DNA of 63,986 nt, filler included, from Stramenopiles sp. TOSAG23-3 (taxonomy: Eukaryota), in the NCBI GenBank assembly GCA_900128585.1. It is 4 parts of 4 records of this genome, joined end to end, with 100 filler letters (N's around TTAATTAATTAA, not from the genome) between each part and the next. Parts side by side here need not be neighbours in the genome. Positions count along the whole stretch, not along the records: positions 33,022 to 49,387 come from LT642490.1; 3 more parts are not named here. One strand, written 5' to 3'. The notes under the pieces are model-generated. The model was not told the DNA's origin. It was given only the letters and a program-made list of their open reading frames with translations, and ran no database searches. The translations under genes were made by a program, and so were the position numbers. Shown here piece after piece: positions 1-63,986 of the stretch. Position 1 is the first letter of the stretch; the number at the start of each line of letters is the position of its first letter.

Positions 1-273
1 GGGCGATTAGTTGTTCAAATTTGAAATATGAAGACGACGACGAAGAAGAAGGAGGAAGAAGAAGAAGAAAATATATATAAAAAATAAAAAAAGAGAGATG
101 TATTAATGTACATTATAAATATATTTTATTATAAATTCAGACAAAATAAATTTTAATGAAAAAGAAACGCTTAAGTCAAAACTGCACCCACACAATCCAT
201 ACCACAATTTTGCAAATACAAAGCTTCCTGGGCATATTTTGGCACGAGAGTTTAATGCAAACAGTTGGGTTTC

Positions 274-1809
274 TTAAAACTCCCATCGAACCATCAACGG
301 ACGACTCAGTCGCCATTGCTGTTCCCAAGCAGTCCCGTTGTCCCATGGCAAGCTATTGCCCGCTTTGCCAAGCTTCGAAACAAAGAGGGTTGGTTTCTCC
401 ACATCCCAATCCGCTTCTCCCCTGTACTTCCGCGCCATGGCTATCGAATGCCCTCTCAATGCTTTAGCTGCACGTTTGCACCTTTCAACAGCTTGGCAGG
501 GCCGCGGCGGGGGCGATGCAGTCCGCGTTAAAACAAAGACTCGCGCCCTCATTTTTGAAAATAACATAAAACCATAGCGCAAGTCAACCTTCCAAGAATT
601 ACCAAGAGCATCGGGCTCTTCCATTCCCTTTTTGTTTCCCTCGCACACTGTCGCCAGCGAGGCCCTCAACGTTGCCTCGTTCTCCACGCTCGTAAGCAAA
701 ACTGCTTTGCCACCGCATCGAGTCACCCGAGCCATTTCACAAAGCAACAGCGGGTAAAGCGTTTCGTTCTCTTGGACCGAGCCAAACTGCTTTCCAAAAG
801 GAACATCCACGCATACTTTGTGAACGCTGTTGTCAGCCATCGGAATACATGTGGAAGAATCCGCTTGGAAAAGCGTAACTCTTTGGTCAACACCAGCACG
901 AGAGACGTTGGCCCTGGCGGCATCAATCTGGCTGGGATCAACATCGCAGCCCACGAAGCTGCAGGCGGGCCAGTTAAGTGCTCCTTCCACAAGCAGGTTT
1001 GCCCGACCGCACATCGGATCTAGGACTACATCTCCTTTTTCAAGATCCAGGGTTCGGGTCAGAGCCCAGCAGATGGAAGGGTGTAGCCCCCTTCCAATTT
1101 GCCAGCTCCCATGCCCACGGCTTTTTTCTCTGCAAAATAAAGGGATGGCGACTAAAAATTCCGAATGGTTTAAATGCAGAGATATTTCCAAGGACGGAGA
1201 ACATAGATCAACAGAGTGAAGGAGGCCAGGGTAGTGGGACTCCAGCGCAAGGCCAAATGCTCGCCCAAAAATAGACGAAGGAAGAACTTTTTTCCCCACA
1301 GAAGTGGCGCGCTTTGCCGTGCACCTGAATGACAACTCTTGTAGGATCGTTTTCTTTTGAATCAAGCGCCAGTACGCGGTGCTCCGAAACAAAGAGTGGC
1401 CAAAGTCCTTCGATTTAGCTAAATCCACTATCCGCTTCACTGAACTCTCCGGCGATACGCCTTCAAAAGCAAGAAATGTGCCGACAGGATCACTTTCATG
1501 ACGATGCACTACCACGCTCACCTTTTCAATTTGACAAGCCTGAAGAAGTTTCTCCTCCGTCAGCACCCTTGCAGCGGAAGCAAGAACGCGAAAAAATATT
1601 CTCCCAGATTTACAGTTTACAACTTCACAAGCAACTAAGCCAGATATCTCTTTCGCAGCGTGCTGGGCGGCCGCTTTTCCAGGGCGCGCGACGGTCGCCA
1701 CAAGCAGCACCCCTCGGCGAAGAAAGCTTAGCCGGGTCCACTGGCTGCAAACTCGAAAAACGTTCCGATCCAAAGGTGTCAAAAATTCCCATACCTTTGC
1801 GTGCCACAT
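274..1809 (-). CDS. THUMP-domain RNA m2G methyltransferase (THUMPD2/THUMPD3-like)
   Basis: THUMP-like segment (SFRCTAKR...SVDLCSPSLEISLHL) followed by class I SAM motifs VLDPMCGRANLLVE, GCDVD and VDVPFGKQF. 511 aa, ATG start. Confidence 0.85.
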   Translation of the reverse strand: MWHAKVWEFLTPLDRNVFRVCSQWTRLSFLRRGVLLVATVARPGKAAAQHAAKEISGLVACEVVNCKSGRIFFRVLASAARVLTEEKLLQACQIEKVSVVVHRHESDPVGTFLAFEGVSPESSVKRIVDLAKSKDFGHSLFRSTAYWRLIQKKTILQELSFRCTAKRATSVGKKVLPSSIFGRAFGLALESHYPGLLHSVDLCSPSLEISLHLNHSEFLVAIPLFCREKSRGHGSWQIGRGLHPSICWALTRTLDLEKGDVVLDPMCGRANLLVEGALNWPACSFVGCDVDPSQIDAARANVSRAGVDQRVTLFQADSSTCIPMADNSVHKVCVDVPFGKQFGSVQENETLYPLLLCEMARVTRCGGKAVLLTSVENEATLRASLATVCEGNKKGMEEPDALGNSWKVDLRYGFMLFSKMRARVFVLTRTASPPPRPCQAVERCKRAAKALRGHSIAMARKYRGEADWDVEKPTLFVSKLGKAGNSLPWDNGTAWEQQWRLSRPLMVRWEF

Positions 1810-2680
1810 TTATAATTCGTAGCACTTGCGGTACAACAGTGTAGTTCAACACAAACGAAGTCCATGCCCATGGCAGACCCTTTGTCCTTTTTCTCTTCTC
1901 CCACCGGCCTCACCACAATTAGGAACAAATGGAGAATTTGGAGAAGATAATAAGATAATAATACGACAAACAACAAACAACCAACGACAGACAACAAACA
2001 CAAGAAGAAGAAGCAAAAAGAAGAAGATCATCACAGAGAACAGAGACAAGAACAAGAGGCCACAGGCCACAGGCCACAGCAGACACAGGACGGACACAAA
2101 AGATATATCCAAGAACCAAGAAGAAGAAGACAAAAATACAACAACACACAACAACAGGGTCATCTTTCTTCTTCGACGCAACTGATTAGGAATATACTAC
2201 GACGTAGACTAGAAAGACTATTCTATACCTAGCCTTATATATGGCACACTATATAAATATCAAAAATAGAAAATATTTGCAAAAAAAAAAGCAATTATTA
2301 TATTTATTAGAATTTAGAAGAAGAAGAAGAAGAAGAAGAAGAGAAGAAGAAGACCAGCACCGGAAGATAGATTTCACACCACCACAGCAGCATTTAACAC
2401 AACAACATTATCATCATCAGCAAGTATTATTACTATTATTGTGTTGTTGTGTTATTATATATAAAAAAATGCATAGTTAATTTTAATCATAATATAAAAC
2501 AACAAAAATTTCGACACGACGAAATTCCATCGTAATGAGACGAAGAAGTTACCGAATAAGGATACTCTGAATAAGATATTTTTCACCCAACAACATAAAC
2601 TTAATAGAAAGCATAAACAGCCAAAAGCCCGTGATTCAACAAGAGAAAGATTTGGCATTCAAGAAAGTTCCGTGTCAATT

Positions 2681-3643
2681 ATGGATAAATGGGGATATAA
2701 GCAGTTGTGTACCCAACTAGATGAAATTACGGCAAGGTTAGACGGCCTCAAAACGAAACGTAAGGAGGAGGAAAGGTTGGAAGAGGGGAAACGGAAGCTT
2801 AAAGAAAAGAAACTTTCAGAGAAAATTTTTATATCGACTCAAACTAACATGATTTCCGACTTGCTCGATCAATTTGACGTGGACAATGGGGCAGTTGGTG
2901 AGCTCGACTACAACGCAGAAGCCATTCGTCTTTTTCCTCAACTAGGTTTATACAAACAACAGAACGTTTTAAAATCGAAGAACAACATGGCGTGGTGCGA
3001 AGCCCATCCAATATACTGTGGGGGAAGAAACGGAAACGCAAAAGTATTTGTTGGTAACATCATGACAGCAAACAACATTGATTACCTTGATGAGTTAAAT
3101 ATTTCCCACATTGTCGATTGTCAAGGATCAAAAAGCAGAAGTTTTGCAGAAGAAGAAGAAGAGTGCTGCAACCGTGGTCGGAAAAGAAACAAAAAAATCT
3201 TTCGATTCCAGATTGAGAAACATTATTCGTATTGCTATGATTCAGGAAAGGGGAAGATAATGGAAAATCAAAGAAAAAACGCAGGCGAGATGAAAGTGAA
3301 CGAACTTTTGAGAACGCGGGTCAAATGCCAACATGTTCCAATTAAAGATTCGACAGAGGGTGTTTTAAAATTTTTCCAACCAACATTTCAATGGATTGAT
3401 CGTGCCCTTGAAAATGGCTACAATGTATTAATACATTGTTTGGCGGGCGCGCATAGGGCAGGAACAACCGCAATTGCATACTTGATGCACAGAGCAAAGC
3501 TTGATGTTCGATCGGCGATTATTTCTGCGAAACTATGCCGTCCTATTATTTCTCCTATTGGTAGTTTCCCAAACCTGTTGATTCGGTTAGACATGGCCTT
3601 GAAAGAAAAAAGAGCCGATGAAAAAAAAGGGGTGAAGAAATAA
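2681..3643 (+). CDS. Dual-specificity protein phosphatase family protein
   Basis: Catalytic CX5R loop VLIHCLAGAHRAGT, upstream VFVGN...LDELNISHIVDC, downstream AYLM. First ATG at 2681. Confidence 0.85.
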   Translation: MDKWGYKQLCTQLDEITARLDGLKTKRKEEERLEEGKRKLKEKKLSEKIFISTQTNMISDLLDQFDVDNGAVGELDYNAEAIRLFPQLGLYKQQNVLKSKNNMAWCEAHPIYCGGRNGNAKVFVGNIMTANNIDYLDELNISHIVDCQGSKSRSFAEEEEECCNRGRKRNKKIFRFQIEKHYSYCYDSGKGKIMENQRKNAGEMKVNELLRTRVKCQHVPIKDSTEGVLKFFQPTFQWIDRALENGYNVLIHCLAGAHRAGTTAIAYLMHRAKLDVRSAIISAKLCRPIISPIGSFPNLLIRLDMALKEKRADEKKGVKK

Positions 3644-3899
3644 TTTCTGTACACATCGTGATAGCAATTGAGATGAGGATTAAGGCCAGTAAAGAAGAAG
3701 CATGAGTGAATCTCCACCATAATAGAATCGGTGGTGGTTTATAAATATACTGTGTGCAGGACAGTACATATTTAAAATATTTGGTGCATTTAATCTTATT
3801 AATGTTAAACCATCAAGATATATATATTTGTTTTTTTTAATGTACGCGTACAACACTTGAGATATTTTCACCCCCCTCCCCCCTCCCCTTTGGTTCAAG

Positions 3900-6800
3900 T
3901 CAACGAAAACAGTTTGGTTTTTCCCATTGGGTTTCTTGGGTTTGGGGATTGTAGTAATAGGGGATGGTGCTGCCTTCATCAATGTATTCCAACCACTGTT
4001 CGTTAGACTCAGGTGTGATCTCGGAAGAGCGATTCAACTTTGACTTTTCTGCAAAGACAGGGTTGCGCTTTTTAATGATAGTTGAAAGTCGTTCTCGCCT
4101 CTCAACACGCTTTTGCAGAGATGTTGGTGGCTTTGCTGAATGCTCAACCACTGCAACGGCAATGCTGCTCAGTTCTACTACCCTCTTCTTTCTAGCAGGC
4201 CCTTCATACCAGACAATGCTCTTTTCGTTAATTTCTTTATTGTTCCCTTTCATTTGCAAACGGTTTCCCATCTTCGTAGCAGACTTGTCCTTCTTGCAGC
4301 AGCAATATACCGCGCAGCAGATTGATAATACCACCAGAGTGCCAACAATGGCCGGGATCACAGCATTTTCCAAGCGCTCAACAATACTAGGAGATGAGTT
4401 GTCGTTTGAGTCCATGTGCCCACCCGCTTCTGTCTTGTTTGCAGAAGACTGGGGACTCCTAGTGGTTATCACTGGGGCTTTTGTTGTTGCCCGCGCAGCT
4501 GATTTTGTCGTGGTAGTAGCCAGCCAAGTCGATTTTGTTGTTGTTGCCCGCGCAGCTGANNNNNNNNNNNNNNNNNNNNNNNNNNNNNNNNNNNNNNCCA
4601 GCCAAGTCGATTTTGTTGTTGTTGCCCGCGCAGCTGATTTTGTCGTGGTAGTAGCCAGCCAAGTCGATTTTGTTGTCGTTGTTGAAGCAGTAGGCCCCGT
4701 TGTTGAAGGTGTCGTAGTGAAGGGCTCGTTTGCGCCAGAGTCGCCCCAGACGCATGTTTCTGTCGCTATTTCTGTTGGTGACAAACAGTGTTCTTTGGAC
4801 CCTGCATGAGTATGCCGTTTGCAGTTGCATTTGTTATCCTTGCTATCCGTGACAAAACCTTTGCCCTCCTCTCCATATTCAACAATACTGATGTTGTACT
4901 CTTTATACGTACTCAGCATTTTGCTGCCAGTGCCCCATTTGCTTTTTTTTGCGTCCGCAAGGCATGATGTAGGGACACAGGGCAAGGATGGAATAAGTTG
5001 TGGGTATGGGGCGATAGGGGCTTGGTAACCTGGGCATTTGCATGTAGACTTCAAATTAGCAGGGTTAAAGGACACTTGGGCACCTGTCTCAGTCCCATAC
5101 GTGAAAATCCAGTGGTTCAAAACTTTATGTCTACGGATAATAAGGCCTTCATGCTCATCGCCCAGATTCTCCGTGTGTCGCTTTTGGTAAACAGGCGTGC
5201 CCATGAACTCTCCTATGGTAGTGTAAATCCCACTGAAATTAGTCCCCGCCGGCTCCATACCCTCCACAGTAACCAGTAGTTTTTTGCTATTGTAAAAGCA
5301 TCCTGCAGAACCTTCATAGCCTTCCATTGCATCGTACCCTGGCGGACAAGAAGCACACGATTTGCAGTCACTGCTGCTGTCAGCCTCATATGCGTACGAT
5401 CCTGCGGAGCATTCCTGAATTGAACACGAGTGTGCTGTGTATTTCAATTCACTGATAAGGGGGTTGCTAAAATCAAACTTGGCTATCAGCCAGCCTCGTC
5501 CTTTGTGCTGCCCAATTTCTATTTCTTGACCGGTCGGAATTTCAAACTTTGCGTCAAACCATTGGCTTTCTGAAACTTCCACTCCATAGGAAGGTGTATA
5601 CCACCGAATACCGTGCGAATGCAGATTGATTACATCTGTATAATTTTCGTTTGGTATAGGTGCTACCCACACATCAGAGTCGCCCCAGAAGAGAGCGTCA
5701 CCCATGCTTTCCGCTCGCATTACCCAAAACCAACCAGAGGGCGGGTGGTTTCCGTTCCATTTTTTTAACCACTCTGCTTCACAAAATGTGTCATGGCCAG
5801 GATTGCACCGTGCCATATAAATGTGCGTTTTCGAAAAATGAAAGCTTGCGACGTAGTGCGGCGTTTTTATCGCTTTTCCAGACGTTTCGCTGTTTACAAT
5901 TGTGCACGTTTTAACCCCGCCGTCGCAATAGTTGTAATCCACCAGACTATACTCTCCATCGCCTTCGCCCCCATTAAGCGTTGAATGTCCCGGATCTTTG
6001 AGAAGAAAAAATGGTGTCGCTCCACCAGGGTTTGAGAAGCAGTAATCGCTCAACGTGCTGTGGGCACCAATTGTGACGTCCGCACCGTACAACATTTGCG
6101 CATGTGGGAAATGGTCGTAAACATATGTCTGTAAGTTTGGGACTTGAACTGAACACGCGGCTATGACACTTGACGTTTTATGCTCTTCACCTATTTTTAT
6201 CAACGACAACGATCCATTTCCTCCGGCCGCAGAGATATTTCTATTCCGATCGACCCTTACCGTTTTGCCGCAGCCCAAGGTATGTTCGCAAAGAATAGCA
6301 GCATTGTCTTGCTCATACACCCTTGCCACACGTTTACCGGACATGTACTTGACTGACACTCGCAGTGTCTCACCATCTGCTTGGAGGGTTTTGACTTTGA
6401 TCGAGTAGTCCGACTGTGGTTCAAAGACATACGTCTCGCCGGGGTTTAGAAACATATCCCTCTGTTCCACCGTTATCGGGCGCACGTCAATCGATTGGGT
6501 AGCATGGGCCCAGTCGCCTTCTCTATACTTTACGAGGTGCAGTGATGCCCCGTTTTTACACGTGCTTCTGTCACAGCTCGCACGGTACGATATGTACAAA
6601 TATATGTTATCTCCAGCGATGGATAACCACGGGTTGTTATCTCGGTCAGCAGTTGGGCACCACGAACGTTCTCCCGGAGGGCAAGGAACGCCGTTCATGA
6701 ATTCAGTCTCCATCCGGATTCCTAAAAATTGACTGTCGCCCAACTGCTCAATCGCATTTTTCCGGTCGAACGGCTTCAGTGTGACAATGTGTTCGTCAGT

Positions 6801-7610
6801 ACCAGAGCTGATCCTCGGCAAATCCTTTATTTTATCGTCTGGGATCCACCCGAATCGGTGTTTTGTCCCGGCATTTACGTGACCAATTTGGAAATCGTGC
6901 AATCTCATCCCCCCGCCCCCCAGCAAGTCGTAATCGTCGCCGTACCGATGCCGATTGTGCCACGCATGCTCGATTCCGAAGTTGTGCAAAAATTCGTGTG
7001 GGAGTATTTTCGTCTGGAATGTCCGAAAGGTAATGTCTTTGTACGTTGTGGTGGATCGGATAAAGCCGTATATGAACCGCTGTACACGGCCGCCTCTTAC
7101 TGCTGTTCCACCACTCCCTTCAGCAACGTTTTTCGGCTTTCTCCAGAACAACTCAAAATCGTAATCGGAGTAGTTGTACCCCGCCGCCGTTCGGAGAGCG
7201 TTTACTTCGTTGTGAAAGTCCCGGCTATCTATGCTTAGGTGAATGACGTCAGGGTGAATCGTGGGGGGCATCAATTTCAATTTACCGTAGGACATTACGT
7301 CGATGAATTTAGTCAAGTTTGTAAACATGTGCATCAAAGCCGAATTTTCTATAGGATCAGAGGTCGGCCCTTCCTTGATTGTGTATTTTACAATCATTGT
7401 CGTTTTGTTTCCTATATTATACTTATGATCAAACGGGTTAACATACGCATTATCATTTCCTAATGTCCTACCATGATGCTGTGGCGCGAAATGTAAGTTT
7501 TCTTCAGACCCTTGTGGACGGACAACATCTGTAAGTATTATTCCTGCTTGCGCACCGAAGAAGCAGCAAGCACCGAAGAAGCAAGGAAGAAGCACACAGA
7601 TGAAGTTCAT
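3900..7610 (-). CDS. Membrane-anchored gametolysin/M11-like metalloprotease with Thr-rich stalk and C-terminal WW domain
   Basis: Signal peptide; zinc motif HEFLHNFGIEH followed by YGDDYDLLG; Cys-rich CSAGSY..CPPGY; Thr-rich repeats; TM helix (VIPAIVGTLVVLSICCAVYCCC); WW domain WLEYIDEGSTIPYYYNPQTQETQWEKP. Spans a 38-N scaffold gap. Confidence 0.8.
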   Translation of the reverse strand: MNFICVLLPCFFGACCFFGAQAGIILTDVVRPQGSEENLHFAPQHHGRTLGNDNAYVNPFDHKYNIGNKTTMIVKYTIKEGPTSDPIENSALMHMFTNLTKFIDVMSYGKLKLMPPTIHPDVIHLSIDSRDFHNEVNALRTAAGYNYSDYDFELFWRKPKNVAEGSGGTAVRGGRVQRFIYGFIRSTTTYKDITFRTFQTKILPHEFLHNFGIEHAWHNRHRYGDDYDLLGGGGMRLHDFQIGHVNAGTKHRFGWIPDDKIKDLPRISSGTDEHIVTLKPFDRKNAIEQLGDSQFLGIRMETEFMNGVPCPPGERSWCPTADRDNNPWLSIAGDNIYLYISYRASCDRSTCKNGASLHLVKYREGDWAHATQSIDVRPITVEQRDMFLNPGETYVFEPQSDYSIKVKTLQADGETLRVSVKYMSGKRVARVYEQDNAAILCEHTLGCGKTVRVDRNRNISAAGGNGSLSLIKIGEEHKTSSVIAACSVQVPNLQTYVYDHFPHAQMLYGADVTIGAHSTLSDYCFSNPGGATPFFLLKDPGHSTLNGGEGDGEYSLVDYNYCDGGVKTCTIVNSETSGKAIKTPHYVASFHFSKTHIYMARCNPGHDTFCEAEWLKKWNGNHPPSGWFWVMRAESMGDALFWGDSDVWVAPIPNENYTDVINLHSHGIRWYTPSYGVEVSESQWFDAKFEIPTGQEIEIGQHKGRGWLIAKFDFSNPLISELKYTAHSCSIQECSAGSYAYEADSSSDCKSCASCPPGYDAMEGYEGSAGCFYNSKKLLVTVEGMEPAGTNFSGIYTTIGEFMGTPVYQKRHTENLGDEHEGLIIRRHKVLNHWIFTYGTETGAQVSFNPANLKSTCKCPGYQAPIAPYPQLIPSLPCVPTSCLADAKKSKWGTGSKMLSTYKEYNISIVEYGEEGKGFVTDSKDNKCNCKRHTHAGSKEHCLSPTEIATETCVWGDSGANEPFTTTPSTTGPTASTTTTKSTWLATTTTKSAARATTTKSTWLXXXXXXXXXXXXXSAARATTTKSTWLATTTTKSAARATTKAPVITTRSPQSSANKTEAGGHMDSNDNSSPSIVERLENAVIPAIVGTLVVLSICCAVYCCCKKDKSATKMGNRLQMKGNNKEINEKSIVWYEGPARKKRVVELSSIAVAVVEHSAKPPTSLQKRVERRERLSTIIKKRNPVFAEKSKLNRSSEITPESNEQWLEYIDEGSTIPYYYNPQTQETQWEKPNCFR
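4479..4684. repeat. 57-bp coding tandem repeat (19 aa, TTTKSTWLATTTTKSAARA); assembly gap at 4560-4597
   Basis: Unit GATTTTGTCGTGGTAGTAGCCAGCCAAGTCGATTTTGTTGTTGTTGCCCGCGCAGCT is seen on both sides of the gap. Copy number is unresolved. Confidence 0.9.
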
Positions 7611-7813
7611 CCGCTTCTAAGCTGTTCTAGGGGGAAAGACGTAACCACCAAATGTCGTCACACTCACTCACTGCCTGAAGTATTAGTCAACTACACCGAA
7701 TTCGTTTAATCCAATAGAACTTTTTCTTTCACCTTTCTTTTCTCTTTCTACGATAATTTTGTAATTTTTTCGAAGAACTTCTTTGTCGAATATATATAAG
7801 AAAAAAAGAAGAA

Positions 7814-7879
7814 GAGGACGACTACAGTTCTAGTTCTTGACCGCACTCCGGAGTGCGGTCAAGAACTGTAGTCGTCCTC
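7814..7879. repeat. Long palindrome (perfect 36-bp core, 30-bp arms with a 6-nt bulge)
   Basis: AGTTCTTGACCGCACTCC|GGAGTGCGGTCAAGAACT at 7832-7867; GAGGACGACTAC (7814-7825) pairs with GTAGTCGTCCTC (7868-7879). Confidence 0.95.
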
Positions 7880-8085
7880 CTCTTGTTCTTCTTCTTTCTT
7901 CTTTTTGTTTTGTTATTATTATTTTTCTATCTCTTCTTTTTTTTGTTGTCTTCCCCCCCCTAGCTACCTGGTATAAGATATACTTGGTATTATAAAATAG
8001 CGCTATTATTATTATTATTATTATAGCTTTTATACCGTACCGTACCACAACAATATTATAAACGGTCGTCCCCACTCCCCACAAC

Positions 8086-8120
8086 AATTAAAATTATAAT
8101 GTACTGCGAACTGAAATCTA
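8086..8120 (+). repeat. Dispersed repeat, copy 1 (partial)
   Basis: AATGTACTGCGAACTGAAATCTA (8098-8120) is the exact reverse complement of 47366-47388 and shares its core with 12147-12165. Confidence 0.8.
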
Positions 8121-8414
8121 CTATCTTTCTCTCTTTTGGTCTGACTAATCGATACACCCTTGTCACTTAGCATTGACTATCATTCTCAGATGTACTCATA
8201 TTTTTTAACATAATATTTTAACAATCCTTTTCTATAAAAATATTTACCCGGTAGAGGATAATCTATAATGCAGATTAGAATTTCTTCGACTGGCTAGAAT
8301 TCCATCTTGGAATAAATATATTAGATCCCAACGCCCGTGTTTGTCCCGTACTGTGTATCTAAGCAAGTCTTAACTTACTTACTTGGAGGAGTACGAGGTA
8401 TATCTAGATATACA

Positions 8415-9248
8415 TTAATCTCTATTTTTGGACTGCTGACGCCTGGCTTTTGCTTCTTCCATTACTTCCCCTTCTTGCTTTTTCAAACGCGCGACCGCCT
8501 TTTCGTAGACGACTTCGTTGCTTTTGTTGTAGACCAAGATGGCAAATTCACGCTCGTAATTTCGTACGACTTGCTGTCCATAGTACACCCCGTTGCCGAA
8601 GCATAAAACTATTGTCAGCGCTGCGGCCATGGGGTGGACCGCGACTGCTCGGTGGGAAAGGCACACAAACATAATGACTGCGACTACGATCAACCCCGGC
8701 GACCGAAGCCATATGTTGATGTGGGCATTGACCCGTTTCTCTTCCAACCGGTTGAACTTCCCCAGTTTCACAAGGGCGAGGAGTGCGTAGTCGATCGCTC
8801 CCGGTATGCCGGTCATAAAAAAGAGAAGCAGATTCGCAATTTTCCCCCAACTCATAAGAAAATTGACCACCGCAAACGTCCCAACAAATAGAACGTGGTG
8901 CACGATATCTTCAGCTCTCAAGTTCGTGTACGCAAGAAAGTGGTACACGTGCAGCGCAAAGGCAAGGTGCGACGGATACCACGAGTCCATGTCTTGCACC
9001 ATGCTGCATAGTGGACTTGAAAGGCAAGAGACACTATCGCTGAATGCAAATATTGTTATCAACCAGTTCACGGCCGAGTGCAATCCAAACCATCTGGCCT
9101 TGCTGTTCGTTTTAAACAAAGATGTGCACTTCAAAATCATATCAAGCAGAAGTACAAGCAAAAGAAATTTTAACACCCCCATGAAGTGGTCCGCCAGCGG
9201 CGTTTGTGTTACCCCACCCTCCGGACACCGAATAACAACTCCTTCCAT
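8415..9248 (-). CDS. TLC (TRAM/LAG1/CLN8)-like multipass membrane protein
   Basis: Several TM helices with RWFGLHSAVN, ALHVYH, DIVHH, FFMTGIPGAIDY and WLRSPG motifs. First ATG at 9248. Confidence 0.7.
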   Translation of the reverse strand: MEGVVIRCPEGGVTQTPLADHFMGVLKFLLLVLLLDMILKCTSLFKTNSKARWFGLHSAVNWLITIFAFSDSVSCLSSPLCSMVQDMDSWYPSHLAFALHVYHFLAYTNLRAEDIVHHVLFVGTFAVVNFLMSWGKIANLLLFFMTGIPGAIDYALLALVKLGKFNRLEEKRVNAHINIWLRSPGLIVVAVIMFVCLSHRAVAVHPMAAALTIVLCFGNGVYYGQQVVRNYEREFAILVYNKSNEVVYEKAVARLKKQEGEVMEEAKARRQQSKNRD

Positions 9249-10053
9249 ACTCGCCAAACTGCAGTAAAATAACACGGATGTAACTGCGCAGTTAAAGCCC
9301 ACTCGTTATCATCTGGTGTTAATTCCAAAATTTCCATTGTTTCATTTAATACATTGAGTTTCATATACCAAAGTTACTTTTTGCATTTACATTGACTGGA
9401 TCGATAATTAATACTTTTTTTTTTATTACCGAAAAGAAAAAAGAAGAAGAAGAGCTACTAGTAGTAGTAGTATTTATTTAATAATAGCACAGCAGCAGCA
9501 GCAGCTCTAGTAGTAGAGCTGGAAAAAAAAAAGAAAGAAAAAAAGTGAATCTTCTTTTTTTTTTTGTATAATAATATAACAACAATATTTATAAATATAA
9601 TTAATATTAAATATACATAGACAGACCATTATATTTTTTGCACTCTTCTTCTTCTTCTTCTTCTCACTTCTCAAAACACCATCATCACTCACCCCACACC
9701 GCTTTTCTTCTTCTTCCCTCCTTTTCTCCCTCCTTCTTCTCCTTCCCTTCTTCTTTCTCTATTCTTCTTCTATCTTCCTCCGCCGCGCTGATCGATTGTT
9801 AATGTTGCCGTCCTTCCTTGATAGATCGTCATTTTTTTGATTCTGAATTCCCTTGTTCGCATGTTGCCATCCCCCTCCCTCCCCCTCCCCTCATTATTGG
9901 GGAGAAAGAACTTCTTCCGAAATATTTAAATTGTTCGTGTTGTTTTTTTACGTTTTATTCAGAAAAGGAAACAAGAGAAGAAACGCAAAAAGCTTTTTTT
10001 GGTTAGTCGTTGGTGCATCGGTGTTGTAATAATATCCTGCAACTTCGTCAAAC

Positions 10054-11901
10054 ATGGAACCATCGAAAAAAATAAACGTTTTGGTGGGCGTGACTGCCTC
10101 TGTCGCAGCGGTTAAAACCCCCGAGTTGATCGATGGGTTATTTGAGAGTGGGCGAGTTGGGCGGATTGATTTAATCGTTACGGAAAGCGCAAAGCATTTC
10201 TTGAAAAGCGTCAATTACAAGGGCAAGCCTGTGTTTGACAGTTTGCGGGCTGTGCGTGAAAAGCACACCTGCGCCTCCGATCCTGTGCGTGAATCCGATA
10301 GGGAACAGTTTGGCGACGAGGGATTTTTTGGGGAGATTGGAACGCGGGCACCCCTCAGCAAGTTGCGCGTTTTTACGGATGCGGACGAATGGAAGAATTA
10401 CAAAGATGTAAACTTAGACCCAGTGCTGCACATTGAGTTGGCCAAGCGGAACGACGTGCTTTTAATTTCGCCTCTGTCGGCGGGCAGTCTTTCAAAAATT
10501 GTCAACGGTTCTTGCGACAATTTAGTTACCACGACGGTTCGTGCATGGCCGTTTGACTTGGCCACTACAGATGACGATGGCAATAGTAGTACAAAACCAT
10601 TTTTCGTGGCTCCGGCCATGAACACCGTAATGTGGAATCAGGGTATTACGCAGCAGCACGTGGGCGTGTTAAAAACCCGAGGAGTTGCCATGATCGACCC
10701 GGTTGTTAAGCTCCTCGCATGCGGGGATACGGGCAAAGGCGCCATGGCAGACGTGGAGACCATTGTCGCACGTGCCACCGGCCCCGTCACCCCCACTGTA
10801 CAAACGCCCCCACCTTCCCCTGGTGTCCGTATGGTCGACCTGTCCCCAAACAGCAAAGCAAACGCGCCCTACGATGGTTCCCAAAAAGCTTTCTTCGAGA
10901 TGAACTCTGCGCCACCAGACCTCAGCACGGTGTCCAGGAAAGTTTCTCTGTTTTTAGAAAAAATCCCGACCAACAAAACAGTTGTACTTGTCACTAGTGG
11001 TGGCACTACGGTGCGTTTAGAAAGAAACACCGTTCGGAGCATTGATAACTTTAGCACGGGAGGCAGGGGCTCTGCATCGTGTGAACATTTTTTACGTCGT
11101 GGTTGTTGCGTTATATTTCTACACCGACGGTTTTCGATTCTTCCGTTTCAACGGAACTGCCGCCCCCTCTTCGAAGAACTGGACGACAGCCTGGAATCCT
11201 TTCCCGATAAAATAATGTCCGCCGCGACGGAATGCAGAACAAGGATTAGCCTGTGCGCCCAAGAAAACGAAGACATACGCCTTTTGAGTGTGCCCTTTTC
11301 TAGCGTGGTGGAATACCTGTTTTATATGCGATGCATCGTTACCCAGCTTGACCCCTTGGGGAAACGCGCAATGCTGTATCTTGCTGCGGCCGTCAGCGAC
11401 TTTTATATTCCAGAGGTGGAGATGGCCAGGGATAAAATTCAGTCCACCCCAGAAGGCTTGACTCTTCAGTTGCGCGCCGTCCCCAAAATGCTGGCAATGG
11501 TCAGGTCCTCTTGGGCGCCCAATATTTTCTTTGTCAGTTTCAAGCTTGAGACGGAAAGCCACAATTTTCTGTTGATGAAGGCGAAGCGGGCGATGGAGAA
11601 GTACGGCGTAGATGTGGTGGTTGCAAATATGCTGCAAAATTACAAGAAAGAAGTGACGCTCATTACGCGAAAAAGCGAATCGTTAAGACAAGTTAGCGAC
11701 GCGGAGGGGATGATCTTGACAAAGGTTCAAGTTGTGCTCAACCCAAACCTGCCCGACCGTGACTTAGAGCAAGATATAGTGAGTGTGGTGCTCCAGCAAC
11801 AGGCGCACACATTAGACCCCCTCAAGCATACCGCAATGGATGCCTATCCCGTGTTCAACGGGTATCCATATTTGACCGTCTATCGCGTAGAAGATCTATG
11901 A
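10054..11901 (+). CDS. coaBC: Bifunctional phosphopantothenoylcysteine decarboxylase / synthetase (PPCDC-PPCS fusion)
   Basis: N-terminal HFCD flavoprotein (GVTASVAAVK, VLHIELAK, PAMNTVMW, LACGDTGKGAM), Pro-rich linker, then PPCS (VTSGGTTVRLE, IDNFSTGGRG, YLAAAVSDFY, VSFKLET, VVANML). Confidence 0.92.
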   Translation: MEPSKKINVLVGVTASVAAVKTPELIDGLFESGRVGRIDLIVTESAKHFLKSVNYKGKPVFDSLRAVREKHTCASDPVRESDREQFGDEGFFGEIGTRAPLSKLRVFTDADEWKNYKDVNLDPVLHIELAKRNDVLLISPLSAGSLSKIVNGSCDNLVTTTVRAWPFDLATTDDDGNSSTKPFFVAPAMNTVMWNQGITQQHVGVLKTRGVAMIDPVVKLLACGDTGKGAMADVETIVARATGPVTPTVQTPPPSPGVRMVDLSPNSKANAPYDGSQKAFFEMNSAPPDLSTVSRKVSLFLEKIPTNKTVVLVTSGGTTVRLERNTVRSIDNFSTGGRGSASCEHFLRRGCCVIFLHRRFSILPFQRNCRPLFEELDDSLESFPDKIMSAATECRTRISLCAQENEDIRLLSVPFSSVVEYLFYMRCIVTQLDPLGKRAMLYLAAAVSDFYIPEVEMARDKIQSTPEGLTLQLRAVPKMLAMVRSSWAPNIFFVSFKLETESHNFLLMKAKRAMEKYGVDVVVANMLQNYKKEVTLITRKSESLRQVSDAEGMILTKVQVVLNPNLPDRDLEQDIVSVVLQQQAHTLDPLKHTAMDAYPVFNGYPYLTVYRVEDL

Positions 11902-12069
11902 ACAGACATCTGTAAGAATGAGTACGAATTAAAAACAAAAAATTGGCTGTTATTTAAGTAATGAGTGCGAATTAATATAATTTCTAATACATCGTGATAG
12001 ATATAAAATGAGAGGTCTTAAAGCATACTATATAATTTGTTTTTTAATACATCGTAATTTTCTTATTTT

Positions 12070-12196
12070 TTTAAAACAAGAAAATTGGTGGCTGTTATTT
12101 TTATCATATGATAAGTATCATATCATATCTTAATTAATGTATTTCATACTGCGAACTGAAATCTAGATTTAGACATTATTCTAGTTTTGCATTCCT
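12070..12196 (+). repeat. Dispersed repeat, copy 2, within a cluster of AAGAAAATTGGCTGTT motifs (11930-12320)
   Basis: 12147-12196 matches the reverse complement of 47338-47384 with one 3-nt indel and one substitution. Confidence 0.85.
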
Positions 12197-12523
12197 ATTT
12201 TTTTTAATCAAGAAAAATTGGCTGTTGTTATATTTAAGTAATTAAATTTAGCTTCGTCGTACCCTAATCCTAACTTGGTCCTATTTTTTTAAAACAAGAA
12301 AAAAATTGGCTGTTCTTACCTTTTTGAAGAAAAAAAAACCTAATTCGGCGAAGTGTAAATATCTATAATAATTTGTTTTTTTTCTATAATAATTCGTTTT
12401 TTTAATTCGTCCTCGTAAATTAAGAACTTTGCTATTTTAAACCCAGAGGGTTGTTATATCGTACACTGGTATGATAGTTTTTCTTATAACAGTGTTCACA
12501 CCATTGGGTGTAAGGTTCTTCGG

Positions 12524-13861
12524 TCAAACCACCGTTTCCAGCACACCAATTGGAATATTGACCGTCTCGGCAAAAGTTGCTTTTCGGGATTGCTTTGGCA
12601 AGCCGTTTTCTTTAATCACAGGGTTGATCGGTTGCCATGGCACTGGCCCACTACTATTGGCTTCGGCGATGGATGTGCCACCAGATTGCACTTTTTGTTT
12701 CTTCACGGTTTGCTCCTTCTTGGCCGCTCGTTTCGGCCCTTGTCGAGAGCTGCGCCCATAGGATTTTGTCACATACTTTTTGTGCTTTTCAAGCATGCCA
12801 CTGAAAAACATAGATATTTCTTTTGCAGTGCAATTTGCCCGCGCTTTTCGAACTTTAGCAACATCTTTCCACGTGACAGTGGGGTTGTCCTTTCCAAATT
12901 GGCCGAGCATGGACGCAACTTCGGAAACGGCATATGCCGCTTCCTCTTCCGAATGAAAATCCCCCAACACCACAGGTCGGTTCTTGTTTTTCCCTTGGCC
13001 GACCCCGTCAGGGACGTTTCCATATATTGCACGAAAACGCTTGCGTGGCGGCCACTGCTCGCCCGACATAGATGGATCGTCGTTTTGCCACCACCTTTTC
13101 CTACCAGTTCCTTTCGGGTTATCTATCCTCCGCTCAGAACCTTTGGCAGTTCTTTTGGGGATGGTTTTCACGCCCCTGTAAATACTTGAGCCTTTGCAAT
13201 ACAGCTGTTTGTACTCTATACTGTCCTGCTTCTCTTTTATCATGTCTTGTATCACTTTTGCGCCCCTAAAGTTCAGAAAGTTGAGAGATTTGAACAATCC
13301 GTTCCGTTCTATTATATCTTTATCGTGCACCTTGGCCGCGTCGATTTCGCTTTGGTACGTTCCTGCGTATTTCTTTTTCGTGTGCTGGACGGCCCAACCA
13401 GTTTTCCCGTTCTTGCTGACCCCCATATATTTTGAAATATAGCCTTTGTACGTCGGGTCTTCCTCTCGCAGGAGAGCTTTCAATCGCTCTATTTCTGCAT
13501 CCTTCTGGTCTATAACGTGCCGAACTGCACGTTGGACATGCAACGGGATACAAACATAATCTTGCATATGGATTTGCCTCTGCTTTACCACGCGGTCCGC
13601 AAACACCTCCGCGAGCATGTGCTTGCCGTTTCCGAGGTAGGGGGGGAGTTGTACGGCACAACTTCCTTCGTTTCGACTACGTTTGTTTTGCACATTTACT
13701 CGGTCAGACCCTGGGACTGGAATAGTCAAGTCCTCTTCCTTAAATTTTTCCGCGATGCCATCCACCAGCACTCTTGGTTGCCCCCCGGACACCGTGAGGG
13801 GGCTCCTATTTTTGAATATCTGGCTGCTTACCCGTCGGACCGTTTCTTGGTCAATGTACAT
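12524..13861 (-). CDS. AP2/ERF-domain DNA-binding protein (two AP2-like domains)
   Basis: SKYMGVSK..GW.V..KYAGTYQSEIDAAKVHD...LNF and SSIYRGV...FRAIY...LGDFHSEEEAAYA. Confidence 0.75.
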   Translation of the reverse strand: MYIDQETVRRVSSQIFKNRSPLTVSGGQPRVLVDGIAEKFKEEDLTIPVPGSDRVNVQNKRSRNEGSCAVQLPPYLGNGKHMLAEVFADRVVKQRQIHMQDYVCIPLHVQRAVRHVIDQKDAEIERLKALLREEDPTYKGYISKYMGVSKNGKTGWAVQHTKKKYAGTYQSEIDAAKVHDKDIIERNGLFKSLNFLNFRGAKVIQDMIKEKQDSIEYKQLYCKGSSIYRGVKTIPKRTAKGSERRIDNPKGTGRKRWWQNDDPSMSGEQWPPRKRFRAIYGNVPDGVGQGKNKNRPVVLGDFHSEEEAAYAVSEVASMLGQFGKDNPTVTWKDVAKVRKARANCTAKEISMFFSGMLEKHKKYVTKSYGRSSRQGPKRAAKKEQTVKKQKVQSGGTSIAEANSSGPVPWQPINPVIKENGLPKQSRKATFAETVNIPIGVLETVV

Positions 13862-14937
13862 TGCGAGATAGGATATATGGTCTCTTCTTGGGCATTCCCT
13901 TTTTTGGTAATACTTCTACTTTACAATAACTTCGACGACAAAACATTCCAATGACTTTGGATAAGATAAAACGAAAGGGGATGTTTGAAAGAGCAATGTC
14001 GTTCTAGAGTAATAATGCAAATATATATGCGGTATTCAAATTTGATCATCCAACACATCCAAAAAACACCTTTTTTTTTTTTTTATAGGAGGAGGAGGAA
14101 GGACAAACGCCTGCTGCTGTGCTGGTGGGGGGGCTACCACCCATTTATATAATATTATTAATATCAGCCACCACCACACAGCAGCGGATGAATTTTAAAT
14201 AAAAAAAAAAGGATCGGTTGAATGGAATAAAATATAAAAATATTATTAATAATATTTATTTAACAAAGAGAGAAGAACGAAAGAAGGAAGAAGAAGAAGG
14301 AGAGGAAGGGAAGGACTACTAAAATATAATTATTCTTCTATATTATTACGAAGAAGAAGAAGAAGAAGAAAGATCTTTTTTGATTTTGATTATTATTGAT
14401 TTGAGCATCATTTTTTTTAATTATTTTTTTTTATAAAAAAAGCTATATTATTTATTATGTATTACATTGTATAACTATATAAGGTGTAATTTAAAAAAAT
14501 CACGATTCTTCAGTATTTAATAGTAACTATATATACACAGGCAGACTTAGTGCAAATTATTTAATTGAGTCTTCGTAGTCAGTCTTATTATTATTTACAT
14601 TATAAGATTATAAGACGACTCCTCGTATTGTTAATACCGTCATACTACTACGGTGTTTTATTTAGGAATTTGTGAAAACAGAGGAGGAAGGCAAAAGGAG
14701 GAGGGGAAGGAGAACGAGTAGGGCTGCGCTCTGCTGCGTGCGTTGTGAATTAGAAATTTGATATTTATGACTTCTCAAACCCCTCTGTAGTATATTTTAA
14801 AACAACGACGAAAGTATTTAGGAATTTCTAATAACTGTTCATCCAATTCAATAAAAGCGCCAAAAGAACTGGTCGTTTTCTACGCGGAGTGTAAATCGCA
14901 GACCTAGCACGTTTTAGCAGCCGGGCGTTTGAATAGA

Positions 14938-16293
14938 ATGCGCTTTGTCTTCCTGGTCAGCTACTGTTTCATAGCAAGCTCTTGCTTCTGCTGGGAAGCG
15001 TTTCCATTTTCTTTGCGGGTTGCTCCTTTGGGCATCCCTCAGGTAGATTATGAGCCTTACCTTCGGCCTGGTTACTATGGCCTCCCAACATTGGATTTGA
15101 AATCGGTAAACTTTAGTCATGTTATCAATAAAACGCACACGTCTGTTACGTTGGAGAATGAGCATCTCCACGTCGTAATTTTGCCAGAAATGGGACGTGT
15201 GTACCGAATTGTTTCCAAACCTACTGGTCACGACGTTCTGTGGCGAAATGATGTAGCCACCCCTGGTGGGGCAAATAATAAGCTTGGTTGGTGGCTGTGG
15301 ATCGGTGGAATCGAGTATACTCTACCCGGGGAAGAGCATGGTTACACATGGGCAATACCGTGGAAGTGGACGGTAACGGAAAACTCGACGACACGAAAGG
15401 CGATACAGCTGACAGTCAGGGAACCCAGTACAGGTCTCCTCGAATGCCTCACGCTGTCGTTGGGAGCAGGCAGTTCGTCTTTGCGAACTGACATTGTCAT
15501 AAAAAATCCAGGCCTAAAGCCGGCCGCGTTTGCGCATTGGACCAATGTACCTATGGTCCCGGGCGGCAAGAACGAGCTTTTGGACGACACAACGTTTGAA
15601 ATACCCACCAAAGAGGTTCTCATCGCAAAGCGTTGGCAACAGAACCTTGGGCAGTCCCCTCAAAATTGGCAGACGAGCCAGTTGCGTAACATTTCAGGTT
15701 GGAAAGGCGGAATGGGAGATTTTACAGCAAAGGATCTTACTGCTGGCTATTTTGGTGCGTACACAGCCCTGGAGGACGAGGGCGCCCTTCGTATTTTTAA
15801 CTCGACTGTCACCCCCGGTTTGGACACTTGGACATATGGATTTCACCCACAAAAAGGTGTGATTCCGGGCGAGGAGAAACGATCAACTGGGTATGCAGAA
15901 ATGTGGGGAGGGAATGTGAAAACCTTTCCAAACGAGCGCGCACCGATCAGTGGAAACAATGCAACCATCACTTGGACGGAATGGATTCATCCCTACCATA
16001 GCGTACGGGCAGCCCCGTTGGTTTTCGCCGATTCGACCATAATCGTCCATGCGGATTGGGACGAAGCGTCTTCGTTGTTGACGGTTTACTTCAGCCATGC
16101 ATCATCGGACCTTCAAGTGACTTCAATTGAACTGCGATGCGGCGAGGACATTGTAGACAAAAAAGTGTTCGTCCCTGTCCCGCGCACGTTTCGTAAATAC
16201 TCTGTGAAGATCAAATCAGAGAACATTTTTGACTTGAAGGCAGACATTCTTTTGAATCATACCTATGCGCGTAGCTTTCAATTATTAAAGTAG
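14938..16293 (+). CDS. Secreted DUF5107 / galactose-mutarotase-like beta-sandwich protein
   Basis: Signal peptide; LENEHLHVVILPEMGRVYRI, WLWIGGIEY, WTN, WTYG and YAEMWGG resemble bacterial DUF5107 proteins. ATG at 14938. Confidence 0.65.
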   Translation: MRFVFLVSYCFIASSCFCWEAFPFSLRVAPLGIPQVDYEPYLRPGYYGLPTLDLKSVNFSHVINKTHTSVTLENEHLHVVILPEMGRVYRIVSKPTGHDVLWRNDVATPGGANNKLGWWLWIGGIEYTLPGEEHGYTWAIPWKWTVTENSTTRKAIQLTVREPSTGLLECLTLSLGAGSSSLRTDIVIKNPGLKPAAFAHWTNVPMVPGGKNELLDDTTFEIPTKEVLIAKRWQQNLGQSPQNWQTSQLRNISGWKGGMGDFTAKDLTAGYFGAYTALEDEGALRIFNSTVTPGLDTWTYGFHPQKGVIPGEEKRSTGYAEMWGGNVKTFPNERAPISGNNATITWTEWIHPYHSVRAAPLVFADSTIIVHADWDEASSLLTVYFSHASSDLQVTSIELRCGEDIVDKKVFVPVPRTFRKYSVKIKSENIFDLKADILLNHTYARSFQLLK

Positions 16294-16416
16294 CGGTTAT
16301 GAAGAGACATTAGTATTTGCCGTTTGTTGTACAAAAAACAAAATGTTTCTTTATTATATTATGATATATATTTTAAATTATGATATTAAAAAACTTCAAA
16401 AAAAACTATACTGTTA

Positions 16417-16516
16417 NNNNNNNNNNNNNNNNNNNNNNNNNNNNNNNNNNNNNNNNNNNNTTAATTAATTAANNNNNNNNNNNNNNNNNNNNNNNNNNNN
16501 NNNNNNNNNNNNNNNN
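16417..16516. other. Artificial contig linker (N44-TTAATTAATTAA-N44)
   Basis: 100-nt spacer with stops in all six frames, identical to 32922-33021 and 49388-49487. Confidence 0.98.
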
Positions 16517-16517
16517 A

Positions 16518-16588
<71 letters not shown>
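16517..16588. repeat. (AAAG)n microsatellite at contig start
   Basis: Uninterrupted AAAG run where the assembly broke. Confidence 0.95.
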
Positions 16589-16589
<1 letters not shown>

Positions 16590-17040
16590 GGAAGAGGTAA
16601 TAATTATTTTAATTCGGGGTTAAAAGTATTACAGAAAAGAGAGGACCACAACCTTCAACTAAATCGAAATCACAAAATCAATCTCCATTCTTCATCTTCT
16701 TCTCTATGATGTGTTTATATTAAATTATTATTATTATTTGAAGATGAGGAGGAATGAGGAGAGAAGAAAGAGGTCGTTCTTCTTTTCTTTCTTCTTTTCT
16801 TCGTATTCACATAGTAAATAATAGAGAGTAGTTATTGTAGTAATGTAATACCTTTGGTAAAACAACAAAACAACAACAAAACAACAGGGTCAAATTTACC
16901 ATGATCATAATAGCTACTGGTAACAAAGCAAATGAAACATCACTCTTTTTTATCTATGTATGTTTATGAAACATTTGAACATGTTTTATACCAGGAAGGC
17001 AGTGAAATATATTACAACGATTTAACAAAATTATACCTTT

Positions 17041-18003
17041 ATGGAAGAAATGAGATTTGGTGGCAGAACGTCCACCAAGGCTCTTGCGAAGCACAGGGCC
17101 CCGACCCTCCAGGAGCGAATTAAGCACGTCCATGCGGTGGGGGCAAGGAAATACAATATTGGGCAAGAAAGAGGGGGGGGGGCTCAGGAAGAAAATGGAT
17201 TTCAACTAGAGCCAAAATCGTGCGTAGTCATCGATCGCGCTGGAAAGGAAGAGTTCACGTGCCCCATATGTTTGGACCTGCTCATTGAGCCATTGAAGCT
17301 CCCGACGTGCAAGCACATCCTATGCAAACGGTGCTGTACCGAAATGATTAGGCGAAATGACAACCAGCACGTGAAACGTTCGTGCCCGCTTTGCCGAACG
17401 GTCATTAAGAAAAGTTTCGATCCCAAAAGCGCACAGATCGATGAGGATTTTCGTGAAAAGGTAATGAAGGCGTTCCCGTCGGAAAGCAAAGATCTCCGGT
17501 TGCAAGTTGAGGAGGGCGAAAAGTATAGACTGCCAAAGCTCTGTGTGCTGTATGGAAATACGCACCAAAGGTTGAAGACCCCGATAAAGAACAAGCGGGG
17601 TAAAAAACTATGGGAAAGCTGGTCCACGTTCGTAAAGTTTGTTCACGCAGATGCTCCAGAAAAACGAATAAGGAATACAGAATTTGTCAAAAAGGTTACG
17701 TTTAACTTCGTCAAGCATTACCGTTCTTGTTACGGTGTAAGGCGCGTTATGGGAAAGACGGCCCATGGCCACTTTGGAGCGGGGGGCATTGGATGGGGAT
17801 TCTTTGATTACGAAATTAACATCGAATTTATACCTGAGCTAAAGATTCCGCCTGTTTCATTCGTGCCTGAGCTGTGCTTTGAAAATGGTGGTATCACGCA
17901 CGAGCTTGAGCTTGACATTGATGCGGCGCAGGCGTATTTAATCGGCCTCGTGGACAGGAAGACCTTGGTCGCGCACGACAAACGTGCTAAGGGAGCTAAA
18001 TAG
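17041..18003 (+). CDS. RING-finger (C3HC4) + YEATS domain protein
   Basis: CPICLDLLIEPLKLPTCKHILCKRC...CPLCR, then YGNTH...WSTFV...FVKKVTF...GWGFFDYEINIEF...ELCFENGG (YEATS). Confidence 0.8.
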   Translation: MEEMRFGGRTSTKALAKHRAPTLQERIKHVHAVGARKYNIGQERGGGAQEENGFQLEPKSCVVIDRAGKEEFTCPICLDLLIEPLKLPTCKHILCKRCCTEMIRRNDNQHVKRSCPLCRTVIKKSFDPKSAQIDEDFREKVMKAFPSESKDLRLQVEEGEKYRLPKLCVLYGNTHQRLKTPIKNKRGKKLWESWSTFVKFVHADAPEKRIRNTEFVKKVTFNFVKHYRSCYGVRRVMGKTAHGHFGAGGIGWGFFDYEINIEFIPELKIPPVSFVPELCFENGGITHELELDIDAAQAYLIGLVDRKTLVAHDKRAKGAK

Positions 18004-18265
18004 AAAAATACTAATCTGAAGTCGTAGAAAACAATTACCAATTTCAATTAAAGATTCATTTTCGTGGTAAATGAAGAGAGATAATTTTTCATTAATACTT
18101 AAATTAACAGTTAGACTTTTTGTTTTCAGAGTTTAAGAGTGTAATAAATTTTATTCGTGCGAAACAAGTTACTCCTAAGAAGTATAACTTTTAATTTAGA
18201 TCCTTCTAAATTAACAGCATACTATATTTACCCCGAGGTTCGGAGTCTCACTCAGGACCCGGTCT

Positions 18266-21200
18266 CTAAACTGCCAATTGTTCGTCAACCAAACTGTACA
18301 AGTCTTTCACCGTGTCGTCCTTTCCCTTTTGCGTCAAAAAGTTGCTATAGTGAACCGGGAATTGGTTCCGTGCCAACTCCACATCCATTCTATTTTCGTA
18401 GCACAGCCAGTGGCAAAATGGTATTAAAATGGAATCCTTCCATAGGTCAATTGCCTTATCCTTCAAAGGAAGAAAGTCTTTTGAATGCTTCAAGCTATTT
18501 AACCGTTTTTCAACCGCGGCATTGATTTCAGAAGGCGCCTTTGTGCCCTGTACCATCAATCTGCAACTAATTTCACGGATAGCTCGTAACATAATGTACC
18601 ACGCCGACTTCAACTTCATTTGCCTGCATGCGCCGTCCGCAGTGAAGCAAAGGGGCACAGAGCCCTCGCTTTGGTACTCTTGGGCGACTTCGCGCACAAT
18701 CTGGCGAAAATCTGTAGGTTTGCGAAACTCAAGGCTTTGAATGACCGTTTTGAACCCGTACATTCTACCAAACAAATAGGTTAGAATTGGGTGAGAAATA
18801 GGCACGGTAAAAAATGGACTCGTTAAACCAATCAAAACGATTCGATTCTCCTCTAATAGGACTATGTGCTGATGACTGACCGACTCGTATTCAAAAACAA
18901 TGGTGCAACCCGTAGCCAAAACAAAATTCACCAAGCTTTCCTTGGACTCCATGTTCAACAACATGTTGCACAAGTGGGTCGCAATTTCATTGGCAAATGA
19001 ATAGTGCTGGCTTGCAGGCAAGTGATCCCTAAAATTTCCCAGTTCTGACCAGGGAATGTACACTTTTAAATTCTTCGAGCCGGCGTACAAAGTGACGGAG
19101 CCATCGGAGAGTGTGAGAAATCCAAATTGTCCGTTTTCTCCGTTTGCTTTGTACGTCGGCAAAATCCTCGTAACCCCATCCAAGTCGAATTCTAACTCGG
19201 CGTCCTTGTCTCCATCTATCAAATTATCTTCCACCCCAGAAAACTTTTTCAGGCCAAAAGCACTTAGTTTTTTGCCCGCATTGTCCTTTTTCCACGACAG
19301 CCCCCTGCGTATGGTTTGCAGCAAATGGGGGGAACGCTTGTAAATCACATCGTCGGGTGTGCCCCTGGCATCCACTTTCGCCCTGAATCCTGCTACTAAG
19401 TCTTCCCCGGTCCCTTCCTCTTCCTGAACGGAAACATCAGGCTGGCCCATGCAGTAGTTGTAGTATTCTTCAGAAAAACGCCCGTAGTCGCATGCCTGGA
19501 AGTGCAAACTAACGTGAGATATTTGAAGCCATGCAATTGACCAAATTTTCTTCGTAAATTCTTTGTCTTGGTCTACTGAATCGTTCAGGGTGTTTCTGTC
19601 ACCTTCAAGTATTTCCTCGCACTTTCTCTTGAAGTCCACGAGGGCCTCTTTCTGAAGTCTCACGTTGAAATCAAAAACTCCACTGGGCGGGGGGCTGTTT
19701 GAGTGTTCAGCTTGGATCAATTTGACGTACTTTCTCTTCTCCTTCATGGCTTCCTCCAAAGGCTCTTTTAACCGTTTAATACGTGTCTGTACCTTCGATA
19801 TCTGTTTTTGCAACTGTTTAATTGGTTTTCCGATTTCGCCCGCCTTTCTAAGGGCGGCTTTAAACGTTTGGAATTCCTCCGGGTCGCAGTCTTCCGAGGG
19901 TTTGTTGAGCTTTTTACTCGTCCCAATTCGATACGGGCGCAGAATTTCATCTACCTGGGCTCCAATCGACTGTCTTATTTGGCTCAGTTCGGTGAATGTT
20001 TTGCTCAGCTCGGCTACTTCCGGTTCAATTTCCGCTCGTTTGGCGTCAATCTGCCGTTCGACGTCTCTTATTTGGATGTTGAGGGTCTTCACCTCCTCTC
20101 TGTCAACATGGCCAATTTGGCACAGTGTTGTCTCCAGCTTTGCATCAAATGAAACCTTTTCATCGCTGATCTTGGTTGCGAGCTCGATCCAAGCCATTCC
20201 CGCATTTGACATGACTTTCTTATGCAAACCCTCTGCAATAGTCAAGTGTCCCAACGGCCGTTCTATATACTTTCCAGTCAATTTGTTCTGCACTGTCGCC
20301 GGAGAAAAATATACACCTTCGTAAAAATAGACACCGTCCACGAAAATTTCAAAACACCCCAGGTTCTCGGCGGAGTCCGCTTGGCCGACAAACTCTTGCA
20401 GTGCAGGAGCGTGGGTATCGCACGCGTTTACTCCAAAAGCGTACGTGAAGGATAAATTGTTGGTCACCAGGATAGGGTCTGTATCAGTGCGGTAAACAGC
20501 GGTGCCATTTAAAAGTTTGCTGAAAAACGTTTTCGCCATCGTTTGATCGATGACAGCAAAACCAATGCGAGACACTTTCTCGATGCTTGTGCACGATTTC
20601 ACATCAATGGCCGTTCTTTGAACAAATGCATCGTACCCAGATTTTAAGTCTTTGCAAACGTCTTCAATACTCCGTCTGTACGTCTTCAAAATGCCAGAGC
20701 ACATAGACTCACTCATGTTCTGCACAAAGGTTTGGAACGCCGGCTGCCGCTCTGCCCATATGCTGGTCAGTTTTCGTTTCATGTACCTTACCTCAGTCTT
20801 TGACGGTGCTTCGCTGCTGCCAGCAACCACCCGTTTTCCCCCCTCGCCTTCCTCCACTGATTTCAGGTATTGGGAGTATTTTTCTTTGTCAAAATGCAAC
20901 GTCGATTTGCCAGTTTCGTTGGAGGGCAGCGAAGGTATGCTGTATATCTCTTTCCGGTGGTGATCATCGTAAAATAAGCTTCTTTCAGAAAAGGGAATTT
21001 GGTACCCCTTCCCGAACACCCGCTCAAATTTTCCGTCCTCGTTCTGAGCAACTTCTCGCCCCAAGGCTAATAGCTGAAGAAAGAGTTCATCCGTAAACCA
21101 GGCAGTCAAAAGCGGAGAGTTCTCGGTTGCACAAATAGTAGACACTTCAATCGTATCGTCCACTTGGTCAAATTTTTCTGCTTGTTGCTTCTGCAAACTG

Positions 21201-21838
21201 GCGAAATTCGATAAAACTGCCAAAGAGTTGCAGCTCAGCCCGGTTAAGTTTGCGTGGTCGCTACGAAAGTACAATGCGGCTGCAGAGACCAAAAATTGGT
21301 GCTTTAAACTGGCCGTATTCCTTACGCAAACTATGTTTTGTACCCCGTACAATTTTTTGAAATCATCGACTCTCGAAGGGAAAAAATTTATCTCGCAGAT
21401 CCCCCCTTTCTTCAGCAGAGATTTTTTCTCCTTGAAGGCTAACTTTTGGTTTTGCTGGTAGAGCACAAACGGTGAAGGTTGGTTTTCCAAACCATGGTAG
21501 ACTTCTCCTTTGACATATTCCTTGTCGTTATCAAAGTAAGGCGTGCTTTCGTGCAAATGCAGGAGTTTAAACGCCCTAAGTAGGGTCCCTTTTCCACCGC
21601 ACGGCAAAAAATTGGCGGTTAGCAAGTACCGCGATTCAACAAGAAAAGAATCTTTGCCTTGGCCCTTTTCGTTCTCCGCCAGCTGCGCCATTTTACTAGT
21701 TATACTATCTCGACCTTTCGTCGGCTCGTCTTCAAAAAACTCGTTCGTTTGCTTTATCAAATAGAGATCTTGGGATTCGCTGTTGTATGCATAAATACAG
21801 ACATAAAATCTTAAACTATAGAGTTTCCTTGCATACAT
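18266..21838 (-). CDS. Putative Trl1/Rnl1-family ATP-dependent RNA ligase with N-terminal P-loop kinase-like and 2H phosphoesterase-like domains
   Basis: C-terminal nucleotidyltransferase motifs KANG (I), SKN (Ia), FEY..HQHI (III), EGSV (IV), KLK (V) and YIMLRAIRE; N-terminal FLPCGGKGT; central HLT...SN. Start may be the ATG at 21691. Confidence 0.75.
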   Translation of the reverse strand: MYARKLYSLRFYVCIYAYNSESQDLYLIKQTNEFFEDEPTKGRDSITSKMAQLAENEKGQGKDSFLVESRYLLTANFLPCGGKGTLLRAFKLLHLHESTPYFDNDKEYVKGEVYHGLENQPSPFVLYQQNQKLAFKEKKSLLKKGGICEINFFPSRVDDFKKLYGVQNIVCVRNTASLKHQFLVSAAALYFRSDHANLTGLSCNSLAVLSNFASLQKQQAEKFDQVDDTIEVSTICATENSPLLTAWFTDELFLQLLALGREVAQNEDGKFERVFGKGYQIPFSERSLFYDDHHRKEIYSIPSLPSNETGKSTLHFDKEKYSQYLKSVEEGEGGKRVVAGSSEAPSKTEVRYMKRKLTSIWAERQPAFQTFVQNMSESMCSGILKTYRRSIEDVCKDLKSGYDAFVQRTAIDVKSCTSIEKVSRIGFAVIDQTMAKTFFSKLLNGTAVYRTDTDPILVTNNLSFTYAFGVNACDTHAPALQEFVGQADSAENLGCFEIFVDGVYFYEGVYFSPATVQNKLTGKYIERPLGHLTIAEGLHKKVMSNAGMAWIELATKISDEKVSFDAKLETTLCQIGHVDREEVKTLNIQIRDVERQIDAKRAEIEPEVAELSKTFTELSQIRQSIGAQVDEILRPYRIGTSKKLNKPSEDCDPEEFQTFKAALRKAGEIGKPIKQLQKQISKVQTRIKRLKEPLEEAMKEKRKYVKLIQAEHSNSPPPSGVFDFNVRLQKEALVDFKRKCEEILEGDRNTLNDSVDQDKEFTKKIWSIAWLQISHVSLHFQACDYGRFSEEYYNYCMGQPDVSVQEEEGTGEDLVAGFRAKVDARGTPDDVIYKRSPHLLQTIRRGLSWKKDNAGKKLSAFGLKKFSGVEDNLIDGDKDAELEFDLDGVTRILPTYKANGENGQFGFLTLSDGSVTLYAGSKNLKVYIPWSELGNFRDHLPASQHYSFANEIATHLCNMLLNMESKESLVNFVLATGCTIVFEYESVSHQHIVLLEENRIVLIGLTSPFFTVPISHPILTYLFGRMYGFKTVIQSLEFRKPTDFRQIVREVAQEYQSEGSVPLCFTADGACRQMKLKSAWYIMLRAIREISCRLMVQGTKAPSEINAAVEKRLNSLKHSKDFLPLKDKAIDLWKDSILIPFCHWLCYENRMDVELARNQFPVHYSNFLTQKGKDDTVKDLYSLVDEQLAV

Positions 21839-22080
21839 TTCTGAATGGATTCAATGTTTAGATAGATTTATTTATCATCTATATTTACTTTGAACTTTTT
21901 TCGTTCGTGCTGATGAGATGAGACGGACGAGGAGAGGAGAGAGAGGATGATTTTTTTTTCTTGTGGATGGATGATGAAGAATATTGTTGATGATTATAAT
22001 TTTTTACCCTATACTATGATGGTGCTATTATTATTTTATTGAATAAAAAATTATATTTTATTAATTATTTAAAAAAACAA

Positions 22081-22272
22081 CAAAGAAAGAAGAAGAAGAA
22101 AGAAGAAGAAGAAAAAAAAAGAAGAAGAAAAAAGAAGAAGAAAAAAGAAGAAGAAAAAAGAAGAAGAAGAAGAAAAAGAAAAAGAAAAAGAAGAGAAGGA
22201 AGAGAAGGAAGAGAAGGTAGAGAAGGAAGAGAAGGAAGAAAGAAGAAGAAAAGGAAGAAGAAAGAAAAAGAA
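22081..22272. repeat. Polypurine (GAA/GAAA; AGAGAAGGA x4) low-complexity tract
   Basis: About 190 nt almost purely A/G. Generates the spurious K/R/E-rich ORF 22039-22299. Confidence 0.9.
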
Positions 22273-22424
22273 GATGATCTTATAATATTTTCGGATTGAT
22301 GATGAAATTCTTCTTCTTTTTTTTTCTCTTTCTTTTTTTCTTCTTCTTCTTCAGCTCCTCTCCTCCTCCCACCATCACCATTAGAAAATCCTGAAAGAAG
22401 AAAAGAAGAAGAAGAAAGAAAGAA

Positions 22425-22455
<31 letters not shown>

Positions 22456-22709
22456 AAGAATTTAATCTAAGAAGCCTATTTTATGATGATATAGTGTTAA
22501 GTGTATTTTAAAAAAAGAGTAAGTATAGTTAATGTATGTTTATTATGTCACCGGAAGGGGAAATAAAATAAAACTAATATCATAACTGTTAAAACAATAT
22601 ATTTTTATTGAAAGAATCCAACTTAAGATATCATAATAAAAATCTAAAGGAACGTTCATGTTTGAAACGATAGACCAATGGCAAGTTGACGATTCATCCC
22701 CCATTTCCT

Positions 22710-25082
22710 TTACAATGCTTCTGTCGACAAAAGTAACAAGCCTTTCGGCCCGCTTTTGAACTGGGCTTTCCTCTCCTCCCCTTCAAATTCGTCGTCGCCG
22801 TAATCGTCTTCGCTTTCTTTCCTATTCTGCTCCTCTTTCAAGCGCTTGCGCATGCGAGTATTGCTGGACTGCTCTGCGATGGCAGCGTTTGCTACGCGGC
22901 GCAACAAGTCACTCTGCTCTCGGCGCAGTTGCTCCTTTGCATCGATGATGCCCATTGATTGGCCGGCGCCGCTGGAAATGCTATTTGTGCTATCCTGCAT
23001 GGACTGGTGGCTGGAATGACTCGGGCCCTTGACACGGGCCAGGTTAGATTCGTACCGTTGCTCTATTTCCGTTCGTAAGAACGGCGTGTCGTTCAGCTGC
23101 TCCTCGGCCTCGATGCCGATGGCAATGTCCATGTCCTCCGGAATGTCTACGCGTGGAATGCGATCGCCGTGGCTTCGGAGGGGCTTGGAGATTGTCATCT
23201 CGCCCAGGCGCTCTTGCACACAGGCCCGCTTATAACTAACGCTGGAGCGTCGGCGGTTGTCCAAGCTGCTTGCGATCAACGACTCGCCTTGGGAAGCTGA
23301 GTCTGGGTCAAGGGCCTTGATGGCATACGCGTGCACGGTTTCTTTCAAGTGATTCTCCAAAAATCCCAGTTGCGACAAGACTTTGAAATCAGAGGGCCTT
23401 AGCCTTTCAATCACATTCTCGTAATCGTCGGCAGCAGCACTTTTTTCGTTCTCTTTGGAATCGCCCTCTGCAGTCGACGCCGCTTTGACGGGGCTCGCCC
23501 CCGGGCCGTCGGAATCTTCCATTGCCGAGCCTCCCGCGCGCAGATAGCAGGTATTGACTTGGTCAGACAGCAGCAACATTTGGTCTTTCCGCTCCCGGAA
23601 GGCATGGATACCATCGTGCACCGTTTTCTCCAGCTTGTTGACCTGCACCCTTAGCGTATCCGCCAAGGCTTTCGTCCCAGCATCCGCGGAGTCCCCGCTC
23701 ATCTTGTTCTCTTCCATCTTCTTCAACTCCTTGGTCAGCTTTCTAACTTCCTTCTCCAAGATTCCGATTCGGTTCTTCTCGTTCTGCATCTCTTTATTTA
23801 CACGAAATCGGTTGTCGTCGTCTTTAGCGAGCAAATCGACGACATGATCTCGCAGGTCCTCCTCGCTCATTTCGGTTCGGAGCTTTGCCAAGTTGGAGTC
23901 GATCAAAATCTGTTGCCACTTCTCCGACAACTCGGTGGTCATTTCTTGCATAACGTCGGGCTGCATCTGGGTGGCCCCGCCACTGTTCTGCATTGGGTCT
24001 TCCTTCTTGGAGGTGGCATGCGGCGACGATACCGGAGACGGGCCGCTGTCCACACTCTTGTTCCGGTGCTCCACCGTAATGGCCTGCGCTTCGCGCTCCC
24101 TTGCCCGCTGGGCCTTTGCTTCTTCGCGCTTGCGGTTTCGCTCTTGGCGCTTTGCTTTCTCTTCGGCCTCACGGGCTAATTTCTCTAAGCGTTCTTGCTC
24201 TTGCTCGGCTTTCGTGATCTTTTCTGCCTCTTCATCAAACTCAACCAACTTCTCGTTCCACTCGTTCATCGCTTGCTTGTATTCGCTGGAAAGCTCGTCC
24301 CGCTCCCGCTGGGTGTCGTCCATCTCCTGCTCGTCCTTTTTCACTTGGTCTTTCAGGGCGTCCACTTCAGTGCGCATTTCGGAAAGGATTTTTTGAAATG
24401 TGGTTCTCTCTCTTCTCAAATTGTCGATATCGTACTTTATGGTCATGTTGTCCCCCACCGCGTCGTTCACTTCGGCCCGTTTCGTCATCGTCCGCCGCTT
24501 CAGGATCTCGCAGGACCGGTCTAACATTCTCTGGTTCAAAATGGAGCAGTTGTGGGCACCTGTGACTGGAAGAATCACCACTGCCTCGGAATCCTGCGCT
24601 CTGGGGGCCATGTTGTGCGACGCTGTCCGCTCGAGGCAGGCGACCGTCTGCTGCTTCATGAACTCGATGTCTTCCGTGCAGGTCTCGATTTTATCTTTCA
24701 TTTTTTCGATCCGGGACGTAAAGCGCTTCTTCAAAGTTTCCAAAAAGTTGGTGTCGTTTTTCAAATTGATTGTCTTTGTCGATGCTAACAAGGAGCCGGT
24801 CGTCTCCGTGTGCAAAGTGGACTTGATTTCCCGGATTGGGGACTGCTTTGGAACGTACAGCAAATGCACGGGACTTGCGGAGCGCGTGCCGATGTCGTCG
24901 AGCATTTCCGCCACTCGCATCGCCTCTTCCGGTTCCGCGCCCCGTAAATCGTACGTATGGAGCAGCGCTTTCAAAGCCTTTTCCCGCCGCGCCGTCCGCA
25001 TACGCTTTCGGAGCTCTTCCTCCTTTAACATGGCTTGCCCTTTGCTCTTCTTCGCGGACGGGCGCGGAGGTCGTGAAGACAT
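22710..25082 (-). CDS. Coiled-coil protein, outer dynein arm docking complex (ODA-DC2/CCDC63/CCDC114)-like
   Basis: Long coiled coils; IDNLRRERTTFQKI and VLSQLGFLE resemble conserved DC2/CCDC114 blocks. Confidence 0.6.
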   Translation of the reverse strand: MSSRPPRPSAKKSKGQAMLKEEELRKRMRTARREKALKALLHTYDLRGAEPEEAMRVAEMLDDIGTRSASPVHLLYVPKQSPIREIKSTLHTETTGSLLASTKTINLKNDTNFLETLKKRFTSRIEKMKDKIETCTEDIEFMKQQTVACLERTASHNMAPRAQDSEAVVILPVTGAHNCSILNQRMLDRSCEILKRRTMTKRAEVNDAVGDNMTIKYDIDNLRRERTTFQKILSEMRTEVDALKDQVKKDEQEMDDTQRERDELSSEYKQAMNEWNEKLVEFDEEAEKITKAEQEQERLEKLAREAEEKAKRQERNRKREEAKAQRAREREAQAITVEHRNKSVDSGPSPVSSPHATSKKEDPMQNSGGATQMQPDVMQEMTTELSEKWQQILIDSNLAKLRTEMSEEDLRDHVVDLLAKDDDNRFRVNKEMQNEKNRIGILEKEVRKLTKELKKMEENKMSGDSADAGTKALADTLRVQVNKLEKTVHDGIHAFRERKDQMLLLSDQVNTCYLRAGGSAMEDSDGPGASPVKAASTAEGDSKENEKSAAADDYENVIERLRPSDFKVLSQLGFLENHLKETVHAYAIKALDPDSASQGESLIASSLDNRRRSSVSYKRACVQERLGEMTISKPLRSHGDRIPRVDIPEDMDIAIGIEAEEQLNDTPFLRTEIEQRYESNLARVKGPSHSSHQSMQDSTNSISSGAGQSMGIIDAKEQLRREQSDLLRRVANAAIAEQSSNTRMRKRLKEEQNRKESEDDYGDDEFEGEERKAQFKSGPKGLLLLSTEAL

Positions 25083-26201
25083 GGTTCGTTGTAATATCTA
25101 CGTATATAAATATATATGTATGTACCAACGCTGGTCCGTTCACGCTCAATGCCTTCCTTTCAATATTAACTTCTAACAGAACATGCGCTCGTCTTTCCAA
25201 TGAAACTTGCATCGATTCAAACACATTTTTCACTTCGATCTGATTATACAACGGTTGTAGGATCCAATCCATGATAGATAAACATAAAAATTTGCCTCTT
25301 CTTCTTAAAAAAAAATTTAAAAAAAATAAAACAAAATTTCATTGGTTTATAAATCATCCATAATTATGAAGTAAATAGTATACTACATTATCTAATTCAA
25401 CGGATCCATTATAATATTAACTAATTCTTTTCTTTTAAATTCAATTAACGTTTTACGCATTAGATTCTATTCTATTTTTTATATTTTCATCATTTCGAAG
25501 CAAAAGTTCACTTAAAAAACAAAAATACATCACCAATTTTAATACATGGGAATATCATATAAATCATTTTCTGTCTACAACGGTAAAAAATATGTTAAAA
25601 TATACGAATACAACATAGTCACAGCATAGGATGAACAAACATAACATACACACAGTGAGTGGATACATTTTACAACGATGAAATGTTTATGTTTTAGAAT
25701 ACAATATATTGTAGTTTAATTCATTGATGAATGATAGGTCAGAAAAGAGAATAGAATTGATTTTGATAGGGAATTGTTTGTATTTATATTTTATATACTT
25801 AGAAAGAGATGGGTTTCTTCTCCTGGGTTTCTGTGACACTTTTTTTTCTTCTTCTTTTTTCTTTTTTTCTTTTTTTTTCTTTTCGGCGGTGGCGGCGGTG
25901 GCATTCGGTTGGTTTCGAGAAGTTAATAATTATTATTATTATACTGTGTATTCATGCGTTGTAGCTTCGATTTTGTTGTTGCAATTGATTATGGTCTCGT
26001 GTTGCGCACACCGTTCTATATGGTTTTTGGTTTTTTGGTTTTTTGGCTTATGCAATAGTGCACGTTTGGGGGTGAAAAAGATCGATAAAAAAAATCTTTC
26101 ACAGAATACGTTCGGCCCATTCCAACAAAGTAGAACATTCCTGTGAGGGAAATCGAAAGCGTTTCCCCAGCCTTGGCGAATAAGTTCGCCCACTGGAACG
26201 C

Positions 26202-27071
26202 ATGTACCGTGTCTCAATAATTGGAGATCGGAAAACCGGTAAGACCAACTTGATAAACTGGTTGTTAGAAGGGCAGGAATCGAAAACGAAGGATGTGTGC
26301 GTTGGCGATTTCAAGTTACAATACGATTATAATAAAGTGGACGGGTCGCTTCATACGTTTCAGTCGGCTAAAGAACCGAGCAAACAGTACCTTGAAAGCA
26401 GGGAGAACGCTATCCCACGAAAGTATCGGGGCAACAATCGATTGGTGATAAAAGAGCGCGTTGGTTTTAGCAAACGGTATAAAGCGACGGTGTCCCCTTT
26501 ATTCTACCAGGCGAACGTAGGCGAGGATACCATTCAAGTGTGGGACAGCTCTGGGGTGAAGGAATTTAGTCGGTTAGGATTAGTGTTTGAGGAGTATAGA
26601 AAAGTTGACATTTTCCTCATCGCGTTTAGCATAGCGGATAAGAGCACGTTTGAAAGCATCAAAAAGTGGAATCGAGACATTGTCCAACAGCTGGCCCACA
26701 TGGGAGCGGGTCACAGAGTTCCCATCATACTTGTCGGGACGAAACTAGACAAAGAAGAGAGCCGGGAAGTCTCCCAAAGCAGGGTACAAGATTACTGCAG
26801 GAAACAGAGAGGGGAAGATATACCATTTTTTGAAGTGAGTGCCCGAGTACCTGAGGAGGGTGCGAGCATACACCAAGTCTTTGAGGAAGCCATCGAGCTT
26901 GTTAAAAAAACAAGGGCGGGCCGCGAGGGAGGGACTCGTGCACCCGCAAAACCTAGCACCGACGTCCCCACACTTCCCATGCCATCGTTTTACAAAGAAA
27001 AGGATACAAGGAAAGCGGGCAGTCGAGCAGACACCTCTGGCTGCAAAACGCCAGATTGTGCCGTTCAATGA
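26202..27071 (+). CDS. Divergent Rab (Rab7-like) small GTPase
   Basis: G1 GDRKTGKT, G2 YKATV, G3 WDSSG, G4 GTKLD, G5 EVSA; C-terminal CAVQ. Confidence 0.8.
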   Translation: MYRVSIIGDRKTGKTNLINWLLEGQESKTKDVCVGDFKLQYDYNKVDGSLHTFQSAKEPSKQYLESRENAIPRKYRGNNRLVIKERVGFSKRYKATVSPLFYQANVGEDTIQVWDSSGVKEFSRLGLVFEEYRKVDIFLIAFSIADKSTFESIKKWNRDIVQQLAHMGAGHRVPIILVGTKLDKEESREVSQSRVQDYCRKQRGEDIPFFEVSARVPEEGASIHQVFEEAIELVKKTRAGREGGTRAPAKPSTDVPTLPMPSFYKEKDTRKAGSRADTSGCKTPDCAVQ

Positions 27072-27281
27072 GTATAATTGATTTTACGAAAAGAGTAAGC
27101 AAAATTAATGCCTGTTATTTAGATGATATTTAGGGAATCTTTCCTAGAAGAAAAATCAAACTTGACTGTAGGGGTGTGGACGTGGAGGGGGGCACTAAGG
27201 GACGGAAAACCATTCCTCCGCTCCTCCTTAATATTTATTACAAAGAGTGCTTCCATTCTACAACCTTCTCACAGTGTGGCT

Positions 27282-28490
27282 CTATTCCTTGCCCGACTTC
27301 GCCTTCTTGGCGTCGTCTTTGTCCGGTTGGTCGCTTGGCTTCCTTTTGTTCGCGCGAATTGGCGTTCTGGGGAGACGAAATTCTGCGCACATCATCAACT
27401 TATTCGGCGCGACGTCCCTCACTTGACGCACGCTCCCGTTGCCGTTTGCAATTGGGTCGTGGCCAAGCACCTTTGCAACGCGCTCCTGAACGTCCTTTTC
27501 TGGGTCCGCGGACTTGCTAAAGCAGTACGTGTGCACCAATGGCATTTCAAAATCGTCCGGCCAATCGTCCATGCAACCATCAACAAATACGTCCAAAAAT
27601 TCGATCCCCAGAGCCGGCAAATTCATAAAAACTTGCGTAAACACTTTCCCCTCCGCTCGCAGCGAACGGACGAAATCGCGGCCATCCATGTTGTAGGCCT
27701 TGATGTTCTTCCCCAATTTGTTCAGCTTGATGTTCTCTACCAAATACTTGTGCGAACATGGGTTCAAATCGTTTGCAAAAACTTTGCAGCCCTTCTTGGC
27801 TGCCGGGACAGCAAAGGGGCCAATGCCGGCCATCATGTCGCAGACAACCTCGTCGGTCGACGGTTTCAAGCCTTTTACGATTCGTAAATGCTCGTGCTGC
27901 AGCCTACTGTTCCAATACACCTCCCTGAAATTGAACTTAAATCTACAGCCACTTTCGTTGACCATGACGTCGAGGTCGTCCTTGCCCGCAATAACCTCCA
28001 TCGGGAACGTCCTGAACTCTGTGGCTATGGAGCTCGTCTTGTGCACCACGGTCCGCACGTGCCTGTTTTTGTCTATGATGACTTTTCCGATCAAATCTTT
28101 GTGCGGCAAGTGCTCCTCCCTTAAATTGAAGTGTGCCACGTGGCCAATGGTCTCAAAGTGAGACGGGATCTCTTCTATCGTGCTCGGGAGCAGGCGTTTC
28201 AGCACTTCTTGGCTGTTGAAGTGGTCGTACCCAAGCTCCAGCTGGAAGTCCGTGATGGTGCCCCCGACCTCGTCAATAAACTTGCTGTCCTCCTCCGTCA
28301 GTCGAACGTCCTCTTGAAGAAGCACCAGCCGCATGTCCTTGGCGCCGTTTGGATCACGAACAATATTACGAACCTTCGGCATCTTCAACATGATGTTCTT
28401 CATCTTCTTTTGAAACGCACCGCAGTGTCGGCAGTGCGTCAAAATCGCTTTCACGCTCACGTGCTTAACAAACAGCTCCTTTGGGATCAT
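27282..28490 (-). CDS. TRM5: tRNA (guanine37-N1)-methyltransferase Trm5
   Basis: FETIGHVAHFNL, EFRTFPMEVIAG, VYWNSRLQHEH, DMMAGIGPFAVP, ANDLNP, MNLP, VRDVAPNKLMMC. Confidence 0.95.
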   Translation of the reverse strand: MIPKELFVKHVSVKAILTHCRHCGAFQKKMKNIMLKMPKVRNIVRDPNGAKDMRLVLLQEDVRLTEEDSKFIDEVGGTITDFQLELGYDHFNSQEVLKRLLPSTIEEIPSHFETIGHVAHFNLREEHLPHKDLIGKVIIDKNRHVRTVVHKTSSIATEFRTFPMEVIAGKDDLDVMVNESGCRFKFNFREVYWNSRLQHEHLRIVKGLKPSTDEVVCDMMAGIGPFAVPAAKKGCKVFANDLNPCSHKYLVENIKLNKLGKNIKAYNMDGRDFVRSLRAEGKVFTQVFMNLPALGIEFLDVFVDGCMDDWPDDFEMPLVHTYCFSKSADPEKDVQERVAKVLGHDPIANGNGSVRQVRDVAPNKLMMCAEFRLPRTPIRANKRKPSDQPDKDDAKKAKSGKE

Positions 28491-29227
28491 TTTTAATCCA
28501 AAAGAATAACCCGAGGGATAGGGTAGAGGTCACGCACAACGTTGTTATAAATTTTTTGCTACGTCTTGTTGTTGTTGTATCATTGCATTCATTCATACTC
28601 AACTCCATTCTTTCGATGTTTTCCTTTTCGTTTCGGGACTAAATACTTCCTCTGTGTAGTAGTAGTAAAAATTCAAGTAATGCAATCAACAATATTTATT
28701 TATTTTTATTTATTTTTATTTAGTAGATGAAGAAAGAAGAAGAAGAAGAAGAAGAAAAGAAGAATTTAATAATAATCTTCTTGCTTCTTCTTCTCTTCTT
28801 CTTCACACCAACGTCCGTCCGTCCGACCACCACTCACCATCATCCGACGACGACCGACTGTTAGTTAAATATAATAATTAATAATTATTTATAATTTTTT
28901 CTTCTCTTTTCTTCTTCTTTCTTTCTTTCTTTCTTTCTTTCTTCTTCGATGTATATTTATAATAAAATATAATAATAAATAATATTTTTTTTGTGTTGCT
29001 TTTTTTTTGTTTTTGTGAACTTTTGTGTGTGGGGGGGGGAGGAGGAAGAAAGGAGTGGGTAGGTGGGGGTGGTCATAAAAAACAAGAAGCGAACAAATAC
29101 AAATGGGGTTTTGTTGAAGAAGAATTGAAAACGAAACAAAAGTTTATTGTTGTATACCATTTGATATTTATTTAAACTAGACGAATAATATTGGTGGCTT
29201 TCGTCGGAATTTTCATCGTCTCTTACT

Positions 29228-30475
29228 ATGACGTTTGCGGCAAAATTGTTGATGGTAATTACCACTGCTGGGGCGGTGCCTTGGGGTAGGTTTGCAACTG
29301 TATTCTTCCTGCATAGTGGAGTTTCTGCGTCACGGCTTGGACTTCTGCGGGTCGTTGGCCTTGTTGGCAAAACGCTGGCGTACCCGGCGTGGGGCGTGTT
29401 TGCCGATATGATCAGGGACGTTCGGCTTGCGCTCTTGGCTTCTATTGTCCTGTCCAGCGCCTCGCTGGTGCTGTTTCGGTCGTCCTACGTTCTGTCGACC
29501 TTCGGCGCGCTCTTTTTGGTCAAATTGCTTCGTTCGCTGCTAAACGCAGTGTGGCCGTTGACGGAGGCGATGGCGCTCAAGTTGATAGCTGGCGGAAAGG
29601 AGGGGTACGGAAAGCAACGTTTGTGGTGTGCAATCTCGTGGGGGCTTGCTTCGTTTGTAGTTGGGAACTGCATCGACCGTTTCGGTGTCACCGCAATTTT
29701 CGAACTTACCTGGGGGATTTCGTTGGCAACAGTAATTTTGGTCATGCTCTTCATCCCAAAGCCATCCGCAGACGCAGCGCTGAACCATGGCAAAAAAAAA
29801 GTGTCCGGCCTGTCCGTGAAGGACCTGATACTGTATTCGAAAGATTTCATTTCATCTGGAGAAAATTCGCAGTTTTACATCACAATGTTCGTGTACGGGT
29901 TTGTGTTTTCGCTTTCCGAAGTCGTGCTTATGATCGCCATGGAAAAGGACTTCCGGGCGTCCAAGACGCTGCAAGGGTTAGCGATAACCGCGAGCACCGT
30001 GATTGAAGTCCCTGTCTTTTACTATTCGGATAGTCTCTTAAAATCATACAGTGTCTCAAAGATGTTCCTTGTCGCGCATTCCACGATGGCCTTTCGCCTG
30101 CTCGCGTACTCGATGGTTCCGCTCAGTGCCCCGTGGATGATCGTGGTGATTCAGCTCTGTCATGGGCTCTGCTTTAGCCTGATGTGGGTCGCGGCCGTGT
30201 CGTTTGCCAGCCAACGGGCACCGAAAGGCATGGAAGCGACCGCGCAAACCATGCTTTCGAACGTATGGGTACTTGGAAATGGGTTGGGCGCCGCGTTTTG
30301 GACAAACGTGTACGAGCGGGCCGGATCTTTCCGATTTGTTTTTCTCGTTGGGGTGTTGGTTTTGGCAACCCTGATTTCTTGGTCTCATTGGAAAGGCCCC
30401 ATCGGAACGATTTCAAAAAGCAAGCGCGAACCGGACACCAAAAGAAAAAATATTGAGCTAGTTTCGTCCGTTTAG
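29228..30475 (+). CDS. MFS transporter (MFS_1-like / MFSD6-like)
   Basis: About 12 TM helices; WGVFAD, YGKQRLW, EVPVF, QLCHGLCFSL. Confidence 0.85.
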   Translation: MTFAAKLLMVITTAGAVPWGRFATVFFLHSGVSASRLGLLRVVGLVGKTLAYPAWGVFADMIRDVRLALLASIVLSSASLVLFRSSYVLSTFGALFLVKLLRSLLNAVWPLTEAMALKLIAGGKEGYGKQRLWCAISWGLASFVVGNCIDRFGVTAIFELTWGISLATVILVMLFIPKPSADAALNHGKKKVSGLSVKDLILYSKDFISSGENSQFYITMFVYGFVFSLSEVVLMIAMEKDFRASKTLQGLAITASTVIEVPVFYYSDSLLKSYSVSKMFLVAHSTMAFRLLAYSMVPLSAPWMIVVIQLCHGLCFSLMWVAAVSFASQRAPKGMEATAQTMLSNVWVLGNGLGAAFWTNVYERAGSFRFVFLVGVLVLATLISWSHWKGPIGTISKSKREPDTKRKNIELVSSV

Positions 30476-30581
30476 GTGCCAACGTGTAGTAATCATATCA
30501 TTATTATGTTTCCACTCTTTATGTGAATTTCTAATGGACAAAAGCTGAGTAGATTCATTTTCGCGGTATATGAATTACGTC

Positions 30582-31301
30582 TTAGATCATGCATAAATTT
30601 GATTGAATATCTAAGGGCACGCTATGCAACGTTTGTTCATCGATTTCCAGCAAGGACATTGCAGCTGCTTCGTCGCCTGCTGCTAGTGCATGACCACATG
30701 CATGAAACTTTTCCGTGACATCTTCGATCTTTATGACCACGGTTGGATCCAACAGCATTGCTACAGCCTCCTTTCTCAAACCTATTTGAATTGACCGTAT
30801 ATCCCGTCCACTTCCACTTCCAATTTTTTTCGTATATACATTTTTATCCACCGTCGGTGTTTGTGCAATTGGCTTCTTCTTTCTGTCGGTACCGTTGTTG
30901 GGTGCCAAAAAACGTTCGGGGTCCCATTGTACAACGACGTTGGAGTCCTTCGGTCTGGCTTTTCCTCCGCCACTTTTTCCGTCGTGGGAAGATAAGACCG
31001 CAATGGACAATAGTTCATAAAGTTTATCTAACGGTATAGTCAATGCCAAAATGTTCGTTTGATTTCTATCTTTGTAAATCCCCCAGCCACAACGGTACCC
31101 CATCCAAACGGCAGAAGGCTTGATCCATGTCATTCGTTCTTTCGACCAAAGCCCAGCTTGCATGGGCCCACAAAACGAGTTCGACGCAACTGCTGCTCGT
31201 GCAATTTGAGAATTGTAAGCTTGGTAAACAATAATGGTGCGTCTCCCCTTGCCATCCACGCGTTGAGTGGCTCGAATTTGTCTCTCTTGCAATCCTGCCA
31301 T
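30582..31301 (-). CDS. DUF4291 family protein
   Basis: IVYQAYN..IA, RMTWIKPS..WMGYRCGWG, VQWDPER, RSIQIGL. Confidence 0.88.
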   Translation of the reverse strand: MAGLQERQIRATQRVDGKGRRTIIVYQAYNSQIARAAVASNSFCGPMQAGLWSKERMTWIKPSAVWMGYRCGWGIYKDRNQTNILALTIPLDKLYELLSIAVLSSHDGKSGGGKARPKDSNVVVQWDPERFLAPNNGTDRKKKPIAQTPTVDKNVYTKKIGSGSGRDIRSIQIGLRKEAVAMLLDPTVVIKIEDVTEKFHACGHALAAGDEAAAMSLLEIDEQTLHSVPLDIQSNLCMI

Positions 31302-31839
31302 GAACCTGGCCGTGGTGCTGTTCTGGTCCCTGCTGCTGTTGTTGTCAACTGTAATTTTTCTATTGCTTTGACGACAATTGGCTTATTAGTTTCAACGTGG
31401 TGTTTGTCAAGGCTGTCAATTTACTAAGCAAAGCATTAAATGTTCAAAATCTACAATGTATAACTGTTACAATTTTAAATTGTAGTATATTTGATTAGTA
31501 TAATAATAGTACCAACAAACAAGGAGGAGGACAAAAAATATTATAATAAAATAATAAAAAAATGAAAAAATAATAATAGTATAATAGGTAAATAGCACCA
31601 AGTGCTTTTTCTTCAGGTGCTTGTCTCTTTCTTTGTCTTCTTTTCTACCAATAATTATATTAAATAAAATATATAATAAATGTTGAAGAAAAAAAAGAAA
31701 AAATTAAATTGTTTTCTCTGCATGACAACATAATCACAGCATCAGTTATGAATTATTATAATTTAAAATAAGACATAATATTTTACTTCTATTTTGTATT
31801 TTTATAAATCTTGAGATTGAGATGAAGAAAACAAAAACT

Positions 31840-32043
31840 TCTTCTTTCTTTCTTCTTCTTCTTCTTTCTTCTTCTTCTTCTTTCTTCTTCTTCTTCTTTT
31901 AAAAAATATCTTTCTTTTTTTCTTCTTCTTCTTTTTTTCTTCTTCTTCTTTCTTTCTTCTTCTTCTTCTTCTTTCATCTTCTTTTTTCTTCTTCTTCTTC
32001 TTTCTTTCTTCTTCTTTCTTCTTTCTTTCTTCTTCTTTTTTTT
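31840..32043. repeat. Polypyrimidine (CTT)n low-complexity tract
   Basis: About 200 nt of C/T in the spacer between divergent genes. Confidence 0.9.
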
Positions 32044-32443
32044 AATTTATTTTGTACCGTTATTGTTTTTCTTCAATAAGGAATATATTAATATAAGCAC
32101 AGCACCATCATAATAAACGATTATATGAAACTCACCAACAAAAAAAGCTAAATTTATATAATAATTATATTTTTATTATGACAACAACAAATAACAGCAG
32201 AAGACAATAATAATAATAAATCACAAAAAATAATTTAAAGAAAGAAAAGTGAAGAAAGAAAAAGATATATACCGTATTATTCTAATCAAAAGCCCCCCTG
32301 AACAAATCTTAAATTTTATGTATATTTAAATGGTGAGCGATTTCGAAATTTAACCCGTTTGTTCATGCCCTTCGGTTCGTCTAGAGAACCCTGGATCGAA
32401 ACATTAGAGTGCCGCGGAGCTCTTGCTTCCTGCCACCATCACC

Positions 32444-32921
32444 ATGGCGACTATCAAGAAGGAGCAACACGCCAAACGAATGAGAAATCGGCGCAAAACC
32501 GAGACGATGTCATCTACGCTAAAGTCGCCCCTTCACTCTAACGATGGAGATCTGCCGATCATGAGATCTGCACATGATGTGCACCATGACAAAATAACGG
32601 AGCCGGAAGTAAAAACGACTCTGAAGTTTGAAGCAGTCAAAAAGGGCGAAAAGGACGACGATCCCTTAACTACCATAGAAAACATAAAGAGAGCGATCGC
32701 TGGGATAGAAGAGACCGTGAAACGGACGGGAATATACAGCAAAGCGTCTCGTCGAAGGAAAAACGAGCTTCTCCGGCAATTGCAGCTTGCTCAACTTTCC
32801 CTGGTCCCTGTCATAAATGTTAAGCCCTGCTCCAAGCCCGTCCTTCTAGAAGCACGAAGCACGTCCGCAGTTTTGGAATTTAAAACGCCGAAACTGAGAT
32901 TGCGAACGCACAAGATTACCG
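32444..32921 (+). CDS. Hypothetical protein, 3'-truncated at contig end (possibly the start of an FN3 domain)
   Basis: ATG at 32444 in a good context, open to the gap; PCSKPVLLEARSTSAVLEFKTP resembles FN3 strands A-B. Confidence 0.55.
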
Positions 32922-33021
32922 NNNNNNNNNNNNNNNNNNNNNNNNNNNNNNNNNNNNNNNNNNNNTTAATTAATTAANNNNNNNNNNNNNNNNNNNNNNN
33001 NNNNNNNNNNNNNNNNNNNNN
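32922..33021. other. Artificial contig linker
   Basis: N44-TTAATTAATTAA-N44. Confidence 0.98.
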
Positions 33022-33393
33022 AAGAGAAACTGAGAAATCTTGACTGAGATTTCTTCCCCTTCACTCAGCTCTTATAATATTATCGATCCGTTATTATTAT
33101 TTCATTAAAATTAATAAATAATAATATTTTTTATCCAATTAAACACTGCTTCACAGCAGCAGTTGTTTTACTTCTTCTTTCTCGTACTACCGTGATGTGG
33201 TGGTAATAATAATAATTAATTAAAATTCGCGCGCGTTATTGTGCACTTTTACTTCAACAATAGTTCCACGAAGGCGCGACTCGCCTTCCGTTCTTCTAAT
33301 AATGTTACCACACGAGCCTTGAAGAAGAAAAAAAGCTGTTCACGTTCATTCTAGACTAGCTGTTCTCATAGAAATTTAAGGAACCTCGACAGG

Positions 33394-36300
33394 ATGAGAT
33401 GGAAAGTAGAAACCGCGGGTGCGCCAGACTTGGAAAAAAAGCGAGACCGCAACGGAGCGCGGCCCACCTCCGCGGCAAAGGATGATATCGTGGTTCGTCA
33501 AATAGTTGGGGAATTAGGAAGGCCGTTGTCGGCACCCTCCACCAGAGCGAAAAAAGATAGTGCAAATTATAGAGTTAGAAGACGGAAAAAAGTCACCGCA
33601 ATCATGCGCACCCCGAACTGGCGCAGGGATACGAAGAAATCAACGTCTGAAGACCTGGAACCATACCTTCAACAGTTGGAAAGGAAAAGGCTGCTCTTGC
33701 AGTTGAGGCGTACCGAGGGTGCCAGGCGCCCGGCAACGTCTTCGGGCTCACGGCTTGTCGAAAAAGGCACCGGAATGTTCAAAAGAACTGAGAAGATTTT
33801 GTCGTTTACGAAAAAGTATTCCGTTGGAACAAAGGCCATCGCTGCACGTGCAAAAGGCCTGGGGAGATGGTTGGAACACTCGGCGCTGCCGCTGAGCATA
33901 AGAGGGCGGCCACTTCTTGCAGACGATTTGAAGCATGGCCCGACGTCACAAATACACAACGTCTTCAAAAGCTGTTTTACAGAACTTACAAAAGAGTGCT
34001 CGCTCTTGTGTGGGGAACACGGGAAACTTATGGATAAAATCTGGAACTACTACGTGGAAGCTTTGGTGGAAGCGTACGAACTGAGGGGACAGGGGAGCCA
34101 AGGGAGCATATTGTCTTCGAGTGAATCGCTGGCGAGCAGCGTAGGGAAGGGGAAGCTGTTGAACAAAGCAAGTCCGAGGGTAACGACTGAGATCCAGGCC
34201 CCTGCTAAAAAAGTAGGAGATGAAAGTACTGGCCAAAAGTTCAAAGGGAAAGTTGACGACGGTGCTGCCACAATGCCGTCAAAGATTACCAGGCGCTCGT
34301 CACTTTTGCGAAAGAATCCAACGCTCTCGCCGATAGCCAAAGACGAACGGGCGCACAACAACCTAGAACACTTGAAACGCGATGTGCACGCATTGAAACG
34401 GTTGGGAATGGCTACGCCATTGTTCCATGCGCATGATGATCCATCCGTTTCCGGAGATGACCATGGATCGGAAAAAGGCATCAACAGAAAGGCATTAATT
34501 CCCGAGGCCCTTCAGAAGAGAATCCGCATCATTGCGGAGCAGGCCGTTTCCCTCCGTCGTTTGAGACAGAGCATATTCTCTGAGTACGTAAGCGGTATAA
34601 ACGCTGAAATAAAAGCCACTAACATGGAGCATACAGAGGATGCGTTCCAACGAGAGGTTGTAGATGTGCCCGAAATTCTGCAGTTAACGGACGAAGAAAA
34701 GCAAAAGAAAAATATGATGGAATTGGTGGAACGGCGCGCACGCGAGGCGAACGAACGTTTGAAAAAGAACAAAACACTGTCGACGAGTGAAAAGGCAAAA
34801 AAGATTGAAGAGGAAAAAGAAATGAAGCGGGCGTGTACCCTAATTCAGTCAGCGTACCGTCAGCGGCAAGCCCGGGAACGGATGCAGTTGCTGCGTAGCC
34901 AAGCGCTGTTGAAAGCAAACCGGTTTGATTTTAATGCATACATTCGATCAAGGACGACGAAGAAGGGGAAATGGCAAGGCTCAATGGAGCTCCATGATGC
35001 GACCAAAATTATGGAAGAGTACGTCTGGGAAAGCAAGCGGCTGGTGCGGGACATGAGTATGGACTGGTGGAAGCAAAAGAAAGAAACGCAAAGAAAGGAA
35101 GAACGTTTACAAGCGACGTGCGAACGAAAGAATGAATCGTTGGCGCAGATTCAGCACCAAGTTTCAGGCTTGATAAAGAGCGTGGGCGACTTTGTCGCAA
35201 CCCTCAATTTTGACAATAAGTCGGAAAAGGTAAAACGCGTCCTTGCCGAGTTACAGGATGAGCTGAACGATTCTAGTAAATCGTTCACCGACGACGGTGG
35301 GGAAAAGCATTGCCGTAAGGTGTGTGACTTAACGACAAAAATTTTGAACAGCAGCACAAAGGTTTACAAAATGAAGAGGGACAACGACATGCAAACCGAC
35401 GGCGACCCAAACGCAGAGCCGGTGGTAAAGAAGGCCGAGGTCAAAGAAACCAAGAAGAAAAAATTGTCCAAGAAACAAAAGTCTCGTTTGAAACGACGAC
35501 GGATAAAGTTGCAAATAGAGCTTGGTAGCCTTTCAGACTACGTTCACTTTGATAGCATTGTAAAAGGGACCCCAAGCACAATTGATAAGCTTCTTCGTTT
35601 TATTGACGAGGTTTACCATGAAAAGATTGAGTACGATGAAGTGGACGATAAGGAAAACCACAAACGGCACAGCATGGCAGAATTTGTGCACGATCATCTT
35701 TTTCGAAAGTATGGGCTCCGTTCCCTCGCAGACAAGCACACTTTCAATTTAGTCTCGAGCTTAAAATTGCACATCGATCACCCAAAAATTAAATTGTTCG
35801 CTCGTTTTTGCCAGTGTGGGATCAAACATTGCGATCCCTTGCCTCTTGCAGCGCTCGATTTTTTCTTGTACGTCGTGGCATATTTTCACACCTTGGAAGA
35901 CAAATACGGGAAGGATCTGCTGTTCACCGACCCGGACATTCCCACGAAAACATTGATGAACGTTCAGTCGGCTCTGTATGCTGTGCCCACCGTTATGGGC
36001 GTACTGCTAAACAACGGACCCAAAATGACTGGTGGGCTAGAGCTGGACCAGCTGAAAATTATGTTCAACGTCAAACTGAAAGTTAAAGAAATGTCGTTCA
36101 AGCACCACGAATCCCAGGTTATAGAGGTCGACATCCTGAACGACATTCTGATGAACTGCTTCGAAAGCATTTGGGACGCCTTGGAAGACATGTTGCGGAC
36201 TTTGTTTGCGGAAGGGGACGTCGACAGTGACGGTGTAATGACATTTGATGAGTTCAGTGACCTTGTCTTGAGTCTACATCCCGAAACAAGTGAAAACAAA

Positions 36301-36966
36301 CTGCACAGAATGTTTAAATTTGCCTTAAAGTCCTTGGATGACCCCACCAGTCATGAAATTACGCCTGATGCCTTTCTTCTTGCAGCGCAAGAACTCGGCT
36401 TTCTGTCAGGGGATCACAAAACATTCATGCCACCCAGGCCGATGAAAATGAGTGAGCTTATCGGTAAATCGGATGATGGGAACGACGTTGGAGAATTATG
36501 GGCCCTTCAAAAGGAGCACGATGCCTCTCAGTACACTGGAAAAGAATTAACGGATGCGGAATGGACCCAGCAACGCGCTCAGAAGAAAGAAAAACAGTTC
36601 GAAAAGCAATTTGAAGTTCACGAACAAACCTGGACAGATGTGAAGGGGCACTTGGATGCGAACAAAGAAGCTCTGGAAAACCTCAAGGATGACCCAATGT
36701 TGAAAGAAAAGGTAGATGAAATCCACGTTCTGCGAACACTCCTGGAGGATCAAATTGAAAACAAACAAGATGCTAAAGAGGCGAGAAGTACGCTTCATAA
36801 ATTGAATAGACGAGTCTCGAACATACCCCTTCTGAACGAAGAAGAAATGGCCGCGCTAGAACAAATTGTTGCAGTCGACCAAGGAGACGATAGCGATTTG
36901 GATGAAGACCTCGAGGATCACAGGGAACCTAAAGAGGAGGAACGGGAAGAGGGAACGGGGTTGTGA
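33394..36966 (+). CDS. Probable flagellar protein: axonemal dynein light-chain-like segment, IQ motif, EF-hands
   Basis: CFTELTKECSLLCGEHGKLMDKIW (p28/AXDND1-like); IQ LIQSAYRQRQAR; EFVHDHLFRKYGLRSLA...IKLFARF block; EF-hand DVDSDGVMTFDEF. Confidence 0.65.
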   Translation: MRWKVETAGAPDLEKKRDRNGARPTSAAKDDIVVRQIVGELGRPLSAPSTRAKKDSANYRVRRRKKVTAIMRTPNWRRDTKKSTSEDLEPYLQQLERKRLLLQLRRTEGARRPATSSGSRLVEKGTGMFKRTEKILSFTKKYSVGTKAIAARAKGLGRWLEHSALPLSIRGRPLLADDLKHGPTSQIHNVFKSCFTELTKECSLLCGEHGKLMDKIWNYYVEALVEAYELRGQGSQGSILSSSESLASSVGKGKLLNKASPRVTTEIQAPAKKVGDESTGQKFKGKVDDGAATMPSKITRRSSLLRKNPTLSPIAKDERAHNNLEHLKRDVHALKRLGMATPLFHAHDDPSVSGDDHGSEKGINRKALIPEALQKRIRIIAEQAVSLRRLRQSIFSEYVSGINAEIKATNMEHTEDAFQREVVDVPEILQLTDEEKQKKNMMELVERRAREANERLKKNKTLSTSEKAKKIEEEKEMKRACTLIQSAYRQRQARERMQLLRSQALLKANRFDFNAYIRSRTTKKGKWQGSMELHDATKIMEEYVWESKRLVRDMSMDWWKQKKETQRKEERLQATCERKNESLAQIQHQVSGLIKSVGDFVATLNFDNKSEKVKRVLAELQDELNDSSKSFTDDGGEKHCRKVCDLTTKILNSSTKVYKMKRDNDMQTDGDPNAEPVVKKAEVKETKKKKLSKKQKSRLKRRRIKLQIELGSLSDYVHFDSIVKGTPSTIDKLLRFIDEVYHEKIEYDEVDDKENHKRHSMAEFVHDHLFRKYGLRSLADKHTFNLVSSLKLHIDHPKIKLFARFCQCGIKHCDPLPLAALDFFLYVVAYFHTLEDKYGKDLLFTDPDIPTKTLMNVQSALYAVPTVMGVLLNNGPKMTGGLELDQLKIMFNVKLKVKEMSFKHHESQVIEVDILNDILMNCFESIWDALEDMLRTLFAEGDVDSDGVMTFDEFSDLVLSLHPETSENKLHRMFKFALKSLDDPTSHEITPDAFLLAAQELGFLSGDHKTFMPPRPMKMSELIGKSDDGNDVGELWALQKEHDASQYTGKELTDAEWTQQRAQKKEKQFEKQFEVHEQTWTDVKGHLDANKEALENLKDDPMLKEKVDEIHVLRTLLEDQIENKQDAKEARSTLHKLNRRVSNIPLLNEEEMAALEQIVAVDQGDDSDLDEDLEDHREPKEEEREEGTGL

Positions 36967-37137
36967 TAAACGAAAGCAAAACTAATAATGATCAGTTCCT
37001 ATCATTTGTTTTTTAATTTAAGTGTTTTCGTACACTTTTATTATATATTATTTTTATTAATTTTTTATAAAAATATATATTTGCGCCCATGATGTTGGCT
37101 ACCAGAACCTAGTGCAGCATATTTTATTTGTTTTCAT

Positions 37138-38298
37138 TCAGTAGTAGCTAAGCTCGTGGTTTTTCAAAAAGTAAAATTGATGGGTCATCTCGTTTCGTTT
37201 AGGAAAGACTTGGCGATGCTGAATATGGATTCTCAAGTTTCGGAAATACTCTTTTAACGCATCGTTTGCCTCTTCCGCGGCGGCGTCCTCGCCGTCACAA
37301 ACAGCACCTGTTACGTCATCACGATTACCCCCCGATGACAACGAGTTCAGCGTGCGGTCGATCAGCCCTTCCAAGACATTACTACTCACTGTATTGCTCA
37401 GTACCCTGGTGACGCCTTGTACGCAGTGCCTCGACGTTCCGGTAGCAATCATAACGTCGCCACTTTTTAATCGAATAGCCATAGGCTTTGCGTCTTTTGT
37501 CTCGCCACCTACTAGAATGACGGCATCGTTCAGCAATGAGAGGCTGATTATGGGGGCTGCTTGATCGGGCTCTATGTCCCTTTTGTGTCCGGCAACTCGA
37601 TCTAACTCCGTGTGGAAATGTACAATTGACGTTTCAGGGTAAAATGGTTTTTTGCCCGCTACACCCGCTTGAAGAACTGATCGAGCAATGTGCGACGCTA
37701 AAAGTGCCAAAGAGGCAGGGTAGGGACTGAAATGCCCCGTGCCTTCGACACCGCTACTGTTCTGGTGGTATTCCATTTTTTCCCAGTCTATATGGTAGCC
37801 ATAGCTTGCCCACTTCAACGCTGACATCTTCTTCTTTGCATACGTTTTGCTTTTTCCTGGTCTGGTCTCTTTGACAAATTGCTCGTATAAATTTTCAGTA
37901 AATAAGTTTTCCGGTAGATTCGTTTTGCAAACGGTTGGGGATAATAAATCCCTCATAATGTGGTGAGACCAGAACACTTGCTGCACCACTGTCAAACACT
38001 GCGGAATTATGATGAGGCCGTTTCTTTTGTCCTCCTTGTTTGGAGTGTTGTAGCTAAACGCCTTAGTGATGTCTCCGAACGTTGGCAAATACTTCTCAAT
38101 TCCATTGTGACTTTTTTTGTCCGAGGGTAAATCCGGTTCTATCCTATAACTTTTAAAATGCTTGTCTCTGTACAGCGAAAAGTCCACAATTTTCAGTGCA
38201 AGCAGCTCTCTGTGATTGTTGTCTTTCAAGGCTTTCTTCAGCCTCTTTTCAAACGTGGTATAAACGTTGTCTTCCTGAAAGTCTACTTTTAAGCTCAT
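37138..38298 (-). CDS. ALKBH1-like 2OG-Fe(II) dioxygenase fold, probably catalytically degenerate
   Basis: LKWASYGYHIDW, PIISLSL, VGGETKD..PMAIRLKSGDVMI and RIHIQHRQV match ALKBH1; the HxD...H ligands read HKR...Q. Confidence 0.8.
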   Translation of the reverse strand: MSLKVDFQEDNVYTTFEKRLKKALKDNNHRELLALKIVDFSLYRDKHFKSYRIEPDLPSDKKSHNGIEKYLPTFGDITKAFSYNTPNKEDKRNGLIIIPQCLTVVQQVFWSHHIMRDLLSPTVCKTNLPENLFTENLYEQFVKETRPGKSKTYAKKKMSALKWASYGYHIDWEKMEYHQNSSGVEGTGHFSPYPASLALLASHIARSVLQAGVAGKKPFYPETSIVHFHTELDRVAGHKRDIEPDQAAPIISLSLLNDAVILVGGETKDAKPMAIRLKSGDVMIATGTSRHCVQGVTRVLSNTVSSNVLEGLIDRTLNSLSSGGNRDDVTGAVCDGEDAAAEEANDALKEYFRNLRIHIQHRQVFPKRNEMTHQFYFLKNHELSYY

Positions 38299-39025
38299 GC
38301 CGTTTCATTCCAGCAATTGTTCATCGGCTTAAAATGTGCACTTGGGACAATAAATTATTAGAAGCTCACCACAGGTACTTGGTAGGTGCCGTGCTTGTTC
38401 CTCGTGAAGTACTTCTAAGAGGGAAAAGATTCGCGTCAATGTTTGTTGATTGAAGCTATGGTTAAGAAGTCGGTCGTTTCTATTACTACTACTTATTTTT
38501 TTAAATTTTGTCCTCTTCTTCTTTCGTTTGTTTCTTCTGTTGTATCGATTGGTACGGTACCTTACCGTATATTAATATTGTCCGCGTCGCCTCCTCGTTA
38601 ATTACTTGTTGGAAAATTATATTATTATTATTATTCGGTTTCTATTATTTTCTATTATTTGGTACTCTACTCTACTATAATATTATACTACACCTTCACA
38701 GCATTCACTTCTGTTTTGTTTATTATTATTTCATTCTTCTTATTATTATTTCATATTACTAGTCTACTACTTCTTTTTTTCTCTTCACTTTCCTTCTTCG
38801 GTTCTTCTTCATTTTTTTTTTTTTGTTGAATAATAATATATATGATTGAATTTTGCATTTTTTATTTGGCCAAACAAAAAGTATAAAATGAACACTTTAC
38901 ACTCTCTTACACCAATACTAAGACGGGAACACGAATTAACTGGGTAACCTTTTCAACGTCAATATTGATGGAAAGCTTGATACATTTGGTCGGTTTTGGA
39001 AGAGAGTTCATGCAGAGAAGTTTTC

Positions 39026-40681
39026 ATGCATCGCTCTACGTATAGGCACGCGATTCTTTGGGTTCTGTTGCTTTGGGAATTTTGTTGTGAAAGCAAAGTG
39101 CAAGTAGATCCTGCCGTTGGTCGTTTCGTACTTTCAGACTCGCGGGAGGCTACATTCCATGGCCTGTGCGTGACTGAATCGTCGGAGCTTCAAAAGGTTC
39201 CGGGTCTTGTAAATATAACTAACGAAAAAGCAAGGGAATTGCGTTCTCTGGGATTCAACGTTCTTCGAGTAGGAATCCACTGGAGCCTTTACGAAGTCGC
39301 GCCAAACACTTACAACGAAACCTACCTTTCGGAACTGGCGGGGCTGGTGAATCGACTCGGCAACGAGCACAAATTTTATATCATTTTGGACATGCACCAA
39401 GACCAGTTATCTGAGCGGTTTTGCGCCGGTCATGGCGTCCCGCCGTTTTATGCCAAAGTAAGGGATCCCAAGTACCAGAGAGGAGGGCGCAGGGCTTTCC
39501 CTTGGCCGGTCGCTGCGCCGCGGTATGAAAATCAAACTCGCAGTGCTCCTTTTATCGATTGCAGCACGTTCCTTCGTAAACACAAAGGGTCGGCGGTAGA
39601 CTTGTACACGTATTACTTGGGGAAAGCTTTTCAGGAGATATACGACAACATTGATGGGAAGCTTGATGCATTCGGTCGATTTTGGCAGAGAGTGGCGGAG
39701 AAGTTTCGTGCATCGCCTTACGTGTTGGCATACGAAATTTTAAACGAACCATGGTACGGAGAGGTCGACTTGATAAGGGGCGTGGGTGGTGTGGATGGAT
39801 GGACCGTTAATGATACCATATATTTTCAGTGGGCAAACGTTCAAAATTTTCAGAACAAACTAAATAAACAGCTGCATAAAGCCATCCGTCAATATGACAA
39901 CAGGACCATCATTTTGTGGGAACCAGCAGCGGGCGGCAGCCGTTACCACGTTTTACCGACGGGGTTTACGGAAGGCCCAGGAGGCGAAGAATACAATGAC
40001 CGGCAAGCATTTTCGTACCATGTGTACTGCGCCAATGCAACGCGGGGCGGCCCTTGGGGAGGAGGTGCTGGTGGTAAAGCAGAAGGCTTAAATCGGTGCT
40101 CAAAATATGTGAATATTTCTGTGGACGTCCGGCGAATGGATTCTATGTTAGCGGGTGCTGGTGGGGCTGCCATAGTAACCGAATTCGGCCAGAACAACAA
40201 TGATACTGCCGGCATCCTCGCAATGAAAGCATCCTTGGAAGGGTTTGAACGCGTTCGTCATAGCTGGACGCTGTGGAGTGTACAGATGATGCACTACTAT
40301 CAAAAGGGTGGCGTTCCTGGTATTAAATGGAACGCGAGTGCCCCTCCGCCGAACTTTGCAAGTGTTCTCGCACGCCCCTACGTCCAATATCTGCATGGGA
40401 GACTCGCCAACAGCTCCGTACAAAGTGCAGACGAAAAGCAAACTCTCTGGTTCTTTTTTGAAGTTGCGGAAAAGCAAAGTGTGCCTTTGAGGACGGAAGT
40501 TTATTTTCCATTTAAAGATAAAGCTGCTGTATCTTTAGAGTTTTTCCCGCCCCACTCTTGCAGTGACTCCCAAGTCTCCCATTCATTCGTTAGTTTTCTC
40601 GTCGATTATGATTCGGTTAGAACAGGAGATATGGTCAAAGTGAACATTACCCGGAGGAACTACCACGAGGAGTCCTCGTAA
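39026..40681 (+). CDS. Secreted GH5 endoglycoceramidase-like glycoside hydrolase
   Basis: Signal peptide; GFNVLRVGIHW, ILDMHQD, acid/base YEILNEP, FSYHVYC, nucleophile VTEFG. ATG at 39026. Confidence 0.88.
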   Translation: MHRSTYRHAILWVLLLWEFCCESKVQVDPAVGRFVLSDSREATFHGLCVTESSELQKVPGLVNITNEKARELRSLGFNVLRVGIHWSLYEVAPNTYNETYLSELAGLVNRLGNEHKFYIILDMHQDQLSERFCAGHGVPPFYAKVRDPKYQRGGRRAFPWPVAAPRYENQTRSAPFIDCSTFLRKHKGSAVDLYTYYLGKAFQEIYDNIDGKLDAFGRFWQRVAEKFRASPYVLAYEILNEPWYGEVDLIRGVGGVDGWTVNDTIYFQWANVQNFQNKLNKQLHKAIRQYDNRTIILWEPAAGGSRYHVLPTGFTEGPGGEEYNDRQAFSYHVYCANATRGGPWGGGAGGKAEGLNRCSKYVNISVDVRRMDSMLAGAGGAAIVTEFGQNNNDTAGILAMKASLEGFERVRHSWTLWSVQMMHYYQKGGVPGIKWNASAPPPNFASVLARPYVQYLHGRLANSSVQSADEKQTLWFFFEVAEKQSVPLRTEVYFPFKDKAAVSLEFFPPHSCSDSQVSHSFVSFLVDYDSVRTGDMVKVNITRRNYHEESS

Positions 40682-41075
40682 CAGAGAACAGAGAGACGAC
40701 TAAATCAGTGTACTTGATCGTGCTGCTAATTAATAATATAGAAATAGCATTTGTTTACTACCTGTAATATTATACCGTACCGGTACAGGAACCGGAATGC
40801 TTCAACAGCCAGAAATAATCGATCGACTATGAACAGGAAAAGAAGAAGTAGAAGAAAGAGGGGAGGAGGGGAAGGAGAAGAAGAAGGAGAGAAGAAAGAT
40901 GATGAAAAAAATAATAATAGTACCAGAAGTTCAAAAAAAGTGCGCCACCACCGGTACGCTGTGATCGATCCAATGGCAATTTTTACAAATGCAAGTATAT
41001 ATGTAAATTGGTTTCAACAGGAATCGTTGGTTGTGGAAAAGCGTGTGTTTAAAGTCTCGAAAAATTGAAGCAATT

Positions 41076-42623
41076 ATGAGATCCGAAAGTGTAAATGCAA
41101 AGAATTATACTATTGTGAACCCGGACAGTGAAAAGCAGGCCCTCCTGCTCTCGAGCGACCAGGAATCGCTTCAGGTCCCAAATGGCGCTTCGGGGGACAG
41201 CAAAAGTGTTGACTCGTTTGCTGATGAAGTTGGGGTCAACCGTTTCCATTACATTCTAATATGTATCATGGGTCTTGCAAACGTTGGTGATGCAACGGAG
41301 GTTATAAGTATGGGGTACATTATTGCGTCGGAATCGTTTGCAACAGAGTTTGGGGACGATATCACAGGCAAAGAAACACTAACCGCTGCTATATTTTTTG
41401 GAATGCTTCTGGGTGGAATAGGGGTTGGAGTTGTGGGTGAAAGGATAGGGAGAAAACGGTTATTGTTGGCAACGTTGGCAATTAATTCGTTTGCCGGGTG
41501 TGCTGCGGCGGCTACTCCGGACCTGGTGATCCTCACGGTGCTGCGTGCAATTGCTGGCGTCGGCGTCGGGGGCACAGTCCCTTGCTTGTTCACTTTAGGT
41601 GCAGAACTTACCCCGGCTTCAAAGCGCGGGCTGTTCCTCACCATTATTGGTTGGTTTTGGATGGTGGGATCCGTTTCAACTTCAATTTTGAGCATTTTGA
41701 TAATGGATTACTTGAAGCTTTCATGGCGCTGGTTTTCACTTGCCTGTGTCATCCCGTCAGCGGTGTGTCTTTTTCTTGTTTTTAGATTTGTTGAAGAAAG
41801 TCCCAGATACCTCGTTGTCATCAAAAAGTATGATTCAGCCGCGGCGGTGTTGAACCGCATAGCAAAGTGTGGACAGGGAGAGAAGTCGTTGCTTGCCATT
41901 ACGGGGGAAGAAATTAGGGGTTCGGTGCATGAGCGGAGCGATGCATCGCTCAATGCTGGGTACGTGAGTCAAATAAAGTCGATATACCTTCACAAAAAGC
42001 TGAGAAAAAGCACGTTAGTGTTGCAAGCACTTTGGTTTTTTCTGAGTTTTAGCAATTACGGGTTGATAACCTGGATTACGACTTTGTTCAAAACGATTGG
42101 ACTAGCAAACTACGACGTTGCCTCGTCTTGTTTTGCACTCGGAGCGCTCCCGGGTAACCTTGTATCAACCTATTTGATCGAAAAAACAGGAAGGCGCCCG
42201 TTAATGATTTGGTCCATGGCCCTGGGTGCGATTTCTCTCGTGCTTTTTGCAGTGCTGGTTAAGAACAGTCCACAGAATCACACAGGGCTAATAATTCTTT
42301 CGGGGGCCGCCTATAATGCCTGCGCGACTGCCAGCTGGAACACTTTAGACGTAATGAGCGCGGAGACATCTCCCACAACTGTTCGCACAACTGTTATGGG
42401 CATTTTATCTGCAAGTGGAAGAATCGGGGCGATGCTTGCTCAGTTTACGAATGCCGCATTGGTGAAATCCCCAGCACTTCTTCTGTCGCTGGCCTCTGCG
42501 ATCATGCTCTTCGGGGCGATTGCGCCCTTGGCATTGCCAGATATGAAAGGCAGGGCGCTGCAAGACCATTTTGGAGGAAACAACGGAGGAAAAAATAGTG
42601 ACGAAGAAGATGGTACACTTTAA
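41076..42623 (+). CDS. MFS transporter, SV2/SVOP-like
   Basis: GERIGRK motif A, LRAIAGVGVGG, AELTP..RG, EESPRYL, ETSPTTVRTT. N-terminal EKQALLL may be a dileucine sorting signal. Confidence 0.88.
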   Translation: MRSESVNAKNYTIVNPDSEKQALLLSSDQESLQVPNGASGDSKSVDSFADEVGVNRFHYILICIMGLANVGDATEVISMGYIIASESFATEFGDDITGKETLTAAIFFGMLLGGIGVGVVGERIGRKRLLLATLAINSFAGCAAAATPDLVILTVLRAIAGVGVGGTVPCLFTLGAELTPASKRGLFLTIIGWFWMVGSVSTSILSILIMDYLKLSWRWFSLACVIPSAVCLFLVFRFVEESPRYLVVIKKYDSAAAVLNRIAKCGQGEKSLLAITGEEIRGSVHERSDASLNAGYVSQIKSIYLHKKLRKSTLVLQALWFFLSFSNYGLITWITTLFKTIGLANYDVASSCFALGALPGNLVSTYLIEKTGRRPLMIWSMALGAISLVLFAVLVKNSPQNHTGLIILSGAAYNACATASWNTLDVMSAETSPTTVRTTVMGILSASGRIGAMLAQFTNAALVKSPALLLSLASAIMLFGAIAPLALPDMKGRALQDHFGGNNGGKNSDEEDGTL

Positions 42624-42695
42624 TTAAAAAGGAATTTAAATTTGCGTGACGAATTCTTTAAAAAATGCCAAAAAACAAAAAACTACACCCTCTCT

Positions 42696-44912
42696 CTACT
42701 TTAAGCCCATTACTTCAAGCAACAAGTCCACCAGACTATTCAACCACACTCTGTCATTCCCCATATCTTGGAGTAAGTGAGTGGGGAGCCTGGAATATCC
42801 TACTTTCATCCCAACAATGGCCCCAACAATCTGGGCATTTCCGCTTGTGTCTCCTCCTTCGGACACAATTTTCATAATGGCGTCAATAAAGTTTGGATCA
42901 TTAATGTGAGCAGCCCAGTACGCGACGCCCACCGTTTTGAAAGCGTCTTTGCAGTGCTCCAGATCATCCAATTGCAGAGGAACCACCCCATCTTCCACTT
43001 CCAGAAACAGCAAAGTTCGCAACTCTTCTTGGTAATCGTTGAACCGTGAATCCTTGCAAGCAAGACTAAAGCATTCTAGCTGCAACTTCACCATCCCGGG
43101 ACGGTCTTTCTGTAAATTTGGGGAGTTTAGCATCTTTGCTATTAAATTGTTCAAACACACAGAGGCGGCAAGCGCTTTGGTAGATTTGTGAGTTATTGCA
43201 TTCGCAATCTTAGTTCCGTGCGTCATTTTATCAATGTCTGTAAAGTGTCGTAAAGCCATGGGCATTGCCCTTAGCACCGCGTCATTGTTGTCGGAATGGG
43301 GGTTATCTTTGTGGTCCCCGTACACTCGCTTTGCGTGGTGCTGCGCGTTGAGAATATAATCTTCTATGTCCCCCTGGACCACAGATTGCATGTAATTGCT
43401 TAATCGATGTGGCAATTTGTCGATGTCGGGAAAGCCGCATCGAATCATATGTGCCAGTCGATACGCCATGTCCTTTTCTTCAACCCTTCCTCCGAACGCG
43501 GCGAAGGATGCCATTGCCGTGATAAAATAATCAAAGGTAATGCTCCACTGCCCAGGCCTGTACGGAAACCTCTTTTTTATTCTCTTCAGCAAAGATCCGT
43601 GCTTGGAAGTTAGTTTTCGGGATTTAATCTTGTCGCCGTACAGGTCTTTTATCTGCTTCTTGCTCAGCCCGAATGCGGGTGAGCCCACCACAGACCCCAT
43701 GCATGCGCCGTACACAAACCCTTTTACACGCTGCAACAACTTGTCCCTGCCGACTGCCGAGTCAGCTATGCAGTGTTTTATGTAAGAGGGGTGCCGGGGA
43801 AGGGGTGTCAATGGGGGAGAGATCATTTCAATAGAGTAAAAGGAAGGGAAACCGTGCGAGCATGCAGAGCACAAGCACGGGGGTGCGTTGGCGTAGCCCA
43901 GGCTGAACAGTATTGTCGCGCCGGTCTGGCGCGTCGGGTCCTTGCTATTGGGCGCAGTTCCATACCGAGCCCGATGCAGCCCTCGAGTAACCGATTTAAG
44001 GCGAGGGTGCTCAACAAACCGATCGCACGCAGTACACCAACATGCCATTGAAGGGGAGACGCTGATAACGTGGTTCTTCTCTTCCCTGTGGTTCTGGATA
44101 TACCTATCACAGTAAATACCCCAGCAAGATGGCCACAAGCATACCCACGCGTTAAGCCCGCGGCATCGATTGAGTGGTGTGTGCCTTTCGCAGCAAGTAA
44201 TGCACGCCTTTTTTAAATTGCTGGCGACATATTTAGAAATTGGCAACTCGCCAAACTCTGCGTCCGTAAAATCGGAGTTAAAGTTGTAAGTTCTATCGTT
44301 CCTCACCAACCTATTCATTTCGTCCATAATTTTATCCAGATGTTTGCAGGACTTGATTTGGAAGTCTAGCATCCTGGCGGCCAAAGCTTCTGTCTCTTTG
44401 TCCAGTTTATCTTTGTCGTCTTCTTTTGTTTCTGGGACATATATCAAGGTTACTTCTGTGATATCGGGTGGCCTATCGTCTACGTGTACAATACTCAAAC
44501 TATTTACGCAGTGACGCTCATTTGAAACGGTTCTAAACTCACCTACATAAACTTTCCCTACGTATATTCCACAATTTTGGCAAACTGACAGTGCGACTTC
44601 TTTGTCGTTCTCGTACTGAGTCTCGGCGTTCAACAAACTGTTTTCATAGCACATCTGAAACGATGCCCAGCCTGCTCCTCCGTCAAACTTTGCCTTGGAT
44701 GCGAACAGAGGCTTTTCGCACCCTTTGCAAGCAAAATATCCTTTTCTGGGGAACTTATGCAAATATTTCCCCCTCCACGGCGGTTCATCGACCCTTTCGA
44801 TCAGAGTTTTGAATTCGGCCGCAGTGAGACAGTCCCTCCATAAACTCTCGCTTTTACCTCCAGGGAAGGATCGTTTTACAGCCGTAAATTTACCGGGAGA
44901 TAATGCTGCCAT
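42696..44912 (-). CDS. MsrB(SelR)-like + ZnF-UBP + ADP-ribosylglycohydrolase-like fusion protein
   Basis: FACKGC..PLF..KAKFD..GW.SF, CQNC and RHCVNS (MsrB); CITC..WVCL..C..YCDRY..H..H..WCTACD (ZnF-UBP); RVKGFVYGACMG, GQWS, NNDAVLR, ITH and GGDTSGNAQIVGAIVG (ARH). Confidence 0.8.
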   Translation of the reverse strand: MAALSPGKFTAVKRSFPGGKSESLWRDCLTAAEFKTLIERVDEPPWRGKYLHKFPRKGYFACKGCEKPLFASKAKFDGGAGWASFQMCYENSLLNAETQYENDKEVALSVCQNCGIYVGKVYVGEFRTVSNERHCVNSLSIVHVDDRPPDITEVTLIYVPETKEDDKDKLDKETEALAARMLDFQIKSCKHLDKIMDEMNRLVRNDRTYNFNSDFTDAEFGELPISKYVASNLKKACITCCERHTPLNRCRGLNAWVCLWPSCWGIYCDRYIQNHREEKNHVISVSPSMACWCTACDRFVEHPRLKSVTRGLHRARYGTAPNSKDPTRQTGATILFSLGYANAPPCLCSACSHGFPSFYSIEMISPPLTPLPRHPSYIKHCIADSAVGRDKLLQRVKGFVYGACMGSVVGSPAFGLSKKQIKDLYGDKIKSRKLTSKHGSLLKRIKKRFPYRPGQWSITFDYFITAMASFAAFGGRVEEKDMAYRLAHMIRCGFPDIDKLPHRLSNYMQSVVQGDIEDYILNAQHHAKRVYGDHKDNPHSDNNDAVLRAMPMALRHFTDIDKMTHGTKIANAITHKSTKALAASVCLNNLIAKMLNSPNLQKDRPGMVKLQLECFSLACKDSRFNDYQEELRTLLFLEVEDGVVPLQLDDLEHCKDAFKTVGVAYWAAHINDPNFIDAIMKIVSEGGDTSGNAQIVGAIVGMKVGYSRLPTHLLQDMGNDRVWLNSLVDLLLEVMGLK

Positions 44913-45272
44913 TTACCTACAGCAGCTACGCTTGTCTCCAATTATGGCTCTGTTCCGCTGCCAAATTTACAGGCTCCTCCGTTAAATTCTAATAAAGTCT
45001 AAGTTCAGTTTCGAGACACACGGGGCAACGAATGACATTGACAAGATTGGCAGGAAGAATTATTATAATAATAATTTCATCAACAACAACAAAAAAGAAC
45101 AACATCATCATCATCCCAAATCATCCCAAATCATCTCTTCAAATCATCATCATCCTCAAAAATCATTTTCACTGCTTCTGGTGCTGCTGCTTGCAGTTAT
45201 TTATTGGACTAATTTTTTATAACGATTTCGAAGAAAAGAACGAAAAAAATAATCAGAATGAACAACCGTTCT

Positions 45273-45308
45273 GTACCGGGTACAGGTACCGTACCGGTAC
45301 CTGGTACC
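45273..45308. promoter_or_regulatory. Cluster of GTAC/ACCGTAC motifs in a divergent promoter (putative cis-element)
   Basis: GTACCGGGTACAGGTACCGTACCGGTACCTGGTACC; related motifs at 8033, 38551, 40773 and 52778. Confidence 0.35.
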
Positions 45309-45567
45309 ATATTATTATATACTAATAAAAGATTCAGCCGCCCAAAACTACAAACTACGATGAGGAAGAAGAGAAGAACGACAACTTTTTTTTAAAATTT
45401 TTTATATTATTTAATAATTTATTCTTCCTTCTTTTCTTAACGAACTATTATGTTCATGGAAGAATTTAAACGTTCTGCTATACAAAGAAAAAATTAGTCT
45501 TGTAATTTGTTTGTGGACAAGAGATGATAGTTTATGATCGTTTGAATTAACTTGTAGATCTGGAAAC

Positions 45568-47130
45568 ATGCTGAAAGCGTGCGTGTTGTTGTTGGTAGTA
45601 GTGGCTTGCCACCATTCCGTTTCCGCGGACGCGAACGGTGACCTGCCACTGTGGCCTCTCCCACGTCAGGTTACGTTCCCAACCGAGAGAAACGAGGTAA
45701 AAGTGCTGGGGCCTGACTGGAAGTGTGATATAGTAATTCCTGGTTCTCCTTCAGAAATTTTGAAGGAAGCTTGTGATCGCTACCATGGCTACATAAATGC
45801 CGTTAGTGCTGCCCAAGTCTTTCGTGACAAGGACGTTGTTCAAATACTACAACTCAACGTGAAAGAAGCAGAACAAGACACAGAGCTCAATATGAACACC
45901 AACGAATCCTATTCTATCCATGTTGACAAAACAAATGTAGTAAAAATTTTTGCTGACAACGTCTTCGGCGCACTTCGCGCGCTGGAAACATTCTCTCAAG
46001 TGGTCTCGGGGAACATGACTCTGCCGGAGCTAGCGATAAAAGACCGTCCGCGATTTCAACACAGAGAGCTATTGGTAGACACTGCGCGGTATTACTTGAA
46101 CACTTCGTTCTTGGAGCACATCGTTGATGCCATGTCTTTTTCCAAATTTAATGTGCTGCACTGGCATGTGATTGACTCGCAGTCCTTTTCAATACAGTCG
46201 AAAAAGTATCCTTTGCTCTCAGAGAAAGGCCAGTTTAAAGACAACTCTCACTTCTGTCCCTATTCTAGCTGTGTGTATTCAGCGGAGGACATTCGAGGTT
46301 TGGTCTCTTACGCTCGGGCAAGAGGAGTTCGAGTTTTATTGGAAGTCGACACGCCTGGGCATTCAAAGAGCTGGGGGGCAGCATATAAGAATATGACAGT
46401 TAACCTCTGCACTTTGAATGCGGACAATGTTCCTCTGGACCCCACAATACAGTTCACGCTTGAAGTCGTCACTGGCTTTTTGAGCGAAATGTTGAACGGC
46501 AGCAACCCGCTGTTTCCCGATGAATTTGTGCATCTTGGTGGGGATGAGGTCGATTTATCTTGCTGGCAAAAGGACAAATCAATCGAAAAATACATGGAAG
46601 AAAACCATTTAACCCCTGAAACATTGCTTTCAAAGTGGCTCGAAGAGGTAAGGGAGCAAGTTGACAAAGTGAAACCGAATGTTCTGTACTGGGAAGATGT
46701 TTTTAACTACAGTAGTAGCGTCAGAAACAACAATACAATTTTTGAAGTATGGAGAGACAAAAGCACTTTGCACAAAATAGCTTCCAGTGGCTCCCGGTGC
46801 GTTCTAAGTGCGGGCTGGTACATTCACGCGCAATCAAAATGGACAGATTTTTATGACAATGAGCCATTTGATGCTGAGGAAGACTGGACTGCGACGGAGA
46901 AAAGTCTTGTTGAGGGGGGTGCTGTGAGTTATTGGGGCTGTTCTGGATTCTGCCCTTTTCCTTACACCGCCGATAAATTTGATCCAAGAACCTGGCCTGT
47001 TGCTGCTGCAGCAGCTGAACGATTGTGGTCTACCGAAAGTGTAACTGACCATGGACAGGCCTTGCCTAGGCTCACCGCGCACACAAAGCGACTAATCAGC
47101 CGTGGGGTGCATGCTTCTAAGCTAAAATAA
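45568..47130 (+). CDS. Beta-N-acetylhexosaminidase (GH20)
   Basis: Signal peptide; LWPLP, DRPRFQHR, DTARYY, NVLHWHVIDSQSF, EVDTPGH, catalytic HLGGDEV, AAAERLWS. Confidence 0.95.
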   Translation: MLKACVLLLVVVACHHSVSADANGDLPLWPLPRQVTFPTERNEVKVLGPDWKCDIVIPGSPSEILKEACDRYHGYINAVSAAQVFRDKDVVQILQLNVKEAEQDTELNMNTNESYSIHVDKTNVVKIFADNVFGALRALETFSQVVSGNMTLPELAIKDRPRFQHRELLVDTARYYLNTSFLEHIVDAMSFSKFNVLHWHVIDSQSFSIQSKKYPLLSEKGQFKDNSHFCPYSSCVYSAEDIRGLVSYARARGVRVLLEVDTPGHSKSWGAAYKNMTVNLCTLNADNVPLDPTIQFTLEVVTGFLSEMLNGSNPLFPDEFVHLGGDEVDLSCWQKDKSIEKYMEENHLTPETLLSKWLEEVREQVDKVKPNVLYWEDVFNYSSSVRNNNTIFEVWRDKSTLHKIASSGSRCVLSAGWYIHAQSKWTDFYDNEPFDAEEDWTATEKSLVEGGAVSYWGCSGFCPFPYTADKFDPRTWPVAAAAAERLWSTESVTDHGQALPRLTAHTKRLISRGVHASKLK

Positions 47131-47337
47131 GGTGCTGTACTCATACAAATTCGTATTTTTACTTCTTACAAGACTATACCGGATGAGGAAGTTGATTATG
47201 GGTCATGTGGAAGCAGCGCTAATCCACTTACCGATTCAGATTATGCATGGAGTACACCTGAGAATGATAGTCGAGACTAAGTGACAAGGGTATATTGATT
47301 CGTAAGGCCAAAAGAGCATGTTCGCACTTCCACTTGA

Positions 47338-47476
47338 AGGAATGCAAACCTAGAATGTCTAAATCTAGATTTCAGTTCGCAGTACATTGATTTTAATTAC
47401 TTAAATATCAGCCATGTAAATTATTTTTTTTTAATATCAGCCAATTTTCTTGTTTTAATTATAACAGCCAATTTTG
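47338..47476 (-). repeat. Dispersed repeat, copy 3 (most complete)
   Basis: Core AGGAATGCAAACCTAGAATGTCTAAATCTAGATTTCAGTTCGCAGTA plus three CAGCCA blocks, in the same order as copy 2. Confidence 0.85.
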
Positions 47477-47512
47477 ACTGAATGTGTTTGTACGCGCGAA
47501 GTAAATTTGCCT

Positions 47513-49387
47513 TCAATACGACGCTTTCATAATTACGTTTATGCTCGTCTCCACATCGTCTCCCAAAGCACAAGGGGTTGCCCACATATACACACGGGCC
47601 GATTTTTCGGTCTCAAATTTGTGCACAGCGGTATTGCTTGTAAACTCTGCGGATGATACTTTCTGCACATTTTTCAGTGCTTCTTCTGATATTGTTCCCT
47701 CTACTAGGTGGGCATGCACTGCCAACATGTGGATTTTAAGCGAAGTGGCACCGTTCCCTGTCGCGAGCGTTGTGTTGCTCGCCATTCTGAACTCGTATGA
47801 GCCGGCAGGCACATCAGCAGACGCAGCGTGTTCCATCAGCAAATCCCGGTCTAAATCAAAATCACAATTGCTCTTTGGCGATATCTTAAAATTCCAAGTA
47901 TGCGCATGAGTAGTGTTGTCTGCATGGTCGTCGTGAGGGGTTTTGCAGTAAGTTCCCCCAGACCATTTAAAATCGCATTGGGACTCCTCTCTCCATTTCA
48001 ATTTGGGGTGCCACTGGTGCAAAAGCTTGTGTTCACGGGGGCGCACGATAGTGTAGCCTGCGCGAACAAATCTGTTTATCAGATCAATGTCCTCGCCTCC
48101 CCATCCGTACCTAAACTTTGCAATGTCGTACCCGTTCACTTTGAGGTAATCGCTTTTATAGGCCCCGATCATTCCATAACCCCATCCAAAGAAGGAGCCC
48201 GTGTTTGCTTTTGCTTTCTTGGCTCCTTTGTTCAAAATAAACACCTCCGGGGCGTAAACGTGGCTGCCATTTTGCACCGACAAGGTCACAATCTCATGAA
48301 GATTTGACGGGAGCATCATATCTACGTCACATGTGAAAAATATCTCGTTATCATCTAACGAACGTATTGCATAGTCCAACATCAATGCGCGTGAAAATTT
48401 CTTCATGGTCTTTGGTGCCCACAAAAATGTTTTGTGGGGCAGTCCGCTATTGATTAACATGGTCCTAGGGTTCTGGTCGGTGCTAGTATGGTCGACTACA
48501 ATCAATCGCACGCTGTCCTTTATAGGGATCAGAGACTTTATCATTTCTTTCAGCTGCTTCCCTCGATTGCTGACACTGACTATAACGTTCACTAGCTTCG
48601 GCCTCTCTTTGCCCAAAGACGTCACTTTTTGTATCTTCAGCTTTGCCAAAGGTTTCATCAGCCTGATCCCAAAAACCTCCCCCGTTGGTACGTATTTAAT
48701 GTGCAAGTTGTAGTAGACGCCATAGAAACGCTCCACCCGCCGTTCAAAACGTACCACGTCAATAATTTTCCGTTTTTTAGCATCGCCGACCGTAAAGCGT
48801 TTGTCTCCCTTCACAGGCAGCTGCAACAGCGCAGCAGCAATCACTTGCTTCACCTCCACTGTATTTTCATGGGTCACTCCCAGAACCCACTGCTTGTGAA
48901 GGATAGAGCCCACGGGGGCATCTGGCCATTCCCAGTGACGGTACAGCTCGGTCATGGGCACATCCCATATTGACCATCGCGAAAGGTCAAAATCGTTCTG
49001 TTTGCGATTTGGTAGCAGCAGGGGGGCAAACAATGTTTTTTCTTTCTTTGTCTCCTTCGGCGGGAGGACGCTTCCTGCTCCCCCGTTGCTGGGCCCCCCG
49101 CCGTTCGCGGAAGAGAGGCGGCCACACCTTCGACACAACTTTGCATCGATGAGGGTGTTGCCCCTTCTCCGGTTCCCCTCCGCCAACTCCTTGCTCATGG
49201 CTTTCAACTTACTATTTTCCTCTTTCAGCATCTTTTCAGAAACCTCAAATTGCTCGATCCTACGCTGTAGTTTATCTGTCAGGGGTGGGCTGTCGTCAGC
49301 TTCGGGCTGCAGTTTTAACGACGATGCAGCATCCGCCTTGACCTCACTATATTTGTTTCCAACTTTAATATCACGCTTCAACTTTAA
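47513..49387 (-). CDS. Chondroitin N-acetylgalactosaminyltransferase / GT7-like glycosyltransferase, 5'-truncated
   Basis: FSRALML, FFTCDVDM (DxD), YAPEVF, GYGM...YKSDY..VNGYD, GWGGEDIDL, HQWH. Open to the contig end. Confidence 0.82.
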   Translation of the reverse strand, partial: LKLKRDIKVGNKYSEVKADAASSLKLQPEADDSPPLTDKLQRRIEQFEVSEKMLKEENSKLKAMSKELAEGNRRRGNTLIDAKLCRRCGRLSSANGGGPSNGGAGSVLPPKETKKEKTLFAPLLLPNRKQNDFDLSRWSIWDVPMTELYRHWEWPDAPVGSILHKQWVLGVTHENTVEVKQVIAAALLQLPVKGDKRFTVGDAKKRKIIDVVRFERRVERFYGVYYNLHIKYVPTGEVFGIRLMKPLAKLKIQKVTSLGKERPKLVNVIVSVSNRGKQLKEMIKSLIPIKDSVRLIVVDHTSTDQNPRTMLINSGLPHKTFLWAPKTMKKFSRALMLDYAIRSLDDNEIFFTCDVDMMLPSNLHEIVTLSVQNGSHVYAPEVFILNKGAKKAKANTGSFFGWGYGMIGAYKSDYLKVNGYDIAKFRYGWGGEDIDLINRFVRAGYTIVRPREHKLLHQWHPKLKWREESQCDFKWSGGTYCKTPHDDHADNTTHAHTWNFKISPKSNCDFDLDRDLLMEHAASADVPAGSYEFRMASNTTLATGNGATSLKIHMLAVHAHLVEGTISEEALKNVQKVSSAEFTSNTAVHKFETEKSARVYMWATPCALGDDVETSINVIMKASY

Positions 49388-49487
49388 NNNNNNNNNNNNN
49401 NNNNNNNNNNNNNNNNNNNNNNNNNNNNNNNTTAATTAATTAANNNNNNNNNNNNNNNNNNNNNNNNNNNNNNNNNNNNNNNNNNNN
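49388..49487. other. Artificial contig linker
   Basis: N44-TTAATTAATTAA-N44. Confidence 0.98.
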
Positions 49488-49566
49488 TCGACGCTTTCCA
49501 TGGAAGCTAATTTTTCAACCATGGCGGACCTTTCAGCCACCCGGCGTCTCGCTGCATCTGCCATCG
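49488..49566 (-). repeat. 79-bp perfect inverted copy of 52651-52729 (likely chimeric contig end)
   Basis: The reverse complement is identical to 52651-52729 (MADAARRRVAERSAMVEKLASMESV). Confidence 0.95.
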
Positions 49567-52500
49567 ACACGTTGAACAAGTTTTCCAATATCCCCGTCGG
49601 CGTATTGGTGGACCCTCTTGTGAAACAAATGGCAAAAGAGGGGTACAACAACTTATTGTTCGATTTGTATGTTGCGATTTCTAAGCACGACCGATTAGAT
49701 ATAGAGCCTGCGTTAAAACTGGCGAACATTCTAGGTCAAATTGCTTTGAATGACCCCATTTTCGGTAGACTTGCATCTGTCCCTTTCATGAATATTATTC
49801 AGTCCTTTCCAGACAGTAGCAATAAAGTGACTGTTATGGAGTACGTCAAAAAGTTTTTCAAACTGTCATTAAAATCATTCTTAAGCCTGGAATTAGGCAT
49901 TCTGAAAAGCAATTTGGAAGAAGAAACGCTGGAGCTTCAATCGTTACCGTTAGAATGCATGGGGAAAATACTTGAGTTTGGAAGGAAAAATTTTACACCG
50001 AAAGTCTCAGAATCCATAGAACAAATGCTCTCGTCTGCCGCAAAGCACTATGCAGATATTACGGGCGGAAAACACCACCCAGGACTTGCAATGTTAATAA
50101 GCATTGCCGCAAATATATGCCTTACCCAAAGCGCTGATGACGAAACACCAATGCAAGAATCGGAAGGAGATGCTGCAGTAATGAAAACGGAGTCCATGTC
50201 TGTGGAACATGTTTTCAGAATGGTCGATAAGAACAAAGATGGCTTTATTTCAAAGGAAGATTTGATTAAATCCGTATCTGAAGATTCCGCTGTTCTGCAA
50301 GTGATCAAAACCACTCCTCTTTTGCACCCTTTGCTCTACCCTAACCATTGGGAATTGTCATTTGATGCAATGGACCCTTCGTCCGGAAATGGAGATGTTG
50401 ATCGTGAATGGTTTGTAACATTTGTGCACGACGTGCACCAAACCTCCATATCAACGGACGGCAAACTAATTCGCACGGATACTGTAAAACCATTGGACCC
50501 CATACTGTCACCAACAGCAAAAGCAAATACGGAAAATCTCTCATTTGGAGCAGATATTGAAAATGCGATGCAAGGTTTAAAAACCAAAATGACACAAGTG
50601 AAGGCATTGGTGATGAACGAGCCCTCCATTTCGCCAGAACAAACCAGAACGCCAAGTCCAGGCCCAGCATACGCATTTCGTACTCCGCCTGCGGGAAAGG
50701 GCAGAAAACGTTCTCAGACTCAGGGCGCTTTCATCAGAGCGAGTGAATGGCAATATTCCAAAGCCTCTCAAAAGAGACAGAACGGAAAACGCGAGAAGCC
50801 TAAGCGAAACAAGGTGCGAAAAAGCAGCATTAGCAGCACTTTTAGTGCAAATTCTGCGTTTGGAGCCTCTACAACTATTACAGAATTTGAGGGAGTCTCT
50901 GGAGACGAAGAAACCGATCTTGAAGCAGCATCTACCATGTTTTCGAGATGGGGTAGGCAAATGAAACATGCCTATGATTCTTATGCAGAATCGCGGGTTA
51001 CTCGTGATAATGATGCTGTAACATTCGACCATATGAAAGCTGGTCGATCTTTCCTAAAGTTTAAACACTGGATGGTAATGCTCCGCGATTACGACATAAT
51101 TCCTGCTTACGTAAAACCTCAGGCATTAAAATTGATTTGGAATAAAGTCTGTTTTGGGCGTTTACAAACAATCGATTACAGGCATTTCTTACTCTGCATG
51201 CGGATATTAATTTTATACCACGACGGGACCAAATATAGCTCTGAAAGGCGGAACAAGTATGCTACCACAATCGGCCGCCCAGAATCACGGGGTGTTGATG
51301 GCCTGCTAGGCCACATGAGTAGCGCTGCCGTTGAGCGCTACTCTTTATGGCATTCCAGAGTGTGGCAGAACGAGCGAGACGATGTCAAAATGCCGAAAGG
51401 TTGTGAGCCGTCAATATGGTGCCCCAAAAATGTATCGCCTGAGAAAATTAAACGTTTGAACGCCACTTTACAGCACGACGAGAACGCGGAGGTACCAGCC
51501 GGGTTCTTAAAGCAGTACAAAACCGTTCTTCTTATACCAGAATCATTCGATAATCTGAAAAGTGCTGACGGTTCAATGAAGGAGTCTGCACTAATATCAA
51601 TTCAAATTTTGCAAGACATAGTTAGAAAGCAATTTGGGTTCTCAATCCTTGGAGCTGAAACAAGGACTGAAGTGTCAATAAATACCAGAGCTCTTGAGAA
51701 TTCCAAGAATTTACTTTCTCTCAATAAACGTGCCAAATCGCATACTGTACGGCAATCGCAGCACAAAAAGGTGTCCTTAGACTCGATTGTCCCTGCTTCT
51801 GAGCTAGATGAAATTCAATTGGAGCTAAGACGAAAATGGGAAGCGCACCCGAAAGTTGCTTCTCCTAGCAAACGTTTGTATTCAAAATCTTCGAAGAACA
51901 AACTATTGAAAGGGCAGGAAGAGTTATTGCAAAAGGTGGTATCATTTGGATCGTCTGTGAGCAAAATTGACCCTTTGTCAAAAATATCCCCAACGAAGTC
52001 TCCAATGTTGAAGGAAATCCCACCCGTGTGTGACAGGCTGTACCCATATTCGAAAAAGATAACAGACACTGTGGTCGAGGAAGAGTCCAGTAAAAAAAAG
52101 AAGAAGAAAAAGAAAGGACAAACCAATGTGTCCGAATCGCCTGAAAAAGAAGATACTCACGCGTCCCTCCCAACACACCTTCAACCAGTTAAAGCTTATA
52201 AAACCCGTAAAGCGGAGGAGGAGAAAGCAAATCAAGAGAAAAAAAAGAGAGATGCTAGAAGAAGGGAAAAACGGCAAGAAAAGTTGAGGGGACTAATCGC
52301 ACAAAAAGCGCAAGAAAAAGCAGTTTTAGAAGAGCAGAAAGAGTCGCAAGTGGCTTTCATGGCTGAGAAAAGTGCACTGCAGAAACAACAAGAGAGAGAT
52401 AACCGAATCCGCGAAAAAAGAAGAATTATGAAGTGGAAGGAAAAGAAGCTGAGAAAAAAAGCCGAAGAAAGGGCACAGAAATTACAGGAAAAATTGGAGC

Positions 52501-52751
52501 GCCAAGAAGAAAGCAACGATGCAATACTAATTAAAGCTGAACGTGCTCGCCGTGCTGCTCTTCGAATTAAACAGAAAAAGGAAGACGAGGAGTACGAGAA
52601 GGAGAGAGTGGTCGAAGAAAAAAATGAGGCCGCAGAGTTGAAAAGGAATGCGATGGCAGATGCAGCGAGACGCCGGGTGGCTGAAAGGTCCGCCATGGTT
52701 GAAAAATTAGCTTCCATGGAAAGCGTCGAGGAGAGAATTCGAAATCCATAG
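49567..52751 (+). CDS. Large EF-hand / coiled-coil protein, 5'-truncated
   Basis: Long open frame; EF-hand DKNKDGFISKEDL; charged coiled-coil C-terminus. The ATG at 49500 lies inside the inverted duplication, so it is probably not native. Confidence 0.7.
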
Positions 52752-53337
52752 TCTCTATAAAAATAGAATTATAATAACAGGTACCGTACTGATAGTTAGA
52801 AGGCGAGAAATTGTCGAATGCGACCTTTTCACTGCCCAAATTTTTTTTGGTGATTTTGTAAGTATAATACACAATTAACAGTATGTAAATAGATCAAGTA
52901 CATATATCAACTAACTTAGCTATCCCCACCCTGCCTATCAGGAGTCTACAAGAAAATATAATCCCTGGATAAACCCTAACCCTAACCATCACGGTATGTT
53001 TATTTCTAGTGATGTACGCATCCCTATATACTACGCCTTGTCATAGGGGTCGTTCCTCCCCCTATGCCAGTGTATCGTAAAATCTATCCCGTGGCCCATT
53101 CTACCAGCTGAATATCCATTCCAACCTTCCTTACGAAGTTGTTGTTTATAAATTATCGTATATTTTTTTTTTGTTAAAAAATAATGATATTTGTAGTACA
53201 AGAAGTAAAAGTTATTTTTGAGAATACGTTCGTACAACCCACAATGGATATAAAAAGTAAAATTGACGGACGAAAAGGAGGATTTTTTCACCGTAGCCTT
53301 CAAGGTAAAAACACAAAAATCTACCAACCCGAAAGCG

Positions 53338-54249
53338 ATGGGAGGAACTATAAGTACTGAGTTGCCAAACGGCGGTCCTCCAAAAAGGCTTTCTGAGTCC
53401 CCTTGGACGGACGAGGATGAGGTGATCGTTGAATTTTTCTTCCAGAACGAAAAGTCATACGCGGTCAATGTAGCAAAAAACTGGAAGTCTTACCAGAGTG
53501 GTATGTATGCTTGTTTCATGATACCCCACACTCTGCCCTTTGCCATTTTGAGTTTACCTTTCTGGCCTCATATGTTATCTGCGAATAGGAAGAAGATCCG
53601 TTTCAACGAAGTAGAAACGTTGTGGACGCGAAGGTTGGCAATAACCAAAAACGGAATTGCATATAAGACTTTACCTGCTCATATGTATGGACCAAACCCC
53701 GCACAACCTTGTTCGGGTTGTTGTTGCATATACTCTAAGAATCCGTCGCTAATCAAGGGCGCCACGTCGAAAACGATCCCTTTTGAAAAGATTCAAGATG
53801 CTGCAATTCGGTACGCGACGGGCCAGACAGTAGTGAACATTTGTTGTTGCATCCCTACCTCGTTTCCGAACATCGACGATGTAGTCTCCATCGATACGTC
53901 TGGGGCAGGAATTGAGCTCACTATTGTAGGGCTAACCAACGCAGATTATTTTAAGAAAGCAGTACTCGCCCTAAAGAATGGACGCCCTCTTCCCCCCACA
54001 TCAGGTGTTCGAGGGATTTCCGTTGGAATTGCCGAACCTAGCAGCCACATGATGGACCGCACGACGGGCAATAGGGTCTATCCCGCGACCGCCGTAGGCC
54101 CTGCGGTAAGGGCAATGGAAATGACACGATTACCACGTCAAGATGGGCGATCGACTGACAACGCACTGCTAGCAGCAATCGAAGCCCAAAACAATATTTT
54201 GCGACAGCATACTGTCTTGCTGGAGAGAATAGCATCTCGTCGCACATGA
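53338..54249 (+). CDS. Hypothetical membrane-associated protein, possible bacterial-type PH (bPH_2-like) domain
   Basis: MG start, hydrophobic segment, RLAITKNGIAY...TIPFEKIQD pattern, Cys clusters, short C-terminal coiled coil. Confidence 0.55.
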   Translation: MGGTISTELPNGGPPKRLSESPWTDEDEVIVEFFFQNEKSYAVNVAKNWKSYQSGMYACFMIPHTLPFAILSLPFWPHMLSANRKKIRFNEVETLWTRRLAITKNGIAYKTLPAHMYGPNPAQPCSGCCCIYSKNPSLIKGATSKTIPFEKIQDAAIRYATGQTVVNICCCIPTSFPNIDDVVSIDTSGAGIELTIVGLTNADYFKKAVLALKNGRPLPPTSGVRGISVGIAEPSSHMMDRTTGNRVYPATAVGPAVRAMEMTRLPRQDGRSTDNALLAAIEAQNNILRQHTVLLERIASRRT

Positions 54250-54880
54250 TCTTAGCTCTAAAAAAATTCTTGTTGTTGTTATTTTTCACTTTTTTTGCTT
54301 GCTTTTGTTTCAACTGCTGTGGTGTCTAATCGTAATAATCGTAGTAATAGAATGACTATAGATATTATATAGATGGCAGATTTTGTTCTAATTCCTTGGT
54401 ATCTGGTCTTTGGTAATATTAAAAGTTTTTGCGATAAACGCGTGTTGTATTTGTAATATTTACCTATATAAATCCGTATAGCAAAAAATGCCCTCAAAAA
54501 CGTTAGTCGGTGCTCTGTGCCTGGACATTTGCGCCTAGTAAAAAAGTACAGGCAATAGCATACCACCACTTCACCGATTTTCGGATCTAATTAGGATACC
54601 AGCTAGCAGGGTATTTATTGTTATGTGTAATTGAAGAAACACGAATCATTTTTCTTTTTCGTCGTCGAATATAGTACGGTAGTCTCTAATACGTACCTTC
54701 ATGCCTTTTAATAGAAATAATCGACGAGAAAAAGTTCACGGCACGGCCTGCACTGCCGCAACGAACAACATTTTCTATCAACAAACAAAACCAAACGCAA
54801 GACCTCTCGTTCTGTACAAACAAAAACCAGCGAATAAACTGCTGTAAGGGAAAGAGGCTGCACGCGCCCAATAGCAGAGA

Positions 54881-56317
54881 ATGAACAATAAACTACGGAG
54901 ACTCCAAAAATTAATCCGGGAGCTAAAACTCGAGCGGCGGCAAACTGTGGCGGCGGGCAATAATCGCGTGTCAATTCTCAATCCCATTTATAATGCAGTA
55001 GTATCTAGGGCCAGTGAGCATACTTCACACAGTGGTGCTCCTGAAACAGCGCCATTCTATGGGCTTCCTGTGCTTGTGAAAGAAGTAGTCAACGTGTCCA
55101 ATTTTGCGACTACTTTGTGCGACCCAAGTTTAAAGAGCTCTTTCGTTTCCGAAATCTTTACAAAGGCAAAAACTTCCGAAGAAGAGGCCGGTTTAGTCAG
55201 TGTTATAAAGAGCTTAGGCGCAAATGTTATTGGAAAAACCAACATCCCACTTAAAGGACTGGATGTCCAATGCGATAACCCAGTATTTGGAATTACAAAA
55301 AACCCGTTTGATTTTTCACGGACATGTGGAGGGAGTAGTGGCGGCAGTGCCGTTTCTGTTGCTACAGGGATGGTGCCATTGTCTATAGGAACTGATTTGG
55401 GTGGAAGTTTACGCATACCTGCGGCCTTTTGTGGAGTTACTTCTATGCGATGCTCGTATGGAAGATTACCGAACTCAGGCCACGTTCCACCTGCGCCACC
55501 AAGTGGCAATGCCGAAGCTGAATCTAGCATTCAAATAGGCCCTATTGCAAATGACATTGGAAGTTTACAGACTTTCTTGCACTATGTGTCTAACAGCGAA
55601 TCTTCCCCGGAGGGTTTAGATCTCAATGGCGACCCTGGAGGGCACCCACCTCTCAAAACTACCTGCGACACGACAATAGGGATTTCATCATGCGTTGGAG
55701 GATTTCCTGTGGACGCAAGAGTTAAAGATTTTCTTGAACAATCATTTGCTACCTCTGTTTCCTCTGAAGGCATTAACGTTGTCGACGTGCATGATCAGGC
55801 TAATGAAATCGACCTGAAAGCTGTCAACAAAGCCTATGTTACATTTTCTCAAGGTTTATTTGTGGAAATGAAAGGAAAAAGTAACCAGAAACGATTGGAC
55901 AAGGCCGTCGAACTAAGGGAAGAATTGCGAAATCAGGTCGATAGTATATTCGAGAATCTATCGTGTGACGCCTGGGTGTTGCCAGTTACTCCCACGGGGT
56001 TTGCATTCCCAAACAACCCTCAAAAAGGCCGTATTGATATACTTGGCGCAAATGGAGATGCAAAGCCAACAAGCTACTGGCCCGCTGTCCTTTCGTACGT
56101 CCTACCCTTTACGGTGACTGGTCATCCTGTAGTGACGATGCCGGTCGGAATGGTAAACATTAAGGGCGTAAAGTTGCCTGTAGGCGTCCAAGTAATTGGC
56201 CGGCGAGGGGGGGACGACGCTTTACTTGACACTTGTCGGGTGTTGGAAGAAGCACTTGGAACGGTAGTAGAACAACCGTTTCGAAAAATAAAACTTCCTG
56301 AACATGACCTGTGGTAA
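54881..56317 (+). CDS. Amidase signature family enzyme
   Basis: GLPVLVKE (catalytic Lys), GKTN, GGSSGGSA, GTDLGGSLRIPAAFCG, LPVGVQVIG. Confidence 0.93.
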   Translation: MNNKLRRLQKLIRELKLERRQTVAAGNNRVSILNPIYNAVVSRASEHTSHSGAPETAPFYGLPVLVKEVVNVSNFATTLCDPSLKSSFVSEIFTKAKTSEEEAGLVSVIKSLGANVIGKTNIPLKGLDVQCDNPVFGITKNPFDFSRTCGGSSGGSAVSVATGMVPLSIGTDLGGSLRIPAAFCGVTSMRCSYGRLPNSGHVPPAPPSGNAEAESSIQIGPIANDIGSLQTFLHYVSNSESSPEGLDLNGDPGGHPPLKTTCDTTIGISSCVGGFPVDARVKDFLEQSFATSVSSEGINVVDVHDQANEIDLKAVNKAYVTFSQGLFVEMKGKSNQKRLDKAVELREELRNQVDSIFENLSCDAWVLPVTPTGFAFPNNPQKGRIDILGANGDAKPTSYWPAVLSYVLPFTVTGHPVVTMPVGMVNIKGVKLPVGVQVIGRRGGDDALLDTCRVLEEALGTVVEQPFRKIKLPEHDLW

Positions 56318-56940
56318 AGCGGTTCACACACAAAATATACACAAAAAAACAAAGTATGTGTAGTATGCTTTAAAACTCTCATTTTTTAATATATTTTGTT
56401 TCAATTACGATTTCAGTTCCAACCCTAGTCCTGTCTTGATGTTCTAATTTGATTTTTTAATTTCGTTTCATTTTAAATCAAATACTACTTCAAATCCAAC
56501 CCTAATCCTATCTCGATTTTTTAATTTCTTGATTTCGTTTCGTCGTTGATGGTTGTCAATCATCATCACAGATGAATTTGTTTTTATTCCTAGTCCAATG
56601 AGAAGAATTATTATCAGGTGTGATAACATTTCATTTCTTTTTAAAGGCGAATTGTACTCAACAAAACGATCCAAATCCCAATTGTAGTCCATGAAAACAC
56701 CACCCACCTTTGGAGACCCTTGTGAGTAGATCACTTCTTCGCTGAACTCATCAGAATCATTTGGAGAGTCAATCATCCCCTACCAAAATATACATAAGAT
56801 GCCTACCTAATTTTTCACTATTTGTGCTCTTAAGAGTCGTACTTTTTAGTAAGAATTATAAATACACGCGCACTTTATTATTTTACTGCCTGTCCGCTGC
56901 AAATACACTTGTGTAGTTCAATACTTAATTTTCGCCTTCC

Positions 56941-59900
56941 TCATTTATTTTCATTCATTCTAGTGAACTCAATTATCATCTCTCCTTCCCCCCTACTTTG
57001 TAACATTTTTACAATCGCCATAAACGGCAATTTGCGCACATTCACGGAGTTCAGGCCAGTCATGTGGTCACCGACATGCAATACACCATGTTGTCTGCCG
57101 AGGAGGCCACCATCTTTTACTGCGTGGACGATGGCACCTAAATTTTCTGAATACTTTGGCCTTACTTCGACACCGAGCTTCCCCTTGCCTGATATTTGCA
57201 CAGTAAAAGTAATAAACTGCGGTTCAGGTTCCGGCAACACAAATTTCGAAATACCATCGAAAAGATTACTTACTTTATCCTTTACTAAGTCTCCTACAAA
57301 ATTTTCAACAGCGTCGGAATGGGCCAGTAGCATCGGTAAAGAAAAAGATTTCGTAATTCGATTGGAAACTACTGACATCAAATAGCTATTTATTGCGTCT
57401 GTAGACCCCTCAAGCTCAAAAATAGACAAATTATTTACCTTTATAGGAGCCTTTAACAACTGAAAGTTAGTTTTAATCCCAAGAATATCAGTGAGTGGAA
57501 TCCCACCAACTTTTGCAAGCTGGTGATCTAGCTGAGCATCGTAGCTTCTTCGAAATGACAAATATATTTTTATCTTTGAAATTTCTATATGTTCGATAAA
57601 TGACCTCCCAGCATGCCCCCCATCGTGCTGGAAGTTCTGCAAGTCTTCCACGTACAAGTCAAGGCGATACTTCCGTGTATTTTTATCCTTCGGACGCATG
57701 AAATAGTGTTGAATATACCTAAAGAAATGTTCGTCGGTATCAATAGCGACAGGGGAAAGTTGTACGCTAAACATCTTAATGTGAGAAGTATAGCCCGCTG
57801 CAATTACACAATTGATTTTCATTCTTAAAAATGGCCTTGATGGGTCAGAAACGAATATGCTGTGTTTCTTACCACGGATTTTTTGTACACTGGACAACAT
57901 TCCCAACGAACAACGGTATTTTACATTCTCACCAGCTTGCTGCGAAACAGCAAAAGTGTCGGTCAGGGTTAAAGATAAAAATTTTTCGGTCGCATTTAGA
58001 AAATGAACTTGCATCTTTTTACAAGAAAATTCCGTTTTAAAACTGTCCAGCGTAGAAACTTTATCCCCCAGTGATTTCCCTTGGTCTGGAAAAGAGGCAG
58101 GGTTAGCTACCGATTCCCAACCGTCATGCTCGCGAGAGGGACTGACGGGATTCCCAGTATCAATATGTTCAAGACGATTCTTTTCACTGGCCTTGGAAAC
58201 ACAAATGAGCAATTGGCGAGCACCCCTCCAGTCTACTGTTACTTTCATATCTTCTACTATAAAGATACGAGGACGATGAACACGAACACCCTTCGACCAT
58301 TTATTCCCCGACTTCGAGAAGCAAATAAATTCGTTCTGACTCGAAGACGCATAGGATCTGTTATGCCCTTTGGTAAAATAGAAAGGAGTAGGGTCGTTTG
58401 GTAAGCAAAGTGTCTTTTGCTGAGTCCCTCTTTGGCAGAAAAAAATATCTTCCTCTGTTTTATTCAATATCAAATACTTTGGGTGAAAGTGAATGATCCG
58501 GGTCAGCCCGAGTCGGCTTGCAAAAGGACCACTGTCAACAGAAAAAAAAATGTCATGCACTTCAGCAACATCTGACACGTAGTTCCACTCAATAGCATCG
58601 TGTGTACCAGATCGTTCACAATCGCACGGTTGGGACCAGCGCGAGTTTCTGCCATTAACTCTAACTTGCAATTGCGAACCTTGGTGTTTTGAAAGCATTT
58701 TTGGCTCTCCTGAATGAGAAATTGAATCCAGAGATGGGGGTGGTACAACGGCGCAAGGCACACTCTTTTCGTAGTTCTTATATTGCAATTCAAGACGGGT
58801 GTGATTTACAGCCCAAAAGTTTGCTGCGATATCCATTTTGTCACTCATCATTTTTATGTTCAAGTCAATGGTCTGATCTACCGAAGTGATGATTTTTAGT
58901 TTACAGGAAAATTCTTTTCCCAACTCATATTTCATAGGTAACGACCAAGTGCAACCATCAACACGAACATATATATCAGCATCAAATCGATGAAAGGGCG
59001 CGGTGTCCCCAACCCCCAAGGTAATTTGTTCATAGTTTTTCCCTTTCAATTTAACCTCAATGAATAACCGACAAGGTAGTAGATTAAATATCAAAAAAGG
59101 CTCTTTTGAGACAAGTTGCGTGGTTTGGTCTGTTTCCTTATCTTGTTCTTCTGTCTCTGCACTTAGGTTAAAAAATTGCAACATGTTGACAACAGTGTAC
59201 GGCCAGCAATTTAGTGTCTGGACTGTTCCTGTATGAAACAAACTCGACTGGCTGCATTTCAAGATTTTATACGTGTACTTTGCATTCTCTAAAAGAAATA
59301 GCCCAACAATACGATCATCTTCTTTACTATTATCGACTAGTGACAAAGAGACAAAATCAATATTAAAACAGTAATGCTGAAAAAACGGCGACACTATATC
59401 TGTTTGGCCGTAATAATATTGAACAATGCGAGAGCCAGCGTTACTCATCTCGCTGATATCGCCTGGAGAAAAGATTTCTTCGACACTTCCAAAATTCTCA
59501 TACAACATGCGTGTTAACAGTAAGTAACCACTCTTCGTTAACTTTCCTTTCAGTTTAGGAATACGCGATTCCAAATAAATATGGAGTGCGCGATCGTCCA
59601 GTTTTTCTATCACGAAAGCATCCAGGAGTGGTTGGACTACTGTAGCATTGAACGTAAAATTGTCCAGGCAAATGCTTTCCTCGTCATTGTATAACTTTAC
59701 TTCTTCTGCAGAAATGTGCAGCTGCCGGGTTGCTACAATTTTTGAAGCGCCACCCGTTTTGGCTGATGTGTGGAACGGCAGCGGGCAACGGCCGTACTCG
59801 CTCAAAATATTGAGGGTTGGCACATACAACACCACCACAGGGGTTTCTTCCGGGTTAACAGGAATGAGTAGATTAATACTTTTGCAGCGGCACATAAACT

Positions 59901-62868
59901 GCATTGCCGAAACGATAGTGTTTTCCGCACCATGCAATAACTGGAAGTCCATGGCTCTAAGATCATCCGGTATAGGGCTCGAAAACATCACGGCTTGCCA
60001 AAAGTAGTCAATAAGTTCCATATAAAACGAATGCACATACACTATTCGCACAGAGCTTAGCCCCAAATCAAGTTCAGAGTTAATTGTAACGCCTGCAGAA
60101 TCCAACACGTCGGATGATTGCTTTGGTATTTCGCCGCTTACATACAAAAATTCAAGAAGAGAGTTTTTTTCTGTATCTTGTAGTTGCAATATGCATTGGT
60201 GCTTTGATCTTTTTGTGCACAAATCAACCCCTCGTATATTTCCAAGCGAACCAACGACTCGGTATTCGCCGTTTTTACCAGATGAGTAAGTGATAATTGT
60301 GTCAATCATTTGAAATCTAGCAACTGCACGGCCAATTTTTTCCTTGTTCAGGGTCAATGACAATTCTTTCATCTTCACGTCTACCTTAGTGTTCCAGTCA
60401 TTTGTAACTTGAGTGACGGACGACTCTTCCACAGGCTCCACTTCAATGCTGCCATCTTCATATACGTTCTCTCTAACGACTTTGCCGCGGGCAGTCCCAT
60501 CTTCCGAGCTTTGGAAGAACTGGTTGAGCAACGCATTAATAGTGTCCGGATTCCATTGGAGCGCCAATTCCTCAAACTTGATTCCAATTGAGACATGTTG
60601 CTCCATATAATCAACTGTACAGACAGTATAGATTAAGTCGTCCGAATCGGTAGAGTTTGACGTCGCCAATTTGTGGAACTTTGTACCAATGTATGGGCTG
60701 TCATCAATTTCCAAGTGGCCGATGCTTAAATTGATAAGCTTCAAACTTGGTGCATCCGCTGAGTTCCCGTAAGTAGCTTTCACATACCCAAGGTTCATGA
60801 CAACATTATGATTCGCTGCCAACGGAAAAATTACTTTGGGGCTTAATATCTGGATTTTCGCCCTCAAAACCTGCCTGTTAGCAATTATTTCAGCAATCCC
60901 CTGTTCTGCCCACGCTTGTAAATTTTCAAGTGTTTCCTTGGCTACCTTTTCAACGTCGGCATTCCGAAGAATATCTTTTCGAAGATCATGTACCCGATTG
61001 AAGAACTCAAAATTGTAACACACGGTCAACGGCGCAACCTTCAACTCGGTATCAACAGTAGAATGAGTTTTATTGCTTTCTGAAGAAACAGAAACGTATA
61101 ATAATGGTTGAGTAGAGCGAGATTCTCCTTTCGACTTTGTTGTTTCAAAAAACAACAGTTTTCCGTGCTCTGGTTTCCCACTAATTATTTCAAAGGTCAA
61201 AAGTTCCATTTGCAGGGCCCATAAAGTTGTACCTGAAGTGCGAGGATAGGAGTGGAGAACGAATTGCATTTCACCACCAAACATACCTTGGGCCAGAAAG
61301 GCGCCCCAGTTATTACTCACTACGTTCGTTTGTTCATAAGATGAGCTGTCGTCGAACAATTTAACTGTCGCATTGTACATAGACATGCCAACTTTAAAGT
61401 ATGGCATACCCGGATTATCGTTACGGCCTGAACTAGTTTTATTTCCGCGTTCAGCTTCTGATCGTGCCATCGTCCGCGAAGCAATTTGTTCGTCTTCAAC
61501 ATCAGTGCCAAATAGGACGTCTATGAACGAACTGATTCCAAAACCAGAAACGTCTTCTTTTTCATTAATATCTTGCGAGCGTTCCGCTTTATCTCGAAGT
61601 TCCATTATAGTATTTACATCCAGCATGTCCCGCTCTAGGTGGGTTAATTCTTCTCCCAGGTTTTTTTTTATTTGTCCACTTATTGACATGGAATAAAGAT
61701 CAACGTATCTCGAGTGCATCGACTTCAAATCCGTCTTAAACCTTGCTTTTTGCATGCGCGACACGGAGGCAAAAAACCCTTTTCGCAACATTTGTCGTTG
61801 CTTTTTATTTTGAAATATTGCTAACAAATTGCTATATTGTGACATGGAAATGTTCATTTTTAGGCGGTCTAAGTTTGCATGGATTTCATAGGCGCTGGGG
61901 TAACGAGGCGAACGAGACTTATAGTGAACAAAACGAATGAAAGTGTCCATTGGCGACAAAAGAAATTTTTCTGCTTTTCTTTGAGCGTTTGTCGAATCGG
62001 TACGGAAGATTTCTTGCATGGCAGTTCTCCACTGAGATGTCGACAAAGACGACAAACTTTTAAAATCTTTATCGGCGGACCAATATATAGAAAATGATTT
62101 AACATGGGCCCGTTTGTTTATGGACAAGTGGTTTTGGGCCTGTTCGCTTTGCAAATCAGCGTCGAAAAAAATCTTTTGCCCTTCTGAATTGGTAGTGTAT
62201 ATTGCAATATCACGAAATACAACGCCAATTGAAAACGGGGTCTCTACAGACGACACTCGATCCTCATAACGAATGTGAACATTTTTTACATTTATCACAA
62301 TATTTTCGACTACGTTAGCAATCAGTCCTTGAAAATAAGTCTGGTTTTCCTGGCTGTTAGAAGTGGGGTCGGCAAAGGTGTCCCCGTTTTTAATCCCCTT
62401 CCTGATAATGTCCGCGACAGCAATCTGAGCAGCCTTAACGGACCACTTCTCTTCTAACTCGGTTTTGAAAATTTCAAAGTCATAGTTTGCGACGTTAGCG
62501 TGAGGTCTAGGAACTATTGTCAAAAATACATCATTTACGGTAATTGTTGTGGATTGGCTCGATAATGAAGTGTATGGAACAACAGCCTGTTTTTCAAGTG
62601 GAAGAAGAGATGTTTGGAGTTAGGGAGGAACTTTGTTATTGCGTCTGATGACTTCAAATAAACTTACGTCTAGAGACCCTATGAACCCTTTCCTCACGGT
62701 TACAGGCACAGGCAGGTCCAAAAAATCCAATGCGTTCGGCTTAAAAGACAGGTTCTTCAAGCTGACTTCTCCACTCCAAACGCTCGCCTCGATATTTTCC
62801 TCCGATATTCCATCTAAGTATCTGCCGCAGTAGTTCTGCAACACCGTTGTTATAATCCTCGACGCCAT
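56941..62868 (-). CDS. VPS13: VPS13-family lipid transfer protein with C-terminal PDZ domain (2 exons: 62868-62668, 62586-56941; 1948 aa)
   Basis: Chorein_N (YCGRYLDGI..VWSGEVSLKNL..GFIGSL|..VPY..VNDVFL; NVHIRYED), VAB-like repeats (WAVNHT, PKYLILNKT), terminal PDZ (GKLGVEV...LHVGDHMTGLN). Confidence 0.88.
62587..62667 (-). other. 81-nt GT-AG spliceosomal intron in VPS13
   Basis: Donor GTAAGT, branch point CTAAC, acceptor AAACAG. A phase-0 join restores a continuous Chorein_N domain (GSLD|AVVPYTSLSSQ). Confidence 0.9.
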
Positions 62869-63555
62869 TGGTCAGGGTGTTTCCAGTGCGCTGTCCAAGT
62901 CTTAGTTTATCGTGTGTAGCAGAAGGAATCAAACATATCAACAATATACGCGAACGGAGCTAATTTATTTGGATAAATTTATGAACTTTTTCAAAATATG
63001 AAAAGTTCAATGTGTTAGCTCTTATTTTATTTACGAAGGTTTACTTCCCTAATATGAAAGGAGAAGAAAAATACGACGATGACAAAAAAACAAGCAGCAG
63101 CATCAGAAGAAAAAAAAAAACACACAAAATTATTTTTTATACTGTAGAAGAATTATTATTATTAATTATTTTCTTCTCATTTGTTGTTGTTGTTGTTGTT
63201 ATTGTTGTTCTTACTAATTATACTATAGACACTATATATACTATTACGCTATAAAAATATCTTAATATTATTATATTACTTGGATGGTATTCTCCTGTAC
63301 TTGTCACACATATTTGTATTACATTTTTAGTATACTTGGTAGAGTGTAGTAGATAGGATATAATAGAGATTCATTATTGGCAATTATGGTGTTAAGCGGA
63401 GTTAGACATGAAGTGGCGGGGGTAGGAAAGCCGATGAGATTAATATGTATCAGCAGATTTTTTGTTTTTTTGCGCATATATAAAAAAAAATTATTCTGCT
63501 TTAAAGAACCGCAGCACCGCGCCGTAAAACTTGCGCATTTTATTCATCGTTCTTT

Positions 63556-63984
63556 TCACTGTTCCTGCAAAAGAGCAGTCATTTCTGACGTACGTTGAAT
63601 ATCGAAAAATAGTGTAGGATTTGCAAAGATTTGCCCTGCTTTCCGTTTCCGGTACAGCTGGAACTTGTCGATCTTAGAATGCCCTTGGTATCGGGTTATG
63701 TCATCTAGGACACCAAAGGGGGCAATTCCCAGCTCACTTCGTAGTTTAATGAACGCGTAATGAAGACCATGCGCAGTGGCAATACTGACTGTGAATGCCT
63801 GACTCGATTGGACCCCGGGCAAAAGCGCAAGCCATTCCACCACTACAGCACCCTCCGGCGATGGGCGCCAATTACCGCTAAGTCGATGCGGATAAACATC
63901 GTGGATAGACCCTGAAAGAAACTGCCCCTTCTGTCTGTCTAAAAGGTGATCAACATAATCTCTGGCAAACGTCTCTGAATGGTC
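63556..63984 (-). CDS. Hypothetical protein, C-terminal part (continues beyond the window)
   Basis: The frame stays open from the window end to the TGA at 63556; coding-like GC content, followed by an AT-rich spacer. Confidence 0.55.
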   Translation of the reverse strand, partial: DHSETFARDYVDHLLDRQKGQFLSGSIHDVYPHRLSGNWRPSPEGAVVVEWLALLPGVQSSQAFTVSIATAHGLHYAFIKLRSELGIAPFGVLDDITRYQGHSKIDKFQLYRKRKAGQIFANPTLFFDIQRTSEMTALLQEQ

Positions 63985-63986
63985 TG

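Follow-up and report, generated by a model that had tools for sequence, protein, structure and literature searches.

Trl1-type ligases have so far been known either as ligase-kinase-CPD proteins (fungi, plants, and trypanosomes) or as ligase-only proteins (Mucorales and amphioxus). The canonical order in Trl1 is given as LIG-KIN-CPD in excerpts of one account (PMC10598085), and parts of two further reports describe the Mucorales Trl1 as a sealing-only enzyme (PMC10946435) and BfRNL of Branchiostoma as a stand-alone ligase (PMC3400036), with the healing steps supplied in trans in both cases. In the abstract of another report (PMC3675462), bacterial Pnkp (Pnkp-Hen1) is set out as an N-terminal 5' kinase, a central end-healing phosphoesterase, and a C-terminal ligase.

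In this study, we analyzed a 1190-amino-acid (1190-aa) protein encoded in a window of 63,986 nucleotides (the whole stretch of DNA that was analyzed) from the marine protist Stramenopiles sp. TOSAG23-3 (assembly GCA_900128585.1), in which positions 16,517 to 32,921 come from LT642489.1. The protein shares with the fungal, plant, and trypanosome Trl1/Rnl enzymes the ligase motif series RGL, KF, KxNG, SK, ExE..H, EGxV, KxK, and RxxRE helix; unlike them, it carries its ligase at the C terminus (residues 829 to 1190 of 1190) rather than at the N terminus, has no canonical P-loop kinase and one HxT motif instead of two, and has a coiled-coil-like spacer of approximately 170 residues between modules. 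The Pnkp phosphoesterase is of the Mn-dependent metallophosphoesterase type and not of the 2H type, the Pnkp ligase belongs to a different clade, and no sequence relation to bacterial Pnkp was found for the 1190-aa protein.

We consider it somewhat better than an even chance (about 0.55) that the protein is an RNA ligase of the Trl1/Rnl1 lineage that joins 5'-PO4 ends, serves for sealing only, and stands behind a lineage-specific, catalytically dead N-terminal extension. On this reading it would be functionally like the Mucorales Trl1 and BfRNL, as a Trl1-family ligase that lacks working healing domains; however, those proteins are short and ligase-only, whereas the 1190-aa protein has approximately 800 extra N-terminal residues.

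The gene and its features

The open reading frame and all of the motif strings quoted in the preliminary description lay where it had placed them (Table 1). A public set of eukaryote proteins has a gene model for the identical 1190-aa protein, and an identical 4.6-kb contig occurs in a metagenome collection. Met50 is more likely than the first ATG to be the true start: the 49 codons that precede it are AT-rich, like intergenic sequence, and contigs from RNA libraries (four libraries, two studies), which cover positions 18153 to 21747 with no joints, end short of the first ATG at 21836 to 21838, a weak hint in favor of the Met50 start. Because RNA libraries can contain DNA, the gene is likely, rather than proven, to be transcribed.

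Table 1. Features of the 1190-aa protein and their positions in the window
Feature	Residues	Positions	Strand	Basis or remark
Whole ORF		18266..21838	-	1190 codons plus stop, uninterrupted
ATG of Met50 (MAQLAENEKG...)		21689..21691	-	Start codon, from sequence reading
N-terminal region	50-415	20594..21691	-	Kinase-like at motif level only
YLLTANFLPCGGKGT, P-loop-like string including FLPCGGKGT	71-85	21584-21628	-	Sequence
VCVRNTAS	168-177		-	Sequence reading
FRSDHANL	191-198		-	Sequence reading
2H-like stretch	416-560	20159..20593	-	Motif alignment to true 2H modules
RIGFAVID, LSFT, FEIFVDGVYFYEGVYF (beta-hairpin-like), GHLTIAEG		within 20159..20593	-	Sequence
SFT, first HxT position	463-465	20444-20452	-	His replaced by Ser
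H531-L-T, only HxT of the 2H-like stretch		20240-20248	-	Sequence
Helical/coiled-coil spacer	about 575-745	19604..20116	-	Weak Pfam coiled-coil matches, heptad score
Ligase lead-in, conserved	about 765-828	19355..19546	-	BLASTP alignment with P0005/P0155, P0010
Adenylyltransferase (ligase) domain	829-1081	18596..19354	-	Pfam RNA_lig_T4_1, invariant columns, HMMER
Ligase motifs RRGL, KKF, KANGE, GSKN	844-847, 864-866, 897-901, 920-923		-	Sequence
Ligase motifs FEYE, HQH, EGSV, KLK	982-985, 989-991, 1058-1061, 1075-1077		-	Sequence
Lys897 of KANG, predicted AMP acceptor	897	19148..19150	-	Motif I Lys, invariant in all alignments
Ligase C-terminal helical domain	1082-1190	18269..18595	-	HMMER and BLASTP alignments to relatives, up to FPVHY
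Arg1085-x-x-Arg1088 in WYIMLRAIRE, predicted 2'-phosphate pocket	1085-1088	18575..18586	-	Family-invariant

The C-terminal ligase domain

The earlier assignment of the C-terminal domain to the Trl1/Rnl1-type ligases was borne out. The Pfam profile RNA_lig_T4_1 (PF09511) matched residues 845 to 1081 across its full length (profile positions 3 to 227 of 227; E value, 1.9e-5), and HMMER, run in full against 1.84 billion representative sequences, recovered 175 relatives of the domain at an E value of ≤1e-3, 58 of them at ≤1e-10. Motifs I (KxNG), Ia (SK), III (ExE), IV (EGxV), and V (KxK) are all present, as is the RxxR pair, and the motif residues fall in invariant columns of alignments A1, A3, A5, and A6. 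Nineteen columns are invariant across the 1190-aa protein and 25 ligase-only relatives; these residues likewise do not vary among 12 relatives of permuted domain order or among 22 tripartite relatives.

Neither the protein alone nor profile A3, which was made from ligase-only relatives and includes the ligase domain of the 1190-aa protein, gave a sequence match to a solved structure; the protein is therefore connected to Trl1 transitively, by way of the tripartite relatives. Pfam matches among these 22 proteins were to tRNA_lig_CPD (6 proteins), tRNA_lig_kinase (3 proteins), and RNA_lig_T4_1 (3 proteins), and their profile matched the solved tRNA ligase 9r3w (E value, 7.4e-15) motif for motif, including RxxR, where llRaiRE of the profile aligns with YRQWRE of 9r3w. 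At the level of sequence, these comparisons show that the ligase domain is intact and that it is a homolog of those in tripartite tRNA ligases.

It is highly improbable that this domain is an inactive relic or belongs to another class of covalent nucleotidyltransferase (DNA ligase or capping enzyme). The score of the protein against RNA_lig_T4_1 (25.1 bits) is below the gathering cutoff of 28.3 bits, which, like the missing direct match to a solved structure, would fit such an origin; however, two relatives exceed that cutoff (P0007, 38.0 bits; P0039, 30.4 bits), no DNA-ligase or capping-enzyme family in Pfam matched the protein at an E value of ≤1, the tripartite relatives match the solved tRNA ligase, and every invariant catalytic residue is kept.

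Based on the mechanism of covalent nucleotidyltransferases, we infer that Lys897 accepts AMP: it would attack ATP to form ligase-AMP, the AMP would be handed to the RNA 5'-phosphate, and the 3'-OH of the other end would then attack the activated phosphate. Arg1085 and Arg1088 would favor ends that bear a 2'-phosphate. According to one study (PMC12440814), R334 and R337 of CtTrl1 determine the preference for 2'-P ends, and T4 Rnl1 joins 2'-OH/3'-OH ends, not 2'-P ends. The 1190-aa protein falls into the same Pfam family as T4 Rnl1, RNA_lig_T4_1, but retains the Trl1-type RxxR; the two conserved arginines thus suggest that its ligase may depend on a 2'-phosphate.

The region ahead of the ligase

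The preliminary description had proposed a trifunctional RNA repair enzyme with the order kinase, 2H phosphoesterase, coiled coil, and ligase. The kinase was not confirmed. A regular-expression search of the whole 1190-aa protein found no Walker A motif (GxxxxGK[ST]); FLPCGGKGT has Phe at the first Gly position and Gly at the Ser/Thr position, and the string is predicted to be incapable of binding Mg-NTP canonically. Residues 50 to 415 had no relatives by phmmer, Pfam, Atlas, or word searches, and neither the kinase-like nor the 2H-like stretch had a Pfam match even at an E value of ≤10. Alignment of the N-terminal region to the permuted-family profile with hhalign gave P values of 0.02 to 0.06 over only 21 to 22 columns around the P-loop, with LPCGGKG set beneath the family P-loop at 0.02. 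Upon modeling with AlphaFold without an alignment, the region reached a pLDDT of 30.7. The P-loop-like string lies 32 residues past Met50, the remnants of motifs follow one another in the order of the permuted family and at similar distances, and VCVRNT and RSDH read much like the family strings VVIQxNT and KNSH.

The 2H domain, which had been described as possibly dead, was likewise not confirmed. The stretch has one HxT where 2H enzymes have two, and SFT is indeed found at the first position. The two positions are 68 residues apart (permuted-family range, 56 to 89), and MAFFT placed LSFT and GHLTIAEG beneath the paired HxT motifs of the relative P0154 and of 12 true 2H modules. In the resulting alignment (A4), the motif 1 Thr, the motif 2 His and Thr, and a Phe farther downstream do not vary in any of the 14 rows. 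No significant match was obtained at the level of sequence or fold: phmmer, Pfam, Atlas, and word searches found nothing for the stretch, hhalign gave P values of 0.08 to 0.4 over motif-sized stretches only, and AlphaFold, given this 14-row family alignment with the true 2H modules, returned a pLDDT of 48.5 and a pTM of 0.38, with no 2H topology. A Foldseek search with this model found no 2H match and no match at all at an E value of ≤0.001; the best matches were unrelated tyrosine phosphatases (E values of at least 0.16). The fold check that the preliminary description had suggested therefore gave no confident 2H fold.

Profile (PSSM) scores of the N-terminal region and the 2H-like stretch stood at z values of −0.32 and −0.29, respectively, against shuffles in a low-power test, and at approximately −0.3 against real-protein decoys as well; nine true family members that were left out of the profile scored only 0.8 to 4.0. 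Since these N-terminal tests are of low power (the family alignment has 14 rows, and residues 50 to 415 have no close relatives in the searched data), a kinase or 2H domain that has diverged strongly and yet folds may still be present.

In the nearest relative, P0155, a 2H-like stretch is followed by a coiled coil and a ligase, and there is no kinase part. BLASTP aligned it to residues 525 to 1167 of the 1190-aa protein (E value, 2e-67; 30% overall identity), pairing RPLG--HLTI with RPFGRWHLTL. The first HxT position in P0155 reads AAVT, so that the first His is absent there too. Because P0155 shares this stretch and likewise lacks the first His, our best guess is that residues 416 to 560 would represent a decayed 2H module.

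The long coiled coil of the preliminary description is plausible. The only Pfam matches at about residues 555 to 745 are weak ones to coiled-coil families, a crude heptad score is highest at residues 662 to 709, and the spacer, which is divided into two halves by a Gly/Pro/Ser-rich loop near residues 637 to 652, aligns with the spacer of P0155. It might serve as a spacer or as an oligomerization arm.

An active trifunctional enzyme, in which the kinase works and the CPD either acts through noncanonical residues or is dead, is on these data quite improbable. Relatives with the same order and canonical motifs exist, their N-terminal profile matches the kinase PSTK, and the motif-level resemblances to their P-loop and neighboring strings point in the same direction; however, the P-loop-like string has lost the first Gly and the Ser/Thr of Walker A, Ser replaces the His of 2H motif 1, no method detected significant similarity, the 2H model lacks the expected topology, and P0155 has no kinase-like part at all.

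It is possible, if doubtful, that the 800 N-terminal residues are unrelated to kinase and 2H domains, with the resemblances due to chance, and represent a new lineage-specific set of domains, with a role in targeting, RNA binding, or scaffolding, that was joined to the ligase. The chance-level PSSM and hhalign results, the lack of Pfam matches, and the tyrosine phosphatases at the head of the Foldseek results all fit such an origin. In addition, ligase-only proteins (400 to 520 aa) make up 69 of the 109 well-aligned relatives, so that ligases to which an unrelated extension could later be added are common enough. Against this origin, HLT[IL] and its RP.G lead-in are kept between the 1190-aa protein and P0155 at 30% identity, the A4 motif residues are invariant, the motif order and spacing fit the permuted family, and the clade to which the ligase belongs contains many multidomain forms. 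On the preferred reading of a sealing-only ligase, the 800 residues ahead of it would give no working healing activities, and the kinase and cyclic phosphodiesterase steps, if needed, would come from other proteins, as in Mucorales and Branchiostoma.

Permuted relatives and the evolution of the family

The permuted order that had been proposed for the 1190-aa protein was found in approximately 12 metagenomic relatives (P0040, P0059, P0100, P0124, P0130, P0152, P0010, P0028, P0017, P0039, P0084, and P0126), which have canonical motifs in a kinase-2H-ligase or 2H-ligase order. Their P-loops read GxxGxGK[ST] in six proteins and a variant in two, two HxT motifs precede KxNG in 12/12, and their N-terminal profile matches PSTK with an E value of 6.6e-7. 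One of them has subthreshold Pfam matches to AAA_33 and 2H-SAK, and in P0010, too, a long spacer separates the 2H module from the ligase. An order with healing modules ahead of the ligase is thus real in the relatives. The 1190-aa protein has the ligase family, the C-terminal position of the ligase, and, at motif level, the module order in common with them; in contrast to their (near-)canonical P-loops, paired HxT motifs, and recognizable N-terminal modules, its own kinase and 2H modules are not recognizable, and phmmer found no match between its N terminus and any of the permuted proteins.

In the ligase tree, the 1190-aa protein lies in a 23-row clade (SH-aLRT, 96) together with 11 tripartite, 6 permuted, 4 ligase-only, and 1 other protein; the permuted relatives do not form one clade. 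The preliminary description had not recognized the architecture as described; the architecture occurs in metagenomic proteins. Pfam already has a 2H-SAK (Swiss Army Knife) family, the source of which is reportedly a 2016 paper by Burroughs and Aravind, and one permuted relative matches this family below threshold. The kinase-2H-ligase architecture may have been described previously.

It can also be envisioned that the 1190-aa protein, P0155, and the metagenomic proteins of kinase-2H-ligase order together stand for a heal-and-seal architecture, eukaryotic or viral, that is undescribed and arose by independent assembly. Its healing modules would be placed ahead of a Trl1-type ligase in the order of Pnkp, but the esterase would be a 2H enzyme. 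In the lineage of the marine protist, these modules would have decayed to pseudoenzyme modules that hold RNA ends (through the one His and the GK loop) on a coiled-coil arm and feed an active, 2'-phosphate-reading ligase. We regard this scheme as speculative and rather unlikely.

A note of caution applies to the 1190-aa protein, since its motif-level resemblance to kinase and 2H domains failed testing. The Trl1-type ligase family is widespread in environmental sequences and shows several arrangements of its domains, kinase-2H-ligase among them; in one marine protist, the ligase is intact and is preceded by a long extension that lacks working healing sites. These results bear on the way in which heal-and-seal pathways are built up and dismantled in evolution, and the relatives with canonical motifs are natural permuted enzymes that are open to direct testing.

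The reading frame and its surroundings

The 1190-residue protein is present, identical to the ORF product, in a public eukaryote protein set, and a locus scan of the metagenome collection found an identical 4.6-kb contig (L001) and nothing besides. A residue check placed every motif string quoted in the preliminary description where it had been reported. The first 49 codons are AT-rich, resembling the upstream spacer, and Met50 (ATG 21689-21691) is a likelier translation start than the first ATG. Initiation at the first ATG would add a basic and hydrophobic leader of 49 residues (MYARKLYSLRFYVCIYAY...), which, if translated, could act as a targeting signal. The upstream spacer contains a long purine/pyrimidine low-complexity tract with GAA/CTT-type runs, which yields a spurious 86-aa K/E/R ORF on the plus strand.

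Contigs from RNA libraries (four libraries, two marine studies) tile positions 18153-21747 with zero joints; therefore, the ORF is colinear with the library content. This is good evidence for transcription, although it is not conclusive, since such libraries can contain DNA. The absence of these contigs over 21748-21838 is a weak hint at most for the start codon, and the eight variant sites between contigs and ORF (four synonymous and four not) are too few for inference.

Three RNA-modification-type genes share the 64-kb window of joined records with the ligase, and elsewhere SelR (methionine sulfoxide reductase B) and an ADP-ribosylglycohydrolase domain are encoded within a single ORF. A second ORF of 1190 aa is rich in charged helical stretches and matched no Pfam family at an E value of ≤1e-5; a link between the two ORFs was rejected, since their sequences are unrelated and the equal length is a coincidence.

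Features of the ligase gene and of other parts of the window (nucleotide positions along the whole stretch, or residues of the 1190-aa protein)
Feature	Position	Strand	Remark
Whole ORF	18266..21838	-	1190 aa, uninterrupted
YLLTANFLPCGGKGT	residues 71-85	-	P-loop-like string
FRSDHANL	residues 191-198	-	quoted string confirmed
SFT	residues 463-465	-	first-HxT position
HLT	residues 531-533	-	second-HxT position
K897 of KANG	19148-19150	-	ligase motif
WYIMLRAIRE	residues 1080-1089	-	last of the ligase motifs quoted
Leader from the first ATG	21692-21838	-	
Low-complexity tract	22040-22480		upstream spacer
UPF0020/RMKL-like methyltransferase	274-1809	-	
TRM5/TYW2 methyltransferase	27282-28490	-	
Second 1190-aa ORF	33394-36966	+	
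AlkB-like 2OG-Fe(II) oxygenase	37138-38298	-	
SelR + ADP-ribosylglycohydrolase ORF	42696-44912	-	

The C-terminal ligase domain

The proposal of a C-terminal ligase was borne out by a Pfam match, by HMMER relatives and by the presence of all of the invariant catalytic residues. RNA_lig_T4_1 matched residues 845-1081, covering positions 3 to 227 of its 227-position profile (E value, 1.9e-5), with a score (25.1 bits) slightly below the cutoff of 28.3; no DNA-ligase or capping-enzyme family matched the protein in Pfam at an E value of ≤1. Residues 780-1190, searched with HMMER against all 1.84 billion representatives, had 175 relatives at an E value of ≤1e-3, 58 at ≤1e-10 and 2 at ≤1e-30. Local re-alignment of the 150 listed among these 175 retained the 109 that aligned over 200 positions or more: 69 ligase-only proteins, 22 with the tripartite order ligase-kinase-CPD, 8 with healing motifs (kinase, 2H phosphoesterase) before the ligase and 10 others. 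The residues invariant in each class (RG, KF, KxNGE, GSKN, ExE, H, EGxV, KxK and Y..R..R) are all kept.

The link to Trl1 is transitive and runs through the tripartite relatives. Pfam assigned tRNA_lig_CPD to 6 of these 22 proteins, tRNA_lig_kinase to 3, RNA_lig_T4_1 to 3 and DUF7920 to 10. Their profile matched the solved "tRNA ligase" 9r3w (E value, 7.4e-15), aligning motif for motif across the ligase and on into the IGCGKTT P-loop, with llRaiRE of the profile placed under YRQWRE of 9r3w. PDB sequence searches with the whole protein, with a ligase-only profile that includes this domain and with the relative P0009 gave nothing relevant, and a mixed ligase-family profile found kinases only. 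In Chaetomium Trl1, the preference for a 2'-phosphate is set by R334 and R337, which hold a sulfate marking the 2'-phosphate pocket (PMC12440814); R1085 and R1088 correspond to these residues. At the level of sequence, the Trl1-family ligase domain of this protein is intact.

Module order among the relatives

At least 12 unnamed metagenomic relatives, recognized by motif scans and sequence reading among the matches listed, carry healing modules before KxNG (P0040, P0059, P0100, P0124, P0130, P0152, P0010, P0028, P0017, P0039, P0084 and P0126). In these proteins of 640-1040 aa, a P-loop kinase, a 2H module with two HxT motifs, or both lie ahead of the ligase, the opposite of the textbook order. 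In six of the 12, a canonical GxxGxGK[ST] lies no more than 35 residues from the N terminus and two HxT motifs are 56-89 residues apart; variant P-loops occur in two and the 2H pair alone in four. Pfam gave sub-threshold matches to AAA_33 in P0040 and P0152 and to 2H-SAK in P0124, and the profile of all 12 matched the kinase PSTK (E value, 6.6e-7) over its first 150 positions. A word-based search with the permuted-protein alignment found nothing beyond three proteins already found. The permuted kinase-2H-ligase order that had been proposed is real in metagenomic relatives; however, neither healing module was confirmed in the protein for which it was proposed.

When a quick maximum-likelihood tree was built from the ligase domains, the 12 permuted proteins did not form a single clade, so that either module order would have changed more than once or the ligase tree is unresolved. 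P0005, P0043 (on a long branch) and the window's protein form one group (SH-aLRT 98), nested in a 23-row clade (SH-aLRT 96). Besides the window's protein, that clade holds 22 relatives, of which 11 are tripartite, 6 are permuted, 4 are ligase-only and 1 is of another kind. A giant-virus-sized IMG/VR contig of 405 kb (L002:2887-5343, plus strand) encodes an 818-aa relative with the classical ligase-kinase-2H order, adjoining an RNA-polymerase-like ORF.

In fungi, plants and Trypanosoma brucei, ligase-kinase-CPD is the canonical order (PMC10598085). Bacterial Pnkp has the order kinase-phosphatase-ligase, with an esterase that differs from 2H (PMC3675462). In the literature searched, we found no description of the kinase-2H-ligase order in eukaryotes, although an earlier description may exist: the Pfam name 2H-SAK points to "Swiss Army Knife" repair proteins, and PMC7824862 attributes it to Burroughs and Aravind (2016).

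The N-terminal extension

The kinase and 2H calls of the preliminary description were not confirmed. Motif scans found no Walker A motif in the protein and a single HxT in the proposed 2H stretch, and no significant similarity emerged from homology, profile or fold comparisons. Residues 1-790 gave no phmmer match at an E value of ≤10 to the 150 listed relatives; in Pfam, the three N-terminal segments matched no kinase or 2H family at ≤10, the sole row being MYG1_exonuc (E value, 0.062). Word-based searches recovered only the protein itself when the whole sequence was used and nothing among shorter proteins with residues 50-560; the ESM Atlas gave no usable match to residues 50-560 or 420-565, and viral scans with the N terminus and with P0155, the nearest relative, were empty. 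Against shallow or deep family kinase and 2H profiles, hhalign alignments were confined to 16-22 columns near the P-loop or near the second HxT (P, 0.02-0.4). In a semi-global PSSM test of low power, z scores relative to 300 shuffles were -0.29 for the 2H-like and -0.32 for the kinase-like stretch, and neither rose above 300 decoys drawn from real proteins. Nine true members, scored with profiles that excluded them, reached 0.8-4.0, all above the window's protein.

AlphaFold without an alignment gave a pLDDT of 30.7 for the N terminus. MAFFT misaligned this region with full-length or whole N-module relatives; therefore, the 2H-like stretch alone was folded with an alignment (12 true 2H modules and one relative). 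The model of residues 416-575 (pLDDT, 48.5; pTM, 0.38) exceeded a pLDDT of 60 at 495-530 alone, and the strand at the first-motif position did not form. Foldseek returned no match at an E value of ≤0.001, and the matches listed included no 2H enzyme; those matches were dismissed as meaningless given the low-confidence model. The verdict on the N terminus is one of low-power tests and thin alignments.

Some features favor a decayed remnant. The N-terminal strings are collinear, with the spacing of the permuted family, and MAFFT in three modes set RIGF under YxGY, LSFT under the first HxT, the hairpin-like stretch FEIFVDGVYFYEGVYF under the hairpin and GHLTI under the second HxT of the family; all 14 rows keep the Thr of motif 1 together with both the His and the Thr of motif 2. 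P0155, a longer form (745 aa) encoded on a 2.5-kb contig, belongs to the 90% cluster of P0005 and aligns with residues 525-1167 of the window's protein (2e-67, 30% identity), covering RPLG--HLTI versus RPFGRWHLTL and then the coiled-coil spacer. P0155 begins about 17 residues ahead of a YYIGF strand, has AAVT at the first-motif position and is without a kinase-like part. A 2H-like stretch without the first His is therefore common to the lineage of both proteins. Descent of residues 416-560 from a 2H module has, in our estimate, slightly less than an even chance, and that of residues 50-215 from a kinase is more doubtful, at roughly one in three; catalytic activity of either segment would be very improbable. 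Weak Pfam matches at 555-745 and a heptad maximum at 662-709 suggest a coiled coil, which we guess may be a spacer or oligomerization element.

Covalent nucleotidyltransferases act by an established three-step mechanism. By this mechanism, K897 would be adenylylated, AMP would move onto the RNA 5'-phosphate, and attack by the 3'-OH would follow; R1085 and R1088 would favor a 2'-phosphate. Because catalytic residues are missing from the N-terminal segments, healing would be provided in trans, as is likewise proposed for Mucorales (PMC10946435) and amphioxus (PMC3400036). Among 21 long window ORFs scanned with Pfam, there was no RtcB, Tpt1, Clp1 or separate PNK or CPDase. The protein is best described as a Trl1-type ligase with an unusual N-terminal extension that is probably dead.

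What the first reader, a model, noticed from the sequence alone, without database searches (positions are those of the whole stretch)
42696..44912. MsrB - ZnF-UBP - ADP-ribosylhydrolase triple fusion with degenerate catalytic sites
Seen: one 738-aa ORF. The MsrB domain (about 44870-44480) keeps both zinc CxxC pairs and the catalytic RHCVNS, but HLGHVF reads YVGKVY. A ZnF-UBP domain lies at about 44205-44010. The ARH/DraG domain (about 43745-42710) has GDALG as GSVVG, TDD as SIT and DxDT as DTSG, so most Mg2+ ligands are gone. Known: these modules act in methionine-sulfoxide repair, binding of the free ubiquitin C-terminus, and ADP-ribose removal; I know no protein that combines them. Inference: a scaffold or sensor integrating oxidation, ubiquitin and ADP-ribosylation signals, for example a reader of dual ADP-ribose/ubiquitin marks.
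Basis: partly seen in the sequence, partly recalled or inferred. Interest (0 to 1): 0.8.

Follow-up and report, generated by a model that had tools for sequence, protein, structure and literature searches.

The report
Conserved dead-enzyme MsrB–ZnF-UBP–ARH fusion protein
This is a real, conserved gene of an uncultured marine eukaryote that joins a ubiquitin-tail-binding zinc finger to two enzyme domains with lost key catalytic residues, so it most likely binds rather than catalyses.

Summary

It is not a chimera. Independent marine metagenomes cover both domain junctions. Four further lineages carry full-length orthologues at 50-64% identity, and a distant clade at about 30-35% has the same three domains.

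All domains are under strong purifying selection: dN/dS is about 0.08 between two orthologues.

The enzyme sites are degenerate across the family:
- Five of seven ARH metal-site residues are lost.
- Both MsrB histidines are replaced.
- The MsrB catalytic Cys is kept only in the window's own species (Ala, Ser or Val elsewhere).

Four of the six HDAC6 ubiquitin-tail pocket residues are kept.

The closest relatives are uncharacterised two-domain ZnF-UBP+ARH proteins with intact motifs, found in several eukaryotic supergroups.

Best reading: a non-catalytic adaptor or reader centred on the ZnF-UBP. No ligand was tested.

I found no paper describing either architecture.

The parts
42696..44912 (-). 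Whole coding sequence: 738 codons plus stop, no intron
   Evidence: An identical 738-aa protein lies on 12 contigs from 4 kinds of source. No splice-like joint appears in DNA or RNA contigs. The orthologous loci L002-L004 carry single ORFs of 743-746 aa.
44463..44855 (-). MsrB/SelR-like beta-tent domain (residues 20-150). The zinc CxxC pairs 62-65 and 111-114 are kept. The His pair is replaced by Y117/K120, and the nucleophile position 135 is variable in the family.
   Evidence: Pfam SelR E 7.2e-24. PDB MsrB hits at E 2.8e-14, with alignments. Model pLDDT is above 90 and Foldseek gives 3cez TMt 0.88.
44508..44510 (-). Codon 135, TGC (Cys), at the MsrB catalytic position. Orthologues have AGT or AGC (Ser), Ala or Val.
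44355..44462 (-). Acidic linker (residues 151-186), low model confidence. Its C-terminal part, AARMLDFQIK, is invariant among the five orthologues.
   Evidence: One non-synonymous population variant, T162K, lies here.
43953..44354 (-). HDAC6-type ZnF-UBP (residues 187-320). Clade-specific insertions lie at about 192-236 and 241-251, the latter with conserved H244 and C250.
   Evidence: Cys/His columns are conserved in 12-13 of 13 sequences. Pocket mapping uses.
43728..43952 (-). Inter-domain segment (residues 321-395) carrying C346-x-C348-x-x-C351 and H374-P-S-Y377, present in all 8 fusion-clade rows of alignment A2 (7 with the MsrB domain plus the fragment P0052). H353 occurs only in the window clade. 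None of these occur in the two-domain relatives.
   Evidence: Model confidence is mostly low. dN/dS is 0.14.
42699..43727 (-). ARH/DraG-fold domain (residues 396-738) with 5 of 7 metal-site residues lost
   Evidence: Pfam E 1e-28. Model pLDDT is above 90, and Foldseek finds MJ1187 at TMt 0.79 plus ARH3 and DraG. The ligand list comes from PMC9738213.

Best explanation
The gene encodes a cytosolic, non-catalytic three-module protein.

Origin. It probably arose from the widespread eukaryotic two-domain family 'ZnF-UBP + active ARH' by adding an N-terminal MsrB domain. After that, both enzyme domains lost their catalytic chemistry but kept their folds. The likely origin rests on the shared domain order and is an inference. 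The loss of catalytic residues is shown.

How it most likely works (inferred). The HDAC6-type ZnF-UBP still captures an exposed C-terminal tail, from ubiquitin or a ubiquitin-like protein. The dead ARH and dead MsrB domains act as binding or scaffolding surfaces. The protein is therefore an adaptor or sensor in a ubiquitin-linked pathway, not a reductase or hydrolase.

The remodelled MsrB pocket keeps conserved basic residues (K/R120, R133, H134). The ARH cleft keeps the family-wide N543, R548 and T574. Each may still hold a small ligand or peptide. That is speculative.
For: The gene is real.
- DNA contigs from two independent marine metagenome runs cover all 30 of 30 bins at 95% identity or more (11 of 12 pieces at 99% or more) and bridge both domain junctions: X8 records 18 and 19, X9 records 21-23.
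- 20 of 24 listed runs hold the stretch, from 11 studies.
- RNA-library contigs lie on it: X15 covers 22 of 30 bins. The polyA library X18 covers 11 of 30 bins, and all 4 of its pieces fall inside the ORF.

It is conserved.
- Full-length orthologues reach 64, 54, 52 and about 50% identity.
- A distant clade (P0049 863 aa, P0051, P0052) shares the architecture.
- Identity to the four orthologues is 44-70% across the domains and linkers.
- Nei-Gojobori dN/dS between L002 and L003 is 0.08 overall, 0.08 for the ZnF-UBP, 0.08 for ARH and 0.14 for the inter-domain segment. For MsrB, pN is 0.12 against a saturated pS of 0.77.
- Of 3 variants inside the ORF in metagenome contigs, 2 are synonymous and 1 lies in the linker.

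The ARH site is dead. These positions are the metal-site residues listed for ARH3 in PMC9738213 (passages). The same paper relates ARH2's lack of activity to changes in these motifs.
- Glu41 equivalent: F414.
- Asp77 and Asp78 equivalents: I458 and T459.
- Asp316 equivalent: S690.
- Thr317 equivalent: G691.
- Kept: S457 (Thr76 position; ARH1 has Ser there) and D688 (Asp314 position).
- All five two-domain relatives in alignment A2 keep GDAxG..TEF, WTDDT and GDADT.

MsrB is degenerate.
- The His pair is replaced by Y/F/H117 and K/R120 in 7 of 7 fusion sequences.
- Position 135 reads C, A, S, S, S, V, S.

The ZnF-UBP is retained.
- Cys/His columns are conserved in 12-13 of 13 sequences.
- HDAC6 W1143, R1155, Y1156 and W1182 correspond to W256, R270, Y271 and W292 (roles from 10.1101/268557).
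Against: - No binding was tested.
- Two carboxylate-bonding tyrosines of HDAC6 are changed: Y1184 to T294 and Y1189 to F299. The double mutant R1155A/Y1184A abolishes ubiquitin binding in HDAC6 (PMC3268394, passages). Ubiquitin-tail binding may therefore be weak, lost or retargeted.
- The window species does carry Cys135, so residual reductase chemistry is not excluded for this species.
- The quick tree of ARH domains puts the fusions on a long branch. It does not resolve them inside the ZnF-UBP+ARH proteins, so the proposed origin rests on shared domain order alone.
- RNA-library contigs do not prove transcription. X15 also covers an intergenic piece.
- Neighbouring genes are unrelated and not syntenic between species, so context gives no functional support.
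Confidence: 0.5

Rival explanations
1. It is a structural or complex-subunit pseudoenzyme whose function no longer involves ubiquitin tails, ADP-ribose or methionine sulfoxide. The comparison is with ARH2/ADPRHL1 and with ARH-fold chains found inside large assemblies. The three folds are kept only as scaffolds.
For: - Five of seven ARH metal-site residues are lost, both MsrB histidines are lost, and two of six ZnF-UBP pocket residues are changed.
- ARH-fold chains occur in large assemblies among the PDB matches: mt-SAF23 (6sga/9hny) as weak sequence matches (E 0.8), and Ycf2-FtsHi motor chains 8xqw_G and 8xks_Q in Foldseek.
- ARH2 has shown no enzymatic activity (PMC9738213).
- Clade-specific invariant motifs have no counterpart in active relatives: AFGGxVExKDMAYRL, CKDSR and HPSYIK.
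Against: - W256 is invariant in 13 of 13 sequences. R/K270, Y/F271 and W/F/Y292 are kept throughout the fusion clade. That is hard to explain if the tail-binding pocket were unused.
- The family-wide cleft residues N543, R548 and T574 are kept in 12 of 12 sequences that cover them.
Confidence: 0.25
2. It is still an enzyme. Either it is a methionine-R-sulfoxide reductase in this species, using Cys135, or the ARH fold catalyses a metal-independent or different reaction, with the ZnF-UBP acting as a targeting domain.
For: - The RHCVNS motif with Cys135, both zinc CxxC pairs, W82, R133 and N137 are present in the window protein.
- One source names orthologues 'peptide-methionine (R)-S-oxide reductase', an automatic name.
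- Strong purifying selection is compatible with catalysis.
- D461 is invariant (13 of 13 rows) and D688 is kept in all 11 rows that cover it.
Against: - Cys135 is limited to the window's own 90% cluster, 3 of 18 members examined. The rest have Ala, Ser or Val. Selection on the family therefore does not act on this nucleophile.
- Both sulfoxide-binding histidines are replaced in 7 of 7 sequences. Their role is recalled from the MsrB literature and was not read here.
- ARH activity in characterised members depends on the residues that are missing here (PMC9738213).
Confidence: 0.15
3. It is an assembly chimera or a decaying pseudogene.
For: The Pfam zf-UBP score is below the cut-off, and catalytic motifs are degenerate.
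Against: - Independent metagenome contigs bridge both junctions.
- The identical protein lies on 12 contigs.
- Three loci from two other species carry the same uninterrupted architecture.
- dN/dS is 0.08.
Confidence: 0.01

Closest known systems
Uncharacterised eukaryotic two-domain ZnF-UBP + ARH proteins. Examples: Capsaspora owczarzaki XP_004347622.1 (P0058), and proteins of Cavostelium, Ploeotia and Rhodelphis (P0064, P0066, P0092), named by their sources.
   Same: Same order of an HDAC6-type ZnF-UBP followed by an ARH domain. HMMER aligns them to residues about 253-737 of the window protein in one stretch. Both have HDAC6 as the best solved ZnF-UBP match.
   Different: - They lack the MsrB domain, the ZnF-UBP insertions and the CxCxxC/HPSY segment.
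- They keep the canonical ARH motifs (GDAxG..TEF, WTDDT, GDADT) and Y/F at both pocket positions, Y1184 and Y1189.
- Their Pfam ARH E-values are 1e-56 to 1e-63, against 1e-28 here.
- I found no paper on them.
HDAC6 ZnF-UBP domain (PDB 3c5k, 3gv4, 3phd, 5g0f)
   Same: Sequence match at E 3.2e-7 and fold match at TMt 0.74-0.79. Zinc-ligand columns are kept. W1143, R1155, Y1156 and W1182 equivalents are kept.
   Different: - Y1184 is Thr and Y1189 is Phe.
- About 25 extra residues lie between the first Cys-His pair and the CxxC.
- An inserted loop carries conserved H244 and C250, and 'WP' is inserted in CLxxSC.
MsrB / SelR methionine-R-sulfoxide reductases (for example E. coli MsrB 6sym, human MSRB3 6q9v)
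   Same: Fold (TMt 0.80-0.88), two zinc CxxC pairs, the GW(A/P)SF tryptophan and the R-x-C-x-N-S motif in this species.
   Different: HLGHVF reads YVGKVY. There is no recycling Cys two residues before the Trp (Ala80). The catalytic Cys is not conserved among orthologues.
ARH family hydrolases (ARH3, ARH1, DraG, MJ1187) and the inactive paralogue ARH2/ADPRHL1
   Same: PF03747 match and fold. As with ARH2, the metal-site motifs are changed (PMC9738213).
   Different: It is not an orthologue of ARH2. It belongs to a protist subfamily whose active members carry ZnF-UBP, LRR, NADAR or PH domains at the N-terminus.

Membership tests
MsrB / SelR (PF01641) | Sequence and fold homology to the SelR domain | tested here: met
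   Pfam 84.4 bits against a cut-off of 24.9. PDB MsrB hits at E 2.8e-14. Foldseek TMt 0.80-0.88.
MsrB / SelR (PF01641) | Structural zinc site formed by two CxxC pairs | tested here: met
   CKGC 62-65 and CQNC 111-114, kept in the fusion sequences of alignment A2.
MsrB / SelR (PF01641) | Catalytic Cys or Sec in the R-x-C-x-N motif | tested here: inconclusive
   Present here as Cys135, codon TGC. It is Ala, Ser or Val in every other lineage, so only 3 of 18 members carry Cys, all from the window's own cluster.
MsrB / SelR (PF01641) | His pair of the HLGHVF motif that binds the sulfoxide (role recalled, not read here) | tested here: not met
   Y117 and K120 align to the two histidines of three solved MsrBs. 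The column reads Y/F/H and K/R in 7 of 7 fusion sequences.
ZnF-UBP (PF02148) | Pfam gathering score | tested here: not met
   12.5 bits against a cut-off of 22.7, E 0.18. Relatives pass or come closer: P0051 scores 30.1 bits and P0035 19.3 bits.
ZnF-UBP (PF02148) | Homology and fold of a solved ZnF-UBP, with conserved Cys/His zinc ligands | tested here: met
   HDAC6 at E 3.2e-7 and 1.3e-9 with the family profile. Foldseek TMt 0.74-0.79. C189, H191, C237, C240, C258, C263, C268, H275, H281, C293 and C296 are conserved in 12-13 of 13 sequences.
ZnF-UBP (PF02148) | Pocket for the free ubiquitin C-terminus (HDAC6 W1143, R1155, Y1156, W1182, Y1184, Y1189) | tested here: inconclusive
   Four of six are identical: W256, R270, Y271 and W292. 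Y1184 is T294 and Y1189 is F299. No binding assay or co-fold was run.
ARH / ADP-ribosylglycohydrolase (PF03747) | Sequence and fold homology | tested here: met
   Pfam 101.3 bits against a cut-off of 26.2. Foldseek finds MJ1187 at TMt 0.79 plus ARH3 and DraG.
ARH / ADP-ribosylglycohydrolase (PF03747) | Seven residues at the two-Mg2+ site (ARH3 Glu41, Thr76, Asp77, Asp78, Asp314, Asp316, Thr317; PMC9738213) | tested here: not met
   Only S457 and D688 are kept. F414, I458, T459, S690 and G691 replace the other five. Correspondence was made through the canonical motifs of the two-domain relatives in alignment A2, not through a direct alignment to ARH3.
ARH / ADP-ribosylglycohydrolase (PF03747) | ADP-ribose hydrolase activity | not testable with these tools
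   Needs an enzyme assay.
Two-domain ZnF-UBP + ARH proteins of eukaryotes (uncharacterised) | ZnF-UBP directly N-terminal to an ARH domain | tested here: met
Two-domain ZnF-UBP + ARH proteins of eukaryotes (uncharacterised) | ARH domain nested among theirs in a tree | tested here: inconclusive
   In the quick IQ-TREE of 45 ARH domains, the six fusions form one clade (SH-aLRT 99) on a long stem of 0.87. Its attachment point is unresolved. The ZnF-UBP+ARH proteins are themselves scattered, needing 4 changes.

The most novel reading that the evidence does not exclude
The ZnF-UBP+ARH module may be a dedicated system for conjugates between the ubiquitin C-terminus and ADP-ribose.

- The active two-domain proteins, found in several eukaryotic supergroups, would erase or process such conjugates.
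- The MsrB-fused form with a dead ARH site would be the matching non-hydrolysing reader. Its ARH cleft would hold the ADP-ribose and its ZnF-UBP would hold the ubiquitin LRGG tail.
- The ZnF-UBP pocket has lost the two tyrosine hydroxyls that bond the free carboxylate (Y1184 to T/S, Y1189 to F). That could let it accept an esterified Gly76.
- The remodelled, basic MsrB pocket would add a third, unknown contact.
Probability: 0.1. Interest if true: 0.8.

Novelty: new variant of a known kind. Interest (0 to 1): 0.5.

Why it matters
All three domains belong to well-known families, but this combination appears undescribed. So does the simpler ZnF-UBP+ARH pairing, which occurs in several eukaryotic supergroups. 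Six full-text searches found no paper on either architecture (searches returned nothing; one search returned one unrelated review).

A zinc finger that reads free ubiquitin C-termini is hard-wired to an ADP-ribose hydrolase fold. That suggests an old, unstudied link between the two modifications, at a time when ubiquitin-ADP-ribose chemistry has only recently been found in animals (PMC7615817, PMC7500938).

The window protein is a natural version with degenerate catalytic sites under strong selection. It could serve as a handle for finding what the module binds.

Its range is narrow: a few uncultured marine lineages. Its function is unknown, which limits the immediate impact.

Tried and rejected
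- **Own genome.** None is held. I could not test for paralogues such as a canonical MsrB, an active ARH, PARPs or Deltex in the same organism.
- **Word-based search with residues 185-395.** It returned only the query and P0002 among 145 candidates and added nothing.
- **Full-length AlphaFold model.** It left the ZnF-UBP at pLDDT 30-60, so I re-folded the middle region alone. Residues 326-396 stayed below 50.
- **Protein atlas.**
  - For the query there was no usable hit by features. The nearest structural clusters carried ARH only or SelR only.
  - For P0058, no cluster of 50 or more members combined zf-UBP and ARH.
  - Neither result bears on absence.
- **Gene neighbourhood.** Neighbours are GH5, MFS, GH20, a CHGN-like glycosyltransferase, an EF-hand protein, an AlkB-like oxygenase, an amidase and others. 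None of the window's ORFs of 200 aa or more between 30000 and 56500 recurs in L002-L004. Context therefore gives no clue.
- **Careful tree.** It did not finish in 300 s, so only the quick tree is reported.
- **dN/dS between the window gene and the other species.** Not usable, because pS is 0.87-0.95 and saturated.
- **Co-folding with ubiquitin or ADP-ribose.** Not run.
- **Lineage placement.** I did not place the organism in a lineage. Its proteins show only that it is a eukaryote: WW, RING, Ras and VPS13 domains.
- **Supplementary files of papers.** Not consulted.
- **RNA coverage gaps.** X15 left 8 of 30 bins empty and X18 left 19 of 30 empty. This is not evidence of anything.
Full report
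**1. The observation**

The window has one ORF at 42696..44912 on the minus strand, starting with ATG and encoding 738 aa.

Pfam gives the following:
- SelR/MsrB at residues 29-142, E 7.2e-24.
- ADP_ribosyl_GH at residues 398-712, E 1e-28.
- zf-UBP at residues 250-304, only E 0.18 (12.5 bits against a cut-off of 22.7).

The zinc finger is nevertheless real:
- The middle region alone matches the HDAC6 ZnF-UBP at E 3.2e-7, then USP33 at 0.008 and USP20 at 0.011.
- A profile of five orthologues matches HDAC6 at E 1.3e-9.
- A model of residues 181-396 has pLDDT 70-90 over about 185-325. It finds HDAC6 ZnF-UBP structures first in Foldseek, at E 6.6e-6, TMt 0.74-0.79 and rmsd 2.2-2.5. All 13 hits at E<=1e-3 are ZnF-UBP chains of HDAC6 or USP49.

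The full-length model has pLDDT above 90 over MsrB (about 20-150) and ARH (about 385-738). These match solved MsrBs at TMt 0.80-0.88, and MJ1187, ARH3 and DraG at TMt 0.65-0.79.

- CKGC is at 62-65 and CQNC at 111-114.
- HLGHVF reads YVGKVY.
- RHCVNS is at 133-138.
- GSVVG is at 406-410, S-I-T at 457-459 and D-T-S-G at 688-691.

It starts at C189-x-H191 and spans residues 187-320.

**2. Not an artefact**

The identical 738-aa protein is on record from 12 contigs and four kinds of source.

Of 24 listed sequencing runs, 20 hold the stretch, from 11 studies. Three rows may be the source of the window.

Contigs of two independent DNA runs, X8 and X9, cover 30 of 30 bins at 95% identity or more (11 of 12 pieces at 99% or more) and bridge both domain junctions.

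Contigs from two RNA libraries also lie on the gene. X15 covers 22 of 30 bins. The polyA library X18 covers 11 of 30 bins, and all four of its pieces fall inside the ORF. This hints at expression but does not prove it, because X15 also covers an intergenic piece.

No splice-like joint was seen.

**3. Relatives**

A word-based search found four full-length orthologue clusters:
- P0002, 64% identity.
- P0003, 54%.
- P0004, 52%.
- P0005, 50%, a fragment. The full 746-aa members are P0037 and P0041.

The exhaustive HMMER search returned 3975 hits at E<=0.001. Nearly all are single-domain MsrB or ARH proteins. It added a distant clade, about 30-35% identical:
- P0049 (863 aa) has SelR and ARH domains by Pfam, and its ZnF-UBP segment aligns with the window's.
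- P0051 has all three domains by Pfam, though its ARH part is cut short.
- P0052 is a fragment with ZnF-UBP and ARH only.

It also found two-domain proteins of 512-566 aa with ZnF-UBP plus ARH: P0058, P0064, P0066, P0092 and P0152, and P0062 and P0164. Their sources name Capsaspora, Cavostelium, Ploeotia and Rhodelphis, so several eukaryotic supergroups are represented.

The same ARH subfamily also occurs with LRR, NADAR or PH domains at the N-terminus. Targeting domains appear to be swapped on an ARH core.

**4. Selection**

Identity to the four orthologues runs from 44% to 70% across the domains and linkers.

For loci L002 and L003, which come from two other species, Nei-Gojobori values are as follows:
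- Overall: dN 0.135, dS 1.65, ratio 0.08.
- ZnF-UBP: 0.08.
- ARH: 0.08.
- Inter-domain segment: 0.14.
- MsrB: pN 0.12 against a saturated pS of 0.77.

Comparisons that include the window gene are saturated at synonymous sites.

Three variants inside the ORF were seen in metagenome contigs: two synonymous and one T162K in the linker. The 'neutral ORF' refutation therefore fails.

**5. Catalytic sites**

ARH. PMC9738213 (passages read) lists ARH3 Glu41, Thr76, Asp77, Asp78, Asp314, Asp316 and Thr317 as the residues at the two Mg2+ ions that are critical for activity. It relates ARH2's inactivity to changes in the TDDT and DTDT motifs.

In alignment A2, the five two-domain relatives keep GDAxG..TEF, WTDDT and GDADT. 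The fusion clades do not:

| Sequences | Motif 1 | Motif 2 | Motif 3 |
|---|---|---|---|
| Two-domain relatives | GDAxG..TEF | WTDDT | GDADT |
| Distant fusion clade | GDALG..TSG | WTPAT | GDASA |
| Window protein | GSVVG..AFG | WSITF | GDTSG |

Only the Thr76 and Asp314 equivalents (S457 and D688) survive. Five of seven are lost.

MsrB. Y117 and K120 replace the two histidines in alignments to three solved MsrBs, and in 7 of 7 fusion sequences the column reads Y/F/H and K/R.

The nucleophile column reads C, A, S, S, S, V, S. Of 18 members examined:
- 3 have Cys, all in the window's own cluster.
- 3 have Ala.
- 7 have Ser.
- 4 have Val.
- One (P0051) did not match the search pattern. It has Ser by alignment.

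The Cys codon TGC differs from the orthologues' Ser codons AGC and AGT at its first base. The family as a whole does not select for a reductase nucleophile.

**6. The ZnF-UBP pocket**

In HDAC6 the ubiquitin C-terminal carboxylate is bound by R1155, Y1156, Y1184 and Y1189, with W1143 and W1182 stacking on the Gly-Gly (10.1101/268557, passages). The double mutant R1155A/Y1184A abolishes ubiquitin binding (PMC3268394, passages).

Mapping by the alignment and the columns (13 sequences in A2: 8 from the fusion clades and 5 two-domain):

| HDAC6 | Window | Column across 13 sequences |
|---|---|---|
| W1143 | W256 | W in 13 |
| R1155 | R270 | R in 10, K in 3 |
| Y1156 | Y271 | Y in 8, F in 3, E and Q once each |
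| W1182 | W292 | W in 9, F in 3, Y in 1 |
| Y1184 | T294 | Y in 7, F in 2; T, S, M and L once each |
| Y1189 | F299 | F in 6, Y in 5, V and H once each |

All five Tyr at the Y1189 column are in two-domain proteins. All six Phe, and the Val and His, are in the fusion clades.

The aromatic cage and the basic gatekeeper are kept, but two carboxylate-bonding hydroxyls are gone. The zinc-ligand columns are conserved in 12-13 of 13 sequences.

The fusion clade also has an inserted loop with conserved H244 and C250. It has a conserved C346-x-C348-x-x-C351 and H374-P-S-Y377 segment that the two-domain proteins lack.

**7. Interpretation**

Shown:
- The gene is real and its three-domain architecture is conserved.
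- It is under strong purifying selection.
- Catalytic residues are lost in both enzyme folds across the family.
- The ZnF-UBP scaffold and most of its pocket are retained.

Inferred:
- The protein is a non-catalytic adaptor or reader centred on the ZnF-UBP.
- It derives from an active ZnF-UBP+ARH ancestor through gain of an MsrB domain.

The origin rests on shared domain order. The quick tree covers 45 of the 85 ARH domains found. I dropped near-identical cluster members and fragments, keeping one row per fusion lineage. The tree shows the six fusions as one clade (SH-aLRT 99) on a long stem of 0.87, but it does not resolve where that clade attaches.

In the known hybrid mark, Gly76 is esterified to the 3' hydroxyl of ADP-ribose (PMC7615817, passages), while canonical ZnF-UBPs need the free carboxylate. 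The loss of the two tyrosine hydroxyls could in principle relax that need. I keep this as the novel case, at about 10%.

**8. Context and literature**

The neighbours are ordinary, unrelated eukaryotic genes and are not syntenic with the orthologous loci.

Six full-text searches combined the domain names. Searches found nothing. One search found one unrelated review. I therefore know of no description of either architecture. About 1.7 million PMC articles and most subscription-journal papers were not searchable.

**9. Verdict**

This is a confirmed, conserved fusion of two degenerate enzyme domains with a ZnF-UBP. It is a new variant built from known families, and its ligands are untested. The wider and apparently unstudied ZnF-UBP+ARH family is the most useful lead to come from this finding.

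Noticed in passing
P0058, P0062, P0064, P0066, P0092, P0152, P0164 (proteins): A two-domain family joins an HDAC6-type ZnF-UBP to an ARH domain with intact catalytic motifs. Its sources name Capsaspora, Cavostelium, Ploeotia and Rhodelphis. I found no paper on it.
   Followed up: partly
P0145, P0162, P0191 (LRR); P0160 (NADAR); P0195 (PH): The same ARH subfamily also occurs fused to leucine-rich repeats, a NADAR domain (another ADP-ribose-processing fold) or a PH domain. This suggests interchangeable targeting modules.
   Followed up: no
window 43728-43952 (residues 321-395): A C346-x-C348-x-x-C351 and H374-P-S-Y377 segment is present in all 8 fusion-clade rows of alignment A2 (H353 only in the window clade). 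It is absent from the two-domain relatives and modelled with low confidence. It could be an extra zinc knuckle or a docking motif.
   Followed up: partly
window 44160-44192 (about residues 241-251): A loop inserted in the ZnF-UBP, specific to the fusion clade (about 9 extra residues, window residues 241-251), carries conserved H244 and C250. HMMER aligns C250 with the second Cys of HDAC6's CGDC, whereas MAFFT aligns C237/C240 there. The zinc ligands of this site are therefore ambiguous.
   Followed up: partly
window 10054-11901 (+): A 615-aa ORF combines the Flavoprotein (PF02441) and DFP (PF04127) domains. It looks like a fused phosphopantothenoylcysteine decarboxylase/synthetase.
   Followed up: no
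window 18266-21838 (-), 22710-25082 (-), 33394-36966 (+): Three long ORFs (1190, 790 and 1190 aa) have no Pfam match at E<=1e-5. The two 1190-aa ORFs are unrelated to each other (BLASTP E 3.4).
   Followed up: partly
window 2672-3643 (+): A dual-specificity phosphatase ORF also matches the Tc-R-P and PTP-SAK phosphatase families. These accompany ARH domains in large bacterial clusters.
   Followed up: no
L002 3807-9245 (-), L003 8573-12766 (-), L004 8383-9870 (-): In the three orthologous loci, a very long ORF on the opposite strand (495 to 1812 aa within the DNA held) lies just downstream of the fusion gene. It matched none of the window's ORFs of 200 aa or more between 30000 and 56500. I did not compare the three long ORFs with each other or scan them for families.
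   Followed up: no
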